Source of the DNA: an uncultured Pelagibacteraceae bacterium
GTDB taxonomy: Bacteria > Pseudomonadota > Alphaproteobacteria > Pelagibacterales > Pelagibacteraceae
Assembly (NCBI GenBank): GCA_902611175.1
Contig: CACLYQ010000001.1
Coordinates: 30,102 to 94,101 of the forward strand
DNA length: 64,000 nucleotides
Direction of reading: 5' to 3'
A program made the position numbers and the translations under genes. The notes beneath the pieces were generated by a model. It saw nothing but the letters and a program-made list of their open reading frames with translations. It had not been told where the DNA came from and searched no databases. Of the stretch, positions 1 through 64,000 are shown one piece after another; the stretch's first letter is position 1, and each line of letters begins with the position of its first letter.

Positions 1-89
1 CAAAGTATGGAGTAATTATAGCGATATTAATTATTATTGGTGTAAATTTAATTTATTATAAAGATTTCTTTTTATCATTTTTTAAATAA
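1..89 (+). CDS. 3' end of an upstream membrane protein (partial)
   Basis: Frame from nt 3 reads KYGVIIAILIIIGVNLIYYKDFFLSFFK-stop (TAA 87-89); hydrophobic C-terminal helix; not in the ORF track. Confidence 0.55.
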   Translation, partial: KYGVIIAILIIIGVNLIYYKDFFLSFFK

Positions 90-106
90 TTGTGTTACGT
101 TACTAG

Positions 107-1432
107 ATGCCAAAAAATTTATTTAAAATTTCGAAACAAAAAAAAATTAAATATTTTTTGATAAGTTTTGTAGATTTATTTGGTGTCTTAAGATCAAAAT
201 TGGTTCCTGCTCATGCAATAAAAGATATGCAAGTAAATGGTGCTGGATTTGCTGGATTTGCAGCTTGGCTAGATATGACACCAGCTGATTCTGATATGTT
301 TGCAATACCTGATCCTGACAGTTTAATTCAACTACCATGGAATAAAGAAGTTGGTTGGTTGGCTTCGGATTTATGGATGAATGGTAAACCAGTCGATGCT
401 TCACCAAGAGTGATGTTAAAAAAACAAATAAAAAAATTATCTGAATTGGGATACATCATGAAGTCAGGTGTGGAGTGTGAGTATTTTTTGATTTCTCCTG
501 ATGGGAACGCTATTGCAGACAATAGAGATACGCAATCTAAACCTTGTTATGACCAGTCTTCATTAATGAGAAGGTATGAGCTTATAAAAGAAATATGTGA
601 TTGTATGATTGAAATGGGATGGGGTCCTTATCAAAATGACCACGAAGATGCTAATGGGCAATTTGAAATGAATTGGGATTATTCAGATTGTCTAAAAACT
701 GCTGATAGACACACTTTTTTTAAATTTATGGTTAAAACTATTGCAGAAAAGCATGATTTAAGAGCAACATTTATGCCAAAACCTTTTGAAAATTTGACTG
801 GTAACGGATGTCATGCACATATTTCTTTATGGAAAGGAAAGAAAAATATCTTTCTTGATAAACACGATAAACTTGGGCTAACCAAGATCGCTTATAATTT
901 TTTAGGAGGCATCATGAAACATGCTTCGTCCTTATCTACTTTTTTTAATCCAACAATTAACAGTTACAGACGAATAAATGCTGCACCAACAAAATCAGGT
1001 GCCACATGGTCTCCAAGCAGTATATCATATACAGGAAATAACCGTACACATATGATAAGGGTTCCTGATCCGGGAAGATTTGAATTAAGACTTATGGATG
1101 GATCCGCAAATCCTTATTTACTTCAAGCTAGTGTATTAGCTGCAGGAATAGAGGGATTAAGTAAAAGAATTAATCCTGGCAAACCTCTATTTTGTAATAT
1201 GTATGAGGATTATAAAAAATATCCAAACCTTTCTAAATTACCAAATGAACTAAAAGATTCTCTTGATAAAATTGAAAATAATAAAGAAATGAATAAAGCA
1301 TTTGGAAAAGAAGTAATTAAAAGTTACGTCAAGTTAAGGACTTCAGAATTAAAAGATTTTAATGATAACGAAAAATTTGATAAGTCCAAACCAATTACAA
1401 AATGGGAAAGACAGAATACTCTAGACTGTTAA
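107..1432 (+). CDS. gmaS: Type III glutamine synthetase-like / gamma-glutamylmethylamide synthetase (GlnT/GmaS)
   Basis: 441 aa; GAGFAGFAAWLDMTP, GVECEYF, DHEDANGQFE, FMPKPF, GNGCHAH, NNRTHMIR, FELR motifs of the GlnT/GmaS subfamily. Confidence 0.88.
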   Translation: MPKNLFKISKQKKIKYFLISFVDLFGVLRSKLVPAHAIKDMQVNGAGFAGFAAWLDMTPADSDMFAIPDPDSLIQLPWNKEVGWLASDLWMNGKPVDASPRVMLKKQIKKLSELGYIMKSGVECEYFLISPDGNAIADNRDTQSKPCYDQSSLMRRYELIKEICDCMIEMGWGPYQNDHEDANGQFEMNWDYSDCLKTADRHTFFKFMVKTIAEKHDLRATFMPKPFENLTGNGCHAHISLWKGKKNIFLDKHDKLGLTKIAYNFLGGIMKHASSLSTFFNPTINSYRRINAAPTKSGATWSPSSISYTGNNRTHMIRVPDPGRFELRLMDGSANPYLLQASVLAAGIEGLSKRINPGKPLFCNMYEDYKKYPNLSKLPNELKDSLDKIENNKEMNKAFGKEVIKSYVKLRTSELKDFNDNEKFDKSKPITKWERQNTLDC

Positions 1433-1433
1433 A

Positions 1434-2567
1434 GTGAAAAGCTTTGATAGTTATAGAAAATGGAAATATACAAAATTTTTATTGAATAAAAATTATAGTT
1501 TTAATCGAAACTATATTTTAAATATTATTTCGTCAAAAATAATCACTGATGCGTTTAATTCTATATCTAAGTGGAAAAACTATAAAAAAACACCATTATT
1601 AAAATTAGAGAAACTAAACAAAAATTTAAAACTTAATAATATTTTTTACAAAGATGAGTCGAAAAGATTTCATTTAAAATCATTTAAAGCTTTAGGTGGA
1701 GCATATGCCGTAGAAAAAATATCTAAAAAGAAAAAAAATATAATAATATCATCTGCAACAGCTGGAAATCATGGTAGATCAGTTGCTTGGGGTGCTCAAA
1801 GATTGGGTTTACAATGTAAAATTTTTGTTAGTCAATATGTAAGTGAAGAGAGAGTAAAAGAAATTGAAAAATTAGGAGCCGATGTAATTCAAGTAAAAGG
1901 TGATTACGAAAATTCATTAAACGAGTGTAAAAAATTATCAAAAAAAAATAATTGGAATATTGTTCAAGATGTATCTACTAAGAATTATAGTTATATTCCT
2001 TTGTTAACTATGGCTGGTTATTCAATTATGATTAAAGAAATTTCAAAACAAACTACGCATTATATTACACATATATTCCTTCAAGCTGGCGTCGGTGGCA
2101 TGGCAGCAGGTGTAGTTGCAGGAGTTGCAAAATATTTCAAGAGAATTCCTAAAATAATAATAGTTGAACCTGATGGAGCTGATTGTGTACTTCAAAGTAT
2201 AAAAAGCAAAAGATTAAAAAAAATTAAAATAAAAAAAGAAAGTATAATGGGTGGTATGTCATGCAATGAAATGTCTCTCATACCATGGCATGTATTAAAA
2301 AAGGCTAGTGATTGTTGTATAACTGTAAATGACTCAAAAGTTTCTAAAACTGTTGCAATGCTAAAAGACAAGAAACTGAGTAAAAGATCAATAATAGGTG
2401 GTGAATGTGCTACACCAGGAATTATCAGTCTTATTAGTCTCTGTAATAATCCTAAAACAAAGAAATTAATAAATCTTAACGAAAAATCTAATGTTTTAGT
2501 TATTGGATGCGAAGGTAATGCAGATGTAAAACTTTACAAACAATTGCTATCTAAAGGCAGAAAGTAA
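1434..2567 (+). CDS. dpaL: Diaminopropionate ammonia-lyase (PLP fold type II)
   Basis: KDESKRFHLKSFKALGGAYA PLP-lysine motif, ATAGNHGRSVAWGA, FLQAGVGG; GTG start 1 nt after the gmaS stop. Confidence 0.82.
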   Translation: MKSFDSYRKWKYTKFLLNKNYSFNRNYILNIISSKIITDAFNSISKWKNYKKTPLLKLEKLNKNLKLNNIFYKDESKRFHLKSFKALGGAYAVEKISKKKKNIIISSATAGNHGRSVAWGAQRLGLQCKIFVSQYVSEERVKEIEKLGADVIQVKGDYENSLNECKKLSKKNNWNIVQDVSTKNYSYIPLLTMAGYSIMIKEISKQTTHYITHIFLQAGVGGMAAGVVAGVAKYFKRIPKIIIVEPDGADCVLQSIKSKRLKKIKIKKESIMGGMSCNEMSLIPWHVLKKASDCCITVNDSKVSKTVAMLKDKKLSKRSIIGGECATPGIISLISLCNNPKTKKLINLNEKSNVLVIGCEGNADVKLYKQLLSKGRK

Positions 2568-2572
2568 ATTAT

Positions 2573-3991
2573 ATGTCAAAAAAAGCAGTTGTTTGGATAA
2601 GAGACGATTTTAGAATAAAAAATAATTCTGCATTATCTTATGCAACAAATAATTACGATACTGTCTCAGCATTATATATTTATAACAAGAAAAATTTTGA
2701 TGATGTAAGAGAAGCTCAAAAATGGTGGGTAAGTAAATCTTTAATTAATTTTAAAGATGAATTAATTAAATACAATATTGAATTAGAATTAGTATTTTCT
2801 GATGAGATAACTTTTTTTAGTAAAATCAAAGATAAACAAGAAATTTTTATATTTTGGAATAAAATATATGAGCCATCACAATTAAAGTTAGATAATGATC
2901 TCATTAAAATTTTTGAAAAAAACAAAATACTCTCAAAATGCTTTAAGGGAAATGTTCTTAATGAATATAATAATGTTACAAAAGATGATGGAAGCCCTTA
3001 TAAAGTTTATAGTCCATTTTGGAGAGTTGGAGAGCAAATTTACTTAGATAGTATACCAAATAAATCATTAAACGTAAAAAAAGTTAAGAGCAAAATAAAA
3101 TTATTTAAAAATAATAATGTTCCAGATCAAATTTTACCAAAGAAAAATTGGTATAAAAAATTTGAAAAATATTGGGACCCAACAGAAAAACAATCCGAAA
3201 AATATTTAAATGATTTTGTCGAAAGTAGAATGTTGAAATATGGAGTTGATAGAGATTATCCAGCTATAAATGGTTCGTCAAAACTTTCACCATTTATAAG
3301 AAATGGACAAATACACGTAAGTAATATTTGGGACAAATGTTATAAATATAAATCAAAAAATGTTAGTGTTAAAAAATATCTTAATGAATTAGGATGGAGA
3401 GAATTTTCTCATAGTTTGATTAATTACTTCCCTCAAATGCTAAAAGGTAATTTAAGAAAAGAATTTGATAAATTTCCATGGGATAAAAATGCGAAAAATT
3501 TGAAAGCTTGGAAAAATGGTATGACTGGATACCCAATTGTTGATGCCGGGATGAGACAACTTTATGAAACAGGTTGGATGCATAATAGAATTAGAATGGT
3601 AGTTGGTTCTTTTCTTGTAAAACATTTAAGAATTAATTGGAAAGAGGGTGAAAAACATTTTAGAAATTGTTTGCTAGATTTTAATGAAGCAAACAATGTT
3701 GCACAATGGCAATGGGTTGCTGGTTGTGGTGCAGATGCAGCCCCTTATTTTAGAATTTTTAATCCTATATTGCAGGGTGAAAAATTTGATAAACAAGGTC
3801 TGTATGTAAAAAAATGGGTACCTGAATTAGAGAGAGTTCCAAGTAAATTTATTCATAAACCATGGGAAATGGAAATTAAATATCAAGAAGCTATAAAAAC
3901 TAAAATTGGTTCTGATTACCCTTCTCCAATAGTTGTACATGAAGAAGCTAGAAATGCAGCTCTCAAAGCATTTCAAACTTTAAAAAATTAA
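2573..3991 (+). CDS. phrB: Deoxyribodipyrimidine photolyase (class I CPD type)
   Basis: VWIRDDFRIKNN, SKLSPFI, ELGWREF, TGYPIVDAGMRQL, WMHNRIRM, QWQWVAG, DAAPYFRIFNP. Confidence 0.93.
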   Translation: MSKKAVVWIRDDFRIKNNSALSYATNNYDTVSALYIYNKKNFDDVREAQKWWVSKSLINFKDELIKYNIELELVFSDEITFFSKIKDKQEIFIFWNKIYEPSQLKLDNDLIKIFEKNKILSKCFKGNVLNEYNNVTKDDGSPYKVYSPFWRVGEQIYLDSIPNKSLNVKKVKSKIKLFKNNNVPDQILPKKNWYKKFEKYWDPTEKQSEKYLNDFVESRMLKYGVDRDYPAINGSSKLSPFIRNGQIHVSNIWDKCYKYKSKNVSVKKYLNELGWREFSHSLINYFPQMLKGNLRKEFDKFPWDKNAKNLKAWKNGMTGYPIVDAGMRQLYETGWMHNRIRMVVGSFLVKHLRINWKEGEKHFRNCLLDFNEANNVAQWQWVAGCGADAAPYFRIFNPILQGEKFDKQGLYVKKWVPELERVPSKFIHKPWEMEIKYQEAIKTKIGSDYPSPIVVHEEARNAALKAFQTLKN

Positions 3992-4411
3992 TTAATCTCC
4001 AATAAAATGGTGAATAATCAGCCTTTTTGTAGAAGCTAACCTATGTTCAAAAAGGTAAATTCCTTGCCAAGTTCCTAACAAAAGTTGTTTGTTTTTTATA
4101 CTGAGGGATATTTGATTGTTAGTTAAAGCTGACTTTATATGTGCTGGCATATCGTCCTTACCTTCTATTGTATGAATATATAATTTATTATCCATTGGAG
4201 CAATTTTATCAAAATAATTAATTAAATCTGATTGAACATCAGGATCAGCATTTTCTTGAACAATTAAAGATGCGCTAGTGTGCTGTATACTTAAATTTAA
4301 GATACCATTATTAAAATTGTTTTTATTTATCCAGTCTATCGTTTGATCGGTAAATTCATATAATTTTTGACCATTTGTTTTAAGTTCAAGATTAAAAAAT
4401 TCTTGTCTCAT
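3992..4411 (-). CDS. yjbQ: YjbQ / UPF0047 family protein
   Basis: QHTSASLIVQENADPDV, EGKDDMPAHIK, LGTWQGIYLFEHR. Confidence 0.92.
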   Translation of the reverse strand: MRQEFFNLELKTNGQKLYEFTDQTIDWINKNNFNNGILNLSIQHTSASLIVQENADPDVQSDLINYFDKIAPMDNKLYIHTIEGKDDMPAHIKSALTNNQISLSIKNKQLLLGTWQGIYLFEHRLASTKRLIIHHFIGD

Positions 4412-5463
4412 AAATGCTTTTTAGATGTTAGTTCATATAATCGGCTAATGGTACGCTTAAATGGTTTTTCCAGTAATCTTGATGATGTAAGTTTATCAAT
4501 ATTTTGTTCTGCACTAATAGCCATAGGTATATTTTGATCATACACGATATCTAAAAAAGTAATAAATCTTTGCTGTTGATTTGAATTTAAATCATTAAAT
4601 GCTGGTACATTTTCCACAACTATAAAAAGACAATTATTTACTATTTTAATATAATCTTCTGATCCTAAATTTTTATCACATACTTCTTTAAAAGTTAATC
4701 GAACAATTCCATCATAAAAATTTTTTAAAATAAATTTTCTTCCTTTGATGTTTAAAATCTTTTCTTTTAACACCTTATCTTTAGTCATCACTCTAAATAA
4801 TTTGTTTATTTTAAAATTGTTTTCTTGATTTAAAGGTGAGTAATATCTTTGAGTTTTATTGCCTTCAGACTTTCTATAATCATCATCTATATTTAATTGA
4901 TATTCAAATGATTGCTTTTGCATTATTTTTATAAAAGGTTTGAATTGATCTCTTTGCAACCCATCTTTATACAAATTTTCAATTTTTATATTAGACGTTA
5001 CAATAATTTTTAAATCTTCTTTAAATATTTCATCAAATAATTTTCCAAGTATCATTGCATCTACTATATTTGTAACTTGAAACTCGTCAAAATATATTAA
5101 TTTTCCTTTCGATTTTAATTTTTTAACAAATTTACTTAATTTATTTTCATCATTTTTATCTTTAGATTGGTGTACAAAATCGTGAAAGCTAAGCATAAAC
5201 TCATTGAAGTGAAGTTTTAATTTTTTACCTTCAACTAAGTTGAAAAAAAAATCTAATATCATGGTTTTACCGACACCAACATCTCCGTAAAGATAAAAGG
5301 CTTTTTTATAATTTTTTTTTGATAAAATTTTCGAGATAAATGATTTGTAGTTTAATTTATAATATTCTTCTAATGTTTTTATGAGTTTTATCTGATGCGA
5401 ATTAACATCTAAATTTTTTTTTTTGCAGTAAAGTTTAAACTCTTTAACAAAACTTTTTTGCAT
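4408..5463 (-). CDS. zapE: ZapE/AFG1-family ATPase
   Basis: Walker A GDVGVGKT, HFNEFM, Walker B FDEFQVTNIVDAMIL, TSN, LYKDGLQR, RTISRLYE. Confidence 0.9.
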   Translation of the reverse strand: MQKSFVKEFKLYCKKKNLDVNSHQIKLIKTLEEYYKLNYKSFISKILSKKNYKKAFYLYGDVGVGKTMILDFFFNLVEGKKLKLHFNEFMLSFHDFVHQSKDKNDENKLSKFVKKLKSKGKLIYFDEFQVTNIVDAMILGKLFDEIFKEDLKIIVTSNIKIENLYKDGLQRDQFKPFIKIMQKQSFEYQLNIDDDYRKSEGNKTQRYYSPLNQENNFKINKLFRVMTKDKVLKEKILNIKGRKFILKNFYDGIVRLTFKEVCDKNLGSEDYIKIVNNCLFIVVENVPAFNDLNSNQQQRFITFLDIVYDQNIPMAISAEQNIDKLTSSRLLEKPFKRTISRLYELTSKKHL

Positions 5464-5894
5464 TAATTCTTTTTTGAATTAAAATCGATACCGTATTCTG
5501 ATCTTGGTCCTTTTCTTAATCCAAAAGGTCCAGAGATAAAAATTGTCATTGGCCTTGTTTCTGGCTCAAGATCTACCCTATGATATGCATTGGCTGATCT
5601 AAATCCAATATATCCAGGTTTTCTCCAGAACTTGCCTTTTTTAGTAGTTTCCCAATAACCGCCTCTCAAAATTATTGTAATATAAGGAAATAGATGATTA
5701 TGAACTCCATCCCCATGATCATCATCCAACATTTCATGAATTAATATATTAAATGGGAACCATTTTGGTCTATTTCTAAATAATAAGTAATATCTATTCA
5801 TCCAAGGTTTAGCTTCATTAAATTTTGGATGAGATGGTCCTCTATCTAAAACTACTTTTTTTCTTCCTATTTTTTCTAAAAATTTTAATAACAT
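5463..5894 (-). CDS. Small cupin-like hypothetical protein
   Basis: ATG at 5894 overlaps the upstream TGA (the track starts one codon earlier at TTG); HNH...GGYWE...YHRV cupin-type metal-ligand pattern; TAATG coupling to zapE. Confidence 0.7.
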   Translation of the reverse strand: MLLKFLEKIGRKKVVLDRGPSHPKFNEAKPWMNRYYLLFRNRPKWFPFNILIHEMLDDDHGDGVHNHLFPYITIILRGGYWETTKKGKFWRKPGYIGFRSANAYHRVDLEPETRPMTIFISGPFGLRKGPRSEYGIDFNSKKN

Positions 5895-7165
5895 CAATTT
5901 AACCTAATAATCCCGTTGTTTTTTAAAACATACATATTATCACCAAATATTAAAGGTTTGGAAATAGTTGAATTTTTTAAACTTATTTTACTTTCTTCTA
6001 AAGAATTGTTTATATTTAATTTTACCAAATCGCCGTTATTAAGAGATAAATATAATTTATTATTAGCAACTATGAAATCGGTTGGCTTAATTTTTTTTCT
6101 TTTTTTATAATTTTTGAATAAATTTGTAATTCTAAGAATATTGCCTGAATTTTTTTCTAAAATGAATAAATATCCTTCATTAGAAATCGTGTAAATGTAT
6201 TTGGCATCAATTGTTGGTGTTTGGCTTGAATTAATCTTTTTTTTCCATTTAACAATACCAGTTTTTTTATCTATTGAAAAAAATGTATTTTTATTATTTG
6301 AAAAATAAATATTATTATCATTAAGAACTAAATCAGAGTTTTCCAAACTAAAAGCACTTAAAATTATATCATCACTCTGAGTTGGTGTTTGCCAAACTAA
6401 GCTACCATCATTAATATTTAAAGCTGTTAAATCACCAAAAGTATTTAAGGCATATATAACACTTTCATCAACAACAATTGATAAGTTTTTTTTTGATTTA
6501 ACAAAAGAATTATTAGTTCTAAAGTTCCAAAGTTCTTCACCATTTAATATTGAATAACATCTAATAATATTCTCTAAATCAATTACTATAAATCTATCTT
6601 TGAGTGAAACAATATTGGAGTTAAATGGTGAATTATTTTCCTTTTTCCATAGCATTTTACCATTATTTGAGTCAAATGCATAAATATTAGATAATGTATC
6701 TGCTACAATTATTTTACTCTTGTAATTTGAAAAAAATAAGTTTGGATTTAGTTTTTTTTCTTTTTTGTTGTAATGATTGACTTTAAAAATTTCTTTAAAA
6801 TTATTATCTAATTTGAATATTGTGCCATTACCTTGATAAAAGACTAAATTATTGTTTTTTAAGAGAATTATATTTTGTGATTTGGAAATAAAGTTTTTTA
6901 TCTTCGAAAATTTATATATTTTTTTATTTTTTAGACTTGGTTCAAAATTTAAATTACCGGTATTATTAGTATTGGTATTAATTTGAAATCTATTACTAAA
7001 TATATTAGTTCTCTTTATTTTTAAATTTGGATTTAATTCAGTAGTAATAGGTATGTCTTGTTCAAAAAGAATTTTTGAATTCAAAGATTTTTCAATATTA
7101 TCATTTTTTTGAGAACAGCTAATTAATAATATAAGAATAAAAAATTTTGGAATACTTTTAATCAC
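5894..7165 (-). CDS. PQQ-like beta-propeller lipoprotein (BamB-like)
   Basis: Lipobox-like LLISC; repeated A(F/L)DxxxGxxxW blades (NGKMLW, NGEELW, DGSLVW, TGIVKW); follows a YfgM-like gene. Confidence 0.75.
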   Translation of the reverse strand: MIKSIPKFFILILLISCSQKNDNIEKSLNSKILFEQDIPITTELNPNLKIKRTNIFSNRFQINTNTNNTGNLNFEPSLKNKKIYKFSKIKNFISKSQNIILLKNNNLVFYQGNGTIFKLDNNFKEIFKVNHYNKKEKKLNPNLFFSNYKSKIIVADTLSNIYAFDSNNGKMLWKKENNSPFNSNIVSLKDRFIVIDLENIIRCYSILNGEELWNFRTNNSFVKSKKNLSIVVDESVIYALNTFGDLTALNINDGSLVWQTPTQSDDIILSAFSLENSDLVLNDNNIYFSNNKNTFFSIDKKTGIVKWKKKINSSQTPTIDAKYIYTISNEGYLFILEKNSGNILRITNLFKNYKKRKKIKPTDFIVANNKLYLSLNNGDLVKLNINNSLEESKISLKNSTISKPLIFGDNMYVLKNNGIIRLN

Positions 7166-7802
7166 TGAAACTTGAACGCAATTTTTTTTGGGCGTTTGCT
7201 TTAATTTTTGGATTATTTATTGATGTTTCAACAGTTTTTTCAAAAAATTGCTTTGCTTTATTTTTTTGATTATTAAATAAATAATATTCACCCATTAAAT
7301 ACAAAGCATGAGATTTCCATATACTATCGTTTTTAATAATTGGATTTAATATAGTTAATAAACCATTTTCCTCAATAAAATCTGAGTTATAAATTCCTTT
7401 TTTTAAAATTGATAACTCTTTAAAGTTTTTTTCAAGATTTAGGTCTTCTATAATAATATCAAAATAATTATTTATCTCAGATTTTGAGGTAATAATATCA
7501 TTATCAAGTAAAAAGTAAAAAGCTAATGGCGAATAAGTCTTATCTCTTAACCCAATAATTTCTTTTAAATCTTTGGCGACATTATAACTATTATCTTTCT
7601 CATATTTAATTAATGCTAAATTATATTTGTTACTTATTTGTTTAATCTTAGAAGTTTCAAACTCTTCATATATAAAATAAGATACAATTAAGATTATGAT
7701 TGTTACAAAGATAGCTATTATACTTTTTTTGGACTCAATAAAAAAATTTTTAATTTTTTCGTTTCGTGTTTGAGAATTTATTATATCAATATCTTGATCC
7801 AT
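7158..7802 (-). CDS. YfgM-like single-TM TPR protein
   Basis: N-terminal 'EKIKNFF' + TM helix, C-terminal TPR-like ALYLMGEYY..KAKQFF; position upstream of the BamB-like gene. Confidence 0.65.
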   Translation of the reverse strand: MDQDIDIINSQTRNEKIKNFFIESKKSIIAIFVTIIILIVSYFIYEEFETSKIKQISNKYNLALIKYEKDNSYNVAKDLKEIIGLRDKTYSPLAFYFLLDNDIITSKSEINNYFDIIIEDLNLEKNFKELSILKKGIYNSDFIEENGLLTILNPIIKNDSIWKSHALYLMGEYYLFNNQKNKAKQFFEKTVETSINNPKIKANAQKKLRSSFSD

Positions 7803-10471
7803 TAGATCATGTTCCTAAGTACGTATTGTAAGATTCCACCGTTTTTATAATACTCTAGTTCGTTTTTGGTATCTATTCTACTTAACATTTTAATTTTTTT
7901 TATGTCTCCAGAGTCATATTTAATTTCAACTTCAACTTCATCTCTAGGATCTATACCTTTTTCTAAGTCAATAACAGAAAATAGTTCTGAACCATCTAGT
8001 TTTAAATTTGTTCTATTTATTCCATCTTTGAACTGCAATGGAAGTATACCCATTCCTATTAGATTTGATCTATGAATTCTCTCAAAACTTTCTGCAAAAA
8101 CAGCCTTTATACCTAAAAGTTTAGTTCCTTTAGCCGCCCAATCTCTTGAAGAACCTGTTCCATACTCTTTACCACCAATTACAACTAAATCGGTACCTCT
8201 TTTTTTATATTCAACTACCGCATCATAAACTGGCATTACTTTTTCCTCAGGGTACAACTTTGTAAAACCACCTTCAGTACTAGGTGCCATTTCATTTCTA
8301 ATTCTTATATTAGCAAAAGTTCCTCTCATCATAACTTCATGATTTCCTCTTCTAGCTCCATAGGAATTATAATCTTTAGGAAGTATTTGATGTTTCATAA
8401 AATACTCTCCAGTTGGACTATCTTTTTGAATTGATCCAGCGGGTGAAATATGATCAGTGGTAATGCTATCACCCAATATTAATAGTGGTCTTGCGTCCTT
8501 AATTTCTTTAAATCCTTCCGGTTTATCAGGAAGATTATCAAAAAATGGAGGTTTTTTTACATATGTTGAATTATCTTCCCAATTATAAATATTGGTTTCA
8601 TCTGTTTTAATTTTTTGCCATTGTTCTGGTCCTTGTGAAACATTTGAGTATCTTTTTATAAACATTTCTGCATTTAATGAATTTCTCAATGTTTCTTCTA
8701 TTTCTTTGTTAGATGGCCATATATCTTTTAAAAAAACTTCTTTACCATCTTTATCTTTACCTAATGGATTCTTATACAAATCAAATCTCATAGTTCCTGC
8801 TATTGCATAAGCAACAACTAATGGCGGAGAAGCTAAATAGTTTGCCTTTATTAAAGGTGAAATTCTTCCCTCAAAGTTTCTGTTTCCAGATAAAACTGAG
8901 ACTGCATAAATATTATTTTTTAATATGGAGTCTGATATATTATCAGCTAATGGACCTGAATTACCAATACAAGTAGTACATCCATAACCAACTAAATTAA
9001 AACCTAACTTATCTAAGTAAATATTTAGTCCTGCTTTTTCTAGATAATCTGTAACTACTTGAGATCCAGGTGCTAAAGATGTTTTTACCCAGGGCTTAGT
9101 CATTAAACCTTTTTCAATTGCATTTTTTGCTAGCAAACCTGCTCCAATGAGTACACTTGGATTAGAAGTATTGGTACAAGAAGTGATTGCAGCAATTAAT
9201 ACATCTCCATCGGTTATTTTAAAATCTTCTTTTTCAACATTATAAATATTTGGTTCTTCTTTTTTTGTAATTTCAGAAAATATTTTTTTAAAATTTGATG
9301 ATGCGTTAGTAAGCAAAACTTTATCCTGAGGACGTTTTGGACCTGAAATAGTTGGTACTACAGTTGACATATCTAAAGATAGAGTATCTGTAAATTCAAC
9401 ATCTAAATTTGCCCAAAGTCCTTGTTCTTGAGCATACTTTTTTACAATATCAATATTTTGTTCATCTCTTCCTGAGAATTTTAAATATTTTAAAGTTTCA
9501 TCATCAATTGGGAAAAAACCACAAGTTGCACCATACTCAGGTGCCATATTTGCTATAGTAGCTCTATCTGCTAAAGTCAGATTTTTTAATCCTTCACCAT
9601 AGAATTCAACAAACTTTCCAACAACTCCTTTGTCTCTCAACATTTTAACTACAGTTAAAACAAGATCAGTTGCTGTTGTACCTTCTGGCATTTTTGATTT
9701 CATTTCAAACCCTATAACTTCGGGTATTAACATCGAAATAGGTTGACCTAACATTCCAGCTTCAGCTTCAATTCCACCTACACCCCAGCCCAAAACTGAT
9801 AGACCGTTTACCATAGTTGTATGACTATCTGTTCCTACTAAAGTATCTGGAAATATATATTCTTCACCTTTATATTTTTCATTCCAAACAACTTTTGAAA
9901 GGTATTCCAGATTGACTTGATGACATATTCCAGTTCCCGGTGGAACTATTCTAAAATTATTGAATGCTTGTTGCCCCCATTTAAGAAAAGAATATCTTTC
10001 AGCATTCCGATTAAATTCAATATCAACATTTTCTTTTAATGAATTTTTATTTGCAAATTTATCTACTTGTACAGAGTGATCAATTACCAAATCAACTGAT
10101 GATAATGGATTGATAGTGCTTGGATCTTTATTTTTTTCTTTTACAGCCTCTCTCATTGCAGCTAAATCTGCAACCGCAGGAATTCCAGTATAATCTTGAA
10201 GTAAAACTCTCGCAGGCCTATATGCAATTTCTGTATTAGAACTTTTAGATTTTAACCAATCTTTAACAGCTTCAATTTGATTTTTATTAACCGTTATATC
10301 GTCCTCAAATCTTAGTAAATTTTCAAGTAAGACCTTCAATGATTTTGGAAGCTTTGATATACCTGCTAAACCATTTTTCTCAGCCTCTTTCAGTGAGTAA
10401 AAATTATAACTTTTGCTGTTAACTGAAATTTTAGTTAACGAATTGAACGAGTTTTTGTCTCCTGGTTTCAT
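7802..10471 (-). CDS. acnA: Aconitate hydratase A
   Basis: QDYTGIPA, DHSVQVD, GICHQVNLE, GTDSHT, ITSCTNTSN, GCTTCIGN, TTDHISP, GSSRDWAAK; ATG at 10471 (MKPGDK) preferred over the track start that overlaps the LysE gene. Confidence 0.96.
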   Translation of the reverse strand: MKPGDKNSFNSLTKISVNSKSYNFYSLKEAEKNGLAGISKLPKSLKVLLENLLRFEDDITVNKNQIEAVKDWLKSKSSNTEIAYRPARVLLQDYTGIPAVADLAAMREAVKEKNKDPSTINPLSSVDLVIDHSVQVDKFANKNSLKENVDIEFNRNAERYSFLKWGQQAFNNFRIVPPGTGICHQVNLEYLSKVVWNEKYKGEEYIFPDTLVGTDSHTTMVNGLSVLGWGVGGIEAEAGMLGQPISMLIPEVIGFEMKSKMPEGTTATDLVLTVVKMLRDKGVVGKFVEFYGEGLKNLTLADRATIANMAPEYGATCGFFPIDDETLKYLKFSGRDEQNIDIVKKYAQEQGLWANLDVEFTDTLSLDMSTVVPTISGPKRPQDKVLLTNASSNFKKIFSEITKKEEPNIYNVEKEDFKITDGDVLIAAITSCTNTSNPSVLIGAGLLAKNAIEKGLMTKPWVKTSLAPGSQVVTDYLEKAGLNIYLDKLGFNLVGYGCTTCIGNSGPLADNISDSILKNNIYAVSVLSGNRNFEGRISPLIKANYLASPPLVVAYAIAGTMRFDLYKNPLGKDKDGKEVFLKDIWPSNKEIEETLRNSLNAEMFIKRYSNVSQGPEQWQKIKTDETNIYNWEDNSTYVKKPPFFDNLPDKPEGFKEIKDARPLLILGDSITTDHISPAGSIQKDSPTGEYFMKHQILPKDYNSYGARRGNHEVMMRGTFANIRIRNEMAPSTEGGFTKLYPEEKVMPVYDAVVEYKKRGTDLVVIGGKEYGTGSSRDWAAKGTKLLGIKAVFAESFERIHRSNLIGMGILPLQFKDGINRTNLKLDGSELFSVIDLEKGIDPRDEVEVEIKYDSGDIKKIKMLSRIDTKNELEYYKNGGILQYVLRNMI

Positions 10472-10473
10472 AT

Positions 10474-11064
10474 TTAATAATAAAATGTAGCTATGCAGCT
10501 TAATAAAAGCGCTGACATAACATAATTGAACCATTTAATAAATTTCTCATTTGTCGCGAATTTTCTCATAAATTTACCAATTAAAGTCCAAAATAAGATA
10601 CTAAATATAGCAAAGAAAAAGGCAGAAGTTAGGAGCCAGAAAGAATAAGTAAAAAAGTTATCTCCAGATTCGATATAAGTTGATACTGCAATAATAGCAA
10701 CGATTACTCCTTTAGGATTTAAGAATTGAAAAAGAAATGTTTCTATAAATTTAACAGGTTCTAGTTTTTCTTTTTGGTTAGAAGATTTGGAAAATGAAAT
10801 TCTGTAAGCCAAGTAAACTAGAAATGCAGATCCTGTAAAAACTAAAATTTTTTGAATTATTGGGTATAATTTAAAAATGTTAATTAACCCAAAATTGACT
10901 AAAGATAACATTGAAGTAAAACCAAATATAACACCTAACATTAGAGGTATAGTTTTTTTTACTCCATGATTAAAACCTGAGTGAGATGCAACAATATTAT
11001 TTGGACCAGGCGAACAACTAGTGACAAAAAAAAATAAACTTAATGATAATAGTTCTGGATGCAT
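10474..11064 (-). CDS. LysE-family translocator
   Basis: SPGPNN and FQFLNPKG motifs; hydrophobic, 196 aa. Confidence 0.88.
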   Translation of the reverse strand: MHPELLSLSLFFFVTSCSPGPNNIVASHSGFNHGVKKTIPLMLGVIFGFTSMLSLVNFGLINIFKLYPIIQKILVFTGSAFLVYLAYRISFSKSSNQKEKLEPVKFIETFLFQFLNPKGVIVAIIAVSTYIESGDNFFTYSFWLLTSAFFFAIFSILFWTLIGKFMRKFATNEKFIKWFNYVMSALLLSCIATFYY

Positions 11065-11406
11065 TTAAGCAATCGGTAATCCATTCTCTGCTTCTTGGGA
11101 TGGATGAACTAGAGTTACTCTACCCTCTGCATCTATAGCTCCAAGAATTAATACTTGCGAAACAACTCCAGCAATATTTTTTTCAGCAAAATTACAGACA
11201 CCAATTACTTGTTTTCCTTTAAGATTCTCCTCATTATAATAATGAGTAATTTGAGCTGAGGATTGTTTTATCCCTATCTTTTCTCCAAAATCAACTTCTA
11301 CAACTAACGAAGGTTTTCTTGCTTTTTCATTTTTTCTTACGGAAATAATTGTTCCTAATCTAATATCGACTTTATCAAAGTCCTCATACGTAATTTGTTC
11401 TTTCAT
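11065..11406 (-). CDS. csaA: CsaA-type tRNA-binding/export chaperone
   Basis: FDKVDIRLGTI, VDFG..G.KQSSAQIT, NF..KNIAG..SQVLILG. Confidence 0.88.
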   Translation of the reverse strand: MKEQITYEDFDKVDIRLGTIISVRKNEKARKPSLVVEVDFGEKIGIKQSSAQITHYYNEENLKGKQVIGVCNFAEKNIAGVVSQVLILGAIDAEGRVTLVHPSQEAENGLPIA

Positions 11407-11431
11407 AAATTTAATATATAATGATTTGTAA

Positions 11432-12619
11432 ATGAGTACAGAAAATAATCCTGATAAAATTTATAAAGATTCGATACGAATATTGACGGATTTAATTGCT
11501 TTCAAAACTATTTCTGGAAACGATAATAATAGTCTCATTAATTATTGTGATGATATTTTAAAAAATTTAGGAGCTACTTCATTTAGAATTTTTGATGGTG
11601 ATAAAAAAAGAGTTAATCTTTTTGCTTCTTTAAAATCTAAAAACGGAAACGGTAAAAAACCTATTATTCTTTCAGGTCATACAGATGTAGTCCCAGTTTC
11701 AAAAGGCTGGTCTACTGATCCATTTGTTGCAACTATAAAAAATGAGAAATTATTTGGGAGAGGTTCTTGTGATATGAAAGGTTTTATTGCATGTGTTCTA
11801 GCATATGCTCCTGTATTTAAAGAAAATAATTTAGATAGAGATATTCACTTTTCATTTACATTTGATGAAGAAACCGCATGCATCGGCGCACCATTATTAA
11901 TAAAAGAATTAAAAAAAAGAGATATTAAAAATGGAATTTGCATTATTGGTGAACCAACCAATATGAAAATCATTGATGCACATAAAGGCATGAATGAATA
12001 TACAGTTCACTTTGGAGGTTTAGCGGGTCATAGTTCTAAACCAAGCCAAGGTGTTAATGCGGTTGAATATGCATCTAGGTATGTAAACAAATTACTAGAA
12101 ATTAGATCAAAATTAAAAGATAGAGCTCCTAAAGATTGTATATTTAATCCACCATATTCTACGTTATCAGTTGGTGGAGTTTCAGGTGGTATAGCTCATA
12201 ATGTTATCGCCGATAAATGTAAAGTTGAATGGGAAACTAGACCAGTGGTCAGAGAAGATGGAGATTTTGTAAATCAAATAATAGACGATTATGTTGATAA
12301 AGAATTATTGCCAGAAATGAAAAAAGTTTTTTCAGATGCTTATATTAAAAAAGAAATTATAGGTGAAGTAGTTGGATTTAATAGATTGAACGATTCCGAA
12401 GCTTGTGAATTTGTTTCTAGTATAACTGGTGACAATTCAAGAGAAGCTGTTTCATTTGGAACAGAGGCTGGACTCTTTCAAGAAGTTGGTATTAGCACTG
12501 TAGTTTGTGGTCCAGGTTCGATTGAACAGGCTCATAAAATTGATGAATATATAGAACTTAGTGAATTAAAGAAATGTCTAGACTTTTTAAAAGGTGTAAA
12601 AGACAAATCTATAAATTAA
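11432..12619 (+). CDS. argE: Acetylornithine deacetylase-type M20 hydrolase
   Basis: LSGHTDVVP, GRGSCDMKG, DEE, GEPT, AHKG, GHSS, FGTEAG, CGPGSIEQAHKIDE. Confidence 0.87.
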   Translation: MSTENNPDKIYKDSIRILTDLIAFKTISGNDNNSLINYCDDILKNLGATSFRIFDGDKKRVNLFASLKSKNGNGKKPIILSGHTDVVPVSKGWSTDPFVATIKNEKLFGRGSCDMKGFIACVLAYAPVFKENNLDRDIHFSFTFDEETACIGAPLLIKELKKRDIKNGICIIGEPTNMKIIDAHKGMNEYTVHFGGLAGHSSKPSQGVNAVEYASRYVNKLLEIRSKLKDRAPKDCIFNPPYSTLSVGGVSGGIAHNVIADKCKVEWETRPVVREDGDFVNQIIDDYVDKELLPEMKKVFSDAYIKKEIIGEVVGFNRLNDSEACEFVSSITGDNSREAVSFGTEAGLFQEVGISTVVCGPGSIEQAHKIDEYIELSELKKCLDFLKGVKDKSIN

Positions 12620-14049
12620 TTCCAACCACCTACAGATTTAACTTCTAGAAATTCAAGCAATCCTTCTTTGCCTGCTTCCCTTCCAATTCCAGAATGTTTG
12701 AAACCTCCAAAAGGTGCATCAACTGCAATACCAGCACCATTTACATCTACCATTCCAGATCTAAGTTTTCTGGCAACTCTTTGTACTTTTTCCTTATCTT
12801 GAGTTTGAATATAGTTTGTTAATCCATAATCAGTATCATTTGCAATTTTAATTGCCTCTTCTTCAGTGTCAAACGGAATAACAGATAAAACAGGACCAAA
12901 TATTTCTGTTCTTGCAATTTCCATTTCATTTTTTACATCTGCAAAAACTGTAGGTTTTACATAATAACCATCATTTAATCCGTTTGGTTTTCCAATTCCG
13001 CCTGCAACTAATTTTGCTCCTTCATCTATTCCTTTTTGAATTAAACCTTGAATTTTATTGAATTGAGTTTCAGAAATTACAGGACCAATATGCTCTCCAT
13101 TTTTATTTGGATCATCTACTTTAAATTCATTTGCGTATTTTCTCAGTCTTTCTATCGCTTCTTTATATATTGATTTTTCAACAAGCATTCTTGTAGGAGC
13201 ATTACATGATTGTCCTGAATTTCTAAAACATCTAAATGCACCTCTTTCAATTGCTTCAGCATCAGCATCTTCAAATATAATATTTGCTCCTTTTCCTCCT
13301 AGCTCCAAACTTACTCTTTTAAAGTCCTTTGCAGCATTTTGGGAAATTAAAGCCCCTGCTCTTGTAGAGCCGGTGAATGAAATCATATTTACATCTGGAT
13401 GACTTGTTAATGCATCTCCAGTTATTTCCCCATCTCCATTTACTAAATTAAAAACACCTTTTGGAAATTTTGCTTCATCTATTAACTCAGCTATGATCAT
13501 TGCCGATAAAGGTGCTAGTTCTGAAGGTTTTAAAATCATAGTGCAACCTGAGGCCAATGCAGGAATGACTTTTAAAGTAACTTGATTTATTGGCCAGTTC
13601 CACGGTGTTATTAATGCACACACTCCTTTAGGCTCGTATATTATTCTTTGATTTTTTGCATGATCTCCCAAAGGTTTTTCGAATTCAAATTCTTTTAAAT
13701 AACGAATAAATGATTTTGTATGACTCGCACCAGTTCCTGTTTGTAGTTTTGACGCAAAGTCTTTTGGGGCTCCCATCTCTTGAATAATTGCATCTGTAAT
13801 ATCATTCCATCTTTTTTTATATAATGAATAAAACACTTCTAATAATGACAATCTTTCTTCTTTAGAGGTAAATCCCCAAGCTTTAAAAGCTTCTTTAGCT
13901 GCTAAAACTGCATCATTGATATCCTCCTTGCTGCCTAAAGAAATTACTGCACAATTTTTCTCTGTTGCTGGATTTATGACCTCAATATCTTTTGGGTTTT
14001 TTGGGGGAACCCATGAACCATTAATATAAAAATTTCTCTTTTCAATCAT
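12616..14049 (-). CDS. NAD-dependent aldehyde dehydrogenase (paralog 1)
   Basis: ITPWNWP, KPSE, SFTGSTRAG, LELGGK, catalytic GQSC, EIFGPV. Confidence 0.93.
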   Translation of the reverse strand: MIEKRNFYINGSWVPPKNPKDIEVINPATEKNCAVISLGSKEDINDAVLAAKEAFKAWGFTSKEERLSLLEVFYSLYKKRWNDITDAIIQEMGAPKDFASKLQTGTGASHTKSFIRYLKEFEFEKPLGDHAKNQRIIYEPKGVCALITPWNWPINQVTLKVIPALASGCTMILKPSELAPLSAMIIAELIDEAKFPKGVFNLVNGDGEITGDALTSHPDVNMISFTGSTRAGALISQNAAKDFKRVSLELGGKGANIIFEDADAEAIERGAFRCFRNSGQSCNAPTRMLVEKSIYKEAIERLRKYANEFKVDDPNKNGEHIGPVISETQFNKIQGLIQKGIDEGAKLVAGGIGKPNGLNDGYYVKPTVFADVKNEMEIARTEIFGPVLSVIPFDTEEEAIKIANDTDYGLTNYIQTQDKEKVQRVARKLRSGMVDVNGAGIAVDAPFGGFKHSGIGREAGKEGLLEFLEVKSVGGWN

Positions 14050-14069
14050 GCACGCAAATTATCCTTTCT

Positions 14070-15023
14070 TCATGATTTTGCAAATAAATTAGTTAATTCA
14101 TAAACAATTGTTGCTGCAGCTAGAGAGGTTACTTCTGCATGGTCATAAGCTGGCGCAACTTCAACTACATCTGCAGAAATCAAATTTAAACCTGATAAAC
14201 CCCTGAGGACGTTTACCATTTCTCTTGTGGTCATTCCTGCAATTTCAGGTGTTCCTGTACCTGGTGCAAATGCTGGATCTAATACATCAATATCAATGGA
14301 CAAATATAATGCATTATCACCTACTCGATTTTTTATTCTTTCAACAATTTTATCAATTCCTTCTGTTTGAAATTCATCACAATGAATAATTTTAAATCCA
14401 AAGCTTTCATCATTTTTTATATCATCTCTACTATAAAGTGGACCTCTTATACCTACATGCATAGAAGCGTCATCTAAAAATAAATTTTCCTCACGAGCTC
14501 TTCTAAATGGAGTGCCATGCGTATATGGTGCTCCAAAGTAGGTGTCCCAGGTATCTAAATGGGCATCAAAATGAACAAGTGATACGGGTCCATTATTCTT
14601 TTTATTGGCTGCTCTAAGTAAAGGCACAGCAATTGTGTGATCTCCTCCAAGGCTTATTATTCCTCCAACTTTATTTAATAAATTAGTTGCTCCTACTTCA
14701 ATTTGTTTGATGGCTTCATCAATATTAAATGGATTGCAAGTAATGTCACCTGCATCTGCAACCTGTTGTACTTTGAATGGTTCTACATCATAATTAGGAT
14801 GATAATTAGTCCTTAAATGTCTAGATGCTTGTCTAATACTTTGAGGGCCAAATCTTGCACCTGGTCTATAACTTGTCCCTGAATCAAATGGAACTCCGAC
14901 AATAGCAACATCGCAACTTTCTACATCTTTTAGCTCAGGTAATCTTGCAAATGTAGAAGGGCCCGCATATCTTGGCACTTCTGTGCCACTAACAGGCTGA
15001 ATAGGTTTTTTAGACTTTGTCAT
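14070..15023 (-). CDS. speB: Agmatinase / ureohydrolase
   Basis: GARFGP, GGDH, FDAHLD, HGTPF, SIDIDVLDP, APGTGTPE; ATG at 15023 (MTKSKK) preferred. Confidence 0.87.
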   Translation of the reverse strand: MTKSKKPIQPVSGTEVPRYAGPSTFARLPELKDVESCDVAIVGVPFDSGTSYRPGARFGPQSIRQASRHLRTNYHPNYDVEPFKVQQVADAGDITCNPFNIDEAIKQIEVGATNLLNKVGGIISLGGDHTIAVPLLRAANKKNNGPVSLVHFDAHLDTWDTYFGAPYTHGTPFRRAREENLFLDDASMHVGIRGPLYSRDDIKNDESFGFKIIHCDEFQTEGIDKIVERIKNRVGDNALYLSIDIDVLDPAFAPGTGTPEIAGMTTREMVNVLRGLSGLNLISADVVEVAPAYDHAEVTSLAAATIVYELTNLFAKS

Positions 15024-15154
15024 TTTAGTAATAAGAATATTATTAGAATGATCCAAAAAAAGGGATAATAGAAATATATGTATTTTTTTGCAAACATCTT
15101 AGGCACTGACTCATGATCTCTATTAATATTTTTTTTTCTTTTTCTTTTTTTCAT
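15020..15154 (-). CDS. Unannotated 44-aa basic/hydrophobic small protein
   Basis: Manual translation MKKRKRKKNINRDHESVPKMFAKKYIYFYYPFFWIILIIFLLLK*; its TGA overlaps the speB ATG (ATGA); fills the intergenic gap. Confidence 0.6.
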   Translation of the reverse strand: MKKRKRKKNINRDHESVPKMFAKKYIYFYYPFFWIILIIFLLLK

Positions 15155-15207
15155 TAAATAAATCCTATCACATTCATATTATATCTAATATCATCAAAAT
15201 AATTAAA

Positions 15208-15939
15208 ATGAGATACATTATATTAATATTTCTATTATTTTTTAACTTTTCTTATGTAAATGCAGATGCAATATATAATTTAATTAAAATCCCAAATTTA
15301 GAAGTTCATAAAGTTGATGATGTTAATGGTATCAAATATTTGGTATCGAAAAGAGGTTTTGTAATTGGTGACACAAATAATATTAAATGTAACGGCATAA
15401 ATAATAGTGATTTGGATCATGAATTTAATACAATTCAAAATAACCTGAGAGATTATAACTCAAATTTCTTAAGGAAAATAAATTTGAAATTTGTAGTTCT
15501 TTGCAAAAACTTAGAAATTTCAGGCATTAATACAGGAGGTATACCAGATAATAAATTCAGGACTTTAATTTTAGACTTAACATTTAACCGAAATTATTTT
15601 GAAAGAATGATCCATCATGAAATATTTCACATGATTGATAACAGTTTTCCTGAGCTTTTTAAAAAAAATAAGTGGAGCAAACTTAATAATAAAGATTTTT
15701 CTTACGCATCATGTTCTACATGCACTGATTTATTAGGTTTAGATTTAGAAATTAAGAAAGGCTTTTTAACAGAATATTCAATGAGCACAGCTGAAGAAGA
15801 TATGGCTGAAATTTATTCATTATTAAAAACAAACTTTAAAGAAATAGATATATTAATAAAAAAAGATAATATTTTAACTAAGAAGAAAAATTTCTTAATT
15901 AATGGTCTTAAAGAAATAGATGAAAAGTTTATTTTTTGA
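15208..15939 (+). CDS. Secreted putative zinc metallopeptidase
   Basis: Signal peptide (..SYVNA-D), HEIFH (HExxH), downstream EYS..AEEDMAE third-ligand motif. Confidence 0.72.
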   Translation: MRYIILIFLLFFNFSYVNADAIYNLIKIPNLEVHKVDDVNGIKYLVSKRGFVIGDTNNIKCNGINNSDLDHEFNTIQNNLRDYNSNFLRKINLKFVVLCKNLEISGINTGGIPDNKFRTLILDLTFNRNYFERMIHHEIFHMIDNSFPELFKKNKWSKLNNKDFSYASCSTCTDLLGLDLEIKKGFLTEYSMSTAEEDMAEIYSLLKTNFKEIDILIKKDNILTKKKNFLINGLKEIDEKFIF

Positions 15940-16587
15940 ATGATAAAAAAAATAAAACCATCGCTATCTGAAAAAATATTATTTATTTTTCTAATTCTAC
16001 TTATTATTTTAACTTTATCTTCATTTTATATATTAAATAATAAATGTCTTTTTGTAAAAAAAATTGATTTAAATAATATTGATTTTAAAGATAAGCAGAA
16101 TATTGCAATTATGGAAGTTGAATGCGGTAACGTTCTAATAGAATTAGATCCTAAAATTGCACCTAAAGCTGTAAATCGATTTAAGAAGTTAATAAATAGA
16201 GGTTCCTATAATGGTTCAACTTTTTATCGAGTAATAGAAAATACTTTAATACAAGCTGGAGATATTGAATATGGAAATGTATCTAATCTAAATTATTCTA
16301 AAGTAGGAACTGGTAAGTCTGGTTTAGGAACAATTAAATCTGAGCTTAGTGATAATTTTTTATTTAATGCTGGTTCTATTGCTTTTGCTAGAAAAGAAAA
16401 GTTCGATACAGAAGATAGTGAATTTTTTATTACTTTAATTGATATTCCAATATATCAAGGCGAATATACTCCAATTGGAAGAGTAATTGCAGGGATGGAC
16501 TCTTTAAAAAAAATTAAAGCGGGAAATAAATCAACCTATGTATTAAAACCTGATTATATTAAAAGTCTAAAGTTATTAGTTAACTAG
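15940..16587 (+). CDS. Membrane-anchored cyclophilin-type peptidyl-prolyl isomerase
   Basis: N-terminal TM; APKAVNRF, FYRVI, IQAGD, SEFFI, YTPIGRVIAGM. Confidence 0.85.
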   Translation: MIKKIKPSLSEKILFIFLILLIILTLSSFYILNNKCLFVKKIDLNNIDFKDKQNIAIMEVECGNVLIELDPKIAPKAVNRFKKLINRGSYNGSTFYRVIENTLIQAGDIEYGNVSNLNYSKVGTGKSGLGTIKSELSDNFLFNAGSIAFARKEKFDTEDSEFFITLIDIPIYQGEYTPIGRVIAGMDSLKKIKAGNKSTYVLKPDYIKSLKLLVN

Positions 16588-18798
16588 AGGTTTTCCAGTT
16601 GATAATGTGTGTTTAATTCTATCTTGGGTTTTACTTGTCTCAATTAATTTCATGAAAGCATCTAACTCTAATTTAAACAACTGATCTTCTGTAAGCGTTT
16701 TATCTATAGTTGTATCACCACCACTTAAAACATTTGCTAGCTCTGTTCCAACCATCATTCCATGATCTAATATAATTTTATCGTTATACAGTTTTTCTAA
16801 CATACCAACCATTTTGTCTTTTAAAGATTTGCCAGATAAATTAAATGTGCATTCTTTTGGAGGAGTAAATTCTTTATTTTGATCCAAAATTTTTCTAGCT
16901 TCATTTAATAAACTATTTCTGCTCATAATTTTTTTATTTTCAGGGATTAAATACTTTAGAGGTTCAGCTTCTACTGGAGATGTTGCAGTTTTTGCATAAC
17001 CAATGATATCAAAAACTTTTAAAGGTGCAAAATCTGGATCATTTTTTGCCTCGTCTGTTTGAGACCATCTCCATAACATTTCTTTACATCCTCCTCCAGC
17101 TGGAACTAAACCAACCAATGTTTCAACTAATCCAACAACAATATTTGTATGGGAAGCAACAAAGTTACTTTGAACTAAAACTTCAAAACCCCCTCCAAGC
17201 GTAAGACCTGATGGTGCTGAAACTACTGGAAATTTTGAGTATTTTAAGTGTTTGCATGTTTCTTGAAAATATCCGACAAATTTTTCAATTGATTTAAAGT
17301 CACTCTTATCTGCAAAATTCATAGTATATGTTAAATTAACTCCCGCAGAAAACTGCATACTTTCATTAATAATTATTAATGGTTTGTCAGTTGCATTTTT
17401 TAAAGAGTCCATCGAGTCATAATCTAAAGCGTTCGCTTTGGTTGTAAATTCGACAATGTTAAATTCAGGAAATCTATAAATTTCAGCAGAATTATTTTTA
17501 TCAAGTTTAAGGGCTCTTGGTTTAATTTTTCCTAAAGTTTCAATTTCTGTATATTGTTGTCTCTCACCATAAAAATTTTCATCTTTGGATTTTGATAAAT
17601 TTTCTAAAAATTTATTTCCCTCAAAATTGTCAATTTTTTGAAAAAAATTATTTACTCCAATTTCTTTTAACATTTCAAAAGGCCCTCTAGACCAATTGAA
17701 GCCAAGTCTCATTGCTTCATCAATGTCGTTAAATTTATCTGTAATGCCTGGAACTAATGAAGAAGAATATTTTATTATTTTAGAAATTACTGACCAAGCA
17801 TAATCACCGTATTTATCTCCACGATTAATTAATTTTTTTATATCAACTTTTTCAGATTTAATGTCTATTTTTTTTGAGGGAGAATATTCTCCAGTTTCAA
17901 GATTGATGGCCTCTAAAATTTTCTTACCACCCTCCTTATTCATTCTATAAAATCCACCTTTTCCTTTTCGACCAGTGTATCCAGTCTCTATTAATTTTTT
18001 CACAAGTGGCATTTCTCTTGCCACAGGTTGAAATGGATCACTTTCAGGTAACTCTTTAATAAAACTTTTCAATACATCTGCCATTAAATCGATACCAATT
18101 AGGTCATACAATCCAAATACTCCAGTTTTAGGTATACCCATTGGTCTGCCAAAGACAGCATCAGCCTCTTCTACACTAAGTTTCATATTAAATGCTTCGG
18201 TCATTGCAATTTGCATTGCGTAAACTCCAATTCTATTACCTAAAAATCCTGGAGTGTCATTACAGATAATTGCACCTTTACCTAAGTCTATTTCACAAAA
18301 GTCTTTTAAAAGTTTAACTTTATCTAAATCACTTTCATTACTTTTTACTATTTCAAGTAAATCCATGTATCTAACAGGATTAAAGAAGTGAGTTATGCAG
18401 AAATCCTTTTTGTCTTGATCAGATAATTTTTCTGATAGAACACTTATTGGAATAGATGAGGTATTAGATGAAACAACAGACTCTTTTTTTCTATGTTTAA
18501 AAATTTTTTCGTAAATATTATGTTTTATATCTATTCTTTCTACAACAGCTTCTACAATCCAATCTGCATTCGAAACCACATCAAAGTTTTCTTCAATGTT
18601 TCCTACATGTATATTATCTAATTTTGATTTATCTATTAACAATGGAGGTCTAGATTTTCCTATCCTCTCTTTAGCCTTTTGACTAATTTCTGTAGTTAAA
18701 TCCAACAAAGTAACAGGAACATTTGCGTTACATAAATGTGCAGCTATACCGCTCCCCATTGTTCCAGAACCAATTACAACTACGTTATTTATTTTCAT
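16576..18798 (-). CDS. 3-hydroxyacyl-CoA dehydrogenase / enoyl-CoA hydratase fusion (FadN type)
   Basis: GSGTMGSG, EAVVE, SSNTSS, HFFNPVRYM, DTPGFLGNR; C-terminal crotonase FSAGVNL, LGGGFE, GLVETLVGLVPAGGG. Confidence 0.92.
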   Translation of the reverse strand: MKINNVVVIGSGTMGSGIAAHLCNANVPVTLLDLTTEISQKAKERIGKSRPPLLIDKSKLDNIHVGNIEENFDVVSNADWIVEAVVERIDIKHNIYEKIFKHRKKESVVSSNTSSIPISVLSEKLSDQDKKDFCITHFFNPVRYMDLLEIVKSNESDLDKVKLLKDFCEIDLGKGAIICNDTPGFLGNRIGVYAMQIAMTEAFNMKLSVEEADAVFGRPMGIPKTGVFGLYDLIGIDLMADVLKSFIKELPESDPFQPVAREMPLVKKLIETGYTGRKGKGGFYRMNKEGGKKILEAINLETGEYSPSKKIDIKSEKVDIKKLINRGDKYGDYAWSVISKIIKYSSSLVPGITDKFNDIDEAMRLGFNWSRGPFEMLKEIGVNNFFQKIDNFEGNKFLENLSKSKDENFYGERQQYTEIETLGKIKPRALKLDKNNSAEIYRFPEFNIVEFTTKANALDYDSMDSLKNATDKPLIIINESMQFSAGVNLTYTMNFADKSDFKSIEKFVGYFQETCKHLKYSKFPVVSAPSGLTLGGGFEVLVQSNFVASHTNIVVGLVETLVGLVPAGGGCKEMLWRWSQTDEAKNDPDFAPLKVFDIIGYAKTATSPVEAEPLKYLIPENKKIMSRNSLLNEARKILDQNKEFTPPKECTFNLSGKSLKDKMVGMLEKLYNDKIILDHGMMVGTELANVLSGGDTTIDKTLTEDQLFKLELDAFMKLIETSKTQDRIKHTLSTGKPLVN

Positions 18799-18855
18799 AA
18801 AGAAGATTTCTTATATTAAATTGAGACTGAGTAGGAAATAAAATAAATGTCATAA

Positions 18856-20883
18856 CTACTGCTGTAAACTTGCTAATTCATCAATATTAATATGACATCT
18901 AATAGCGTTACCATTTTCACCTATTTGCCATGGTGGAACCTCTAAATTACAAATATCGCCTATTTTCCTAGGGCATCTTCCTTGAAAAGAACAGCCTTTC
19001 TCAGGGGGGTTTTCCTCTACTATATCCTCAGCTACTAATTTTGGTTTAATATCTGGATCTGGTTCTAAAACAGCACCTAATAATACTTCAGTATAAGGAT
19101 GTGATGGAAATTTGTAGACATTTTGAGAAGGACCAATTTCACATAATCTTCCTTGATATAAAACTGCAACTCTATCACTAATTGCTCTAACAACAGCCAA
19201 ATCATGAGAAACAAATACATAGGTTGTTCCTAGATCTTCTTTTAATTGTTGTAATAAGTTTAAAACAGCTGCTTGAACCGAAACATCTAAAGCTGATGTA
19301 ACCTCATCGCACAAAATTATATCTGGCTTAGCAGCAAATGCTCTTGCAACTGCAACTCTTTGTTTCTCACCACCTGATAATTGTCTCGGGTATCTTGACA
19401 TATAAAATTCTCCTAACCTTACTTTTTTTAGTAGATCGATTATATTTTTTTTTAATTCTTCTCCTGATAAATTAAAATACAACTTTAAAGGTTGAGAAAG
19501 TATTTGCTCGACAGTGTGGTTTGGATTTAATGACTCGTCCGGATTTTGAAATATGAGTTGTATTGCTCGCAGATCATTTGGATTTCTCATTTTTAAATCA
19601 GAAGATAATATACGATCATTTTCAAATTTAATTTGACCATCTTTTGTTTTGAGCAAACCAGCAATTGATTTTAAGATAGTAGATTTACCACTTCCAGACT
19701 CACCAACCAGTGCAATAGTCTCTCCTTTTTTTATATCTATATTTATATCTTTAACTGTTGGGTTTTGATCAGAGATTTTATTTAATAATTGATCAAAAAA
19801 TTTCTGCTTTGCATAACTAATTGAAACATCCTTTAATTTTAAAACTTCAATTGCTTCACTATTATTTGATTTTTTTTTTATTGAAGTTTTCAAATTAATA
19901 TTTTGGCTTATTAATTCTTTATGATTAAAACATCTGACATTTGTATCTAATTCTTTAATATGTTCTAGATCTGGTGAATTTTTTTTACAATGATCAGTTG
20001 CTAAGTTACATCTATCATAAAAACTACAACCTTGATTTATGCTTCCAGGCTGAGGTTGGCTTCCTGGCATAGAAGCTGGAAGTCCAGCTAGTGAAAGTTT
20101 AGGTATCGATTTTAACAATCCATAAGTATATGGATGAATAGGTTCCTTTAATATTTTTCTTGCTGGTCCTTCTAAAACAATTTCTCCCGCATACATTACA
20201 ACTATTCTATCACTGACTTGTGCTATGGCTCCAAGGTCATGACTAACATAGATCATAGATGTTCCAGTATCTTTTGCTATAAATCTTAATAGTTCTAATA
20301 CATGCGCTTGTGTTGTAACATCTAATCCAGTAGTTGGCTCATCTAATAAAAGTAAATCTGGTTTGCCAGCCAATGCCATCGCAACAGCAACTCTTTGTTG
20401 CTGCCCTCCAGAAAGCTCGTGTGGATAACGAAAAGCCATAGTTTCTGGTGAAGGAAGTCTAACTTTATTTAGTAACTCTGAAATTTTTTTATCTCTCTCT
20501 GTTTTGCTTAGATCTGTATGTAATCTTAATGCTTCATCAATTTGGTATCCAATTTTTAAATTCGGTGTTAATGCTTGTCCTGCATTTTGAGGTATCATCG
20601 CTATTTTTCTACCTCTAATTTTTTCTAGCTGTCTACTGCTCATCTTCAATAAATCCTCAGATTTAAAGAGACATTCACCCTTAAGAGGAAATAAGCCTTG
20701 TTTTATATAGCCCATCATAGCAAGTGCTAATGTGCTTTTTCCAGAACCCGACTCCCCTACGATCCCTACAGTCTCTCCTTTTTTAATGTTGGTTGAAACA
20801 TTTCTAAGTATTGAAATTTGTTTGCCCTTCTGACTGTTAAATCCAATTGATAAATTTTTAACACTTTCAATTATTTCAATCAT
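18856..20883 (-). CDS. Peptide/nickel-type ABC transporter, fused double ATPase (DppD/F-like)
   Basis: Two GESGSGKS Walker A, two LSGG signatures, two HPYT..C..C oligo-HPY domains. Confidence 0.93.
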   Translation of the reverse strand: MIEIIESVKNLSIGFNSQKGKQISILRNVSTNIKKGETVGIVGESGSGKSTLALAMMGYIKQGLFPLKGECLFKSEDLLKMSSRQLEKIRGRKIAMIPQNAGQALTPNLKIGYQIDEALRLHTDLSKTERDKKISELLNKVRLPSPETMAFRYPHELSGGQQQRVAVAMALAGKPDLLLLDEPTTGLDVTTQAHVLELLRFIAKDTGTSMIYVSHDLGAIAQVSDRIVVMYAGEIVLEGPARKILKEPIHPYTYGLLKSIPKLSLAGLPASMPGSQPQPGSINQGCSFYDRCNLATDHCKKNSPDLEHIKELDTNVRCFNHKELISQNINLKTSIKKKSNNSEAIEVLKLKDVSISYAKQKFFDQLLNKISDQNPTVKDINIDIKKGETIALVGESGSGKSTILKSIAGLLKTKDGQIKFENDRILSSDLKMRNPNDLRAIQLIFQNPDESLNPNHTVEQILSQPLKLYFNLSGEELKKNIIDLLKKVRLGEFYMSRYPRQLSGGEKQRVAVARAFAAKPDIILCDEVTSALDVSVQAAVLNLLQQLKEDLGTTYVFVSHDLAVVRAISDRVAVLYQGRLCEIGPSQNVYKFPSHPYTEVLLGAVLEPDPDIKPKLVAEDIVEENPPEKGCSFQGRCPRKIGDICNLEVPPWQIGENGNAIRCHINIDELASLQQ

Positions 20884-21777
20884 TTAAACTGGTGCCTTTG
20901 TTGAACGATCAATTCCTAAAGCTTTTGCAAACGCATCAGCAGTTAAATTTATTCCAATAATTAATGAACTTAATCCTACTATTGGAGCAATCACAGACCA
21001 GTATGCAAACGACATCAATCCTCTTGCATTGGAGATCATCAAGCCCCAATCAGGTGTTGGAGGACTTACACCAAAACCTAAGAATGACAATGAGCTAAAT
21101 CCTAATAACATCCAAGACCATCTCATTGCACCTTCTACTAATATAGCGTCTCTAACATTTGGAATAATTTCATTCCAAATAATAGACATGTTGCTATGAC
21201 CTCTTGCTCTGGCTGAAACTATAAAATCTTTAGCAATAACATCATGAGTAGCAGCTCTAGCAACCCTTACTATTCCTTTGCCATAAAAAAAACCTAGTGC
21301 AGGAATTAAAACCTCTGTTGATGTTCCTAAAAGAGAAACAATTAATAGCATTGCAAGTATCCAAGGGATAGAAAGAAACGCATCAACAACTCTCATTACA
21401 ACATCGTCAATTTTACCTCCAACTAACCCACAAAAAATTCCAAGTAAACCTCCCCAAAGAAGAGCTATGAGCGATCCAAAGAAAGTTACTGTGAGAGCTG
21501 TTCGCCCTCCAAGTATTGTTCTTGTGAAAACATCTCTACCCAAGCTATCTGTTCCAAACCAATGTTCAGCTGAAGGTGCAAGTAACATAGTATTTGGGCT
21601 AATTGCTTTATAATCGTACGGTGCAATGTAGGGGCTTATTAATGCTAAGACCACATGAAATAAAACAATTGTTAGACCAATTAGTCCAGAAGGCTTAGAG
21701 GCCATAGTTTTTAAAATCTCAAAAGTCTTTTCTAGCTTATTTTTTTGTTTATCTTCTGAAATTAAATTACTCTGCAT
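20884..21777 (-). CDS. Peptide-type ABC permease (DppC-like)
   Basis: HWFGTDSLGRD, EAA-like FIVSARARG, LSFLGFG..PPTPDWG. Confidence 0.92.
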   Translation of the reverse strand: MQSNLISEDKQKNKLEKTFEILKTMASKPSGLIGLTIVLFHVVLALISPYIAPYDYKAISPNTMLLAPSAEHWFGTDSLGRDVFTRTILGGRTALTVTFFGSLIALLWGGLLGIFCGLVGGKIDDVVMRVVDAFLSIPWILAMLLIVSLLGTSTEVLIPALGFFYGKGIVRVARAATHDVIAKDFIVSARARGHSNMSIIWNEIIPNVRDAILVEGAMRWSWMLLGFSSLSFLGFGVSPPTPDWGLMISNARGLMSFAYWSVIAPIVGLSSLIIGINLTADAFAKALGIDRSTKAPV

Positions 21778-21778
21778 T

Positions 21779-22735
21779 TTATTTTCGTATCTGTAGACTT
21801 TTTAATCTTGGGTTAAGCATGAGCGTCATTAAATCTGCTATTAAATTTATTCCCACATAGATTGATGCCAATATTATTGCTAATGCTTGAACAACTGGTA
21901 AATCTCTATTCGATATAGACTCAATTACTAATCTACCTAAACCTGGATAATTAAAAACAACTTCTGTAACAACTACACCACCTAGTAACCAAGCAATTGT
22001 TAATGCTACTACATTTATTGCTGGTAATAATGCATTTGGTAATACATGTCTAAATACCATTTTCCAATACGGTACACCTTTTAAAATTGCCATTTGCACA
22101 TAATCACTTGCCATAACTTGAATTACACTTGAGCGGACCATTCTTGCCATGTGTGCAGTCATAATCATTGAAATTGCTACAACAGGTAAAATTATATTTG
22201 AGAGTAATTCATAAAAAGTTGCATCAGATGGTATAATCACAATTCCTGGTAGCCAACCAAGCCAAATTGCAACAATTAAAATAAGCAAAGTAGCACTAAT
22301 AAACTCAGGAATAGTCATCGAAAAAATTGTGATAGTTGAAATCATAATATCTGGAAGCTTATCTCTCCAAAGAGCAGTTATTATTCCTAATACGATTGCT
22401 AGAGGAATTCCTATAAGTATTGAAACAGAGGCTAAAACTAAAGAGTTTTTAACTCTTGGACCTAATACTTCATTAATTGGCATTTCTCCACTTAAAGAGT
22501 AACCAAAATCACCTCGTACAACATTTGATGCCCAGTCTAAGTATCTTTCATAAGCAGGAACATCTAGACCAAGTCTTTTTATGCAAGCATCAAGAGCTGA
22601 TCCATAAGCTTCTCTTTCTAAATATGTTGTGCATGCATCCCCAGGTAAAACTTCAACACCTACAAATGTAATCAATGAGACTATAAATAAAGTAATAAGC
22701 CCTAGTCCAATTCTTTTTAAAATTAATAAAAGCAT
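21779..22735 (-). CDS. Peptide-type ABC permease (DppB-like)
   Basis: LPGD, GDFGYS, DYVQMAILKG, HVLPNA, EVVFNYPGLG, RDLPVVQ. Confidence 0.92.
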   Translation of the reverse strand: MLLLILKRIGLGLITLFIVSLITFVGVEVLPGDACTTYLEREAYGSALDACIKRLGLDVPAYERYLDWASNVVRGDFGYSLSGEMPINEVLGPRVKNSLVLASVSILIGIPLAIVLGIITALWRDKLPDIMISTITIFSMTIPEFISATLLILIVAIWLGWLPGIVIIPSDATFYELLSNIILPVVAISMIMTAHMARMVRSSVIQVMASDYVQMAILKGVPYWKMVFRHVLPNALLPAINVVALTIAWLLGGVVVTEVVFNYPGLGRLVIESISNRDLPVVQALAIILASIYVGINLIADLMTLMLNPRLKSLQIRK

Positions 22736-22782
22736 AAGATTAACTAGAACTTTTTAACAAAAATAAATTAAATAGAAATAAA

Positions 22783-22810
22783 ATAAAGGCCGCTTATATG
22801 CGGCCTTTAT
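22783..22810 (-). terminator. Hairpin downstream of the family-5 SBP gene (intrinsic terminator / mRNA stabiliser)
   Basis: ATAAAGGCCGC-ttatat-GCGGCCTTTAT, perfect 11-bp stem; U-rich tail on the minus strand. Confidence 0.8.
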
Positions 22811-22820
22811 CTAAATACTT

Positions 22821-24308
22821 TTAGTCAACTTTAACTTTGTGCCACTGTATAGAAAAGTGATCTACAGCATCAAGGTTTTTAACTTTTGACGAAGTAACTA
22901 CAAGTCTAGACACATGGTATGGGATCATTGTTCCACTTTGTTCCCATAAAGTCATTTGAGCATTTTGATAAGCTTTCTTTCTTTTATTGAAATCCAACTC
23001 ACTTCTAGCATCAGCTAAATTTTTATCAAAATCAGCGTTTTTGAAGTAAGACTCATTCCATTTAGCTCCACTATGATAAGCTTCATGCAAGATTGTGTCT
23101 GCTGGTCTTTGGTTCCAACGTGTCATTGAAACTGGTTTTTTCATCCATACTTCATTCCAATAACCTTTAGATGGTACCATTTCAATGTTAACTTTAATTC
23201 CAGCTTTTGCAACTTGTTGCTGAACAACTTCTGCAATCGTAGGCCAAGTTGGTTCTAAAGTTGCTGGATAAACAGTCAATTCAATTCCATTTGGAAATCC
23301 CGCTTCTCTTAGTAAATTTTTTGCTTTACTAATATTTTGAGGACAATCCATCTGTAAACGATATTGATCAGAAGGCATTACAGGCGTATCGCAAGATACA
23401 GTTGCTGCTCCACCCATAACCAGATCTACAAGTTCTTGTCTATCAACTGCTAACCTAAAAGCTTTTCTCACTTTAGGATTATCAAATGGAGCAGTATCAG
23501 TTCTCATAACCACACCTCTCCAATTTCCTGTTGGAATTACAGTTGTTGTAAATTTTGAATTACTGTCAAATATCTTTTTTTGATTGAAAGGAACATATCT
23601 ATTCATATCAATTTGACCCGTTAAAAGAGCTTGAATTCTTGCTTGAGCATCTGGGATAGCGATAACATGAACTTCGGCAACTCCAGGTGCACCTTCCCAA
23701 TAATCTGGGTTAGCTTTTAGAATTGTAGTTCCTTCTGGATCAAATTTATCAACTATAAATGGTCCAGTACCAACTCCAGTTTGTCCTATAGTATCTCCTG
23801 ATCCTTCAGGTATCATTCTTAATCTGTAGTCAGTTAATAATAATGGAAAGTCAGCAAACGAAGTTGATAACTTCATTTTAACAGTATGCTGATCAACTAC
23901 CTCAATGTCCTCAACTACATTTAAACTTTTTCTAACTGGAGATCCGATGTCGGGATCTTTAGCTCTCATTAGAGAATATTTTACATCTGGAGCATCAAAT
24001 GCTGATCCATCATGGAAATATATTCCTTTTCTTAAATTAAATGTCCATTCAGTTGCATCAGAATTAGCACTCCAATCTGTTGATAATGATGGTGATGGAA
24101 CACCTTTCATATCAGGCCTAACTAATCTATTTTGTGTTTTGATGACAACTTGAAATAAACGCCCTTTTGTTATGGCATCTAAGTTAGTATCTTTTCCAAA
24201 TCCAAGATCATGTGATACTTTAAATACTCCACTTGATGCATTGGCAATAGAAAAAGATAATATCAGAGACATAAAAGTCGCTGAAAAAACTTTAAGTATG
24301 TATTTCAT
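22821..24308 (-). CDS. Family-5 (Dpp/Opp/Nik-like) ABC substrate-binding protein
   Basis: Signal peptide; WTFNLRKGIYFHDGS, GTGPF, NPDYW, PFDNPKVRKA, WNES; SD-like AGAGGGA upstream. Confidence 0.92.
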   Translation of the reverse strand: MKYILKVFSATFMSLILSFSIANASSGVFKVSHDLGFGKDTNLDAITKGRLFQVVIKTQNRLVRPDMKGVPSPSLSTDWSANSDATEWTFNLRKGIYFHDGSAFDAPDVKYSLMRAKDPDIGSPVRKSLNVVEDIEVVDQHTVKMKLSTSFADFPLLLTDYRLRMIPEGSGDTIGQTGVGTGPFIVDKFDPEGTTILKANPDYWEGAPGVAEVHVIAIPDAQARIQALLTGQIDMNRYVPFNQKKIFDSNSKFTTTVIPTGNWRGVVMRTDTAPFDNPKVRKAFRLAVDRQELVDLVMGGAATVSCDTPVMPSDQYRLQMDCPQNISKAKNLLREAGFPNGIELTVYPATLEPTWPTIAEVVQQQVAKAGIKVNIEMVPSKGYWNEVWMKKPVSMTRWNQRPADTILHEAYHSGAKWNESYFKNADFDKNLADARSELDFNKRKKAYQNAQMTLWEQSGTMIPYHVSRLVVTSSKVKNLDAVDHFSIQWHKVKVD

Positions 24309-24449
24309 AAGTTCCCTCTTTTTCTTTAATTGTTTAAATAATCAAAAAGATAACAATTCCAGAACTAGATAACAACATGCAAAATGTAGTGATTCATCTA
24401 CTAATTGAATAGATATTTTAATTAATATACACTTTTTCTAAATTTATAA

Positions 24450-25673
24450 ATGCAAAACGAATTAAACAAAGTCAGATTTTCTGTAAAACCTTTAAAATCC
24501 AATGATAATAAAGTTGTTGAGCTTGCACGAACTGTCGGGATACATCCTCTAGCATATCAAGAACTTCCCTACGATCCTGAGTATTCATTTTATGCAGGAA
24601 GATTAAATCCAGAAGTACTTTCACATGCCACAGCTGATGAAATGTATTGGAAAGTAAGACAAGAAGTAATTTTTCGTCATACTGGTGAACATCCATATGA
24701 AATTTCTGGTCCAGATTCAGAAAAACTTTTACAAAAAATATTCACAAGAGATATCTCAAAAGTAAATGTAGGAAGATGCTCGTACCAATTTGCTTGTTAC
24801 AATGATGGAGGTATGCTGACAGATGGAGTTTTACTAAAACTTGAAGAAAATAAATTTTGGTTTGTTCAAGCTGATGGTGATCTTTTTTCGTGGTATAAAG
24901 CTCACACTGATAATCTTAATGTAAAAATTTCGGACCCAGACGTTTGGGTAAGTCAAATCCAGGGACCAAAATCTATGGATCTTTTAAAAGTTTTAAGTAA
25001 AGAGACTTTTCCTTATAATTGGAAATATTTTGATTGGAAAGAAATTACTATACTAAATGAAAAAGTAATCATAAGTAGATCAGGATTTAGCAATGAACTT
25101 GGTTGGGAAATTTATTTTAGAAAAAATAATAATACTGAAAAAGTTGGGGATCATATACTTGAAGAAGGAAGAAAAATGGGAATGATACTCACAGGTACCC
25201 CTGGTTTCAGATGTAAAAGAATAGAATCTGGATTATTATCAGCTGGGCAAGACTTTAATCATGAAACAAATCCATATGATGTTGGTTTGGGTAAGTATGT
25301 CGATTTAAAAAAAAATTATTTTATTGGAAAATCAGCTTTGATGACTGCTGATAAAGAAAAAAGATGTTGGGGAATAAGAGTAGAAAATGGAACAGGTTTA
25401 AAAGGAACTTACATAAAATTTAATAATGAAATAATTGGAAAAATTACATCAAGTACTTGGTCACCTTTTCAAAAATGTGGCGTTGGAATAGTTTTAATGA
25501 ATTCTACAAAATACAAACCAGGATTAATAGTAGATGTTAATTGCAATGATAATAAAATTCATAAAGGTGAGATATGCACCTTACCAATGTATGACTTTAA
25601 AAATGAAATTGTAAGAGGTTTAAAAATCGATATTCCAACAGGTCCTTCGCCGTGGTCAGGAATAAAAAAATAA
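24450..25673 (+). CDS. Divergent GcvT/DmdA-family THF-dependent aminomethyl/methyltransferase
   Basis: EISGPD, GGMLTDGVLLKL, QIQGPKS, SRSGFSNELGWEIY, RIESGLLSAGQDF, FIGKSAL; atypical N-terminus. Confidence 0.85.
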   Translation: MQNELNKVRFSVKPLKSNDNKVVELARTVGIHPLAYQELPYDPEYSFYAGRLNPEVLSHATADEMYWKVRQEVIFRHTGEHPYEISGPDSEKLLQKIFTRDISKVNVGRCSYQFACYNDGGMLTDGVLLKLEENKFWFVQADGDLFSWYKAHTDNLNVKISDPDVWVSQIQGPKSMDLLKVLSKETFPYNWKYFDWKEITILNEKVIISRSGFSNELGWEIYFRKNNNTEKVGDHILEEGRKMGMILTGTPGFRCKRIESGLLSAGQDFNHETNPYDVGLGKYVDLKKNYFIGKSALMTADKEKRCWGIRVENGTGLKGTYIKFNNEIIGKITSSTWSPFQKCGVGIVLMNSTKYKPGLIVDVNCNDNKIHKGEICTLPMYDFKNEIVRGLKIDIPTGPSPWSGIKK

Positions 25674-26347
25674 TAATAGCAATTGGTGGTGGTGGATTTA
25701 CACATTCTTCAGATGAAGACTTGGATGAATTTATTATAAATCAAGTTAATAAATCAAAAATCAAAATCGGTTTTTTACCTACAGCTAGCAATGATAATCA
25801 AGAAAAGATCAATCTTTTTTATAAAAGATTTAAATCACAAAAATTTAAATTATCTCATTTTAATCTTTGTTCAAGTGTGGAAGGTTTTAATGAATGGCTG
25901 TTAAACAAAGATATAGTTTATGTAGGAGGTGGTAATACCTCTGAAATGATTAATATTTGGAAAAGACATAATCTTATCAAAGTATTTAAAGATGCCTATG
26001 AAAAAGGAATAATTCTGAGTGGAATAAGTGCAGGAGCTGTCTGTTGGTTTGATTGGATATTATCAGACTCAGTCAATAAAGAGCTAAGTCCATTAAAAGG
26101 AATAAATTTTTTAGAGGGAAGTTGCACACCGCATTCTTCAGATAATAATCGAATTCGACAATTTATTTCAGAAATTAAAGATGGAAATTTACCCGATGGA
26201 ATAGCTATTGATGATGGTGTAGCTGTGCTTTTTATTGACGGAGTTCCTTCAGAGGTTTATTCTTCAAGAATTAATCATGACGCTTATTATGTGACTAGAC
26301 ATAATAAGATAAGTTTAAAAACATATATTAAAAATTTAAATGGATAA
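25652..26347 (+). CDS. Peptidase E / cyanophycinase-like S51 hydrolase
   Basis: AIGGGGF, FLPTAS, YVGGGNT, nucleophile GISAGA, catalytic His CTPH, AIDDG. Confidence 0.85.
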   Translation: MVRNKKIIIAIGGGGFTHSSDEDLDEFIINQVNKSKIKIGFLPTASNDNQEKINLFYKRFKSQKFKLSHFNLCSSVEGFNEWLLNKDIVYVGGGNTSEMINIWKRHNLIKVFKDAYEKGIILSGISAGAVCWFDWILSDSVNKELSPLKGINFLEGSCTPHSSDNNRIRQFISEIKDGNLPDGIAIDDGVAVLFIDGVPSEVYSSRINHDAYYVTRHNKISLKTYIKNLNG

Positions 26348-27500
26348 CATTAAAGCCAGTAAAAAAATTTTTAGCATTGAAGACGCAAAAAAACTATCAA
26401 AGAAAAGATTACCAAAGATAGTTTACGATTTTATTGACGGTGCATCAGGAGATGAAAAATTATCAGAAATTAATAGTTTTGCTTTAGACCAAATACGTCT
26501 TGAGCCAAGAGTTCTAAGAAATGTAGAGGAAAGAAAACTAAAAAAAAATATTCTTGGATTTAACTATGACTATCCTTTTGGATTTGCACCAATGGGTATG
26601 ACAAATCTTTCTTGGCCGGGCGCAGACTCAATGCTGGCAAAAGAGAGTGCAAGAAATAATATACCAACTTCTGTATCGATGGCTTCCACAACTACTCTGG
26701 AAAAAATGTATGAACTTTCAGAAGGTCATTCATGGCTTCAACTTTATATTTTTCAGGATGAAGCTTTTGTCATGGAATTGCTCGATAGAGCAGAAAAAAC
26801 TGGTTATGAGGTAGCTATACTTACCGTTGATGTTCCAGTTTTATCGAGAAGAACTAGAGATGATAAAAATGGCTTTTCTTATCCATTTAAAATCGGACCT
26901 AAACAATTTTTTGATTTTGCAACTCATCCTATTTGGTCAATATCTACATTACTTAATGGAATACCAAAGCCAATGAATTATGAAACTTCAAAAAGTGGAA
27001 AAGGTATTTTTAAAAGAAAAGAAAGTAGAGGAAAAACAGATTGGGAAACTTTAAAAAGAGTAAGAAATAAGTGGAAAGGAAAATTAATAGTAAAAGGCGT
27101 CATGTCGTCAGATGATGCAGTTAAAATTAAAGAAATGGGTGCTGATGCCATACAAGTTTCAAATCACGGAGGTAGACAATTAGATAGTGCCTCAGCAGCA
27201 ATTAATATTTTACCTTTTATTAGAGAAGCAGTAGGAAATAATTTTCCAATTATATTTGATAGTGGAATAAGAAGCGGTAGTGATATTGTAAGATCATTAG
27301 CTTTAGGAGCAGATTTTTCAATGATTGGAAGACCTGTAATGTATGCAATGGGAGCTGACGGAGCAAGCGGGTTAAGAAGAATTGTAGATATAATTAAAGA
27401 AGAAACAAGCACAACGTTAGGTTTGGTTGGATTAAATGATATTAATGAGGTTTCTTCTGATATAATTGAACAGAAACTTTTTATGAATACAACTTACTAA
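26340..27500 (+). CDS. FMN-dependent alpha-hydroxy acid oxidase/dehydrogenase
   Basis: YDFIDGA, APMG, WLQLY, LTVDVP, VKGV, SNHGGRQLD, DSGIRSGSD, GRP. Confidence 0.92.
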   Translation: MDNIKASKKIFSIEDAKKLSKKRLPKIVYDFIDGASGDEKLSEINSFALDQIRLEPRVLRNVEERKLKKNILGFNYDYPFGFAPMGMTNLSWPGADSMLAKESARNNIPTSVSMASTTTLEKMYELSEGHSWLQLYIFQDEAFVMELLDRAEKTGYEVAILTVDVPVLSRRTRDDKNGFSYPFKIGPKQFFDFATHPIWSISTLLNGIPKPMNYETSKSGKGIFKRKESRGKTDWETLKRVRNKWKGKLIVKGVMSSDDAVKIKEMGADAIQVSNHGGRQLDSASAAINILPFIREAVGNNFPIIFDSGIRSGSDIVRSLALGADFSMIGRPVMYAMGADGASGLRRIVDIIKEETSTTLGLVGLNDINEVSSDIIEQKLFMNTTY

Positions 27501-27501
27501 T

Positions 27502-29241
27502 ATGGAAAAAAAAATAAGAGGTGGAGCATTAATTGCAAGAGCATTAAAAGATAAAGGTATTAATAAAGTTTTTACTCTATCAGGTGGATTTTGTAATCCT
27601 GCAATTGAAGGTTTCATGGAATGTCAAATTGACGTAGTTAATTGTCCTCATGAACAAATAGCTGGACACTTAGCAGATGGACACACAAGAATTACAAGAA
27701 AACCATCTGTATGTTTAGTTGGACCTGAAGGTTTTGCAAATGCAGTACCATCAATGATGGAAGCATGGGGAGAAAGAACACCGATAATTTATATAACTGG
27801 ATCAAGTAGTTTAAAAAGACAAGGCTCAGGTGGCTTTAAAGAAATTGATGATGTTTCAATAGCTGCTCCTCTTACAAAATATAGCGCAAGCATTACAGAT
27901 GGAACAAGAATTAGAGAATTTGTTGATAAAGCTTACAGAATTGCAACGAATGGATATCCCGGGGCAGTTCATTTAAGTTTGCCAGTGGATATAATGTTTT
28001 CTTCATTTGAGGAAAATGTTGGACTTGAAGAAAGACCATTTTCACATAAAGCAAAGCCAGTTGCAAAAGCATGGCCAGATCCAAATGCTCTATCAAAAAT
28101 ACTTGAGCTAGCATGTAATGCAAAAAAACCTGTCATAATTGGAGGACATGGTGTTTGGTGGTCAAACTCAGAAAAAAATTTAGAGAATGCGGGTGAAAGT
28201 TTAAATATTCCTGTTTTTAATGTGCCATACCATCAAAAACTTTTGGGAGAAGAGGCAAATGCATATATGGGTTTAGCAGATATTCACCAATATCCACCCT
28301 CAGAATTTGCATTACATAACTCAGACTTAGTTTTAATGATTGGTGCAAGATTAGATAACCAAATGAATTTTGGTAACCCTCCTTTCATTCCAAAAACATC
28401 AACTTTAGTTTGTATTAACGGTTCCCATGAAGAAATTGAGTTTAATAGAGCAGCTGATCATAACCTTTTATGTGATCCAGGAGTATTTTTAGATACTCTA
28501 TGTAATTTGAAGAAAAATAATAAATGGAATTTAGGAAATAGTTGGTTTCAAGATAATAAAAATAAAAAAAAAGATTGGGTAGATAAATCTTTAAATGAAT
28601 TAAAAATTGAAGCAAATAAAGCTAAAAAAAATGGTGGAAAAATTCATCCGCTGCAATTAGCGTTAGATGTTCAAGAAGCTATGGATGAGAAAGATTGGCT
28701 TGTAATTGATGGAGGAAATACTCATTTCTGGTCGGAGATCGCAATAAATTTAGCTGGTGCTCAAGGAAAAAAATTGGGTGGAATTTTACATCCTGGCACA
28801 TTTAGTATGCTGGGTGTTGGTGTATCATTTGCATTATCTGCAAAAAATGAAAACCCTAAATCGAACGTAATCTTAATTAGTGGAGATGGTGCATTTTTAT
28901 CTGGAGGCATGTCTATAGAGACTGCTTTTTTTGAAAAAAAACCAATCGTTGTTGTTATTGACAATAATGGTGGCTTAGCATCAATTGGGCAACAACAAGA
29001 AAGATTATTTGAGAGTGGAAAAAGAGTGGCAACAGACTTTAGAGATATACCTTTCCACAGTATATTTGAGGGCTTTGGGGGTCATGGAGAATTAGTAACG
29101 AAAAGAGAAGAATTAGGTCCAGCTTTAAAAAGAGCTATTGCAAGCGGTAAAACTGCTTGTGTAAATGTAAAAGCTAAACCTGTATTAAGTCCAATTGTTG
29201 CTGCTGTTGCTAGCAAAAGAGAGAAATCATCAATAGAGTAA
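27502..29241 (+). CDS. Thiamine-diphosphate-dependent enzyme (AHAS/2-hydroxyacyl-CoA lyase/decarboxylase superfamily)
   Basis: Catalytic HEQ, GAVHLSLPVD, IGARLD, DGGN, GTFSMLGVG, ThDP motif GDGA...NN. Confidence 0.88.
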   Translation: MEKKIRGGALIARALKDKGINKVFTLSGGFCNPAIEGFMECQIDVVNCPHEQIAGHLADGHTRITRKPSVCLVGPEGFANAVPSMMEAWGERTPIIYITGSSSLKRQGSGGFKEIDDVSIAAPLTKYSASITDGTRIREFVDKAYRIATNGYPGAVHLSLPVDIMFSSFEENVGLEERPFSHKAKPVAKAWPDPNALSKILELACNAKKPVIIGGHGVWWSNSEKNLENAGESLNIPVFNVPYHQKLLGEEANAYMGLADIHQYPPSEFALHNSDLVLMIGARLDNQMNFGNPPFIPKTSTLVCINGSHEEIEFNRAADHNLLCDPGVFLDTLCNLKKNNKWNLGNSWFQDNKNKKKDWVDKSLNELKIEANKAKKNGGKIHPLQLALDVQEAMDEKDWLVIDGGNTHFWSEIAINLAGAQGKKLGGILHPGTFSMLGVGVSFALSAKNENPKSNVILISGDGAFLSGGMSIETAFFEKKPIVVVIDNNGGLASIGQQQERLFESGKRVATDFRDIPFHSIFEGFGGHGELVTKREELGPALKRAIASGKTACVNVKAKPVLSPIVAAVASKREKSSIE

Positions 29242-29242
29242 A

Positions 29243-29578
29243 ATGGCAAAATTTAGCTCACATTTATTGAATGGTTCTGATGGAACTCATGCAAGTAACG
29301 TCAAAGTAAAGATTTATCAAATACAATCCTCAAAATTAAAAAAGCTTTTTTTGAATACAAAGACTGATGGAAATGGTAGGATTAATAAGTATTTCAATCT
29401 TAGCAAAAAAGATTGTAAATGCGATTATGAAATGATTTGTGATATTAAAAGATACTTTAAAAAGAAAAAAATTGTGGGTGAAATAGTCATAAAATTTAAA
29501 ATGACTGATAATAAAAAAAATTATCATTTGCCAATCATAATTTCTCCTAACAGCTATACAGTATGGTGGTCTAAATAA
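29243..29578 (+). CDS. Transthyretin-like protein (HIU hydrolase family, non-canonical C-terminus)
   Basis: SSHLLN, TDGNGR, YHLPIIISPNSY; ends WWSK instead of YRGS. Confidence 0.8.
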   Translation: MAKFSSHLLNGSDGTHASNVKVKIYQIQSSKLKKLFLNTKTDGNGRINKYFNLSKKDCKCDYEMICDIKRYFKKKKIVGEIVIKFKMTDNKKNYHLPIIISPNSYTVWWSK

Positions 29579-29581
29579 TAT

Positions 29582-30745
29582 ATGGCTTCGTTAATACAAA
29601 GTAAAATAAGCACAAAACTTAATATGTCTAGGAGAATAAGAAGAACTCCTTATACCAAAAGAGTTGAAGAGTGTGGTGTAACTGATTTTACTGTTGTAAA
29701 TCATATGCTTTTACCAAAAAGATTTCAGAAATCTGTTGAGGATGATTATTGGCATTTGAATGAACATGTTCAATTATGGGATGTGTCTTGTCAAAGACAA
29801 GTTCAGATATCAGGTCCAGATGCTAGCTTATTAGTACAAAAAATGACACCAAGATCATTAAAAAATATGGAAACTGGAAAATGTTTTTATATTCCTATGA
29901 TCGATGAAAATGCTGGAATGATAAATGATCCAGTATTGTTAAAGTTAGACGATGATATGTTTTGGATTTCTATAGCAGACTCTGATGTATTGCTTTGGGC
30001 AAAAGGTATTGCGGTTGGTTTAAATTTAAATGTGAGCATAACAGAACCGGATGTATATCCACTTGCAGTACAAGGTCCAAAGTCTGAAGATTTGATGGCA
30101 TCAATATTTGGAGAAGATATTAGAAAATTAAAATTTTTTAATTTTAGAATATTTGATTTTTTAGGAACTAAACAAGTTATTGCAAGATCGGGATATAGCA
30201 AACAAGATGGATTTGAGATATATTTTAAATGCTTTGAAGATTACTTTGATAAAAATGAAATGGGAGAAAGAATTTGGGATATAATATGGAAAGCAGGAAA
30301 AGAATTTAATATTGCTCCAGGATGCCCAAATTTAATTGACAGAATAGAAGCAGGATTAATGTCATATGGGAATGATTTTACAAAAGAAAATAATCCAATT
30401 GAATGTAACTTAGAAAAATATTGTAGTGACAAAAGCGATCATGATTTCATTGGAAAAAAAGCTTTAGATAATATTAAGAAACAAAGTGTAAAACAAAAAT
30501 TAAAAGGAGTATTATTTGATGGTGTAGATTGTCCCCCATGTTCAATTCCTTTTCCGCTATACTCAAAAGATAAGAAATTAATTGGTAAAATAACCTCAGG
30601 GATTTATTCTCCAAAATTCAAAAAAAATATTGGTTTATCCATGATTTTAAATGAATTTTGTAAAATTGGGTCAGAAGTTTTAGTACACACTCCAGATAAT
30701 AAATTAAGAAAAGGAATTGTGTCCTCTTTACCATTTTCAAAATAA
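29582..30745 (+). CDS. dmdA: DMSP demethylase-like protein (DmdA paralog)
   Basis: SRRIRRTPY, NHMLLP, HVQLWDV..RQV, NDPVLLKL, SIADSD, LAVQGPK, ARSG.SKQ, GCPNLI.RIE, SYGNDF, all DmdA-like; several pocket substitutions, so the substrate is uncertain. Confidence 0.75.
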   Translation: MASLIQSKISTKLNMSRRIRRTPYTKRVEECGVTDFTVVNHMLLPKRFQKSVEDDYWHLNEHVQLWDVSCQRQVQISGPDASLLVQKMTPRSLKNMETGKCFYIPMIDENAGMINDPVLLKLDDDMFWISIADSDVLLWAKGIAVGLNLNVSITEPDVYPLAVQGPKSEDLMASIFGEDIRKLKFFNFRIFDFLGTKQVIARSGYSKQDGFEIYFKCFEDYFDKNEMGERIWDIIWKAGKEFNIAPGCPNLIDRIEAGLMSYGNDFTKENNPIECNLEKYCSDKSDHDFIGKKALDNIKKQSVKQKLKGVLFDGVDCPPCSIPFPLYSKDKKLIGKITSGIYSPKFKKNIGLSMILNEFCKIGSEVLVHTPDNKLRKGIVSSLPFSK

Positions 30746-30768
30746 AAATTAGTGGGTATAAGACTTAT

Positions 30769-31893
30769 ATGAAAAGAGCAGTAATAGCAGGATATTCAAG
30801 ATCACCTTTTACTATGGCAAGAAAAGGTGAATTGATTGATGTTAAGCCTGTAAATATGTTTGCAGAAGTTGTTAAAAATCTTGTATCTAAAACTAAAGTA
30901 AATCCTGCTGATATAGAAGATATTGTTGTTGGGTGTGCTTTTCAGGTTGGAGAGCAGAGTTTTAATATTGGGAAACTCACAACATTTTTATCTGGAATGG
31001 AAATACATACATCTGGAATGACAGTTGATAGATGGTGTGGCTCATCTATGGAGGCTATTCACGTTGCAGCAGGTAAAATAGCAATGGGTGCAGGAAAAGT
31101 TTTCGTATGTGGAGGTGTTGAAAGTATGACTAGGGTTACAACTGGCTTTGAACCAATACCTTATCCTTACACAGATAAAGAAAATCCAAATGTCTATTTT
31201 TCAATGGGAATAACTGCTGAAAACGTTGCCAAGAGATATAAAATTTCAAGAACTGAACAACAAGAGTTTGCAATTCAAAGTCATCAAAAAGCTAATGAAG
31301 CTGAAGTTGATGGTAAATTTAAAAATGAAATAGTTGAAATTGCTGGTTGCACAAAAGATGGAAACATACGTCCAAAAAGTAATCAAGAAACTTTGGATGG
31401 TTTAAAACTTGCATTTGATCAAGAAGGAACTGTAACTGCAGCAACATCATCACCTCTTACCGACGGAGCAGCAGCAACATTGATATGTGAAGAAAGTTAT
31501 GCAAAAGAAAATGGATTAGAAATTTTAGGTAGAATTGTTGCAACTGGAGTAAAAGGTTGTGAACCTGATGTAATGGGACTTGGACCTATAGGAGCAACTA
31601 AAAAAGCATTAGAGAGAGCAAATTTATCAATTAATGATATCGATATTATAGAAATTAATGAAGCTTTTGCATCTCAATCAATTGCATGTTTAAAAGATCT
31701 TGGTGTCGATCAAAAAAAAGCTAATTTAGATGGTGGAGCTTTAGCACTGGGACACCCTCTAGGGGCAACAGGAGCGAGAATAACTGGCAAAGCTGCAGAT
31801 TTACTTAGACGTGAAAATAAGAAATATGCTTTATCTACTCAATGTATCGGTTTAGGTATGGGTATTGCAACAGTCATCGAGTCGGTAAATTAA
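30769..31893 (+). CDS. Acetyl-CoA C-acyltransferase (thiolase)
   Basis: DRWCGSS, GGVESM, DGAAA, EINEAFA, GHPLGATG, CIGLGMG. Confidence 0.95.
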   Translation: MKRAVIAGYSRSPFTMARKGELIDVKPVNMFAEVVKNLVSKTKVNPADIEDIVVGCAFQVGEQSFNIGKLTTFLSGMEIHTSGMTVDRWCGSSMEAIHVAAGKIAMGAGKVFVCGGVESMTRVTTGFEPIPYPYTDKENPNVYFSMGITAENVAKRYKISRTEQQEFAIQSHQKANEAEVDGKFKNEIVEIAGCTKDGNIRPKSNQETLDGLKLAFDQEGTVTAATSSPLTDGAAATLICEESYAKENGLEILGRIVATGVKGCEPDVMGLGPIGATKKALERANLSINDIDIIEINEAFASQSIACLKDLGVDQKKANLDGGALALGHPLGATGARITGKAADLLRRENKKYALSTQCIGLGMGIATVIESVN

Positions 31894-32748
31894 TTATCTG
31901 TTAATTCCTCTTAAACGTTCCGATCTTCTCCTAAGTAATTCTGCACTAATCAATATTAAGGTCGATAAAACGATTAAACAAGTGGCTACTGCTAGAATTG
32001 TAGGGCTTAATTGTTCTCTTAGACCTGTCCACATTTGAATTGGAATAGTTGTATTTTCAAGACCAGCTAAAAATAAAACGACTACAACTTCATCAAAAGA
32101 AGTTACAAAAGCAAACAAACCTCCTGAAATTACACCAGGTAAAATTAAGGGAAGGGTTACTTTCATAAATGTATTTACTGGATTGCTACCTAAACTAGCT
32201 GCAGCCCTCGTAACACTATGATCAAAACCTGATAATGTTGCAGTAACAGTTATTACAACAAATGGTGTTCCTAAAATTATATGAGCTAAAACTATTCCTG
32301 TATGAGTTGCCGCCAAACCTGCCTTAGCCATAAAAAAGAATATTGCAACACCAGATATAATAAGTGGAACTATCATTGGTGAAATCAAAGTTGCCATTAT
32401 GATTCCTTTAAAAGGCATATGTCTACTACTCAATCCTAATGCAGCAACTGTTCCTAAAATTACTGATCCTAAAGTTGCAAATATAGCAATAATAAAACTA
32501 TTCTTTGCAGCAAGGCCCCATGGATTTTTTGTACCGTAAACCATATCTTTGTACCATCTTAAGGAAAAAGCGTCTGGGTCTAAGTTTTTCATTCCTTCTG
32601 AAAAAACAAGAAACTCTTCTGCGTTAAATGATAAAGGAAATATTACAAACAAAGGTGCAATTAAAAAAATAAAAACAAAAGTGCATATAGCAATGTAAAA
32701 GTAGTGCCAAATTCTATATCTAGTTTCTGTATACTTTGGTAATGCCAT
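31894..32748 (-). CDS. potC: Pot-type ABC permease (PotC-like)
   Basis: PLSFN, FSLRWY, SPMIVP, AAASLG, TSFDEVV. Confidence 0.88.
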   Translation of the reverse strand: MALPKYTETRYRIWHYFYIAICTFVFIFLIAPLFVIFPLSFNAEEFLVFSEGMKNLDPDAFSLRWYKDMVYGTKNPWGLAAKNSFIIAIFATLGSVILGTVAALGLSSRHMPFKGIIMATLISPMIVPLIISGVAIFFFMAKAGLAATHTGIVLAHIILGTPFVVITVTATLSGFDHSVTRAAASLGSNPVNTFMKVTLPLILPGVISGGLFAFVTSFDEVVVVLFLAGLENTTIPIQMWTGLREQLSPTILAVATCLIVLSTLILISAELLRRRSERLRGINR

Positions 32749-32749
32749 A

Positions 32750-34012
32750 CTAACCTAACTTAATATTATCAACTCCAACTAATTTATTATAAAGCCAATA
32801 GATAACCAAAACTCCTCCGAGCAACATAAGCCCCATCGCAGAAGCAAAACTCCAATCTAAAGTAGTTTTCATATGATATGCAATTTGGTTACTAATTAAG
32901 GTTCCTGATGCTCCCCCAACTAATGCAGGTGTAATGTAATATCCAATTGCTAAAATAAAAACTAAAAGACAACCTGCCCCAATACCTGGTATTGTTAATG
33001 GAAAATATACTTTCCAAAAAGCAACAAAAGGTGTTCCACCAAGAGATTTTCCTGCTCTCATTAAACTTGGCGAGATAGTTTTCATCACACTGTAGAGTGG
33101 TAAAACCATAAACGGTAATAGAATTTGGGTCATTGCAACATAAGTTCCGACTTTGTTGTACATCATTTCTGGCCTATTATCGTCTGCCACGAGCCCAATC
33201 ATTACAAAGAAATCATTAACTACTCCTTGTTGTTGAAGTAAAATCATCCAGCTAGCTGTTCTAACTAATAATGATGTCCAAAATGGAAGAAGAACACAAA
33301 TCATTAATAAATTGCTGTACTTCATTGGGAGTGTTGCAAGTAGATGGGCTATTGGGTAACCCATTAAAAAACAGAATACAGTAACAAAGAAAGCAACCTC
33401 TACAGTTCTCAACCATAAAATTCTATGTATTCTTCTATCTTCACTAACTTGAGTAATTTTGTTATCCTCATTTAAATACATATCCATAGCTTTTAAATAT
33501 TTAGCTGAAGTATAAGGAGGCGCAGTTCTTTTAATTGCCTGCCAATATTCTACATTTCTCCATCTCTTGTGCACTTTCATTATTTGTTCTTTAATACTTT
33601 GTGTCTCGTCGATTTTATTTCTTTTTACCTGTCTAAATAATTTTTTTGTAATGGTGTTGAAACCATTTTTCTCTTTATTAAGTCTTTGAGCTAATTTTCC
33701 ATGCTCTTTTTTTTCTACAAGAATTTTAAAATCAGATAAAAATGAAGCAAATACATCTTCAGATGGAAGCTCTTTACCGTCCCACGTTTCCATAGACTTA
33801 AATGTTTTTGGAAGCATATTTGTAATCATTTTATCATCAATACTTCTTGTAAACATTTCTCCGATTGGAAAAATATAAGTAATAATCAAAAAAAGTAGTA
33901 ATGGGGCAACAAGTAAAAATGCTTTAATTTTATTTTTTCTTTCAGCTTTTTTTAAGCTTATTTCTAAAGGAATTCCGTCAGTTGTAAGTATTTGTTTTGT
34001 TTCACTGCTCAT
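32750..34012 (-). CDS. potB: Pot-type ABC permease (PotB-like, with periplasmic insertion)
   Basis: LLPFWTSLLVRT, LPFMVLPLY, AGKSLG, GYYITPALVGG. Confidence 0.88.
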   Translation of the reverse strand: MSSETKQILTTDGIPLEISLKKAERKNKIKAFLLVAPLLLFLIITYIFPIGEMFTRSIDDKMITNMLPKTFKSMETWDGKELPSEDVFASFLSDFKILVEKKEHGKLAQRLNKEKNGFNTITKKLFRQVKRNKIDETQSIKEQIMKVHKRWRNVEYWQAIKRTAPPYTSAKYLKAMDMYLNEDNKITQVSEDRRIHRILWLRTVEVAFFVTVFCFLMGYPIAHLLATLPMKYSNLLMICVLLPFWTSLLVRTASWMILLQQQGVVNDFFVMIGLVADDNRPEMMYNKVGTYVAMTQILLPFMVLPLYSVMKTISPSLMRAGKSLGGTPFVAFWKVYFPLTIPGIGAGCLLVFILAIGYYITPALVGGASGTLISNQIAYHMKTTLDWSFASAMGLMLLGGVLVIYWLYNKLVGVDNIKLG

Positions 34013-34016
34013 AAAT

Positions 34017-34044
34017 AAAAAGGGCGACTTAAAAAAGCCGCCCT
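34017..34044 (-). terminator. Hairpin + U-tract downstream of the potD-like SBP
   Basis: Minus strand AGGGCGGCTT-tttt-AAGTCGCCCT-TTTT; 10-bp stem with one G.U pair. Confidence 0.78.
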
Positions 34045-34079
34045 ATATATATTATATTATTCTAGTCTTTTATACTCTT

Positions 34080-35195
34080 TTATAGACCAGCTTTCATAGC
34101 TTCCCACTTCTCACCAAGTTCTGTACCGTTATCAGCCCAGAAAAATGGATCAACTAAAAAGTATTTTTTAGTATTTGAAGGAGCAGTTGGCATTTGTGGC
34201 ATCATTTCAGTTTTACCATCTTTGTACCAAGGCTCATTTGCTTTGATAATTTCTAAAGATGATAATCTGTATGGAGCATATGCAATATATTTAGCACTTC
34301 CAGCTAACATTTCAGTGTTAGTCATCATTGCTAAAGCTTTTTTAGCATTTGCTTCATCTGGTCCACCTTTAACAAGTGCGAAATATTCATAGTCAAGACC
34401 TTGTCCATCCCATACTTGTTTAATTGGAGCACCTTCGCCAACCTCAGCATTAAAGAATCTTCCATTCCAACCAGTTGCCATAACAACTTCACCAGAAACT
34501 AATAATTCTGGTGGTTGAGCACCTGCAGACCAGAATACACATCCACCATTTGGATCTGTACAAAGCTCTTTAATTTTATTCATAGCTCTATTAACACCAG
34601 CTTCAGTTTCTAGTAATTTGTAGATCTCTGATCCACCTTTACCCATGTAAACACCGTCACCAGCTAATGCTATTTCTAGGTTTGTTAGAGCAGATTTGTA
34701 AATAGCTCTTTTTCCTGGAAATTTTTTAGTGTTAAAGAAATCTTTTATAGTCGATGGTGTGCCGTCAACATTGTTTACGTTGTAAGCATAGTTCCAAGAA
34801 TATAAAATGTTTCCTACGGCACATTTACTTGGCATTGGAGCAAAGAAATCTTGACTTGCAGGAGTTCCATCTGGAGCTGCAGGGAAGTCTTTGTCAAAAT
34901 CGAATTCGACAAAAATTCCTTCGTCACATCCGTTGATAGTATCAAATGCGAATACATCGATAATATCCCAAGTAATAGCACCTGCTTCTTTTTGAGCTTT
35001 GATCTCAGATAATCCACCTGAATAGTCTACCCAGTTGATATCAACACCAAGAGCTTTTGCAGTTGGATCACCATACCCCAGCTTTTGAGACTCTGTATAA
35101 GCTCCACCCCAAGATGCTACTGTAACCGCAAATGCAGATGAAGTTATTGAAAGAGCAAAAGAAAGAGCAAGTAATAATTTACTTAATTTTTTCAT
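34080..35195 (-). CDS. potD: PotD-family ABC substrate-binding protein
   Basis: Signal peptide; VASWGGAY..SQ, WDIID, KKFPGKRA, GEVVMATGWNGR; strong SD GGAGG. Confidence 0.88.
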   Translation of the reverse strand: MKKLSKLLLALSFALSITSSAFAVTVASWGGAYTESQKLGYGDPTAKALGVDINWVDYSGGLSEIKAQKEAGAITWDIIDVFAFDTINGCDEGIFVEFDFDKDFPAAPDGTPASQDFFAPMPSKCAVGNILYSWNYAYNVNNVDGTPSTIKDFFNTKKFPGKRAIYKSALTNLEIALAGDGVYMGKGGSEIYKLLETEAGVNRAMNKIKELCTDPNGGCVFWSAGAQPPELLVSGEVVMATGWNGRFFNAEVGEGAPIKQVWDGQGLDYEYFALVKGGPDEANAKKALAMMTNTEMLAGSAKYIAYAPYRLSSLEIIKANEPWYKDGKTEMMPQMPTAPSNTKKYFLVDPFFWADNGTELGEKWEAMKAGL

Positions 35196-35310
35196 TTATC
35201 CTCCGTTTAAACGTTTAATATAAATTAATTTATATAAGCGAAGTACAACAAAAACGATATTCAGAGTCAACAGGCCATTTTGTTATAGGAATACTGGGAT
35301 ATTTAAGAAA

Positions 35311-36396
35311 TTATTTAGGATCTAGAGCTCTTGCGTCTTGACTGTTCCATCCTACTTTAATCTCATTGCCCAATTTTAAATCTAGCTCATTTGAGCTGTT
35401 TGGAACTTTTAAAATAAATTCTTTATTACCTAAAAGATCTAATCTTACTCTAGTATGATCACCATGGTAGATGACTTCTTCAATTTTTCCGGTTTGATTA
35501 TTATCCATTTTATCTTTTGGATTTATTAAAGCTCTCTCTGGTCTTATTGAAACTGTTGTTTTGTCACCTTTGGAACTAACTGAAATTGGATTAGCTAAAA
35601 TTTCACCATTTTGAAGTTTAACTTTACAAACATTTTTTGAAATGTCCGTCACTTCTCCACCAAAAGTATTATTTTCTCCTATAAACTCTGCAACAAACGA
35701 ATTAACTGGCTCTTCATATAATTTATCAGGACTTGATAATTGTTGAACCTTACCATCATTAAACACTGCAATCCTATTTGACATTGTTAATGCTTCTCCT
35801 TGATCGTGTGTAACGTAAACAACAGTAACACCAATATTTTCATGGATATGTTTAATTTCGTATTGCATACTTTCTCTTAAATTTTTATCTAAAGCTCCAA
35901 GGGGCTCATCCATTAAAACTACTGCTGGATCAAATACGAGAGCTCTTGCAACAGCTACCCTTTGTTGTTGTCCTCCTGACAATTGTGCAGGCATCCTACT
36001 TTCAAATCCTGAAAGAGAAACCATCGACAAAGCTTTATCTACTTTTTTATCAATCTCATCTTTTTGAACTTTTCTTACTCTTAAGGGAAATGCTAAATTT
36101 TCATAAACTGTCATATGAGGAAACAAAGCATAATTTTGAAAAACCATTCCAATTCCTCTTTTATGTGGTGGAATATTTGAAATAGGATTAGAGTCTAAAT
36201 AAATTTCGCCATTAGTTGGGGTTTCAAATCCAGCTAACATCATTAAACAAGTTGTTTTTCCTGAACCAGATGGGCCAAGCATAGTGATGAACTCGCCCTC
36301 GGAGATATTAAGATTTAAATCTTTTACTACTAAGACTTTACCATCGTAACTTTTATCAACTTTATCGAACTTAACGAATTCTGTATTTTTAGACAT
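35311..36396 (-). CDS. potA: Pot-type ABC ATPase
   Basis: GPSGSGKT, VFQNYALFPH, LSGGQQQR, MDEP, VTHDQ, TOBE tail. Confidence 0.93.
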   Translation of the reverse strand: MSKNTEFVKFDKVDKSYDGKVLVVKDLNLNISEGEFITMLGPSGSGKTTCLMMLAGFETPTNGEIYLDSNPISNIPPHKRGIGMVFQNYALFPHMTVYENLAFPLRVRKVQKDEIDKKVDKALSMVSLSGFESRMPAQLSGGQQQRVAVARALVFDPAVVLMDEPLGALDKNLRESMQYEIKHIHENIGVTVVYVTHDQGEALTMSNRIAVFNDGKVQQLSSPDKLYEEPVNSFVAEFIGENNTFGGEVTDISKNVCKVKLQNGEILANPISVSSKGDKTTVSIRPERALINPKDKMDNNQTGKIEEVIYHGDHTRVRLDLLGNKEFILKVPNSSNELDLKLGNEIKVGWNSQDARALDPK

Positions 36397-36434
36397 TCAG
36401 TGTTTAAAACATTTAAGAAGTTAATTATCAATAG

Positions 36435-37607
36435 CTAATAGTTCTTAATATGTAGCTCTTTTGGAAAATTACAGAATAATTCACAACCTTTGTCGGTAAC
36501 TCGGATTGCTTCTGATGCTTCTACTCCCCAATCACCAAACTGCATTACTGCAATCATATGAAAACAAACATTTGGTTCAAGCACTGTCATATCACCTTTA
36601 TAAATATTTAAAGTATGTTCTCCCCAATCTGGTGGATATCCAATGCCTATTGAGTAACCTGTTCTTGATTTTTTCTCAATACCATATTTATCTAAAATTT
36701 TCCAAAAAGCTTGGGCAACATCATTTGCTGTGTTTCCAGGTTTCGTAGCATCAATTCCGGCTTGTAAAGCTTCAATAGTTTTATTCATTGTATCAATTTT
36801 TAATTGATCAGGTTTACCTAATAAAATTGTTCGAGCCATAGGGGCGTGATATCTTTTATAAACACCTGAAAGTTCAATTATAGTTGCTTCACCTTCAATA
36901 AATTTATCTTGGGTTGCTGTTAAATGTGAAGCAGATGTACCTTTTCCAGTTGGAAGAAGAGTTGCGATACTAGAATACTCACCTCCAAATTCTTCTGTAC
37001 CATAAAATAGAGATTTTTGAATTTCTCCAACAGCATCGCATTGTCTTGTACCAGGTTTAATTACTTCCATTGCAGTTTGCATTCCTTTTTGAGAAATTAA
37101 AGCAGCAGACTTCATATAATTTATCTCTGCATCAGATTTAATTAATCTAGCCCAATTAACTAGTCGATCAGAGTCAATAATGTTTGCATTTGGTAACCCC
37201 TTTTTAATCTTTTCATAACAAAAAGCTGTAAAATAATGAGCATCCATTTCAACTCCAATAGACAGTTTATCCCATTTTTTTTCTTTAATTACTTTGCTCA
37301 AGTAATCATAGGGATGTTTTGGCCAAGTATGAATATAACTCTCATCATAAACAATAATATTTTCTTTATTTAAATAGGTTTTAATATATGCCCCACCTGC
37401 ATCCTGGTCTCTAACAAAGCAAATTGGTTCTTTTGAATCAACGTGCACTAATACACATTGTGCATAATAAAAAGACCAAGCATCGTAGCCTGTAAGATAA
37501 TTCATATTATTTGTGTCGTGAGAAATAATTAAATCAATTTTTTTCTCTCTCATCAGAGATTGAACTTTTAATAGTCTTTGTTTGTATTCTTCTTTTGAAA
37601 AGGACAT
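36435..37607 (-). CDS. doeA: Ectoine hydrolase-like M24 protein (DoeA/EutD family)
   Basis: FSKEEY..RL, LTGYDAWSFY, VEMDAHYF, LVNWARLIKS, SASHLT, RYHAPMART, GYSIGIGYPPDWGE. Confidence 0.78.
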   Translation of the reverse strand: MSFSKEEYKQRLLKVQSLMREKKIDLIISHDTNNMNYLTGYDAWSFYYAQCVLVHVDSKEPICFVRDQDAGGAYIKTYLNKENIIVYDESYIHTWPKHPYDYLSKVIKEKKWDKLSIGVEMDAHYFTAFCYEKIKKGLPNANIIDSDRLVNWARLIKSDAEINYMKSAALISQKGMQTAMEVIKPGTRQCDAVGEIQKSLFYGTEEFGGEYSSIATLLPTGKGTSASHLTATQDKFIEGEATIIELSGVYKRYHAPMARTILLGKPDQLKIDTMNKTIEALQAGIDATKPGNTANDVAQAFWKILDKYGIEKKSRTGYSIGIGYPPDWGEHTLNIYKGDMTVLEPNVCFHMIAVMQFGDWGVEASEAIRVTDKGCELFCNFPKELHIKNY

Positions 37608-37610
37608 AAA

Positions 37611-38351
37611 TTAATCAAACAGTCTTCCAAATCCTTTTACAGATTTATTTTCACCTATGCTTTCTAAAGACTCCCAGATTAAAGCTTGATTGCTTGAAAG
37701 AACTGGTATTCCAAGTTTATCTTCTAATTTTTGTATTAGAGGAAGAACTGGTAAAGCAGTGCAAGATACAAATAAAGCATCTGCCTCACTTACATCTAAA
37801 TTTGTAAGAACATCAAACAGATAATTTTGATCTACTTTACCAATCTCCATGTCAGAATGAATATCAAAATATGAATTTGAGGTGATTTCAAAACCAGATG
37901 ATTTAAAGTAATCAACAACATCATCATTAACTTTTTTACTATAAGGTGTGAATATAGAAAGTTTTTTAATATTTAATTTTTTTAATGCTTTCAAAGCTGC
38001 TGTACTTGGTGTTGAAAGTTTTGCCTCAGGTTTTGCTGCTTGTATTTTATTTTTAATATTATCATATCCTGCTGCAATAGTTCCTGATGTACAAGCATAT
38101 ACAACACAGTCTAATTTTTGCTCTGGCAAGATATCTCTTGTTACTTGAGTAATATTCTCTGACATTTTGATCAAATTCTCTTTAGTTAAAGGGTTGTAAC
38201 ATTCTATTCTATTTACATAAAAATCTATTTTTTTATCTTTAATTATACTTATAAAATCTTTTTCAATCACTAGATCGGTTGCTAAAGCGATAAGTCCAAT
38301 ACGTGGATTTTGGTTATTTTCAAACTTTGGTTCTATTTTTTGTGATTTCAT
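37611..38351 (-). CDS. eutA: EutA-like Asp/Glu racemase / maleate isomerase family protein
   Basis: RIGLIALATD..IEKDF, YACTSG, TPY, FVSCTAL, SSNQA two-cysteine racemase fold. Confidence 0.75.
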   Translation of the reverse strand: MKSQKIEPKFENNQNPRIGLIALATDLVIEKDFISIIKDKKIDFYVNRIECYNPLTKENLIKMSENITQVTRDILPEQKLDCVVYACTSGTIAAGYDNIKNKIQAAKPEAKLSTPSTAALKALKKLNIKKLSIFTPYSKKVNDDVVDYFKSSGFEITSNSYFDIHSDMEIGKVDQNYLFDVLTNLDVSEADALFVSCTALPVLPLIQKLEDKLGIPVLSSNQALIWESLESIGENKSVKGFGRLFD

Positions 38352-38467
38352 AAATACAATATACCACCACTTATTGATTAATCATTAAAATTTAAAAACT
38401 GCATCTAATTTCTTGAATGGTAAGAGCAAATAAACATATAATAAGAAAAATTAATTTTGAAATATAA

Positions 38468-39901
38468 ATGCTGGATAAAAAAAAATTTTATATCAATGGC
38501 AAATGGGTTGAGCCAGTAAACAAGAACGAATGTGAAGTTATTAATCCATCAACAGAAGAAGTTTGTGCAATTATAAGTCTTGGAAGCTCTGATGATACAA
38601 ATGCTGCAGTCAAAGCAGCAAAATCTGCATTTGAGACTTGGAAAGAAACTTCAAAAGAAGAAAGGTTAAATTTATTAGAAAAATTATTAAAAATTTATAA
38701 TTCTAGATGGGATGATATGACTGATGCTATTACTACAGAGCTTGGTTGTCCTAAAGATTGGTGTTCAGCTAATCAAACATCTTCTGGCGCAGGTCACATA
38801 GAAGACTTTATAAAAAGATTAAAAGATTTCGAATTCGAACCAGGTTTTGATAAAGGATCTACTAATCATATAGTATATGAGCCAATTGGAGTTTGCGGAT
38901 TAATTACACCTTGGAATTGGCCTATAAATCAAATTGCTTTAAAAGTAATTCCAGCTTTTGCTACTGGATGTACAATGGTACTTAAGCCATCTGAAATTGC
39001 ACCATTGTCAGGAACGCTATTTGCAGAGATGATAGATGAGGCTGGATTTCCAGCTGGAGTGTTTAATCTAGTGAATGGTGATGGGCCTGGTGTTGGAACT
39101 GACTTATCAGGACATCCTGATGTTGATATGGTCTCATTTACAGGATCTACTAGAGCTGGAAAATTAATTACAAAGAATGCTGCTGAAACTATAAAAAGAG
39201 TTTGTCTTGAACTTGGTGGCAAAGGTGGAAATATTGTTTTTGCTGATGCATATCCTGATGCAGTTAGAGATGGCATTAGAAACGTAATGAGTAATTCAGG
39301 TCAATCCTGTGATGCTCCAACTAGAATGCTTGTTGAAAAATCAATTTATAAAAGAGCTGTTGAAGAAGCTGCAGACGAAGCTAATAAAATTAAAGTTGAT
39401 CTTGCTTCAAAAGCTGGTGATCACATAGGACCTGTAATTTCAAAAACTCAATTTGATAAAATTCAGAGTTTAATAAATAGTGGAATTGAAGAAGGTGCTA
39501 CTTTAGTAGCAGGTGGTCCTGATAAACCTGAAGACTTAAAGAAAGGTTATTTTATTAAACCGACGGTATTCACTGATGTTAATAATAATATGAGAATTGC
39601 TAAAGAGGAAATATTTGGACCAGTATTGTCAATCATTCCTTTTGAAAATGAAGAGGAAGCTATCCAAATTACAAATGACACAGAATATGGATTAGGAAAC
39701 TATTTACAAACAGAGGATAAAGAAAAGGCAAAAAGAGTCTCAAAAAAATTAAGATCTGGAATTGTGTATGTAAATCATAAAGCAGCAGACTCTGGAACTC
39801 CTTTTGGTGGCTATAGACAATCCGGAAATGGACGTGAGGGTGGAACCTGGGGATTGCATGAATATCTAGAGGTAAAAACTATTACTGAATGGAAAAATTA
39901 A
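38468..39901 (+). CDS. NAD-dependent aldehyde dehydrogenase (paralog 2)
   Basis: ITPWNWP, SFTGSTRAG, LELGGK, GQSC, EEIFGPV; collinear with 12616..14049. Confidence 0.93.
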   Translation: MLDKKKFYINGKWVEPVNKNECEVINPSTEEVCAIISLGSSDDTNAAVKAAKSAFETWKETSKEERLNLLEKLLKIYNSRWDDMTDAITTELGCPKDWCSANQTSSGAGHIEDFIKRLKDFEFEPGFDKGSTNHIVYEPIGVCGLITPWNWPINQIALKVIPAFATGCTMVLKPSEIAPLSGTLFAEMIDEAGFPAGVFNLVNGDGPGVGTDLSGHPDVDMVSFTGSTRAGKLITKNAAETIKRVCLELGGKGGNIVFADAYPDAVRDGIRNVMSNSGQSCDAPTRMLVEKSIYKRAVEEAADEANKIKVDLASKAGDHIGPVISKTQFDKIQSLINSGIEEGATLVAGGPDKPEDLKKGYFIKPTVFTDVNNNMRIAKEEIFGPVLSIIPFENEEEAIQITNDTEYGLGNYLQTEDKEKAKRVSKKLRSGIVYVNHKAADSGTPFGGYRQSGNGREGGTWGLHEYLEVKTITEWKN

Positions 39902-39902
39902 A

Positions 39903-40283
39903 ATGCTTGGTTATGTGATGGTAGGAACTAATAACTTAGAAAAAGCAATAATTTTTTATGATGAAGTCTTAAAAGTTTTAAATCTAGAAAGAAATTATAA
40001 AGATGAAGTTTGCGCTGGTTACACAGAAAAAAATGGCGATGGAACTATAGAGTTTTATGTGACCAAACCTGTCAATATGAAAGAGGCAACAAATGGAAAT
40101 GGAACACAAGTTTCATTTATTACATCATCAAGAGATATAGTTGATAAGTTTCATGAGATTGGACTTAAGGCAGGTGGAAAAAGTGAAGGTGCTGGAGGTG
40201 AAAGACCAGAAGGTTCTGGAGTTTACTATTCTTATATTCGAGATCTTGATAATAATAAAATTTGTGCTTTCACAAACAATTAA
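39903..40283 (+). CDS. VOC/glyoxalase family protein
   Basis: GYVMVGTNNLEKA..FYD, GNGTQVSF, YIRDLDNNKI. Confidence 0.85.
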   Translation: MLGYVMVGTNNLEKAIIFYDEVLKVLNLERNYKDEVCAGYTEKNGDGTIEFYVTKPVNMKEATNGNGTQVSFITSSRDIVDKFHEIGLKAGGKSEGAGGERPEGSGVYYSYIRDLDNNKICAFTNN

Positions 40284-41194
40284 TGTCTTACACTATAATT
40301 CAAGAAAAAATCGATCAAGGAAAAATTATTTTACTTGATGGAGGTATAGGTGCCGAGCTTGAAAAAAAGGGAGCAAAAATGGATAAAAACCTTTGGTGTG
40401 GAAAATGTTCGGTAGATAGCCCTGGATTTCTAAAAGAAGTTCATGAAAATTATATTGATGCAGGAGCTGATGTTATTACAACAAATACTTATGCTACAAC
40501 TCCAATTTCTCTAAGAAAACACGGATATGAAGACTCAATTGAATTATTTAATAAACAAGCAGTTCAAATTGCAAAACAAGCAATTGATAATTCAAAAAAG
40601 AGCGTCTGTTTAGCAGGAAGTGTTTCGAGTTATGGAAGTTTTCTCAAACTTGGAACAAAGAACATGAAGCCATGTTTTAATGAACAGATTAAAATTTTAT
40701 CAAATGAGGGTGTTGATTTAATAATTTTAGAAGCAATGACATCCCAAGCAGAAATCGTGGAGACTATGCTTGAGTGTACTTCAAATATAAAGTTACCTGT
40801 TTGGCTTTCTATTTCCTGTGTAATAGATCAGAATACAAAAAATATTACACTTGGCTATGATGATGTGAAGAATAAAACTGAAATTTACGAGGATTTAGAA
40901 GAGTCGTTAAAAATTTTTAGTAAATTACATAAGGGGCCAATTTTAATTGCTCACTCAGATATTAAAACAACGAGTGCAGCTTTAGACACTGCATTGAAAA
41001 ATTATAATGGAGTTATTGGTGCATACCCTAACAAAGGATATTACGAAAAACCAAATTGGAAATTTGTGGATGATTTTTCATCCAATGATTATTTGGAAGT
41101 TGCAAAAAAATGGGTTAGCAAAGGTGTAAAAATTGTTGGTGGTTGTTGTGGTATAGGAGTTGAAGAGATAAAAGCTGTTTCAATTTTGAAGTAA
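40283..41194 (+). CDS. Homocysteine S-methyltransferase family protein (1)
   Basis: LLDGGIGAEL, HENYIDAGADVITTNTY, AGSV, GAYPN, GGCCG; ATG at 40283 (TAATG coupling). Confidence 0.87.
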   Translation: MSYTIIQEKIDQGKIILLDGGIGAELEKKGAKMDKNLWCGKCSVDSPGFLKEVHENYIDAGADVITTNTYATTPISLRKHGYEDSIELFNKQAVQIAKQAIDNSKKSVCLAGSVSSYGSFLKLGTKNMKPCFNEQIKILSNEGVDLIILEAMTSQAEIVETMLECTSNIKLPVWLSISCVIDQNTKNITLGYDDVKNKTEIYEDLEESLKIFSKLHKGPILIAHSDIKTTSAALDTALKNYNGVIGAYPNKGYYEKPNWKFVDDFSSNDYLEVAKKWVSKGVKIVGGCCGIGVEEIKAVSILK

Positions 41195-41211
41195 TAATAT
41201 ATTGTAAAATT

Positions 41212-41667
41212 ATGAAAACATTTATTGGTGGTATTGGTTGTTTTTGGGACGAAACTAAATACGATGGTATAAAAGGAATATTATCTACCGAATGTGGTTA
41301 CTGCGGAGGTGAAGATCCTAATGTTACTTACAAAGCAGTTTGTGGTGGAGATACAGGTCACATAGAAGTAGTTAAAGTTCAATATGATGAAAATATTTTA
41401 AGCTATGAAGACATGGTTAGATTATTTTTTAAACTCCATGACTCAACTCAAAAGAATAGACAAGGAACTTATGTAGGAATTCAATATCGTTCTGAAATAT
41501 TTTATAATAATGATAATGAGAAAAATACAGCAGAGAAAATTTTAAAAGAAATGAATGAGAAATTAGATGGAAAAGTTACTACAAAGATTTCCAAAGAAAA
41601 AAACTATTGTAAAGCAGAAGGCTATCATCAAAAGTACGAGAAAAATAAATCTCTTAAGTTTGGATAA
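41212..41667 (+). CDS. msrA: Methionine sulfoxide reductase A (short, atypical)
   Basis: GCFW, TY..VC..DTGHIEVV, QYRSEIF, AEGYHQKY. Confidence 0.85.
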   Translation: MKTFIGGIGCFWDETKYDGIKGILSTECGYCGGEDPNVTYKAVCGGDTGHIEVVKVQYDENILSYEDMVRLFFKLHDSTQKNRQGTYVGIQYRSEIFYNNDNEKNTAEKILKEMNEKLDGKVTTKISKEKNYCKAEGYHQKYEKNKSLKFG

Positions 41668-41678
41668 AAAATACTAAT

Positions 41679-42836
41679 TTGAAAAAAATTATTTCAGAAA
41701 AAAATCCAGAATTAGTTACAAGAAAAGATAATAAAGCTCAATGGAATCTCCCAAATAAAAGGAGGTTGGGTTTTAGAAATTTATATAAAATTAATAGATA
41801 TGGAATATACCTTAGATCAGATTTTGTTTTAAAATTAAAAAAAAAAATTAATAAGAGAATTGGTAAATTATCTTCTGTAAAAAAGGTAACTAAAAATAGA
41901 GCTTTTTGCTCTTTAATAGTTGGTAAAGATCAGGATATTTTATTCGAGCAGTACGCAAAGGACTTTTCTACAAATCAGCCTCAAACAATTATGTCAATTA
42001 CAAAAATGTTTATACATTTATTTGTGGGAGAGCTGATAGACAGAAAACTAATTAACTTAAATAAGAAAATTTCATTTTACTTGCCAAAAATTGGCAGTGG
42101 TTATGCAAATGCAAAAGTAAAAGACGTTTTAGACATGAACATTGTAAATCTATATAGCGAAGATTATACAAAAGCTTATTCGTCTTCATTTTTACATGAG
42201 CCTGTGGGAGGATGGAGACTGCCGATTAAAGGCAAAAACATTCAAAGCCAGGAACAATATTTAAATTCAATTAAATCTTTAAAAAGCAGAGATTTAAAAA
42301 ATTATACCGATCTGGCGCATTATAAATCAGCTAATACCGATGTTATTGGACTAATTGTAGAAAAAGTAAGTAAAAAAAGTTTAAGACAATGGCTGTTGGA
42401 AACAGTTGAAGCAACAGGATTTGAAGAAGGATTGTATATAGGAACAGATAGATTTGGAACACCGTGGATGTCTGGAGGCGGAAGTTTAATTACAAGAGAT
42501 TTTTTAAGAATGGGTTTACTTTTTTCTAGGTTTGGAAAAGGTGTAAATGGAAAAAATATTGGTTCTAAAACTTTTTTGAGTAAAACTATTAATAGTGAGG
42601 GACCCAAATACATTCAATTATCTAAAGATAAATTTGTCTGTTATGTTAATTCATTAATGAAATGCGGTAACTGGATTGGTCACTCTGGGTATGGGGGCCA
42701 ATTTTTAGGAATAAATTTGAAAACAAAAGTTGTTGCTGCGTTTTTTTCTGTCTTAGAGACTAAATCTGCAACAAATGAAAAATATAAAAAAGATATGGTA
42801 AATATGATAGACCAAATAATTAGTAAAGATTACTAA
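41679..42836 (+). CDS. Beta-lactamase-fold serine hydrolase (NylB/esterase-like)
   Basis: SxxK (MSITK), YKSANT, HSGYGGQ; no signal peptide. Confidence 0.82.
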   Translation: MKKIISEKNPELVTRKDNKAQWNLPNKRRLGFRNLYKINRYGIYLRSDFVLKLKKKINKRIGKLSSVKKVTKNRAFCSLIVGKDQDILFEQYAKDFSTNQPQTIMSITKMFIHLFVGELIDRKLINLNKKISFYLPKIGSGYANAKVKDVLDMNIVNLYSEDYTKAYSSSFLHEPVGGWRLPIKGKNIQSQEQYLNSIKSLKSRDLKNYTDLAHYKSANTDVIGLIVEKVSKKSLRQWLLETVEATGFEEGLYIGTDRFGTPWMSGGGSLITRDFLRMGLLFSRFGKGVNGKNIGSKTFLSKTINSEGPKYIQLSKDKFVCYVNSLMKCGNWIGHSGYGGQFLGINLKTKVVAAFFSVLETKSATNEKYKKDMVNMIDQIISKDY

Positions 42837-42837
42837 A

Positions 42838-43821
42838 TTAAGAAAATTTTGTTATCAAGGATTTTAAATGTTTATCTGTGACTCCACAACACCCTCCAAT
42901 AATTTTTACCTGATCGTCTATTAACTCAGAACACTTATCAACAAATTCAATTTCATTTTCAGTTATTAACGCTTGCATAGTACTAGTGTCAAATTTATGG
43001 ATCTCTGGATAGAACATAATTGGCCCATTCCAATTTGATTTTAAAACTTTCATTCCCTCTTTTGTATCAATAAACCAACTATGCATTATGCCATAAACAT
43101 CTCCACCGATAGATTTGAGTGAATTAATTATTTCAGCAAAATTAATAATTTTATCTTCAGGAAGGAATTTTGGCTCATCAGGATATTTTAAAGGGTCATA
43201 TATAATAGATCTCTCTTTTTCAGCTCTAAAATTTCTACCTACTACGGTTTCATCAAATTTACTTATGCAGCAACTTAATCCAACCCAGACAGGCAAACCT
43301 GTTTCTAAAGCAGCATTTAACAAAATTTTAGCGTGATCAATATCTAAAATCATTTCAAGAATAAGAACTTCGACTCCCTCCTCTTTTAATACCTTCGCTT
43401 GTTCTTTATAATTTTTTTCTTCTTTTGCAAATGATGGTACAAATTTTGTGTCAGGTCTAAATTCATTTTCAGCCAAAGCTAAATATGTTGACATGCTTCC
43501 AGCAATTTTAATTTTTTTTCCAGAATTTTTGACTGCTTGTTTTGCTAACTTAACTGTATCAATGTTAATTTTTATAGTCTGATCTCCTAAATTTGAAGGC
43601 TCAAGACAATGCCTTGCAGTTCCAAAAGTATTGGTTGTTATCATATCACATCCGGCGTTTATATGACTTTCGTGTACTTTGATTACTATTTCTGGTGAGA
43701 AAACATTTGCTAAACCAGAAAAAGCTGGTCCCATAGTTCCGCCAAGTCTCTGAATTTCTGAGCCTGTTCCACCATCTAAGAAGACTTTTTTTTTTGATTT
43801 CAATAATTCATTAATATCCAT
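42838..43821 (-). CDS. Homocysteine S-methyltransferase family protein (2)
   Basis: FLDGGTGSEI, HINAGCDMITTNTF, AGSMS, LILEM, GLPVWVG, GGCCG. Confidence 0.87.
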   Translation of the reverse strand: MDINELLKSKKKVFLDGGTGSEIQRLGGTMGPAFSGLANVFSPEIVIKVHESHINAGCDMITTNTFGTARHCLEPSNLGDQTIKINIDTVKLAKQAVKNSGKKIKIAGSMSTYLALAENEFRPDTKFVPSFAKEEKNYKEQAKVLKEEGVEVLILEMILDIDHAKILLNAALETGLPVWVGLSCCISKFDETVVGRNFRAEKERSIIYDPLKYPDEPKFLPEDKIINFAEIINSLKSIGGDVYGIMHSWFIDTKEGMKVLKSNWNGPIMFYPEIHKFDTSTMQALITENEIEFVDKCSELIDDQVKIIGGCCGVTDKHLKSLITKFS

Positions 43822-44723
43822 TATGCTAATTTCCTCTCTGACTTTGGAACATATACAACTTCAATTACACCACCAAGAATTATTAGAATACTACCTATTG
43901 TTTCTCTCCAACCAAAAGGTTCATTTGTTAAAATACTAGCACTAACAACACCAACAATTATTTCAGCTAAAAATAAAATAGATGATAAGCCGGCTCCTAG
44001 TTTGCTTGGAGCCCAAAAGATTATTACTCCTGTAGGAATAAAATAAAATATCGAGATAAGTAATAAAAAAGTGGACATTGACATGATAACCTCCACTGAT
44101 GGAACTGGTCCTAAATAATCTACTAAGAATAACCCGATAGGTATACTGGCTAAACCTCCATAAAAAAAGAATGTGAATATAATTGGAAAGACGCCATCGG
44201 TTTTAATTATTTCCATTCTAATTAAACCAGCACCAAATAGTGCACCTCCAGCAAGGGCCAACCAATCACCTGCATTTTGAGGTAACGGAATTATATTCTC
44301 TTGACTGAATACAATCCATAAACCTCCTAGTGCTAAACCTAATGTGATTACCCTCTTCCAACCAAATTTCTTTTTTAAAAATATAATTTCAAATATAGTT
44401 GTCCAAACAGGTATCATGTAAAACATGATTAATGCTTTAACTACATCAGTAAGAAGAAAGCTAAGAGCATAACAAACAAATCCACTTCCAACAAAAAAAC
44501 CAGTGAGAGGAAATTCCAAGCCAATAGACTTTCCTTTTATAACTCTCCAAATTGCGACTGGTGATAATATTAATATTCCAACTACCATTTGGGATATTGT
44601 TCCCCAGCCACCAGTCAAACCTCCATCTTCTAGTATTCTTTGAGGTAACCAATAAATTCCCCATGAACCAGCAGCAATAGCTAATGCAAATGAAATTTTA
44701 AAATGATGAGGGTGTCTGGTCAT
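43821..44723 (-). CDS. DMT/EamA-family transporter
   Basis: About 10 TM helices; WGIYW, MFYMIPVW, GDWLAL, AEIIVG. Confidence 0.85.
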   Translation of the reverse strand: MTRHPHHFKISFALAIAAGSWGIYWLPQRILEDGGLTGGWGTISQMVVGILILSPVAIWRVIKGKSIGLEFPLTGFFVGSGFVCYALSFLLTDVVKALIMFYMIPVWTTIFEIIFLKKKFGWKRVITLGLALGGLWIVFSQENIIPLPQNAGDWLALAGGALFGAGLIRMEIIKTDGVFPIIFTFFFYGGLASIPIGLFLVDYLGPVPSVEVIMSMSTFLLLISIFYFIPTGVIIFWAPSKLGAGLSSILFLAEIIVGVVSASILTNEPFGWRETIGSILIILGGVIEVVYVPKSERKLA

Positions 44724-44725
44724 TA

Positions 44726-46138
44726 TTATTCCGATAATTCTGGTTTAAATTTTGAAAAGTTAAAAATTTCCTCGTAAGATTTGGCAAAGTTAATTAGTTT
44801 ATTATCTTCTTTAACATTTGCTATAATCTGCATTCCCATTGGTAGCCCTTTATTATTAAAACCAACTGGAATAGATATAGTTGGCAAACCAAGCAAACTT
44901 GATAATGTATAGACTTCCATATATCTATGATAAGTGTCAATTTTATTATCATTGATAAATTCTGGATTGTTTAGGTTCTTTTCAAAAGGAAATAGTTGAG
45001 CCGAAGGTAATGCTAAAAAATCATAATGTTTAAATAGGTTTTGTATTTTATCCATATATTTATTTCTTATTTCTATTGCTTTTAAAACATCGTTTGTTTT
45101 GATGCTTTTTCCTTTTTCATATTCCCAATATGCTTGAGAAGGTAATTCATTTAAATTTTTTAAATTATATAACAAAAAGTTTTCATACAAAAATTTGGCT
45201 CTTAATATTGTCCAAGAATACCACAATTCTTCTGAATTAATTTCAGTTTTTAAATCTTCAATATTTAAATTATTTGACTGTATTTTTTTTAAAATATTTT
45301 CACATAAGTCGATGATTCCATCTTCATACTTATATTGTTCGTTTAGATCAATGCACCATCCAATTTTTAAATCTGAAAGTTTTTTAATATTTATATCTTC
45401 AAGATCGAAAGATAATTTATCCTTTACATTCTTCCCTTTTATATAGTTAAATAAAAATTCCATGTCATTGGGAGTCCTAGCAAAACATCCAGTTGTAGAT
45501 ATTAAAGGAAAATCTTTTAAATTTTTAATTTCAAATCTATCTTCTGCAATCGCACCAGGTGTTGGTCTTAATCCATAAATATTTGCAAATGCTGCTGGGT
45601 TTCTACAAGATCCCATCATATCTGTGCCATCTGCAAAAGGAATTAAATTTGCTGCAACAGCTGCTGCTGCACCACCAGAAGACCCTCCCGCTGACTTACT
45701 ATGATCATAAACATTTGAAGTTGCTCCATAAACTCTGTTAGTAGTATGACAACCAACAGCAAATTCAGAGAGATTTGTTTTACCAATTAAAATTGTGTTT
45801 TTTCTATAATTATCTACTAATAAAGAGTCCTGTTTTGGTATATTTTTTAATAACTCTTTATATCCATAGCATGTTACCTCATTTTTAATATCAAATAATT
45901 CTTTAACAGCAATTGGAAGTCCATAAATATCATCTTTGTCATTATCACTATTAAAATTTTCATCTTTTAATTTTGCTTCTTCAGTAATTTTTGTTTCATC
46001 TATATGTGAAATAATAGCATTTAATTTTGGATTGAATTTTTTTATTCTATCTAAATAGAAATTTAGTACCTCTACTATTTTAATTTCTCTTTTTTTTAAT
46101 TTTGAAATTATTTGATGGACAGAAAAATTCTCAAGCAC
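44726..46138 (-). CDS. Amidase signature family enzyme
   Basis: GLPIAVKE, GKTN, GGSSGGAAAA, GTDMMGSCRNPA, GLPMGMQ. Confidence 0.92.
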   Translation of the reverse strand: MLENFSVHQIISKLKKREIKIVEVLNFYLDRIKKFNPKLNAIISHIDETKITEEAKLKDENFNSDNDKDDIYGLPIAVKELFDIKNEVTCYGYKELLKNIPKQDSLLVDNYRKNTILIGKTNLSEFAVGCHTTNRVYGATSNVYDHSKSAGGSSGGAAAAVAANLIPFADGTDMMGSCRNPAAFANIYGLRPTPGAIAEDRFEIKNLKDFPLISTTGCFARTPNDMEFLFNYIKGKNVKDKLSFDLEDINIKKLSDLKIGWCIDLNEQYKYEDGIIDLCENILKKIQSNNLNIEDLKTEINSEELWYSWTILRAKFLYENFLLYNLKNLNELPSQAYWEYEKGKSIKTNDVLKAIEIRNKYMDKIQNLFKHYDFLALPSAQLFPFEKNLNNPEFINDNKIDTYHRYMEVYTLSSLLGLPTISIPVGFNNKGLPMGMQIIANVKEDNKLINFAKSYEEIFNFSKFKPELSE

Positions 46139-46148
46139 TTAATTAAAC

Positions 46149-47339
46149 CTATCTTGCTTGTCTAATACTCTCTAAAACTAAAGTCTTGACCTCATCTAAT
46201 GATGCCTTTTTAGGATTTTGTCCATAAGCTTGGTCTAACATTGATTTCTTTGCTATTCTCTCTTGGCAATCTTCTGGCACTCCTAATTCATTTAATCCTT
46301 TAGGGATTTTTAATCTATCTAGAATTATATTTAAGTTGTCTTGAAAATTTTCAATTGAATGGTTTTCAAATTGCATGGCCTCTGACATTCTTTTTACTTT
46401 TTCATCTAATCCAGGTAAATTATATTTCATGACTGCAGGAAGTATAATTGCATTAGTCAATCCATGATGAGTATTATATTCAGCACCAACCATGTGCGAA
46501 ATTGCATGAACTAAACCTAGGCCTTTTAAGAAAGCTATTCCACCCAAATAAGATCCTATAATCATTCCTCCTCTCGCTAAAAGATTATCAGGTTCTTCGA
46601 CAGCTGCATAAAGTGATTTTGAAATTAAATTTAAACTTTCTAATGCAGAACCATCACAAAGTGGATGAAACATAGGAACACTATAACCTTCAATTGCGTG
46701 TATCATTGCATCTATACCGGTCCAAGCAGTAAGATTAGCCGGTAATTTTAAAGTTAGCTCTGGATCTACTAAAGCTAAACATGGTCGGGCATCTGGATGC
46801 CATAAACAAAATTTCATTCCTTTTTCAAGATGAGTGACCATGGCAGTAACTTCTGTTTCAGCACCTGTTCCTGCTGTAGTTGGAATAGTAATTATTTTTG
46901 GAAAAGGATTTTCCATAGTTAGTTTTGGTGGCTCTTTTTCAAATTCAAAATCCCATAAAGGCACACCGCTATCAACTGTAAGAGAAATTGCTTTTCCTCC
47001 ATCCATTGCACTTCCTCCGCCTATTGCAATTATTGCATCATGATTGCCTTCACGAAATTTTTTACATCCAGAATCTATTTCATCATCTCTAGGATTTGGC
47101 GATATATTTGAATAAATATCTGATTTGATTTTTGAGTCATTAAGTAAATTTTGTAAATCACTTATAAATGGTAAATTTACACTACCACTATCAGTAACGA
47201 TTAATGCATTATTTATTTTAAAATTTTTACAAAACTTTCCAATTTCTTTAAATCTTCCAGGTCCATAAGCTGTAAAAGTTGGGAATGTCCAATCCTGATT
47301 ATTTAATAAAAATTCTTCATTAAGCTTAAAATTTTGCAT
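46149..47339 (-). CDS. Iron-containing alcohol dehydrogenase
   Basis: GGGSAMD, PTTAGTGAE, DAMIHAIE, GLVHAISH, HHGLTNA. Confidence 0.92.
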   Translation of the reverse strand: MQNFKLNEEFLLNNQDWTFPTFTAYGPGRFKEIGKFCKNFKINNALIVTDSGSVNLPFISDLQNLLNDSKIKSDIYSNISPNPRDDEIDSGCKKFREGNHDAIIAIGGGSAMDGGKAISLTVDSGVPLWDFEFEKEPPKLTMENPFPKIITIPTTAGTGAETEVTAMVTHLEKGMKFCLWHPDARPCLALVDPELTLKLPANLTAWTGIDAMIHAIEGYSVPMFHPLCDGSALESLNLISKSLYAAVEEPDNLLARGGMIIGSYLGGIAFLKGLGLVHAISHMVGAEYNTHHGLTNAIILPAVMKYNLPGLDEKVKRMSEAMQFENHSIENFQDNLNIILDRLKIPKGLNELGVPEDCQERIAKKSMLDQAYGQNPKKASLDEVKTLVLESIRQAR

Positions 47340-47377
47340 AATATTTTAAAAACTTATACTAATTTCAATATTATTAA

Positions 47378-48310
47378 ATGAAAATTTCATCTGAAAAAAC
47401 AGATCTAAAAAAAACATATTTAGCAATTGCTACAATGCTCTTAGCAATTTTATGTATAGATCTTTACATGGTTATTATTAAATTTTTAGGTGATGAATAC
47501 TCAATAATTCAATTAACTTTATTTAGAAATGTAGCAGCAATTATACCTTTGTTATTATTGATCTTATTCACAAATGAATTTTCAACAATATTCAAAAACT
47601 TAGGAAATAAGTTTTTGATATTGAGTTGCTTGAGAGGAATATGTTTTCTTTCTATGAATGTATTCATTTTTATCTCAGTAGTAAATCTGGAATTTGCAAC
47701 AGCAATGACGCTAACCTTTTCGTCACCTTTCTTCATAGTAATACTATCAATAATTTTATTGAGTGAAAAAATTGGTATTTACAGATGGTCAGCAGTTTTA
47801 ATTGGTTTTGTTGGTGTAGTTATGATAATGAAACCAACAAGTGAAATTTTTAGTTTGTACTCAATTTTTCCAATTCTAACCGCTATAGCATGGGCTTTCA
47901 CTGTCATAATTTTAAAATTCATTCAAGGCAATCATTCAACTGCAAAAATTCAGTTATACACATTAATATTTAATGTCATTGGTGGTTTACTTTTATTTTT
48001 TGTAACTACAGGACATGTTGAAATTAAAAATTTTAAAGATTTTATTTTGATGACAATGACTGGAGTTTTGGGTGGTACAGCAGCAATATTGTTTATTTAT
48101 TCTTACCGTTTAATTTCAGCAAGTAAAATAGCTTCATTTGAGTATCTTGGGATACCGTCATCTTTTATTCTTGGTTGGATTTTCTTTAATGAAGCTCCAT
48201 GGAGCCAACTATTTCCTGGAGTAATAGTAATTATTTTTGCTGGTATGATTATTATATGGAGAGATAATATTAAAAAGAAATCAATAGAAGGTAATAAGCA
48301 AATTTATTGA
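47378..48310 (+). CDS. DMT/EamA-family transporter
   Basis: Hydrophobic; FSSPFF, LSEKIG.YRW.AV.IGFVGV, SFEY, IFFNE. Confidence 0.87.
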   Translation: MKISSEKTDLKKTYLAIATMLLAILCIDLYMVIIKFLGDEYSIIQLTLFRNVAAIIPLLLLILFTNEFSTIFKNLGNKFLILSCLRGICFLSMNVFIFISVVNLEFATAMTLTFSSPFFIVILSIILLSEKIGIYRWSAVLIGFVGVVMIMKPTSEIFSLYSIFPILTAIAWAFTVIILKFIQGNHSTAKIQLYTLIFNVIGGLLLFFVTTGHVEIKNFKDFILMTMTGVLGGTAAILFIYSYRLISASKIASFEYLGIPSSFILGWIFFNEAPWSQLFPGVIVIIFAGMIIIWRDNIKKKSIEGNKQIY

Positions 48311-49350
48311 TTTGATCTCATAGATTTCATGACTATTACTCTATCTATCTCACCTAATAGCTTTCCACTTTCATTACAAACTACTGGATAAGTTTTATCA
48401 TTATCAATTAGCCTATCTATTAAGTTTTCAATTTTAGAATTATCTAAAATATTATCTTTTCCATCCTCAAATAAATTTTTTGTTTCATCGCAGCATTCCG
48501 TTCTCATGACTTTGCCTGCGCTTAATACTTTATATTTAGGAACATCTTCACAAAAATCTTTAACATATTGATCTTTTGGATTAGATACAATTTCCTCAGG
48601 TGTACCAACTTGAGAAACTTCTCCATCTTTCATAATTGCAATGTGATCTCCCATTTTAATTGCCTCTAAAAAATCGTGAGTTATAAATACCATAGTTTTT
48701 TGAAGCTTTTCTTGGATCTTTAAAAGCTCATCTTGCATCTCTCTTCTAATCAAAGGATCCAATGCTGAAAAAGGTTCATCAAAAATTAATATTTCAGGAT
48801 CCACAGCTAGTGCTCTTGCAAGTCCTACCCTTTGCTGCATACCTCCAGATAATTCTCTTGGATAATTATTATGCCAACCATCTAAGCCAACCATTTTTAA
48901 AACTTCCATTGACTTTTCTGTTCTTATATCTTTTTTTGTTCCCCTTACTTCTAATCCATAACCAATATTTTCTAGGACTGTTCTATGAGGAAATAAACCA
49001 AAATGTTGGAAAACCATGCTCATTTTATTTCTTCTTAATTCTAATAATTCACTTGCACTCATTTTTGTAACTTCAACATCATCCATTTTCACTACGCCAG
49101 CTGTTGGTTCAATCAATCGCGAAATACATCTGACTAGTGTTGATTTTCCACTACCAGATAATCCCATTACTACAAATGTTTCACCTTTTTGAATTGAGAA
49201 ACTGACATCTTTTACAGCAACAACATGTCCTGTCTTTTCTTGAACTTCCTTAATACTTAAATTTTTATCAAGGTTTTTAATAATTCTTTTTTCGTCTGGT
49301 CCAAATAACTTCCAAATATTTGTACAGGTGATTTTTTGTTCTACAGACAT
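48304..49350 (-). CDS. proV: Quaternary amine ABC transporter ATPase (ProV/OpuAA type)
   Basis: WKLFG, GHVVAV, GLSGSGKS, VFQHFGLFPH, LSGGMQQR, DEPFSALDPLIRREMQDEL. Confidence 0.92.
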   Translation of the reverse strand: MSVEQKITCTNIWKLFGPDEKRIIKNLDKNLSIKEVQEKTGHVVAVKDVSFSIQKGETFVVMGLSGSGKSTLVRCISRLIEPTAGVVKMDDVEVTKMSASELLELRRNKMSMVFQHFGLFPHRTVLENIGYGLEVRGTKKDIRTEKSMEVLKMVGLDGWHNNYPRELSGGMQQRVGLARALAVDPEILIFDEPFSALDPLIRREMQDELLKIQEKLQKTMVFITHDFLEAIKMGDHIAIMKDGEVSQVGTPEEIVSNPKDQYVKDFCEDVPKYKVLSAGKVMRTECCDETKNLFEDGKDNILDNSKIENLIDRLIDNDKTYPVVCNESGKLLGEIDRVIVMKSMRSNQ

Positions 49351-49427
49351 TTTTAATAAATAATATTACCCCAAAAATAGACAATATTTTACTTTAAATG
49401 TAAAATTATTTATTTTAATTTGCGAAC

Positions 49428-51548
49428 ATGGCTACTAGAACTGATTTAATAAATAATTCAAATCAATCGAAAAACATAATAACTTATGTAATTATTGGAG
49501 TTGTTTTTTTGGTAGCACTCTGGCTATCTACTCAAAGTGAAGGGCCTTCAAAATTTCCTAAAGAAGTCACTGATAAATTTACATTTACAGCTTGGGTGAA
49601 TGACGGAGAAGATTATTTAAAAAAAAATTACAGATGGGTCACTAAAATTATAGCAAGCTATATAAAAGAAACTTATTATTTTTTAGAAGACTTTTTGCTT
49701 GAGTCTCCTTGGATTTTGATAGCTGCAATAATTATAATCCCCTGCATAATTGCGGGTGGTTTGCGATTGGGAATTTACTCTTCTTTTGTAGTTTATTTTT
49801 GGGGAGCAACAGGGATGTGGGAACCATCCTTACAAACAGTGGCCTTGATGGGTCTGTCAGTTTTATTATGTGTATTTTTTGGATTTATACTGGGTGTCTT
49901 GTGTTCACAAAGTAATAGATTTGAAAATTTCATGAAGCCAGTATTAGATACTATGCAAGTAATGCCAGCATTTGTGTATTTGTTCCCAGCATTATTTTTT
50001 TTTGGGATAGGAGGTGCTCCAGCAATATTAGCTACAATGATATATGCAATGCCTCCAATAATAAGATTGACAAACACTGGTATAAGACAAGTACCAGCTC
50101 AAACTATAGAGTCTGCCACTTCCTTTGGTTCAAGTAAGCTTCAGCTATTATTTAAAATTAAAATTCCTTTATCTCTACCAAGTATAATGATGGGTATTAA
50201 TCAGGTAATAATGATGGCATTGGCATTAGTTGTTCTTGCATGTTTTATAGGTGCCGAAGGTATTGGTGGTCAAGTTTGGCAAGCAATAAGAAGATTGGAC
50301 GTTGGCTGGGCAATGGAAGGTGGGCTATGTATTCTATTTATGGCGATAATGTTTGATAGGTTTAGCTTAGCGTTTAGTAAAGATAAAGAAAGACTTCCTT
50401 CAGATGTACAAAGATTTTATTTACTTCCTCAAAGTTGGGAAAAATATCAAATCGCAAAAATTTTAGAAATGCCGTTAAATTTTGGGAATAAGATTTTAAA
50501 AATCATATGTCAAACAGTTACATCTGCAATAGCAACAGTATTTAGAATCTTAGTCTCAGTTTTTAATAAATCCACAGCTGAAAACATCGGTGAATTTATT
50601 AGCAAAAGATATTATGTAATTCCTTATTTTTTAGTTTTATTTCTAATTGCATTTATAGATCATTACTTTCTAGAAGTAGGAACATTTCCAAAAGAATGGA
50701 AATTATCAATAAGACAACCAATTACTAATGCGGTGGAAAGCTTGACTGTAAATCCAGGATTTATTTCTTTTGCAAAAGGTTTAAGAGCTTTTGTTTATTT
50801 AAATTTGTTAAGACCTTTAGATGTTTTCCTAACTCAAATACCTTGGTGGTATACATTAGCAGTATTTTCGGCTTTAGGTTATGTAACTGTTGGAATAAGA
50901 TTTGCAATAATTACTGCAGTACTTCTTCTATTCATTGGTGCATGTGGAATATGGACACAATCAATGATAACTTTATCCTCAGTACTTGTGTCTGTGGTGC
51001 TGTGTTTTGTTATAGGAGTTCCTCTTGGAATAATTGCATCTTACAATGAAAGATTTAGAAATATTCAAAACGTTGTGTTGGATGCAATGCAGACACTTCC
51101 TTATTTCTGTTATTTAATTCCTGTTCTAATGTTTTTTGGTGGTGGAACAGTGTCAGCTGTTCTTGCAACTGTAATATATTCAATTCCGCCAATAATTCGA
51201 TTAACATCTCTAGGTTTAACACAGGTTTCTGGCACTTACTCTGAAGTATCGAGATCATTTGGTGGAACACTTATTCAAACATTAAATAAAGTTAAGTTCC
51301 CGTTAGCTATTCCAAGTTTAGTTATTGGATTTAATCAGACTGTAATTATGGCTTTTGCAATGCAAATAGTTACACCACTTATTGGTGGTAAGGGCTTAGG
51401 TCTAGAAGTCTTTAATGGTCTTGCAAGATCAGATACTGGAAGAGGATTAGCAGCTGGTATTGGAATAGTATTACTGGCTATTATTATTGATAGAATTACA
51501 CTTGCGTGGACTAAGAAACAAAGAGAAGCTTTAGGCTTAATAAGCTAA
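49428..51548 (+). CDS. proW: Quaternary amine ABC permease with two fused ProW domains
   Basis: Duplicated LD.MQ..P.F.YL.P and PPIIRLT motifs, two EAA-like loops (IESATSFG, SEVSRSFG); 706 aa. Confidence 0.9.
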   Translation: MATRTDLINNSNQSKNIITYVIIGVVFLVALWLSTQSEGPSKFPKEVTDKFTFTAWVNDGEDYLKKNYRWVTKIIASYIKETYYFLEDFLLESPWILIAAIIIIPCIIAGGLRLGIYSSFVVYFWGATGMWEPSLQTVALMGLSVLLCVFFGFILGVLCSQSNRFENFMKPVLDTMQVMPAFVYLFPALFFFGIGGAPAILATMIYAMPPIIRLTNTGIRQVPAQTIESATSFGSSKLQLLFKIKIPLSLPSIMMGINQVIMMALALVVLACFIGAEGIGGQVWQAIRRLDVGWAMEGGLCILFMAIMFDRFSLAFSKDKERLPSDVQRFYLLPQSWEKYQIAKILEMPLNFGNKILKIICQTVTSAIATVFRILVSVFNKSTAENIGEFISKRYYVIPYFLVLFLIAFIDHYFLEVGTFPKEWKLSIRQPITNAVESLTVNPGFISFAKGLRAFVYLNLLRPLDVFLTQIPWWYTLAVFSALGYVTVGIRFAIITAVLLLFIGACGIWTQSMITLSSVLVSVVLCFVIGVPLGIIASYNERFRNIQNVVLDAMQTLPYFCYLIPVLMFFGGGTVSAVLATVIYSIPPIIRLTSLGLTQVSGTYSEVSRSFGGTLIQTLNKVKFPLAIPSLVIGFNQTVIMAFAMQIVTPLIGGKGLGLEVFNGLARSDTGRGLAAGIGIVLLAIIIDRITLAWTKKQREALGLIS

Positions 51549-51571
51549 GACAAATAGTACTATTTGCGTGG

Positions 51572-51601
51572 TTTACATACCAATACATTTTGATCTAAAA
51601 T
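51572..51601 (+). promoter_or_regulatory. Putative internal sigma70-like promoter for the SBP gene
   Basis: TTTACA-N18-TAAAAT about 33 nt upstream of the ATG; flanked and overlapped by palindromes. Confidence 0.4.
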
Positions 51602-51634
51602 GTGTTTTTAATTAATTAAAAAGAGAGGAAATAA

Positions 51635-52639
51635 ATGAAGTTATCAAAAAAGATATCAGCACTAATTCTTTCTGTAGCTTTGTTAATTGGAAGCTTTGGT
51701 CAAGCCAACGCAGCCAAAAGACTTCATGCAGCTATAGCAGATTGGACTGGTGGGATAATTACTTGCGAAGTTGCCGTAGCAATTCTTGAAAGAGAAATGG
51801 GATACAAAATTAAACAAACTGTATTTCCTTCAGGAACTGGTTTATGGGAAGCAATCGCTGCAGGTGAGTTGGACTTCGCTTGCGAAAGTTGGCCAAGTTA
51901 CGCTGAAGCTGACACTGTTATGTTAAAAGAGGACTTAATATACGAAGGTAAAGTCGTTGGGACATACAGTGGTGATGGAAGTGTAGATTTACTTGGAACA
52001 GCAGGAATAATCGGTATGTCAGACTACTGGATACCAAGATATGCTGCTGAAGAACTAGGTATTAAAACTTGGAAAGACTTAAATAAACACAAAGCAAAAT
52101 TTGCAACAATTGAAAGTGGTAAGAAAGGTAGACTTATTGGATGTCCGGTTGCAGGTTGGAACTGTCATGACCAAAAAAGACTTGATCTGTTAGGAATAGA
52201 CTTCCAGGCTGATGAACTTGGAACAGAAGCTGCTGCTATCGCAGAAGCAAAAGCTGCTTACATGCGAAAAGAGCCATTTCTACTTTATTTATGGTCACCA
52301 CATTGGTTCTTTGGTGAGTATGATATGGTTGGTGTACAACTTCCAGAACACAAAACTTGTGACAGCTTCACTGAAGCAAATAACTGGAAAGATTGTGGAA
52401 CTGCTGCATGGCCAGCAACTGGTTGGGCTAAAGATTACACGATGAACTACGGAAACCCAGCTACTTTTGCTAGTGCAGAACATGCTGATGCTAAGAAGTT
52501 CTTTGAAAAAATGTCTTTACAAAATATTGACCAAGCTAAAATGTTAGTTGAAGTTGATATTAAGAAAAGAGATGTAAAAGAAGTTGTTAATGAGTGGTTA
52601 GACAATAATCCAGATAAATGGAAAAGTTGGCTTCCATAA
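51635..52639 (+). CDS. proX: ProX/OpuAC-family substrate-binding protein (quaternary amine)
   Basis: Signal peptide; ADWTG, ILEREMGY, ESWP, GRLIGCP..GWNC, YLWSPHW; SD GAGAGGA. Confidence 0.87.
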   Translation: MKLSKKISALILSVALLIGSFGQANAAKRLHAAIADWTGGIITCEVAVAILEREMGYKIKQTVFPSGTGLWEAIAAGELDFACESWPSYAEADTVMLKEDLIYEGKVVGTYSGDGSVDLLGTAGIIGMSDYWIPRYAAEELGIKTWKDLNKHKAKFATIESGKKGRLIGCPVAGWNCHDQKRLDLLGIDFQADELGTEAAAIAEAKAAYMRKEPFLLYLWSPHWFFGEYDMVGVQLPEHKTCDSFTEANNWKDCGTAAWPATGWAKDYTMNYGNPATFASAEHADAKKFFEKMSLQNIDQAKMLVEVDIKKRDVKEVVNEWLDNNPDKWKSWLP

Positions 52640-52660
52640 TAACTTTAAAATAAATTAGAT

Positions 52661-52696
52661 AAAAGGGCTTTGATATTTTCAAAGCCCTTTTTTTTA
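52661..52696. terminator. Bidirectional intrinsic terminator
   Basis: AAAAGGGCTTTGA-tattt-TCAAAGCCCTTTT plus T-run, between the convergent proX and BBOX genes. Confidence 0.85.
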
Positions 52697-53818
52697 TTTC
52701 TTAAGATAATTTAATCTACCCACAATTTCATCTCTATCCATATAATAACCTTGTAGGTGTCTGTGTCCAGAATTTGGATCAAACTCAGTTCTTCCGTGAA
52801 GTACTCTTCTATTATTGAATGTATATATATCTCCAGGTCTAAGTCTAAATTTTATTTGAAATTTATCATCGTGTAAAAGTTTTCCAAATTTATGGTGAGA
52901 TTTATAAACTTTATCCATTTGATCTGGATGACAATCTAAAGCGTCCATGGTTGCAGTGCTAAATCTAACATCATTATAATCACCATCTTTTGTTAAACTT
53001 ATTGCAGTGCCATAAAAGCTTCTATGAGCTTTTTGTGTATAATCTTTGTCTCTAAACTTTAAAGGTATTTTTGTTAGCGTATCAAAAGTATCTTTATCGT
53101 TTTTCTTTAAATATTCTGCTACAGCGAAAGCATCTACTGCAGATGAGTCACCCCCTTTTGCTGAATTAACTAAACAATGCAAAAATTGATATCCAGGAGG
53201 ATTTTCAAACCATGGTAAATCCATATGATTTTGAAGTGCATGGGCTGTATAAGCTGAGTTATTCGGTTTTGGTATATTTATAACTTCAAAAGGTGTTTTA
53301 AAAAATGTCTCTCTTGTGTGACTAATTCTATTTAAAACAGGAAACGCTGAATTTTTTTCTACTGGAGCATTATAAACTATAGCTATTCCTTTATAGTGAA
53401 GAAGCTCTAACCATTTAATTAATCCCTCTTCAGAAGATATAATTTCGTTGTGATCTATATATATACTATTAATATTTTTTTCTAAACTACTATCCCATAA
53501 TTTATAAGGTGATTTGTATTCTTCGTTATTTTTTATCGTGTAACAATTTTCTCTAAGCCAACTAATATCATAATGGCTTACATGATTTCCCTCGCTCCAC
53601 TCTATTTCTAATTTACCGTCGCTATTAAGATTATATTTTTTTGGGTTTATATTTTCTGATACATCTAAAATATTAAACATTCTATGCCTAGAATCTTTAT
53701 CGTGTGCTGTAGGGCAATTATCTCTCAGCCACATATAATTAAATTTACTCTCTTTCCCATCATCCCAAATTACTTGAAGATAAGTCCCATTTTTTGAGAT
53801 TTTTGAAATTGAGTACAT
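52694..53818 (-). CDS. Gamma-butyrobetaine dioxygenase-like (Fe/2-oxoglutarate, TauD family with N-terminal DUF971-type domain)
   Basis: WLRDNCP and W..GNH.S.Y...WL N-terminal domain; AYT..L..HMDLP (HxD), QFLHC, VDAF, FNNRRVLHGR, RHLQGYY; ATG 53818 preferred over TTG 53830. Confidence 0.82.
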   Translation of the reverse strand: MYSISKISKNGTYLQVIWDDGKESKFNYMWLRDNCPTAHDKDSRHRMFNILDVSENINPKKYNLNSDGKLEIEWSEGNHVSHYDISWLRENCYTIKNNEEYKSPYKLWDSSLEKNINSIYIDHNEIISSEEGLIKWLELLHYKGIAIVYNAPVEKNSAFPVLNRISHTRETFFKTPFEVINIPKPNNSAYTAHALQNHMDLPWFENPPGYQFLHCLVNSAKGGDSSAVDAFAVAEYLKKNDKDTFDTLTKIPLKFRDKDYTQKAHRSFYGTAISLTKDGDYNDVRFSTATMDALDCHPDQMDKVYKSHHKFGKLLHDDKFQIKFRLRPGDIYTFNNRRVLHGRTEFDPNSGHRHLQGYYMDRDEIVGRLNYLKK

Positions 53819-53920
53819 AATCGATATCAATATAAAATAATTTAATGCTCAATTCAATTATTAGTTGACATATTAATAGTTGGAAGATTTGTTAGTTTGA
53901 ATTATCTTTTAAAATTAAAA

Positions 53921-54706
53921 ATGAGCATTACCTTAAAAAATAAAAAAATAATCATATCCGCAGGAGGTTCAGGTATTGGATGGAGTTCCGCAAAAATATT
54001 TTTAGATAAAGGTGCAACAGTATATCTTTGTGATATCAATTCTATTTTTCTAAATAAATGCAAGAAGCACAAACTCAATAATAAAAAATTATTTGTATTT
54101 CAGTGTGATGCCTCGGATGAGAACCAAGTAAAAAATTTTTTTAGCAAAATATTAAAAAAAACAAAAAAAATTGATGCTCTAATAAATAACGTTGGAATCG
54201 CTGGCCCAACCGGGACACTTGAAAAATTAAAAAGTAAGGATTGGGAAAATACATTAAAGGTAAACGTTATTAGCCATTTTTATTTTTCAAAATATTCAAT
54301 TCCAATGCTAAAAAAAAATAAAGGTGGAGCTATAATAAATTTATCATCAACCGCAGGTATATTTGGATTTCCATTAAGATCTCCTTACTGTGCAAGTAAG
54401 TGGGCAGTTGTCGGCATAACCAAAACACTGGCAATGGAACTAGGAAAATTTAAAATTAGAGTAAACGCTATTTGTCCTGGAACAATTAAGGGAGATAGAA
54501 TGGGTAGAGTGATAAGGGATAAATCGAAGTTTTTAAATGTTTCAAAAAAATTAATAGAAAAAGAATTTGTTTCAATGACTTCAATGAATACCTGGGTATA
54601 TGAAGAGGATATCGGAGGAATTTGTAGCTTTTTAATTTCGAATGATGCACCAAGGATATCAGGACAAGTAATTGCTGTAGACGGCAATACTTTAAGAATG
54701 CATTAG
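53921..54706 (+). CDS. Short-chain dehydrogenase/reductase
   Basis: AGGSGIG, NNVGIAGP, NLSS, YCASK, NAICPG, VDG; ATG at 53921 preferred. Confidence 0.92.
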   Translation: MSITLKNKKIIISAGGSGIGWSSAKIFLDKGATVYLCDINSIFLNKCKKHKLNNKKLFVFQCDASDENQVKNFFSKILKKTKKIDALINNVGIAGPTGTLEKLKSKDWENTLKVNVISHFYFSKYSIPMLKKNKGGAIINLSSTAGIFGFPLRSPYCASKWAVVGITKTLAMELGKFKIRVNAICPGTIKGDRMGRVIRDKSKFLNVSKKLIEKEFVSMTSMNTWVYEEDIGGICSFLISNDAPRISGQVIAVDGNTLRMH

Positions 54707-54709
54707 TTA

Positions 54710-55120
54710 TTAAACTTTAGTATTTTTTTCGCTTATTTCCATAAATGGAAAATGAGACTCTTTATAATGTATGTTCTCTGCTTTGTTTAAAAAACTAATA
54801 TCATCTAGCAAACCTGCATATAAATAATATTTTTTATACTTTTCTACATAAGTTAAAATAGGAGCAGCGCATTTCCCACAAAAATGTTTTTTAATTTTAT
54901 TACCACTACCACCTTCATGTTCATAAATTTTTAATTTAGACTTATCTATATTTATTGCTCCATCTCTAAGTAGTATAATTGTCATCATTCCTCCTATTTT
55001 TTTTCTACAATCAATGCAATGACAATTGAAAACTAAAGGGACTTCATCAAGCTTAACGTTAAAAGTTATATCTCCACAGATACATCCACCAGTTTTATTT
55101 ATTAAAATTTTTTCTTTCAT
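54710..55120 (-). CDS. GFA/CENP-V family zinc protein (1)
   Basis: GGCICG, CHCIDCRK, FCGKC; TGATG coupling to the carnitine dehydrogenase. Confidence 0.87.
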   Translation of the reverse strand: MKEKILINKTGGCICGDITFNVKLDEVPLVFNCHCIDCRKKIGGMMTIILLRDGAINIDKSKLKIYEHEGGSGNKIKKHFCGKCAAPILTYVEKYKKYYLYAGLLDDISFLNKAENIHYKESHFPFMEISEKNTKV

Positions 55121-56061
55121 CAATTTCTAATTTTATTCTCATATTTTTTTCTAATTTTTAATACATCAACTAAATATTGGTCTCTAATATTTGAAAGCAT
55201 ATTAATTGATTTACCTTTAGCTTGTTTTCTTGTGCCTGATATAAGTTTATCAGATAATTTATTTGTTAACTTTGGAGCTTTCAATTTTGTCCAGGGTAAT
55301 TTTAAAGCTGGACCAAATTGCTTTAACATATGTTTCATTCCTGCATTACCTCCAGCAAGATGAAAGGTTAAAAAGGTACCCATTATTGAGTATCTAAGAC
55401 CTGGTCCATCTTCTATTGCACGATCTAATTCCTGTGTTGTTGCATAATTTTCATTAATAATATGTAAACCTTCTCTCCACAATGCCTCTTGAAGTCTATC
55501 CGATAAATAGCCTGGTAATTCTTTTTTAAGCATAATTGGCTTCATTGAAATTGATTTGTAATATTTATTTGCATCTGAAAGAAACTTTCTTGTGGTTTTT
55601 TTTCCAGGAACTATTTCAACTGCTGGCAATAAATAAGCTGGGTTAAATGGATGTCCAATTATGCCTCTTTGAGGATTTTTACTCTTAGAAAAAATTTTAG
55701 AGGGTAAAAGTCCTGATGAACTTGAAGAAATAATTACATTAGATTTTACATATTTAGAGATTTTTTGAATTAAATCAGTTTTAACTTTATAATTCTCTAA
55801 TACACTTTCTTGAACAAAATCCACATTTGAAAGAGCCTTTTCCAAAGAATTAAAGAATTTTAAATTTTTAATTAAAATTTTTTTTCCGAAGAGTTTTTTT
55901 ATACTTTTTGAAGTTCTTTTTATTTCTTTTAAAACATAATTTTTAAGATTTTTGTTTTGATCATATGCATGAACAATTTTGTTGTGAGCTAAATTCCTTA
56001 TTATCCAGCCAGTGCCTATGACACCAGTTCCAACTATTCCTACAGTTTTAATTTTTGACAT
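55120..56061 (-). CDS. cdhA: L-carnitine 3-dehydrogenase
   Basis: GTGVIGTGW, FVQES, SSSSGL, GHPFNP.YLLP.VE, DRLQEALWRE, GPGLR, FHLAGG.AGM.HM..QFGPALKLPWTKL. Confidence 0.88.
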   Translation of the reverse strand: MSKIKTVGIVGTGVIGTGWIIRNLAHNKIVHAYDQNKNLKNYVLKEIKRTSKSIKKLFGKKILIKNLKFFNSLEKALSNVDFVQESVLENYKVKTDLIQKISKYVKSNVIISSSSSGLLPSKIFSKSKNPQRGIIGHPFNPAYLLPAVEIVPGKKTTRKFLSDANKYYKSISMKPIMLKKELPGYLSDRLQEALWREGLHIINENYATTQELDRAIEDGPGLRYSIMGTFLTFHLAGGNAGMKHMLKQFGPALKLPWTKLKAPKLTNKLSDKLISGTRKQAKGKSINMLSNIRDQYLVDVLKIRKKYENKIRN

Positions 56062-56948
56062 TACTTGTGTTTTACAAGCTTTAATTTTTCTCTTGTCTCT
56101 GAAGGTGACATAATCTCTACACCAAGATCTGTGACGATCCTTATAGCTTTCTCAACTAATTGAGGATTGGTTGCCAATTTACCTTTTGATAAATATAAAT
56201 TATCCTCTAAACCAACTCTTGGGTTACCTCCCATTACTACAGTTTGAGCAACATATGGCATTTCGTTTTTAGATATTGCAAAACCTGACCATATACCTTC
56301 TTTAGGCATTATATCTTTCATCGCTTGCATAGCTAATGGTGTTGCCGGTGCTCCCCATGGAATTCCTAAACACATTTGAAAAAGAGGTGGATCACTTAAT
56401 AATCCCTCTTTATATAATTGAGCACCAAACCACATATTTCCTAAATCAAAAGCTTCTATTTCAGGTTTAACTTTTATTTCTTGAAGTTTTTTTGCAGCTT
56501 TTCTTAAATCGTTTGGTGTATTAACTGTAATAACAGAACTGTCTCCAAAATTTAAAGTTCCACAATCAAGTGTACATATTTCTGGAAGAAATTGTTCTGC
56601 ATTAGCAATTCTTTCCATCACATTTGCCATATCTGTCATTGGACCAAAGTCTAAAGGGTTCTTACCTTGGCCAATATCTAAATCACCACCCATGCCCGTT
56701 GTAAGATTAAGAATTACATCAGTTTCAGATGATCTCACTCTGTCAACCACTTCTTTATAAAGCTCAAGTCGTCTACTTGGTGTTCCATCTTCTTCTCTGA
56801 CATGGATATGGGCAATTGCAGCACCAGCTTTAGCAGACTCTATTGCCGCTTTTGCAATTTGTTCTGGAGTTTTAGGTAAATCAGGATGTTTACTTGCTGT
56901 ATCACCAGATCCTGTAACTGCACACGAGATGAAGACCTTATTGTTCAT
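56061..56948 (-). CDS. cdhC: 3-dehydrocarnitine cleavage enzyme (BKACE/DUF849)
   Basis: CAVTGSG, AHIHVR, NLTTGMGGD, PEICTLDCGTLNF, KPEIEAFD, RVGLEDN; coupled to the carnitine dehydrogenase. Confidence 0.85.
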   Translation of the reverse strand: MNNKVFISCAVTGSGDTASKHPDLPKTPEQIAKAAIESAKAGAAIAHIHVREEDGTPSRRLELYKEVVDRVRSSETDVILNLTTGMGGDLDIGQGKNPLDFGPMTDMANVMERIANAEQFLPEICTLDCGTLNFGDSSVITVNTPNDLRKAAKKLQEIKVKPEIEAFDLGNMWFGAQLYKEGLLSDPPLFQMCLGIPWGAPATPLAMQAMKDIMPKEGIWSGFAISKNEMPYVAQTVVMGGNPRVGLEDNLYLSKGKLATNPQLVEKAIRIVTDLGVEIMSPSETREKLKLVKHK

Positions 56949-57007
56949 TTTTATTTCTAGGAAAATATAATATCATATCATTAACAATTATAAGAAATAA
57001 AAATTAA

Positions 57008-57868
57008 ATGGACTTAAATAAACTAAGAGTTAGACGTAGCTTTATATTCACACCAGGTCTTCAACCAGAGATGTTTCCAAAAGCCTTAGCTTCAGGGGCT
57101 GATATGGTTTGTATAGAATTAGAAGATGGGATAGCCATGAAGGATAAAGATGAGGCAAGGAAAAATACTATTAAAGCATTAAAGTCACTAGAAGTAAAAA
57201 ATGATGTTGAATTAGTTGTTAGGTTAAATTGTCAAAGAACTAAAAACGGTCTTTTAGACTTAGAAGCAATTGCTTCAAATAAACTAAAAGTTAAAGCTAT
57301 CATGTTACCTAAAGTTAAAACGCCTGACGAAATTACATTTATTGATGACATGCTTACTGATTGTGGTTTAGATACTGATCTTCATGTTATAATGGAAACT
57401 AATCAAGCTCTTGAAAGCATTTACGATATTGCACATTCTAGCGATAGAATAGTTGCTCTTTATTTTGGAGGAGAAGATATGGCAGCAGAATTGAGAGTGG
57501 AAAACAAATTAGAGAATTTAGTTTATGCAAGATCAAGGTTGGTTCACGCTGGTGCAAGTAAAGGAGTAGATGTTATTGATGTTCCTTATTTAAATTTAGA
57601 AGATATGGAAGGTATGAAAAAAGAAGCTCAGTTTGTTAAAAATTTAGGTTTCACTGGGAAAGGATCTATTCATCCAAAGCAAATAAGTATTTTAAATGAA
57701 ATTTTTACTCCATCAGAGGAAGAAATAAGTAAAGCTAAAAGAATTATGGATCAATTTAAAAAAGCAAATACAGGTTTAGTTGTAATAGATGGTAAATTGA
57801 TAGAAAGACCTGTTTTAAGAGAGATGCAAAGAAAATTGTTAGTAGCGGATAAAATAAATAAAGGCTAA
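57008..57868 (+). CDS. CitE/HpcH-family CoA-ester lyase/thioesterase
   Basis: RRSFIFTPG, ELEDG, VVRLN, MLPKV, IMET, FGGEDM, IDVP, GFTGKGSIHPKQ, DGKLIERP. Confidence 0.88.
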   Translation: MDLNKLRVRRSFIFTPGLQPEMFPKALASGADMVCIELEDGIAMKDKDEARKNTIKALKSLEVKNDVELVVRLNCQRTKNGLLDLEAIASNKLKVKAIMLPKVKTPDEITFIDDMLTDCGLDTDLHVIMETNQALESIYDIAHSSDRIVALYFGGEDMAAELRVENKLENLVYARSRLVHAGASKGVDVIDVPYLNLEDMEGMKKEAQFVKNLGFTGKGSIHPKQISILNEIFTPSEEEISKAKRIMDQFKKANTGLVVIDGKLIERPVLREMQRKLLVADKINKG

Positions 57869-57872
57869 TAAA

Positions 57873-58340
57873 ATGGCATTTCACTTAGCTTCAAGAAAAA
57901 TAATAAAAGATTGGACGGATTATAATGAGCATATGAATATGGCTTATTATGTTTTAATTTTTGATGAAGCATGGGAAACCATGCTTAATAAATTTGAGAT
58001 GGGGGGAGCTAAAGCACAAATAAGTAAAAGAAGTACAATGGTGGTTGAAACAAGAACAACTTATGACAATGAAGTTAAAGAAAATGAAGAAGTTGATGTT
58101 TATTGCACTTTCTTTGATCATGATAAGAAAAGGTTACATTTAAAATGTGAGATGATCGAAAAAAAAACAAGAAAACTTGCTGCAACTACAGAAAGTATAT
58201 CTCTTTATATCGATCTTGAAAAAAGAAAAGTTACAGAATTTGAAGAAGATAAAATAAAAATTATGGATGATTTTATTAACGAAAATAAAAATAGTTTTAA
58301 ATCAGATAAATTGGTGCTTACAGATAAACTTAAAAAGTAA
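57873..58340 (+). CDS. cdhB: Hot-dog thioesterase, probable betainyl-CoA thioesterase
   Basis: WTDYNEHMNMAYY..IFD, DHDKKRLH; context next to cdhA/cdhC. Confidence 0.72.
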   Translation: MAFHLASRKIIKDWTDYNEHMNMAYYVLIFDEAWETMLNKFEMGGAKAQISKRSTMVVETRTTYDNEVKENEEVDVYCTFFDHDKKRLHLKCEMIEKKTRKLAATTESISLYIDLEKRKVTEFEEDKIKIMDDFINENKNSFKSDKLVLTDKLKK

Positions 58341-59920
58341 TGAAATTTGACTACATAATTGTTGGAGCTGGTACAGCAGGATGTGTTCTTGCAAATAGAC
58401 TAAGTGAAAATGGTAAATTTAATGTTGCTTTGTTTGAAGCAGGTGGATCTAGTGATATTTGGAAGGTTAATATGCCTTTAGCAATTCTATATGCAATGCA
58501 CGATCCAAAATATAATTATAAATATTTTTCAGAACCAGAGCCTAATTTAAATAATAGGAGATTATTTTGCCCAAGAGGAAAAATGGTGGGTGGTTGTTCT
58601 GCACATAACGGAATGGTTTATGTTCGAGGAAATAAAAATGATTATGAGAGATGGGCTTCATTTGGTCTAAAATCCTGGTCTTATGAAAATGTTTTACCAT
58701 TTTTTAAAAAAATTGAGACATGGTCCGAAGGAGAGAATGAATTCAGAGGTGGGAAAGGAATTTTACCAGTAAATCAATCCAAAAACAAAAATCCGTTGTT
58801 TAGTGCTTTTGTTAATGCTTCAGTCGAAGCAGGATATAAAAAAAATAATGATATGAACGGAGAAGATCAAGAGGGATTTGGAATGTATGATATTACAATT
58901 CATAAAGGTCAAAGGGCTAGCGCTTCTAAATATTATCTAGAGCCAGCAAAAAAAAGAAAAAATTTAAAAGTTTTTACTAATTCTTTTGCTGAAAGGATTA
59001 TTTTTGAAGGAAAAAAAGCAGTCGGAATAGAAGTAAATATTAAAAATAAAGTCACAAAGGTTTACGCTAACAAAGAAGTTGTTTTAAGCGGGGGTTCAAT
59101 CAATTCACCACAACTATTGATGTTATCAGGTGTAGGACCTGAAAAAGATTTAAAAGATAAAGGAATTAATGTTGTGCACTCTTTAGAGGGAGTGGGTCAA
59201 AATTTACAAGACCATTTAGAAACCTACATTCAGCAAGAATGTAAAACTAAAGATACGCTCTATTCTTACGTTAATAAAATAAATATGCTTAAAATTGGTA
59301 TTCAATGGTTTCTTTCAAAAAGTGGGCCTTGTTCTACTTCATTTTTAGAAGCAGGTGGTTTCTGCAAATCTTCAGAGGACAAAAGTTATCCGAATATTCA
59401 ATTTCATTTTTTTCCAGCATTTGTAATCGATCATGGATTAGTTGACCCTGACAGACATGGTTATCAATTACACGCGAGTTTGAATCAACCTAAAAGTAGA
59501 GGACATATTAAATTAAATAGTTCAAATCCATACGATTACCCTAAAATTCAATTTAATTATTTAGAAGATGAATATGATTTAAAAGAAACAATTAAGTGTG
59601 TTCGTGTAGCTAGGAAAATTTTAAGTCAAGATTCAATGAAACCTTACGCTGGAAAAGAAATAGGACCAGGTGAAAGTGCAGCTGATGATGATCAAATTAC
59701 CGAGTATATTAGATCAAAAGCCGAAACAGCTTATCATCCATCCTGTACATTAAAAATGGGTGTGGACAAAATGGCGGTAGTTGACGAAAAATTGAAAGTT
59801 CATGGTTTGGAAAATTTAAGAGTTGCAGATGCTTCTGTTATGCCAGAGATTACTAGTGGTAATTTAAATGCACCAACTTTAATGATAGGTGAAAGAGCAG
59901 CTGACTTTATCCTTAATTAG
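58340..59920 (+). CDS. betA: Choline dehydrogenase-type GMC oxidoreductase
   Basis: GAGTAGC, EPEPNLNNRR, PRGK..GG.S..NGMVYVRG, GQNLQDHLE, ETAYHPSCT, GNLNAPT. Confidence 0.82.
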   Translation: MKFDYIIVGAGTAGCVLANRLSENGKFNVALFEAGGSSDIWKVNMPLAILYAMHDPKYNYKYFSEPEPNLNNRRLFCPRGKMVGGCSAHNGMVYVRGNKNDYERWASFGLKSWSYENVLPFFKKIETWSEGENEFRGGKGILPVNQSKNKNPLFSAFVNASVEAGYKKNNDMNGEDQEGFGMYDITIHKGQRASASKYYLEPAKKRKNLKVFTNSFAERIIFEGKKAVGIEVNIKNKVTKVYANKEVVLSGGSINSPQLLMLSGVGPEKDLKDKGINVVHSLEGVGQNLQDHLETYIQQECKTKDTLYSYVNKINMLKIGIQWFLSKSGPCSTSFLEAGGFCKSSEDKSYPNIQFHFFPAFVIDHGLVDPDRHGYQLHASLNQPKSRGHIKLNSSNPYDYPKIQFNYLEDEYDLKETIKCVRVARKILSQDSMKPYAGKEIGPGESAADDDQITEYIRSKAETAYHPSCTLKMGVDKMAVVDEKLKVHGLENLRVADASVMPEITSGNLNAPTLMIGERAADFILN

Positions 59921-60389
59921 ACTCGAGATATTCTTTATATCTATCTAAACTTTCTTTAGGCCAAGCAATTTTAGGATCATACATTTCATCATAGCAAATA
60001 TCTTTGTTTACAATATTTATCCATGGATCTTTACTTTTAACAAATATGTGTGCTTGAGGCGGAAAAAGCTCTGGATTAGATAAAGTATTTGTTCTGATAC
60101 TTATCCTTTTAACAGCGAATTCATAGTCAGAATAAATGTAAACACCACACTTTTTGCAAAAGTAAACCTTGCAGCTTTTTCCACTGCCTGCAATTAACTT
60201 CTTTTCTAAAAGCTCACCTTTGATATCTAATGAATTTTCAAAAATACTTGTATTAACAACGAAAGATGATCCGGTTATTTTCTTACAATCTTTACAATGA
60301 CAAGCATGTGTAAATAAAGGCTTAGATTTAATAGTATATTCAATTTCTCCACAAATACAGCTACCAGAAATTGGTTTAAAATCTTCCAT
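59913..60389 (-). CDS. GFA/CENP-V family zinc protein (2)
   Basis: GSCICG, HACHCKDCKK.TGS, FCKKCG, PQAHIF..SKDPW. Confidence 0.88.
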   Translation of the reverse strand: MEDFKPISGSCICGEIEYTIKSKPLFTHACHCKDCKKITGSSFVVNTSIFENSLDIKGELLEKKLIAGSGKSCKVYFCKKCGVYIYSDYEFAVKRISIRTNTLSNPELFPPQAHIFVKSKDPWINIVNKDICYDEMYDPKIAWPKESLDRYKEYLESN

Positions 60390-60451
60390 AAATACTTTTT
60401 AGAGTATCTTATTAATTATGAAGGTTAAAGTTTTTTTGATATAGGTGCGAT

Positions 60452-61399
60452 ATGCAAACAAACAATAATACAAAAGGTATTTTGTTTATTATGACTGGAA
60501 TGGCCTTTTTTTCCATTCAAGACTCATTAATAAAATTCATTTTTGCGGATATTGCATTGTTTGAGTTATATTTGGGAAGAACTTTAATACAGGCGACTAT
60601 TCTCATATCTTTTTTTTTAATAACAAAAAAAAAATTTACTTTAAAAACCCATTATCCTTTTTTAACTTTAGTTAGAGTTGTTTGTTTCTTTTTTGGATTT
60701 GCTTTTTTTTATATTTCTTTAACCTTTATGTCTTTAGCGATGGTTAGTGCTCTGTTTTTCTCATGTCCTTTCTTTATGTCTATGTTTGCTAAATTTTTTT
60801 TAAAAGAACAAATTGGAATTAGAAGATGGAGTGCAATTGTTGTAGGTTTTATAGGAGTATTAATTGTACTTAATCCAACACTTGAAGAATTTAATTTTTT
60901 CAAATTAGCACCCGTTGGTTGTGCACTTTGTTATGCGTGCTCAATGACAATTACAAAATATACCTCTGATAAAGATAATATTTATACTCAAATGACCTTA
61001 CTTTATATTTTTGCTGTTGTTGTAAGTTTAATTATTTATCTTATTAGTGGAGACGGAAAATTTAATAATTTTTCTGATCCTACTTTACAATTTATTGTTA
61101 GAGAATGGTTTACTAACCCTTCAGCTTCATGGCCATATGTCTTTGTAATGGGAGTTGTTGCTTCTATATCTTTCTTTTGTGTCTTTTCAGCTTATAGTAT
61201 TGCTTCACCTTCAATTGTATCTTTGTTTGAATACTCTTATATAATTTTTGCGATGATTGCAGGATATATATTATTTGAAACAATACCTGAACCAAGAACG
61301 TTTCTTGGGGCAGCTATTATTATTTCTGCAGGAGTGTATATTTACTTTAGAGAAAAAGTCAGAGGTCAAATGATTGCGACAGACACTCCTAATAGATAA
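60452..61399 (+). CDS. DMT/EamA-family transporter
   Basis: QDSLIK, FFSCPFF, LKEQIG.RRW.A..VGFIGV, FEYSY, LFE. Confidence 0.87.
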   Translation: MQTNNNTKGILFIMTGMAFFSIQDSLIKFIFADIALFELYLGRTLIQATILISFFLITKKKFTLKTHYPFLTLVRVVCFFFGFAFFYISLTFMSLAMVSALFFSCPFFMSMFAKFFLKEQIGIRRWSAIVVGFIGVLIVLNPTLEEFNFFKLAPVGCALCYACSMTITKYTSDKDNIYTQMTLLYIFAVVVSLIIYLISGDGKFNNFSDPTLQFIVREWFTNPSASWPYVFVMGVVASISFFCVFSAYSIASPSIVSLFEYSYIIFAMIAGYILFETIPEPRTFLGAAIIISAGVYIYFREKVRGQMIATDTPNR

Positions 61400-61511
61400 T
61401 TTCTAAAATTATAAGTATTTGTTCGAAAATTGAGATAATTTTCTCATTGAAATAATAATTTAATAGGATTTAATTTTGATTATATAAATTGTTAACAATT
61501 AAAGGGAAAAT

Positions 61512-62702
61512 ATGAAAAAATTACTAATAGGTATATTCGTGTTTATCTTAAGCTTTACTTCAAAAGCTTTTTCAGATGGACATGGAATTAAAATGGGTAT
61601 TATTTTAGGATTTACTGGTCCAATTGAAACCCTAACACCTGCAATGGCTGCTTCTGCAGAACTTGCTTTTAAAGAAGCTTCAGATTCTGGCTCATTACTT
61701 GGTGGAAAAAAAATATCTGTAGAAAGAGCTGACTCAACTTGTGTTGATTCTGCCGCTGCTACAACTGCTGCTGAAGGTTTAGTTTCAGGTGGTGTTGTTG
61801 CTATTATGGGTGCTGATTGTTCTGGTGTTACAGGTGCAATAGCAACTAATGTTGCCGTACCAAATGGTGTTGTTATGATTTCACCATCAGCTACATCTCC
61901 AGGATTAACAGATCTTAATGATAATGGTTATTTCTTCAGAACTGCTCCATCAGATGCTAGAGGTGGACAAGTCTTAGCGGATATTACAAAGGACAGAAAA
62001 GTAAAATCATTAGCTGTAACTCATACTAACAATGACTACGGAAAAGGTTTAGCTGATGTTTATGTAGCTGCAGTTAAAGCTCATGGTATTAAAGTAACAG
62101 CTGTTACAGCGCACGAAGAAGGTAAAGGTGACTATGGTGCAGAAGTAGCTACACTTGCAGCAGCGGGTGGAGATGCTCTTGCTGTTTTAGGTTACTTAGA
62201 TCAAGCTGGTGGTAGTATAATTCAAGGATCATTAGACTCTGGATCATTTGATACTTTTGTTCTTTCAGATGGAATGATTGGTGACTCTCTTACCGACAGA
62301 TTTGGAAAAGATTTAAATAAATCATTTGGATCTTTACCTGGATCAATGGGTAAAGGTGCTGGCATATTTAAAGAAGTTGCTAGTGCTGGTGGTATTGATT
62401 CATCAGGTCCTTACACAGGTGAAAGTTATGACGCGGCAGCCTTGATCACGCTTGCAATGCAAGCTGGTGGAAAAGCTGACAGAATGACTGTTCAAAAAAA
62501 TGTAATGTCAGTAGCCAATGCTCCTGGAACAAAAATTTATCCAGGTGAATTAAAGAAAGCACTTGATTTATTAGCTAAAGGTAAAGCGGTAAACTATGAA
62601 GGTGCTACAGCTGTTGAATTTACAGATGTTGGTGAAGCTTTTGGATCTTTTATTGAAAAAGAAATAAAAGGTGGAAAGTTTAAAGACAAAAAGCAAAGAT
62701 AA
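61512..62702 (+). CDS. livJ: Branched-chain amino acid (Liv/HAAT) family substrate-binding protein
   Basis: Signal peptide; GFTGP, GADCSG, SPSATSP, FFRTAPSD, NNDYGKG, YDAA. Confidence 0.85.
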   Translation: MKKLLIGIFVFILSFTSKAFSDGHGIKMGIILGFTGPIETLTPAMAASAELAFKEASDSGSLLGGKKISVERADSTCVDSAAATTAAEGLVSGGVVAIMGADCSGVTGAIATNVAVPNGVVMISPSATSPGLTDLNDNGYFFRTAPSDARGGQVLADITKDRKVKSLAVTHTNNDYGKGLADVYVAAVKAHGIKVTAVTAHEEGKGDYGAEVATLAAAGGDALAVLGYLDQAGGSIIQGSLDSGSFDTFVLSDGMIGDSLTDRFGKDLNKSFGSLPGSMGKGAGIFKEVASAGGIDSSGPYTGESYDAAALITLAMQAGGKADRMTVQKNVMSVANAPGTKIYPGELKKALDLLAKGKAVNYEGATAVEFTDVGEAFGSFIEKEIKGGKFKDKKQR

Positions 62703-62710
62703 TTAGAAAT

Positions 62711-62740
62711 TAAAACCCCAGTTTCTTAACTGGGGTTTTA
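62711..62740. terminator. Bidirectional intrinsic terminator
   Basis: TAAAACCCCAGTT-tctt-AACTGGGGTTTTA, perfect 13-bp stem between convergent genes. Confidence 0.85.
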
Positions 62741-62806
62741 AAATAAATATTTGTCAGATAAATAAAATATTAATCCTAAAACAATACCTAATAAAATATA
62801 ATACAT
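62738..62806 (-). CDS. Candidate 22-aa hydrophobic micro-protein
   Basis: Manual translation MYYILLGIVLGLIFYLSDKYLF*; ATG overlaps the livM TAA (TAATG); stop lies at the terminator stem. Confidence 0.45.
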   Translation of the reverse strand: MYYILLGIVLGLIFYLSDKYLF

Positions 62807-64000
62807 TATTGTTTGATGATTTTTTCTGGAATAATTCCTTGTGGTCTATAACGCATTATTAAAAGTAAACCAATTCCAATAACCAAGAATCTAAAATATG
62901 GAGCACTTTCAATTAAGTGCACTCTAACTGCATTAGTTTCTGGCAGATGGGATGTAAACAAATTAATTAAAAATAATGCAATTGGAGCAGCTTCGACCCA
63001 TAAAAACCAAACTACAAATCCCCCCAATATTGCTCCGAAATTATTTCCTGTTCCGCCTACTATAACCATAACCCAAATTACAAAAGTATATCTCATAGGT
63101 CTGTAGCTACCTGGTGTAAACAAACCGTCATTTGTAACCATCATAGCTCCAGCTAAGCCAACAATTGCAGATCCCAAAATAAAAATAAGAAGATGCTCTT
63201 TAACAATATTTTTACCCATTGCACTTGCCGCCTCTTCATTATCTCTTATAGCTCTCATTTTTCTTCCCCAAGGTGAATAAAGGGCTTTCTGTGTCACAAT
63301 TAACAAGATAATAACAACAGTTAGAAATAAACCTGTAAAACATAATTTTACATAGACCGATGAAGCATCAATAACCATTTGATTTAGAGCTTCTTGCTTA
63401 TCAGAGATTGAATTAATCAAATTTAATTTTGATGAATTAAATTTTGTAACTAAATTTATAAACCATTCTGAAGTTTGTAGATCTATTTCGTATGGTGCTG
63501 GTCTTTTTAATCCTATTACATTTTTTACACCTCTTGCCAACCATTCCTCATGTTTAATAATTGAAACGATAATTTCTGCTATTAATAATGTTGCAATAGC
63601 TAAATAATCTGCACGAAGACCTAATGCGATCTTTCCTATGACAAATGCTAAACCGCCAGCCAACAGTGCACCGAAAATCCAGGAAAATAAAACGGGTAAT
63701 CCCATGCCACCGAGAAATCCTGTCTTTGCTGGATCAACTGACTCGATCGCCTCTATTCCTGGTGCAGCAGTTACTCTTAGTAAAATTATTCCACCCAAGA
63801 TTACAGAAGCTACTGAGTAATTTCTTAATTTAGACTTATCAAATCTATTAAGTATAAATTTAACTACAAAGATAATTGCAACAATTATCCATATACAAGC
63901 TAAAATATTTAAACCTCCAACTTGCCAAGATTTTTTGACTGGTTCAACCGAAACTAAAACTACAGCTAATCCTCCTAATGCTGTATATCCCATTATCCCA
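62806..64000 (-). CDS. livM: Liv-type ABC permease LivM (5' truncated by the window edge)
   Basis: LRADYLAIATL, SPWGR.MRAIRDNE.AA.AMG, VIVGGTGN..GAILG, RPQGI. Confidence 0.9.
   Translation of the reverse strand, partial: GIMGYTALGGLAVVLVSVEPVKKSWQVGGLNILACIWIIVAIIFVVKFILNRFDKSKLRNYSVASVILGGIILLRVTAAPGIEAIESVDPAKTGFLGGMGLPVLFSWIFGALLAGGLAFVIGKIALGLRADYLAIATLLIAEIIVSIIKHEEWLARGVKNVIGLKRPAPYEIDLQTSEWFINLVTKFNSSKLNLINSISDKQEALNQMVIDASSVYVKLCFTGLFLTVVIILLIVTQKALYSPWGRKMRAIRDNEEAASAMGKNIVKEHLLIFILGSAIVGLAGAMMVTNDGLFTPGSYRPMRYTFVIWVMVIVGGTGNNFGAILGGFVVWFLWVEAAPIALFLINLFTSHLPETNAVRVHLIESAPYFRFLVIGIGLLLIMRYRPQGIIPEKIIKQ

Follow-up and report, generated by a model that had tools for sequence, protein, structure and literature searches.

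An accessory gene block with a DmdA paralogue in Pelagibacteraceae, possibly for degradation of a methylated sulfonium 2-hydroxy acid

The window, a stretch of 64,000 nucleotides from an uncultured Pelagibacteraceae bacterium, contains a block of ten intact ORFs, in which the four genes of an ABC importer diverge from six enzyme genes (Table 1). Domains were assigned with Pfam and NCBIfam profiles. The enzyme genes are spaced by -22, -8, +1, +1 and +3 nt, and the solute-binding protein (SBP) gene and the first enzyme gene diverge over 141 nt. An earlier sequence-only reading of this DNA had described this layout, and all its coordinates and its tight coupling (gaps of 3 nt or less, or overlaps) were confirmed. 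It had also reported no regulator. Indeed, we found no regulator ORF within the ten-gene block (ORF list and Pfam), and no known RNA element reached the Rfam gathering score in the window, including the divergent region; LysR regulators, however, accompany the core genes in other lineages.

Table 1. Features of the ten-gene block and its two flanking genes (positions in the window)
Feature	Position	Strand	Basis or remark
FadN-like 3-hydroxyacyl-CoA dehydrogenase, left flank outside insert	16576..18798	-	Pfam
ABC ATPase, fused double, Dpp/Opp type, 675 aa	18856..20883	-	PF00005 x2, PF08352; best NCBIfam NF008453
ABC permease, OppC type, 297 aa	20884..21777	-	PF00528, PF12911
ABC permease, OppB type, 318 aa	21779..22735	-	PF00528, PF19300
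Family-5 solute-binding protein (SBP), 495 aa	22821..24308	-	PF00496
Intergenic region, divergent, 141 nt	24309..24449		between SBP and first enzyme gene
GcvT-family folate-binding enzyme 1 (GcvT1), 407 aa	24450..25673	+	205.7 vs 410 bits, DmdA model
Peptidase S51-family serine hydrolase, 231 aa	25652..26347	+	PF03575
FMN (S)-2-hydroxy-acid dehydrogenase, MdlB/LldD type, 386 aa	26340..27500	+	PF01070
ThDP enzyme, 579 aa	27502..29241	+	three TPP domains (Pfam)
Transthyretin/HIUase-like protein, 111 aa	29243..29578	+	PF00576
DmdA paralogue, 387 aa	29582..30745	+	NF009133, 526.8 bits
Thiolase, right flank outside insert	30769..31893	+	Pfam

The ten genes are one accessory insert sited between fadN and the thiolase gene. 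In four relatives without the block, these two genes are adjacent and facing, 96–129 nt apart, and thus form an empty site. The block keeps its gene order in Pelagibacter lineages whose ThDP proteins are as little as about 80% identical. Its absence as a unit and its recurring order together indicate a grouping beyond chance. The ThDP gene was present in 20 of 90 genus genomes. The thiolase gene was found in 21 of 80, five of which carried no other cassette gene that we could find.

Across other lineages, as the sequence-only reading had suggested checking, the genes co-occur widely. The ThDP and HIUase-like genes are paired in all 34 lineages, with the FMN dehydrogenase gene in 27 and the DmdA paralogue in 26, and in 72 of the 73 loci with enough flanking sequence the HIUase-like gene comes next after the ThDP gene. 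Counted per locus beyond the genus, the DmdA paralogue lies beside the core in 56 of 65 cases and the FMN gene in 54 of 75; eight of the 34 lineages have no DmdA paralogue there, some of these loci being incomplete. The transporter, S51 and GcvT1 genes are not constant core partners outside SAR11. The block is two modules, a core of three to four genes and a transporter/S51 module in which the hydrolase gene travels with the transporter genes, and not one fixed set. A literature search found no published description of it.

This inconstancy would suit a patchwork of housekeeping genes (for lactate oxidation, acetolactate synthase, purine catabolism and peptide uptake) with no common substrate, and family members do carry automatic names such as acetolactate synthase. 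However, the insert is gained or lost as a unit, the ThDP–HIUase adjacency is nearly invariable, and neither the FMN, ThDP, HIUase-like and S51 proteins nor the SBP reach an equivalog cut-off. Canonical dmdA and two further FMN hydroxy-acid dehydrogenases are encoded elsewhere in the genome. We consider such a patchwork highly improbable.

The last gene of the block encodes a protein that passes the NCBIfam DmdA cut-off (410 bits; the canonical copy of the same genome scores 573.9) and is 48% identical to that copy. It is an extra copy, since a canonical dmdA-dmdB-dmdC locus lies elsewhere in the genome. In a FastTree phylogeny the paralogue is the sister group to canonical DmdA, outside the canonical clade (joint clade support 0.98; canonical DmdA 0.92; cassette paralogues 0.67, which is weak). 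The folate-site residues S122, E204 and Y206 are kept in 45 of 45 paralogues, their roles in DmdA being those given in PMC7487153, mapped here by a numbering offset; R239 is kept as well. Two other positions are changed: Y32V and W197Y occur together in 45 of 45 paralogue sequences and in 0 of 18 canonical ones, and both original residues are kept in all 18 canonical DmdAs and in five more distant paralogues. One Trp is named in PMC7487153 as key for DMSP interaction, and through the same offset it maps to W197. Y32 is predicted to be a substrate-site residue from its conservation only.

The gene might still be a true DMSP demethylase isoenzyme, with the FMN and ThDP enzymes feeding it (by oxidation and decarboxylation of DMSHB to DMSP-aldehyde, and from there to DMSP) or acting on a separate compound. 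The model score, the sister position and the retained folate site agree with this, an enoyl-CoA hydratase gene follows the paralogue in L119-L121 and L216, and the literature counts the corresponding C/2 gene as dmdA (PMC13360808, PMC10076866). On the other hand, the two substitutions are fixed, this genome also has a canonical copy, as do 12 of 16 carriers, and among 80 genomes the paralogue was seen only together with the ThDP gene, all of which makes an isoenzyme unlikely. Representatives of environmental dmdA clades were reportedly expressed and assayed by Howard et al. in 2011.

The sequence-only reading had named two THF-methyltransferases. The DmdA-like nature of the second GcvT gene was borne out. 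GcvT1, in contrast, is distant from DmdA, judging by its score (Table 1), by Asp-Gly instead of Asp-Pro at 108-109, by Phe at the W197 position and by Ala or Val, depending on the alignment, where DmdA has Ser122; its methyltransferase role is putative. It adjoins the core in only two of the 34 lineages and is a SAR11-side addition. A homocysteine S-methyltransferase gene immediately precedes GcvT1 in L088 and L216.

The "alpha-hydroxy-acid oxidase" of that reading does belong to the FMN 2-hydroxy-acid family, but "dehydrogenase" fits better, because the enzyme, aligned as a single domain, has its best PDB match in the membrane-type (S)-mandelate dehydrogenase (6bfg, E 3.5e-72). The catalytic set of (S)-2-hydroxy-acid dehydrogenases (Y136, R171, K252, H276, R279) is kept in 45 of 45 sequences, and Phe31 (39 of 45) replaces the first active-site Tyr of LldD. 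Scores are below the L-lactate dehydrogenase LldD cut-offs (265.5 vs 376; 224.2 vs 550). Where the FMN gene is missing, a GlcD-type FAD 2-hydroxy-acid oxidase and a TctABC carboxylate importer stand in, in three lineages.

By sequence, the ThDP enzyme is an unnamed subfamily on the branch of 2-hydroxyacyl-CoA lyase (HACL), oxalyl-CoA decarboxylase (OXC) and benzaldehyde lyase (BAL). These share its fold and are its best sequence matches (8VZA, 7PT1, 2Q27 and 2AG0; 23–27% identity), yet it reaches no NCBIfam cut-off (239.7 vs 600 and 206.8 vs 557 for the HACL/OXC models). Catalytic E51 and the binding motif G461-D462-G463, N488-N489 are invariant, as in the ThDP decarboxylase superfamily. Also invariant are E76 and K113, the latter where HACL and BAL carry Gln; the HACL motif, which aligns at residues 282-292, is not conserved, and the core has no CoA ligase. 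The HIUase-like protein shares the transthyretin fold family of 5-hydroxyisourate hydrolase (PucM/UraH), whose catalytic residues are His, Arg and His, here His7, Arg46 and His95. It had rightly been called non-canonical: it scores below the TIGR02962 cut-off (72.1 vs 87.45), WWSK replaces the YRGS tail, and YRGS is absent from all 64 dereplicated sequences. H7, R46, Y94 and H95 are invariant in 36 sequences, together with the new H16 and W108. Neither uricase nor OHCU decarboxylase is among the recurring core neighbours.

Compared with the DMSP pathway (DmdA-DmdB-DmdC-DmdD/AcuH; 'Ca. Pelagibacter ubique' HTCC1062, PDB 3TFH; Ruegeria pomeroyi), the block is accessory instead of core, and its DmdA sister clade is partnered by FMN dehydrogenase, ThDP and HIUase-like genes in place of a CoA ligase and an acyl-CoA dehydrogenase. 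The mandelate pathway of Pseudomonas putida (MdlB-MdlC-MdlD) likewise pairs an FMN (S)-2-hydroxy-acid dehydrogenase of the membrane type with a subsequent ThDP enzyme. The block, however, lacks a racemase and a conserved aldehyde dehydrogenase and adds demethylase and HIUase-like genes, and the matches listed for its ThDP enzyme do not include benzoylformate decarboxylase. The sulfolactate pathway of Roseovarius nubinhibens (SlcHFG-SlcD-ComDE), with a carboxylate importer, an FMN hydroxy-acid dehydrogenase and a ThDP decarboxylase, follows the same logic, and TctABC importers also accompany variants of the present core; its ThDP enzyme, ComDE, is split and belongs to a different family, and it has no demethylase or HIUase-like gene.

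The SBP scores below every NCBIfam cut-off (DppA model: 100 against 1005). R50, R162, R264, R397, R401, W263, W355, W388, W398 and W417 are invariant in 13 homologues of at least 50% identity, which predicts an Arg- and Trp-rich pocket. Arg401 lines up with the HbpA/GsiB Asp that in peptide-binding SBPs holds the peptide amine; the sequence thus departs from DppA/OppA-type peptide binders and disfavours ordinary peptide binding, which the sequence-only reading had named as an outcome that would count against its proposal. The SBP family (about 50% identity) also occurs in four genomes without the core, next to unrelated genes. The S51 protein has a Ser-His-acid set (S126, H161, D187 and D188, invariant in 24 of 24 sequences) and is far below the PepE and cyanophycinase equivalog cut-offs (26.4 vs 156; 30.5 vs 126.6).

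We see about an even chance that the insert serves to take up and break down a 2-hydroxy acid that bears a methylated sulfonium group and is not DMSP, by reactions and in an order that we infer from the sequences. The ABC system would bring the compound in. It may arrive as an amide or ester conjugate, to be opened by the S51 hydrolase. The DmdA paralogue would transfer one S-methyl to tetrahydrofolate, the FMN dehydrogenase would convert the 2-hydroxy acid to a 2-oxo acid, the ThDP enzyme would decarboxylate or cleave the latter, and the HIUase-like protein might hydrolyse or rearrange the product. The methylthio fragment could be passed to the MMPA/methanethiol route, for which other parts of the genome carry dmdB/dmdC-like genes and an SBP56 gene; GcvT1 may take up a second C1 unit. 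Bacteria degrade other sulfoniums by routes described as unidentified in PMC7221440.

The earlier proposal of an S- or N-methylated substrate is partly supported: its methyl-sulfur version is favoured by the kinship to DmdA and by the neighbours of the core. Besides the homocysteine S-methyltransferase gene noted above, these include SBP56 in seven and MttB in four of the 34 lineages, although SBP56 may be a positional neighbour inherited by shared descent. In single lineages the DmdA paralogue is followed by a DMSP-lyase-type cupin gene or a cystathionine/methionine gamma-lyase family gene (L191), or is adjoined by a canonical-type dmdA with an acyl-CoA synthetase (L197). The earlier candidate DMSHB, or MTHB, remains the leading single substrate, though taken by itself an unlikely one. 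Neither gene content nor stereochemistry singles it out, because among the lineages compared the core has neither an aldehyde dehydrogenase nor an aminotransferase as a conserved partner, algal MTHB/DMSHB is D-configured while FMN enzymes of the MdlB/LldD family are L-specific, the role of GcvT1 is putative and the genes form two modules.

A C2 route is a further possibility: dimethylsulfonioacetate (DMSA) or a similar X-CH2-COOH would be demethylated and hydroxylated to a glyoxylate thiohemiacetal, then oxidized to an oxalyl thioester, which the OXC-like ThDP enzyme would decarboxylate to a formyl thioester, for the HIUase-like protein to hydrolyse to methanethiol and formate. HACL and oxalyl-CoA decarboxylases are the closest solved ThDP relatives, and the interchange of FMN and GlcD-type enzymes fits an achiral or glycolate-like carbon, an argument on which the stereo-preferences of the two enzyme types bear. 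TauD-type dioxygenases (L170, L172, L179, L189) or PhyH (L169) flank the core. According to PMC7221440, DMSA gives methanethiol; the paper cites DmdA as not accepting DMSA and proposes an unrecognised pathway. However, the ten-gene block holds no hydroxylase gene, the HACL motif is not conserved, and Y32V and W197Y each put a smaller side chain in place, a change that would fit a larger substrate better than a smaller one. We regard this route as quite doubtful.

The invariant K113 and the several SBP arginines would accord equally with an additional anion and with a sulfonium. They could also point to an N-methylated, or a sulfonate-, sulfate-, phosphonate- or arsenic-bearing hydroxy acid, handled as sulfolactate is by a hydroxy-acid dehydrogenase and then a ThDP decarboxylase. 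Sulfatases lie beside the core in L095/L127 and L124, and an Ldh_2 gene (ureidoglycolate/sulfolactate-dehydrogenase-like) near it in two lineages; SBP homologues neighbour PhnF in Sinorhizobium terangae (42.6%) and an ArsL-related radical SAM gene in G538 (53%), and GcvT1 homologues adjoin a GlxA-family regulator on Phaeobacter plasmids. Yet, of the characterised enzymes, the one closest to the demethylase is an S-demethylase, and the neighbours that suggest sulfatase, phosphonate or arsenic chemistry are isolated and do not recur, while the methyl-sulfur neighbours are more varied. A non-sulfonium substrate is therefore improbable.

The sulfonium reading bears on a marker in wide use, as dmdA C/2 is among the top two dmdA subclades by abundance in qPCR surveys of the ocean. 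The published C/2 primer pair 291F/482R (product about 191 bp) matches the paralogue with 1 and 0 mismatches (sites 29902 and 30071, 192 bp), whereas against the canonical copy the mismatches are 4 and 8. Among 80 genus genomes, the ThDP gene and the C/2-type gene share the same 16, neither occurring alone. With slightly less than even confidence, we suggest that C/2 reports not DMSP demethylation but an undescribed route for a different, abundant sulfonium acid of algae, with a new ThDP subfamily and a repurposed transthyretin-fold hydrolase. If so, a second source of reduced sulfur and methyl groups would be open to about one in five Pelagibacter species. In keeping with a distinct function, a field study placed C/2 in a separate network module from the other dmdA subclades (PMC7370799), although host ecotype alone could produce that pattern.

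All ten open reading frames of the block at 18856..30745 were intact, and their Pfam and NCBIfam matches agreed with the families named in the sequence-only reading: a fused ATPase, two permeases and a family-5 solute-binding protein (SBP) on the minus strand, and GcvT1, an S51 protein, an FMN dehydrogenase, a ThDP enzyme, an HIUase-like protein and a DmdA paralogue on the plus strand. The tight coupling of the enzyme genes described there was borne out (gaps of -22, -8, +1, +1 and +3 nt), as were the divergent transporter, 141 nt away, and the absence of a regulator among the block's genes. Taking the SBP and the six enzymes together, only the product of the last gene reaches an NCBIfam cut-off (DmdA, 526.8 versus 410). 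The source assembly is 73% complete. No RNA element or riboswitch was found at the Rfam gathering score in the window or seven related loci, the five sub-threshold hits there being at chance level. The GC3 of the block (0.155-0.241) falls within that of 40 other window genes (0.11-0.25), and we rejected a horizontal origin argued from composition. Contigs from four RNA libraries (four studies) span 29-30 of 30 bins, contigs being no proof of transcription; their summed depth, a measure that cannot rank genes, was highest over the SBP gene in three of the four runs.

The ThDP gene was detected in 20 of the 90 genomes from the genus and in none of 60 from the next family. A subset, the first 80 of the 90, was searched for the other genes: 17 genomes had the SBP, 15 had GcvT1 and 21 had the thiolase, and the DmdA paralogue of subclade C/2, an ocean qPCR marker, was found in exactly the 16 that have the ThDP gene. 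Because the genus genomes are kin and mostly incomplete, we give counts and no statistics; mismatched gene presence, in the few cases inspected, lay at contig ends (G010, G011, G033). Five genomes carried the thiolase and no other cassette gene that we could find. fadN and the thiolase face each other 96-129 nt apart in four of these, and in the fifth the thiolase has different neighbours. From these empty sites and the co-occurrence of the genes it follows that the ten genes were gained or lost together, with fadN and the thiolase as flanks. We had considered these two as insert members, for beta-oxidation of gonyol, and dropped the idea because they lie adjacent and facing in those four genomes; yet the pathway could still use both. 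They also occur near the core (ThDP enzyme and HIUase-like protein, usually with FMN dehydrogenase and DmdA paralogue) in one gammaproteobacterial lineage (L095, L127, L132). One SAR11 genome (L089) has the genes for permease, ATPase and FadN downstream of the thiolase in the orientation of the enzymes, either a rearrangement or a single-cell chimera. The block also has lineage-specific extras, of which the aminotransferase was typed in L089.

Features and their locations (L-numbers, loci in other genomes or metagenomes; L001 and L003 are from the window's genome, G000)
Feature	Location
fadN, flank	window 16576..18798
SBP gene	window 22821-24308
GcvT1 gene	window 24450-25673
ThDP gene	window 27502-29241
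DmdA paralogue, last gene	window 29582-30745
Thiolase, flank	window 30769..31893
Canonical dmdA	L001:8268-9377 (G000:C2)
Neighbourhood for methylated/compatible solutes	window 36435-62702
Transporter genes and fadN beyond the thiolase	L089:8088-14546
Extras in or at the block (BioY, family-3 SBP, class IV aminotransferase after thiolase, TRAP system)	L034:3684-4247, L039:9651-10205, L040:8618-9346, L039:16508-17386, L113:14389-17200
Variant TctABC/GlcD cluster	L164, L166, L170, L172, L179, L188, L189
Two SBP-family transporter copies, genome G538	L227:3787-5178, L228:11482-12873
GcvT1 homologue on plasmid pP66_d	L219:14001-15209
DmdA-like paralogues, non-SAR11	L256:2953-4056, L235, L238-L240
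GcvT/DmdA-like gene, 451 aa	L003:4166-5521 (G000:C5)
Further features near the 451-aa gene	L003:1161-3340, G000:C5:38362-39702

Outside SAR11 the core was followed through the best 80 of 308 confirmed genome stretches (77 loci, mostly SAR11) and the best 80 of 460 from metagenomes (79 loci). The divergent set drawn from these consists of 85 loci whose ThDP gene shares no more than 83% identity with the window's. Of the 73 loci with enough flank, 72 have the HIUase-like gene after the ThDP gene; the DmdA paralogue lies downstream in 56 of 65 loci, and the FMN gene upstream in 54 of 75. Clustering of the ThDP enzymes at 90% gave 34 lineages, the window's own included. All 34 have the HIUase-like gene, and thus the invariant unit is ThDP plus HIUase-like, with a 2-hydroxy-acid oxidoreductase and a demethylase as usual companions (FMN in 27 lineages, DmdA paralogue in 26). 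Less widespread are SBP56 (7), another family-5 SBP type (5), the window-type SBP with S51 (4), MttB (4), a GlcD-type oxidase with TctABC (3) and GcvT1 (2). That the block is a patchwork of genes we consider extremely improbable: the transporters beside the core do differ (family-5 ABC, TRAP, TctABC), and the ThDP/HIUase-like unit is common to every lineage. Such varied transporters are as expected for an organic-acid substrate. The demethylase is absent from the three GlcD/TctABC lineages, which would fit import of an acid already demethylated. Their variant cluster comprises TctABC, ThDP, HIUase-like and GlcD-type oxidase genes with TauD or LysE, and has neither the FMN enzyme nor the demethylase; at L189 only TauD, TctC, ThDP and HIU-like genes are in view. 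In many loci from outside SAR11, the core is accompanied by LysR regulators.

In general, few genomes have the core. With three candidates scored per genome, 2 of 400 other genomes of the class yielded the ThDP gene; the HIU-like profile found none in 400 phylum genomes, and a plasmid search with the ThDP gene gave no match. Among the 120 matches listed in a protein search, all were 99-100% relatives. Loci labelled Urechidicola (L098) and Acidimicrobiia (L103) share a 90% ThDP cluster with a gammaproteobacterial locus; we do not claim spread across phyla, since misbinning or recent transfer could account for this. Hoeflea sp. TYP-13 (L108) is a cultured carrier of the four-gene core, so a direct test is possible.

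The genome has a canonical dmdA on contig C2 (573.9 bits with the DmdA model), adjoining acyl-CoA dehydrogenase and AMP-ligase genes, to which the cassette copy is 48% identical. The C/2 primers, taken from Table 1 of PMC10076866, differ from the cassette copy at 1 and 0 positions (192-bp product) and from the canonical copy at 4 and 8. A canonical dmdA was also detected in 12 of the 16 carriers. We aligned 45 dereplicated sequences linked to the cassette with 18 canonical ones and five more distant paralogues. Fixed differences between the first two groups are confined to two columns, Y32V and W197Y; the distant paralogues retain Y32 and W197. E63Q was discarded as diagnostic, Gln occurring in 4 of 18 canonical sequences. 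S122, E204, Y206 and R239 are retained in the cassette-linked copies. PMC7487153 names a Trp as a key residue for DMSP interaction, and by numbering offset this is probably W197. That the last gene is a true DMSP demethylase seems unlikely to us, with its DmdA-level score and retained residues on one side and the exchanged W197 and separate canonical copy on the other. The two types are sister groups (support 0.98), the node of the cassette group itself being weakly supported (0.67). The cassette type and a 36% paralogue occur together in Hoeflea sp. TYP-13 and in a Hyphomicrobiales MAG, and no canonical-type dmdA closer than that paralogue was found in either. A search of phages gave no close match to the DmdA paralogue. 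Some non-SAR11 DmdA-like paralogues (46% and 35-37% to canonical) retain Y32 and W197. Contig C5 holds a further GcvT/DmdA-like gene (239.5 bits), divergent from EgtD- and EgtB-like genes and about 6.5 kb from an SBP56 gene.

Of single-domain PDB entries, (S)-mandelate dehydrogenase matches the FMN enzyme best, and the match extends to a long insertion missing from lactate oxidase. The catalytic residues of the FMN enzyme do not vary; the position of the first Tyr is taken by Phe31 in 39 of 45 sequences, as in enzymes of this kind acting on bulkier acids. Contig C2 encodes two other FMN dehydrogenases. The predicted ThDP model (pLDDT 83.7) has the fold of HACL, OXC and benzaldehyde lyase (23-27% identity); the catalytic Glu and cofactor motif are retained, and the invariant Lys113 and Glu76 would lie in active-site loops. 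The window's ThDP enzyme belongs with L032 and L034 to a Pelagibacter sub-lineage with a deviant loop after the cofactor motif and a deviant C-terminal segment (residues 493-496, 509-510 and 560-562; 3 of 38 dereplicated sequences, near-invariant in the rest), which could point to a change of substrate. In the HIUase-like protein His7, Arg46 and His95 are retained, His16 and Trp108 are newly invariant, and none of 64 dereplicated sequences has YRGS; the ESM Atlas gave the HIUase family name and nothing more. All 24 S51 sequences have Ser126, His161 and two Asp, and S51 had no match in the PDB.

A sister enzyme of DmdA implies an onium methyl donor, and the pairing of an FMN/FAD hydroxy-acid dehydrogenase with a subsequent ThDP enzyme implies that a 2-oxo acid is formed and a C-C bond cleaved. 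Neighbouring genes point to sulfur: SBP56 of the methanethiol-oxidase family (under the MtoX cut-off), also present on the window genome's C5; homocysteine S-methyltransferases before GcvT1 in L088 and L216; and a DMSP-lyase-type cupin, a gamma-lyase family gene and a canonical-type dmdA with acyl-CoA synthetase. On this enzyme set and these neighbours we therefore adopted a sulfonium 2-hydroxy acid pathway. The acid would be taken up, S-demethylated, oxidised to the 2-oxo acid and decarboxylated; we infer every step, and hold the scheme to be evenly balanced between right and wrong. The sequence-only reading had offered DMSHB, an algal DMSP precursor according to PMC5395565 and PMC13360808. 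It stays the obvious named candidate, but nothing in the data singles it out, and no aldehyde dehydrogenase is conserved with the core. Algal DMSHB has the D-configuration, which would clash with an L-specific flavoenzyme.

Several Arg and Trp positions are invariant in the SBP, one Arg being aligned to the Asp of HbpA/GsiB. With these invariant Arg residues on one side and the sulfur-related neighbours on the other, a non-sulfonium or anionic substrate is improbable in our view. Of 400 class genomes, 4 have a member of the SBP family and no core. One genome without the core, G538, has two transporter copies (53% identity) in an IS-rich region, adjoining a radical SAM gene that has a CUAEP/CCAEP tail and is a relative of arsinothricin ArsL; arsenic was abandoned as a substrate lead, being based on this genome alone. 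GcvT1 is 33% identical to the DmdA paralogue and far under the DmdA cut-off. Homologues (53%) lie on Phaeobacter and Tritonibacter plasmids, with a GlxA-type regulator adjoining in one inspected. On pP66_d of Phaeobacter inhibens, a tractable host, the homologue sits between LysR and GlxA-family regulators, near aldehyde dehydrogenase and TRAP genes.

We found no description of this gene set in the literature, of which our coverage is incomplete and where an earlier clade C protein assay is possible. Such an assay, or an exclusion of clade C, may be covered in Gonzalez 2019, Schuller 2012, Reisch 2011, Howard 2011 or Varaljay 2010. The block represents a real, conserved and apparently undescribed pathway built from known folds and linked to a much-used ocean marker gene, with two enzyme subfamilies that have no solved or named members. 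Reviews place C/2 among the top two dmdA subclades in prevalence and take its counts as DMSP-demethylation potential (PMC13360808, PMC10076866); a field network sets C/2 apart from the other dmdA subclades (PMC7370799). Since the C/2 target is an extra copy tied to an uncharacterised operon, part of the count in such surveys may reflect a flux other than DMSP demethylation. The block is also a source of candidate genes for sulfonium catabolism, the enzymes of which are reported as unidentified in PMC7221440, as are the pathways by which DMSA and gonyol are turned over. A DMSA/glyoxylate-thioester route for the block we judge quite unlikely, with the HACL/OXC-type fold of the ThDP enzyme in its favour and the lack of a hydroxylase in the block against it. 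Further along the window lies a dense set of genes for methylated or compatible solutes, with DoeA/EutA-like, gamma-butyrobetaine dioxygenase-like and carnitine dehydrogenase-like genes, two homocysteine S-methyltransferases, a ProVWX-type transporter, a beta-keto acid cleavage enzyme, choline dehydrogenase and two GFA-family genes.
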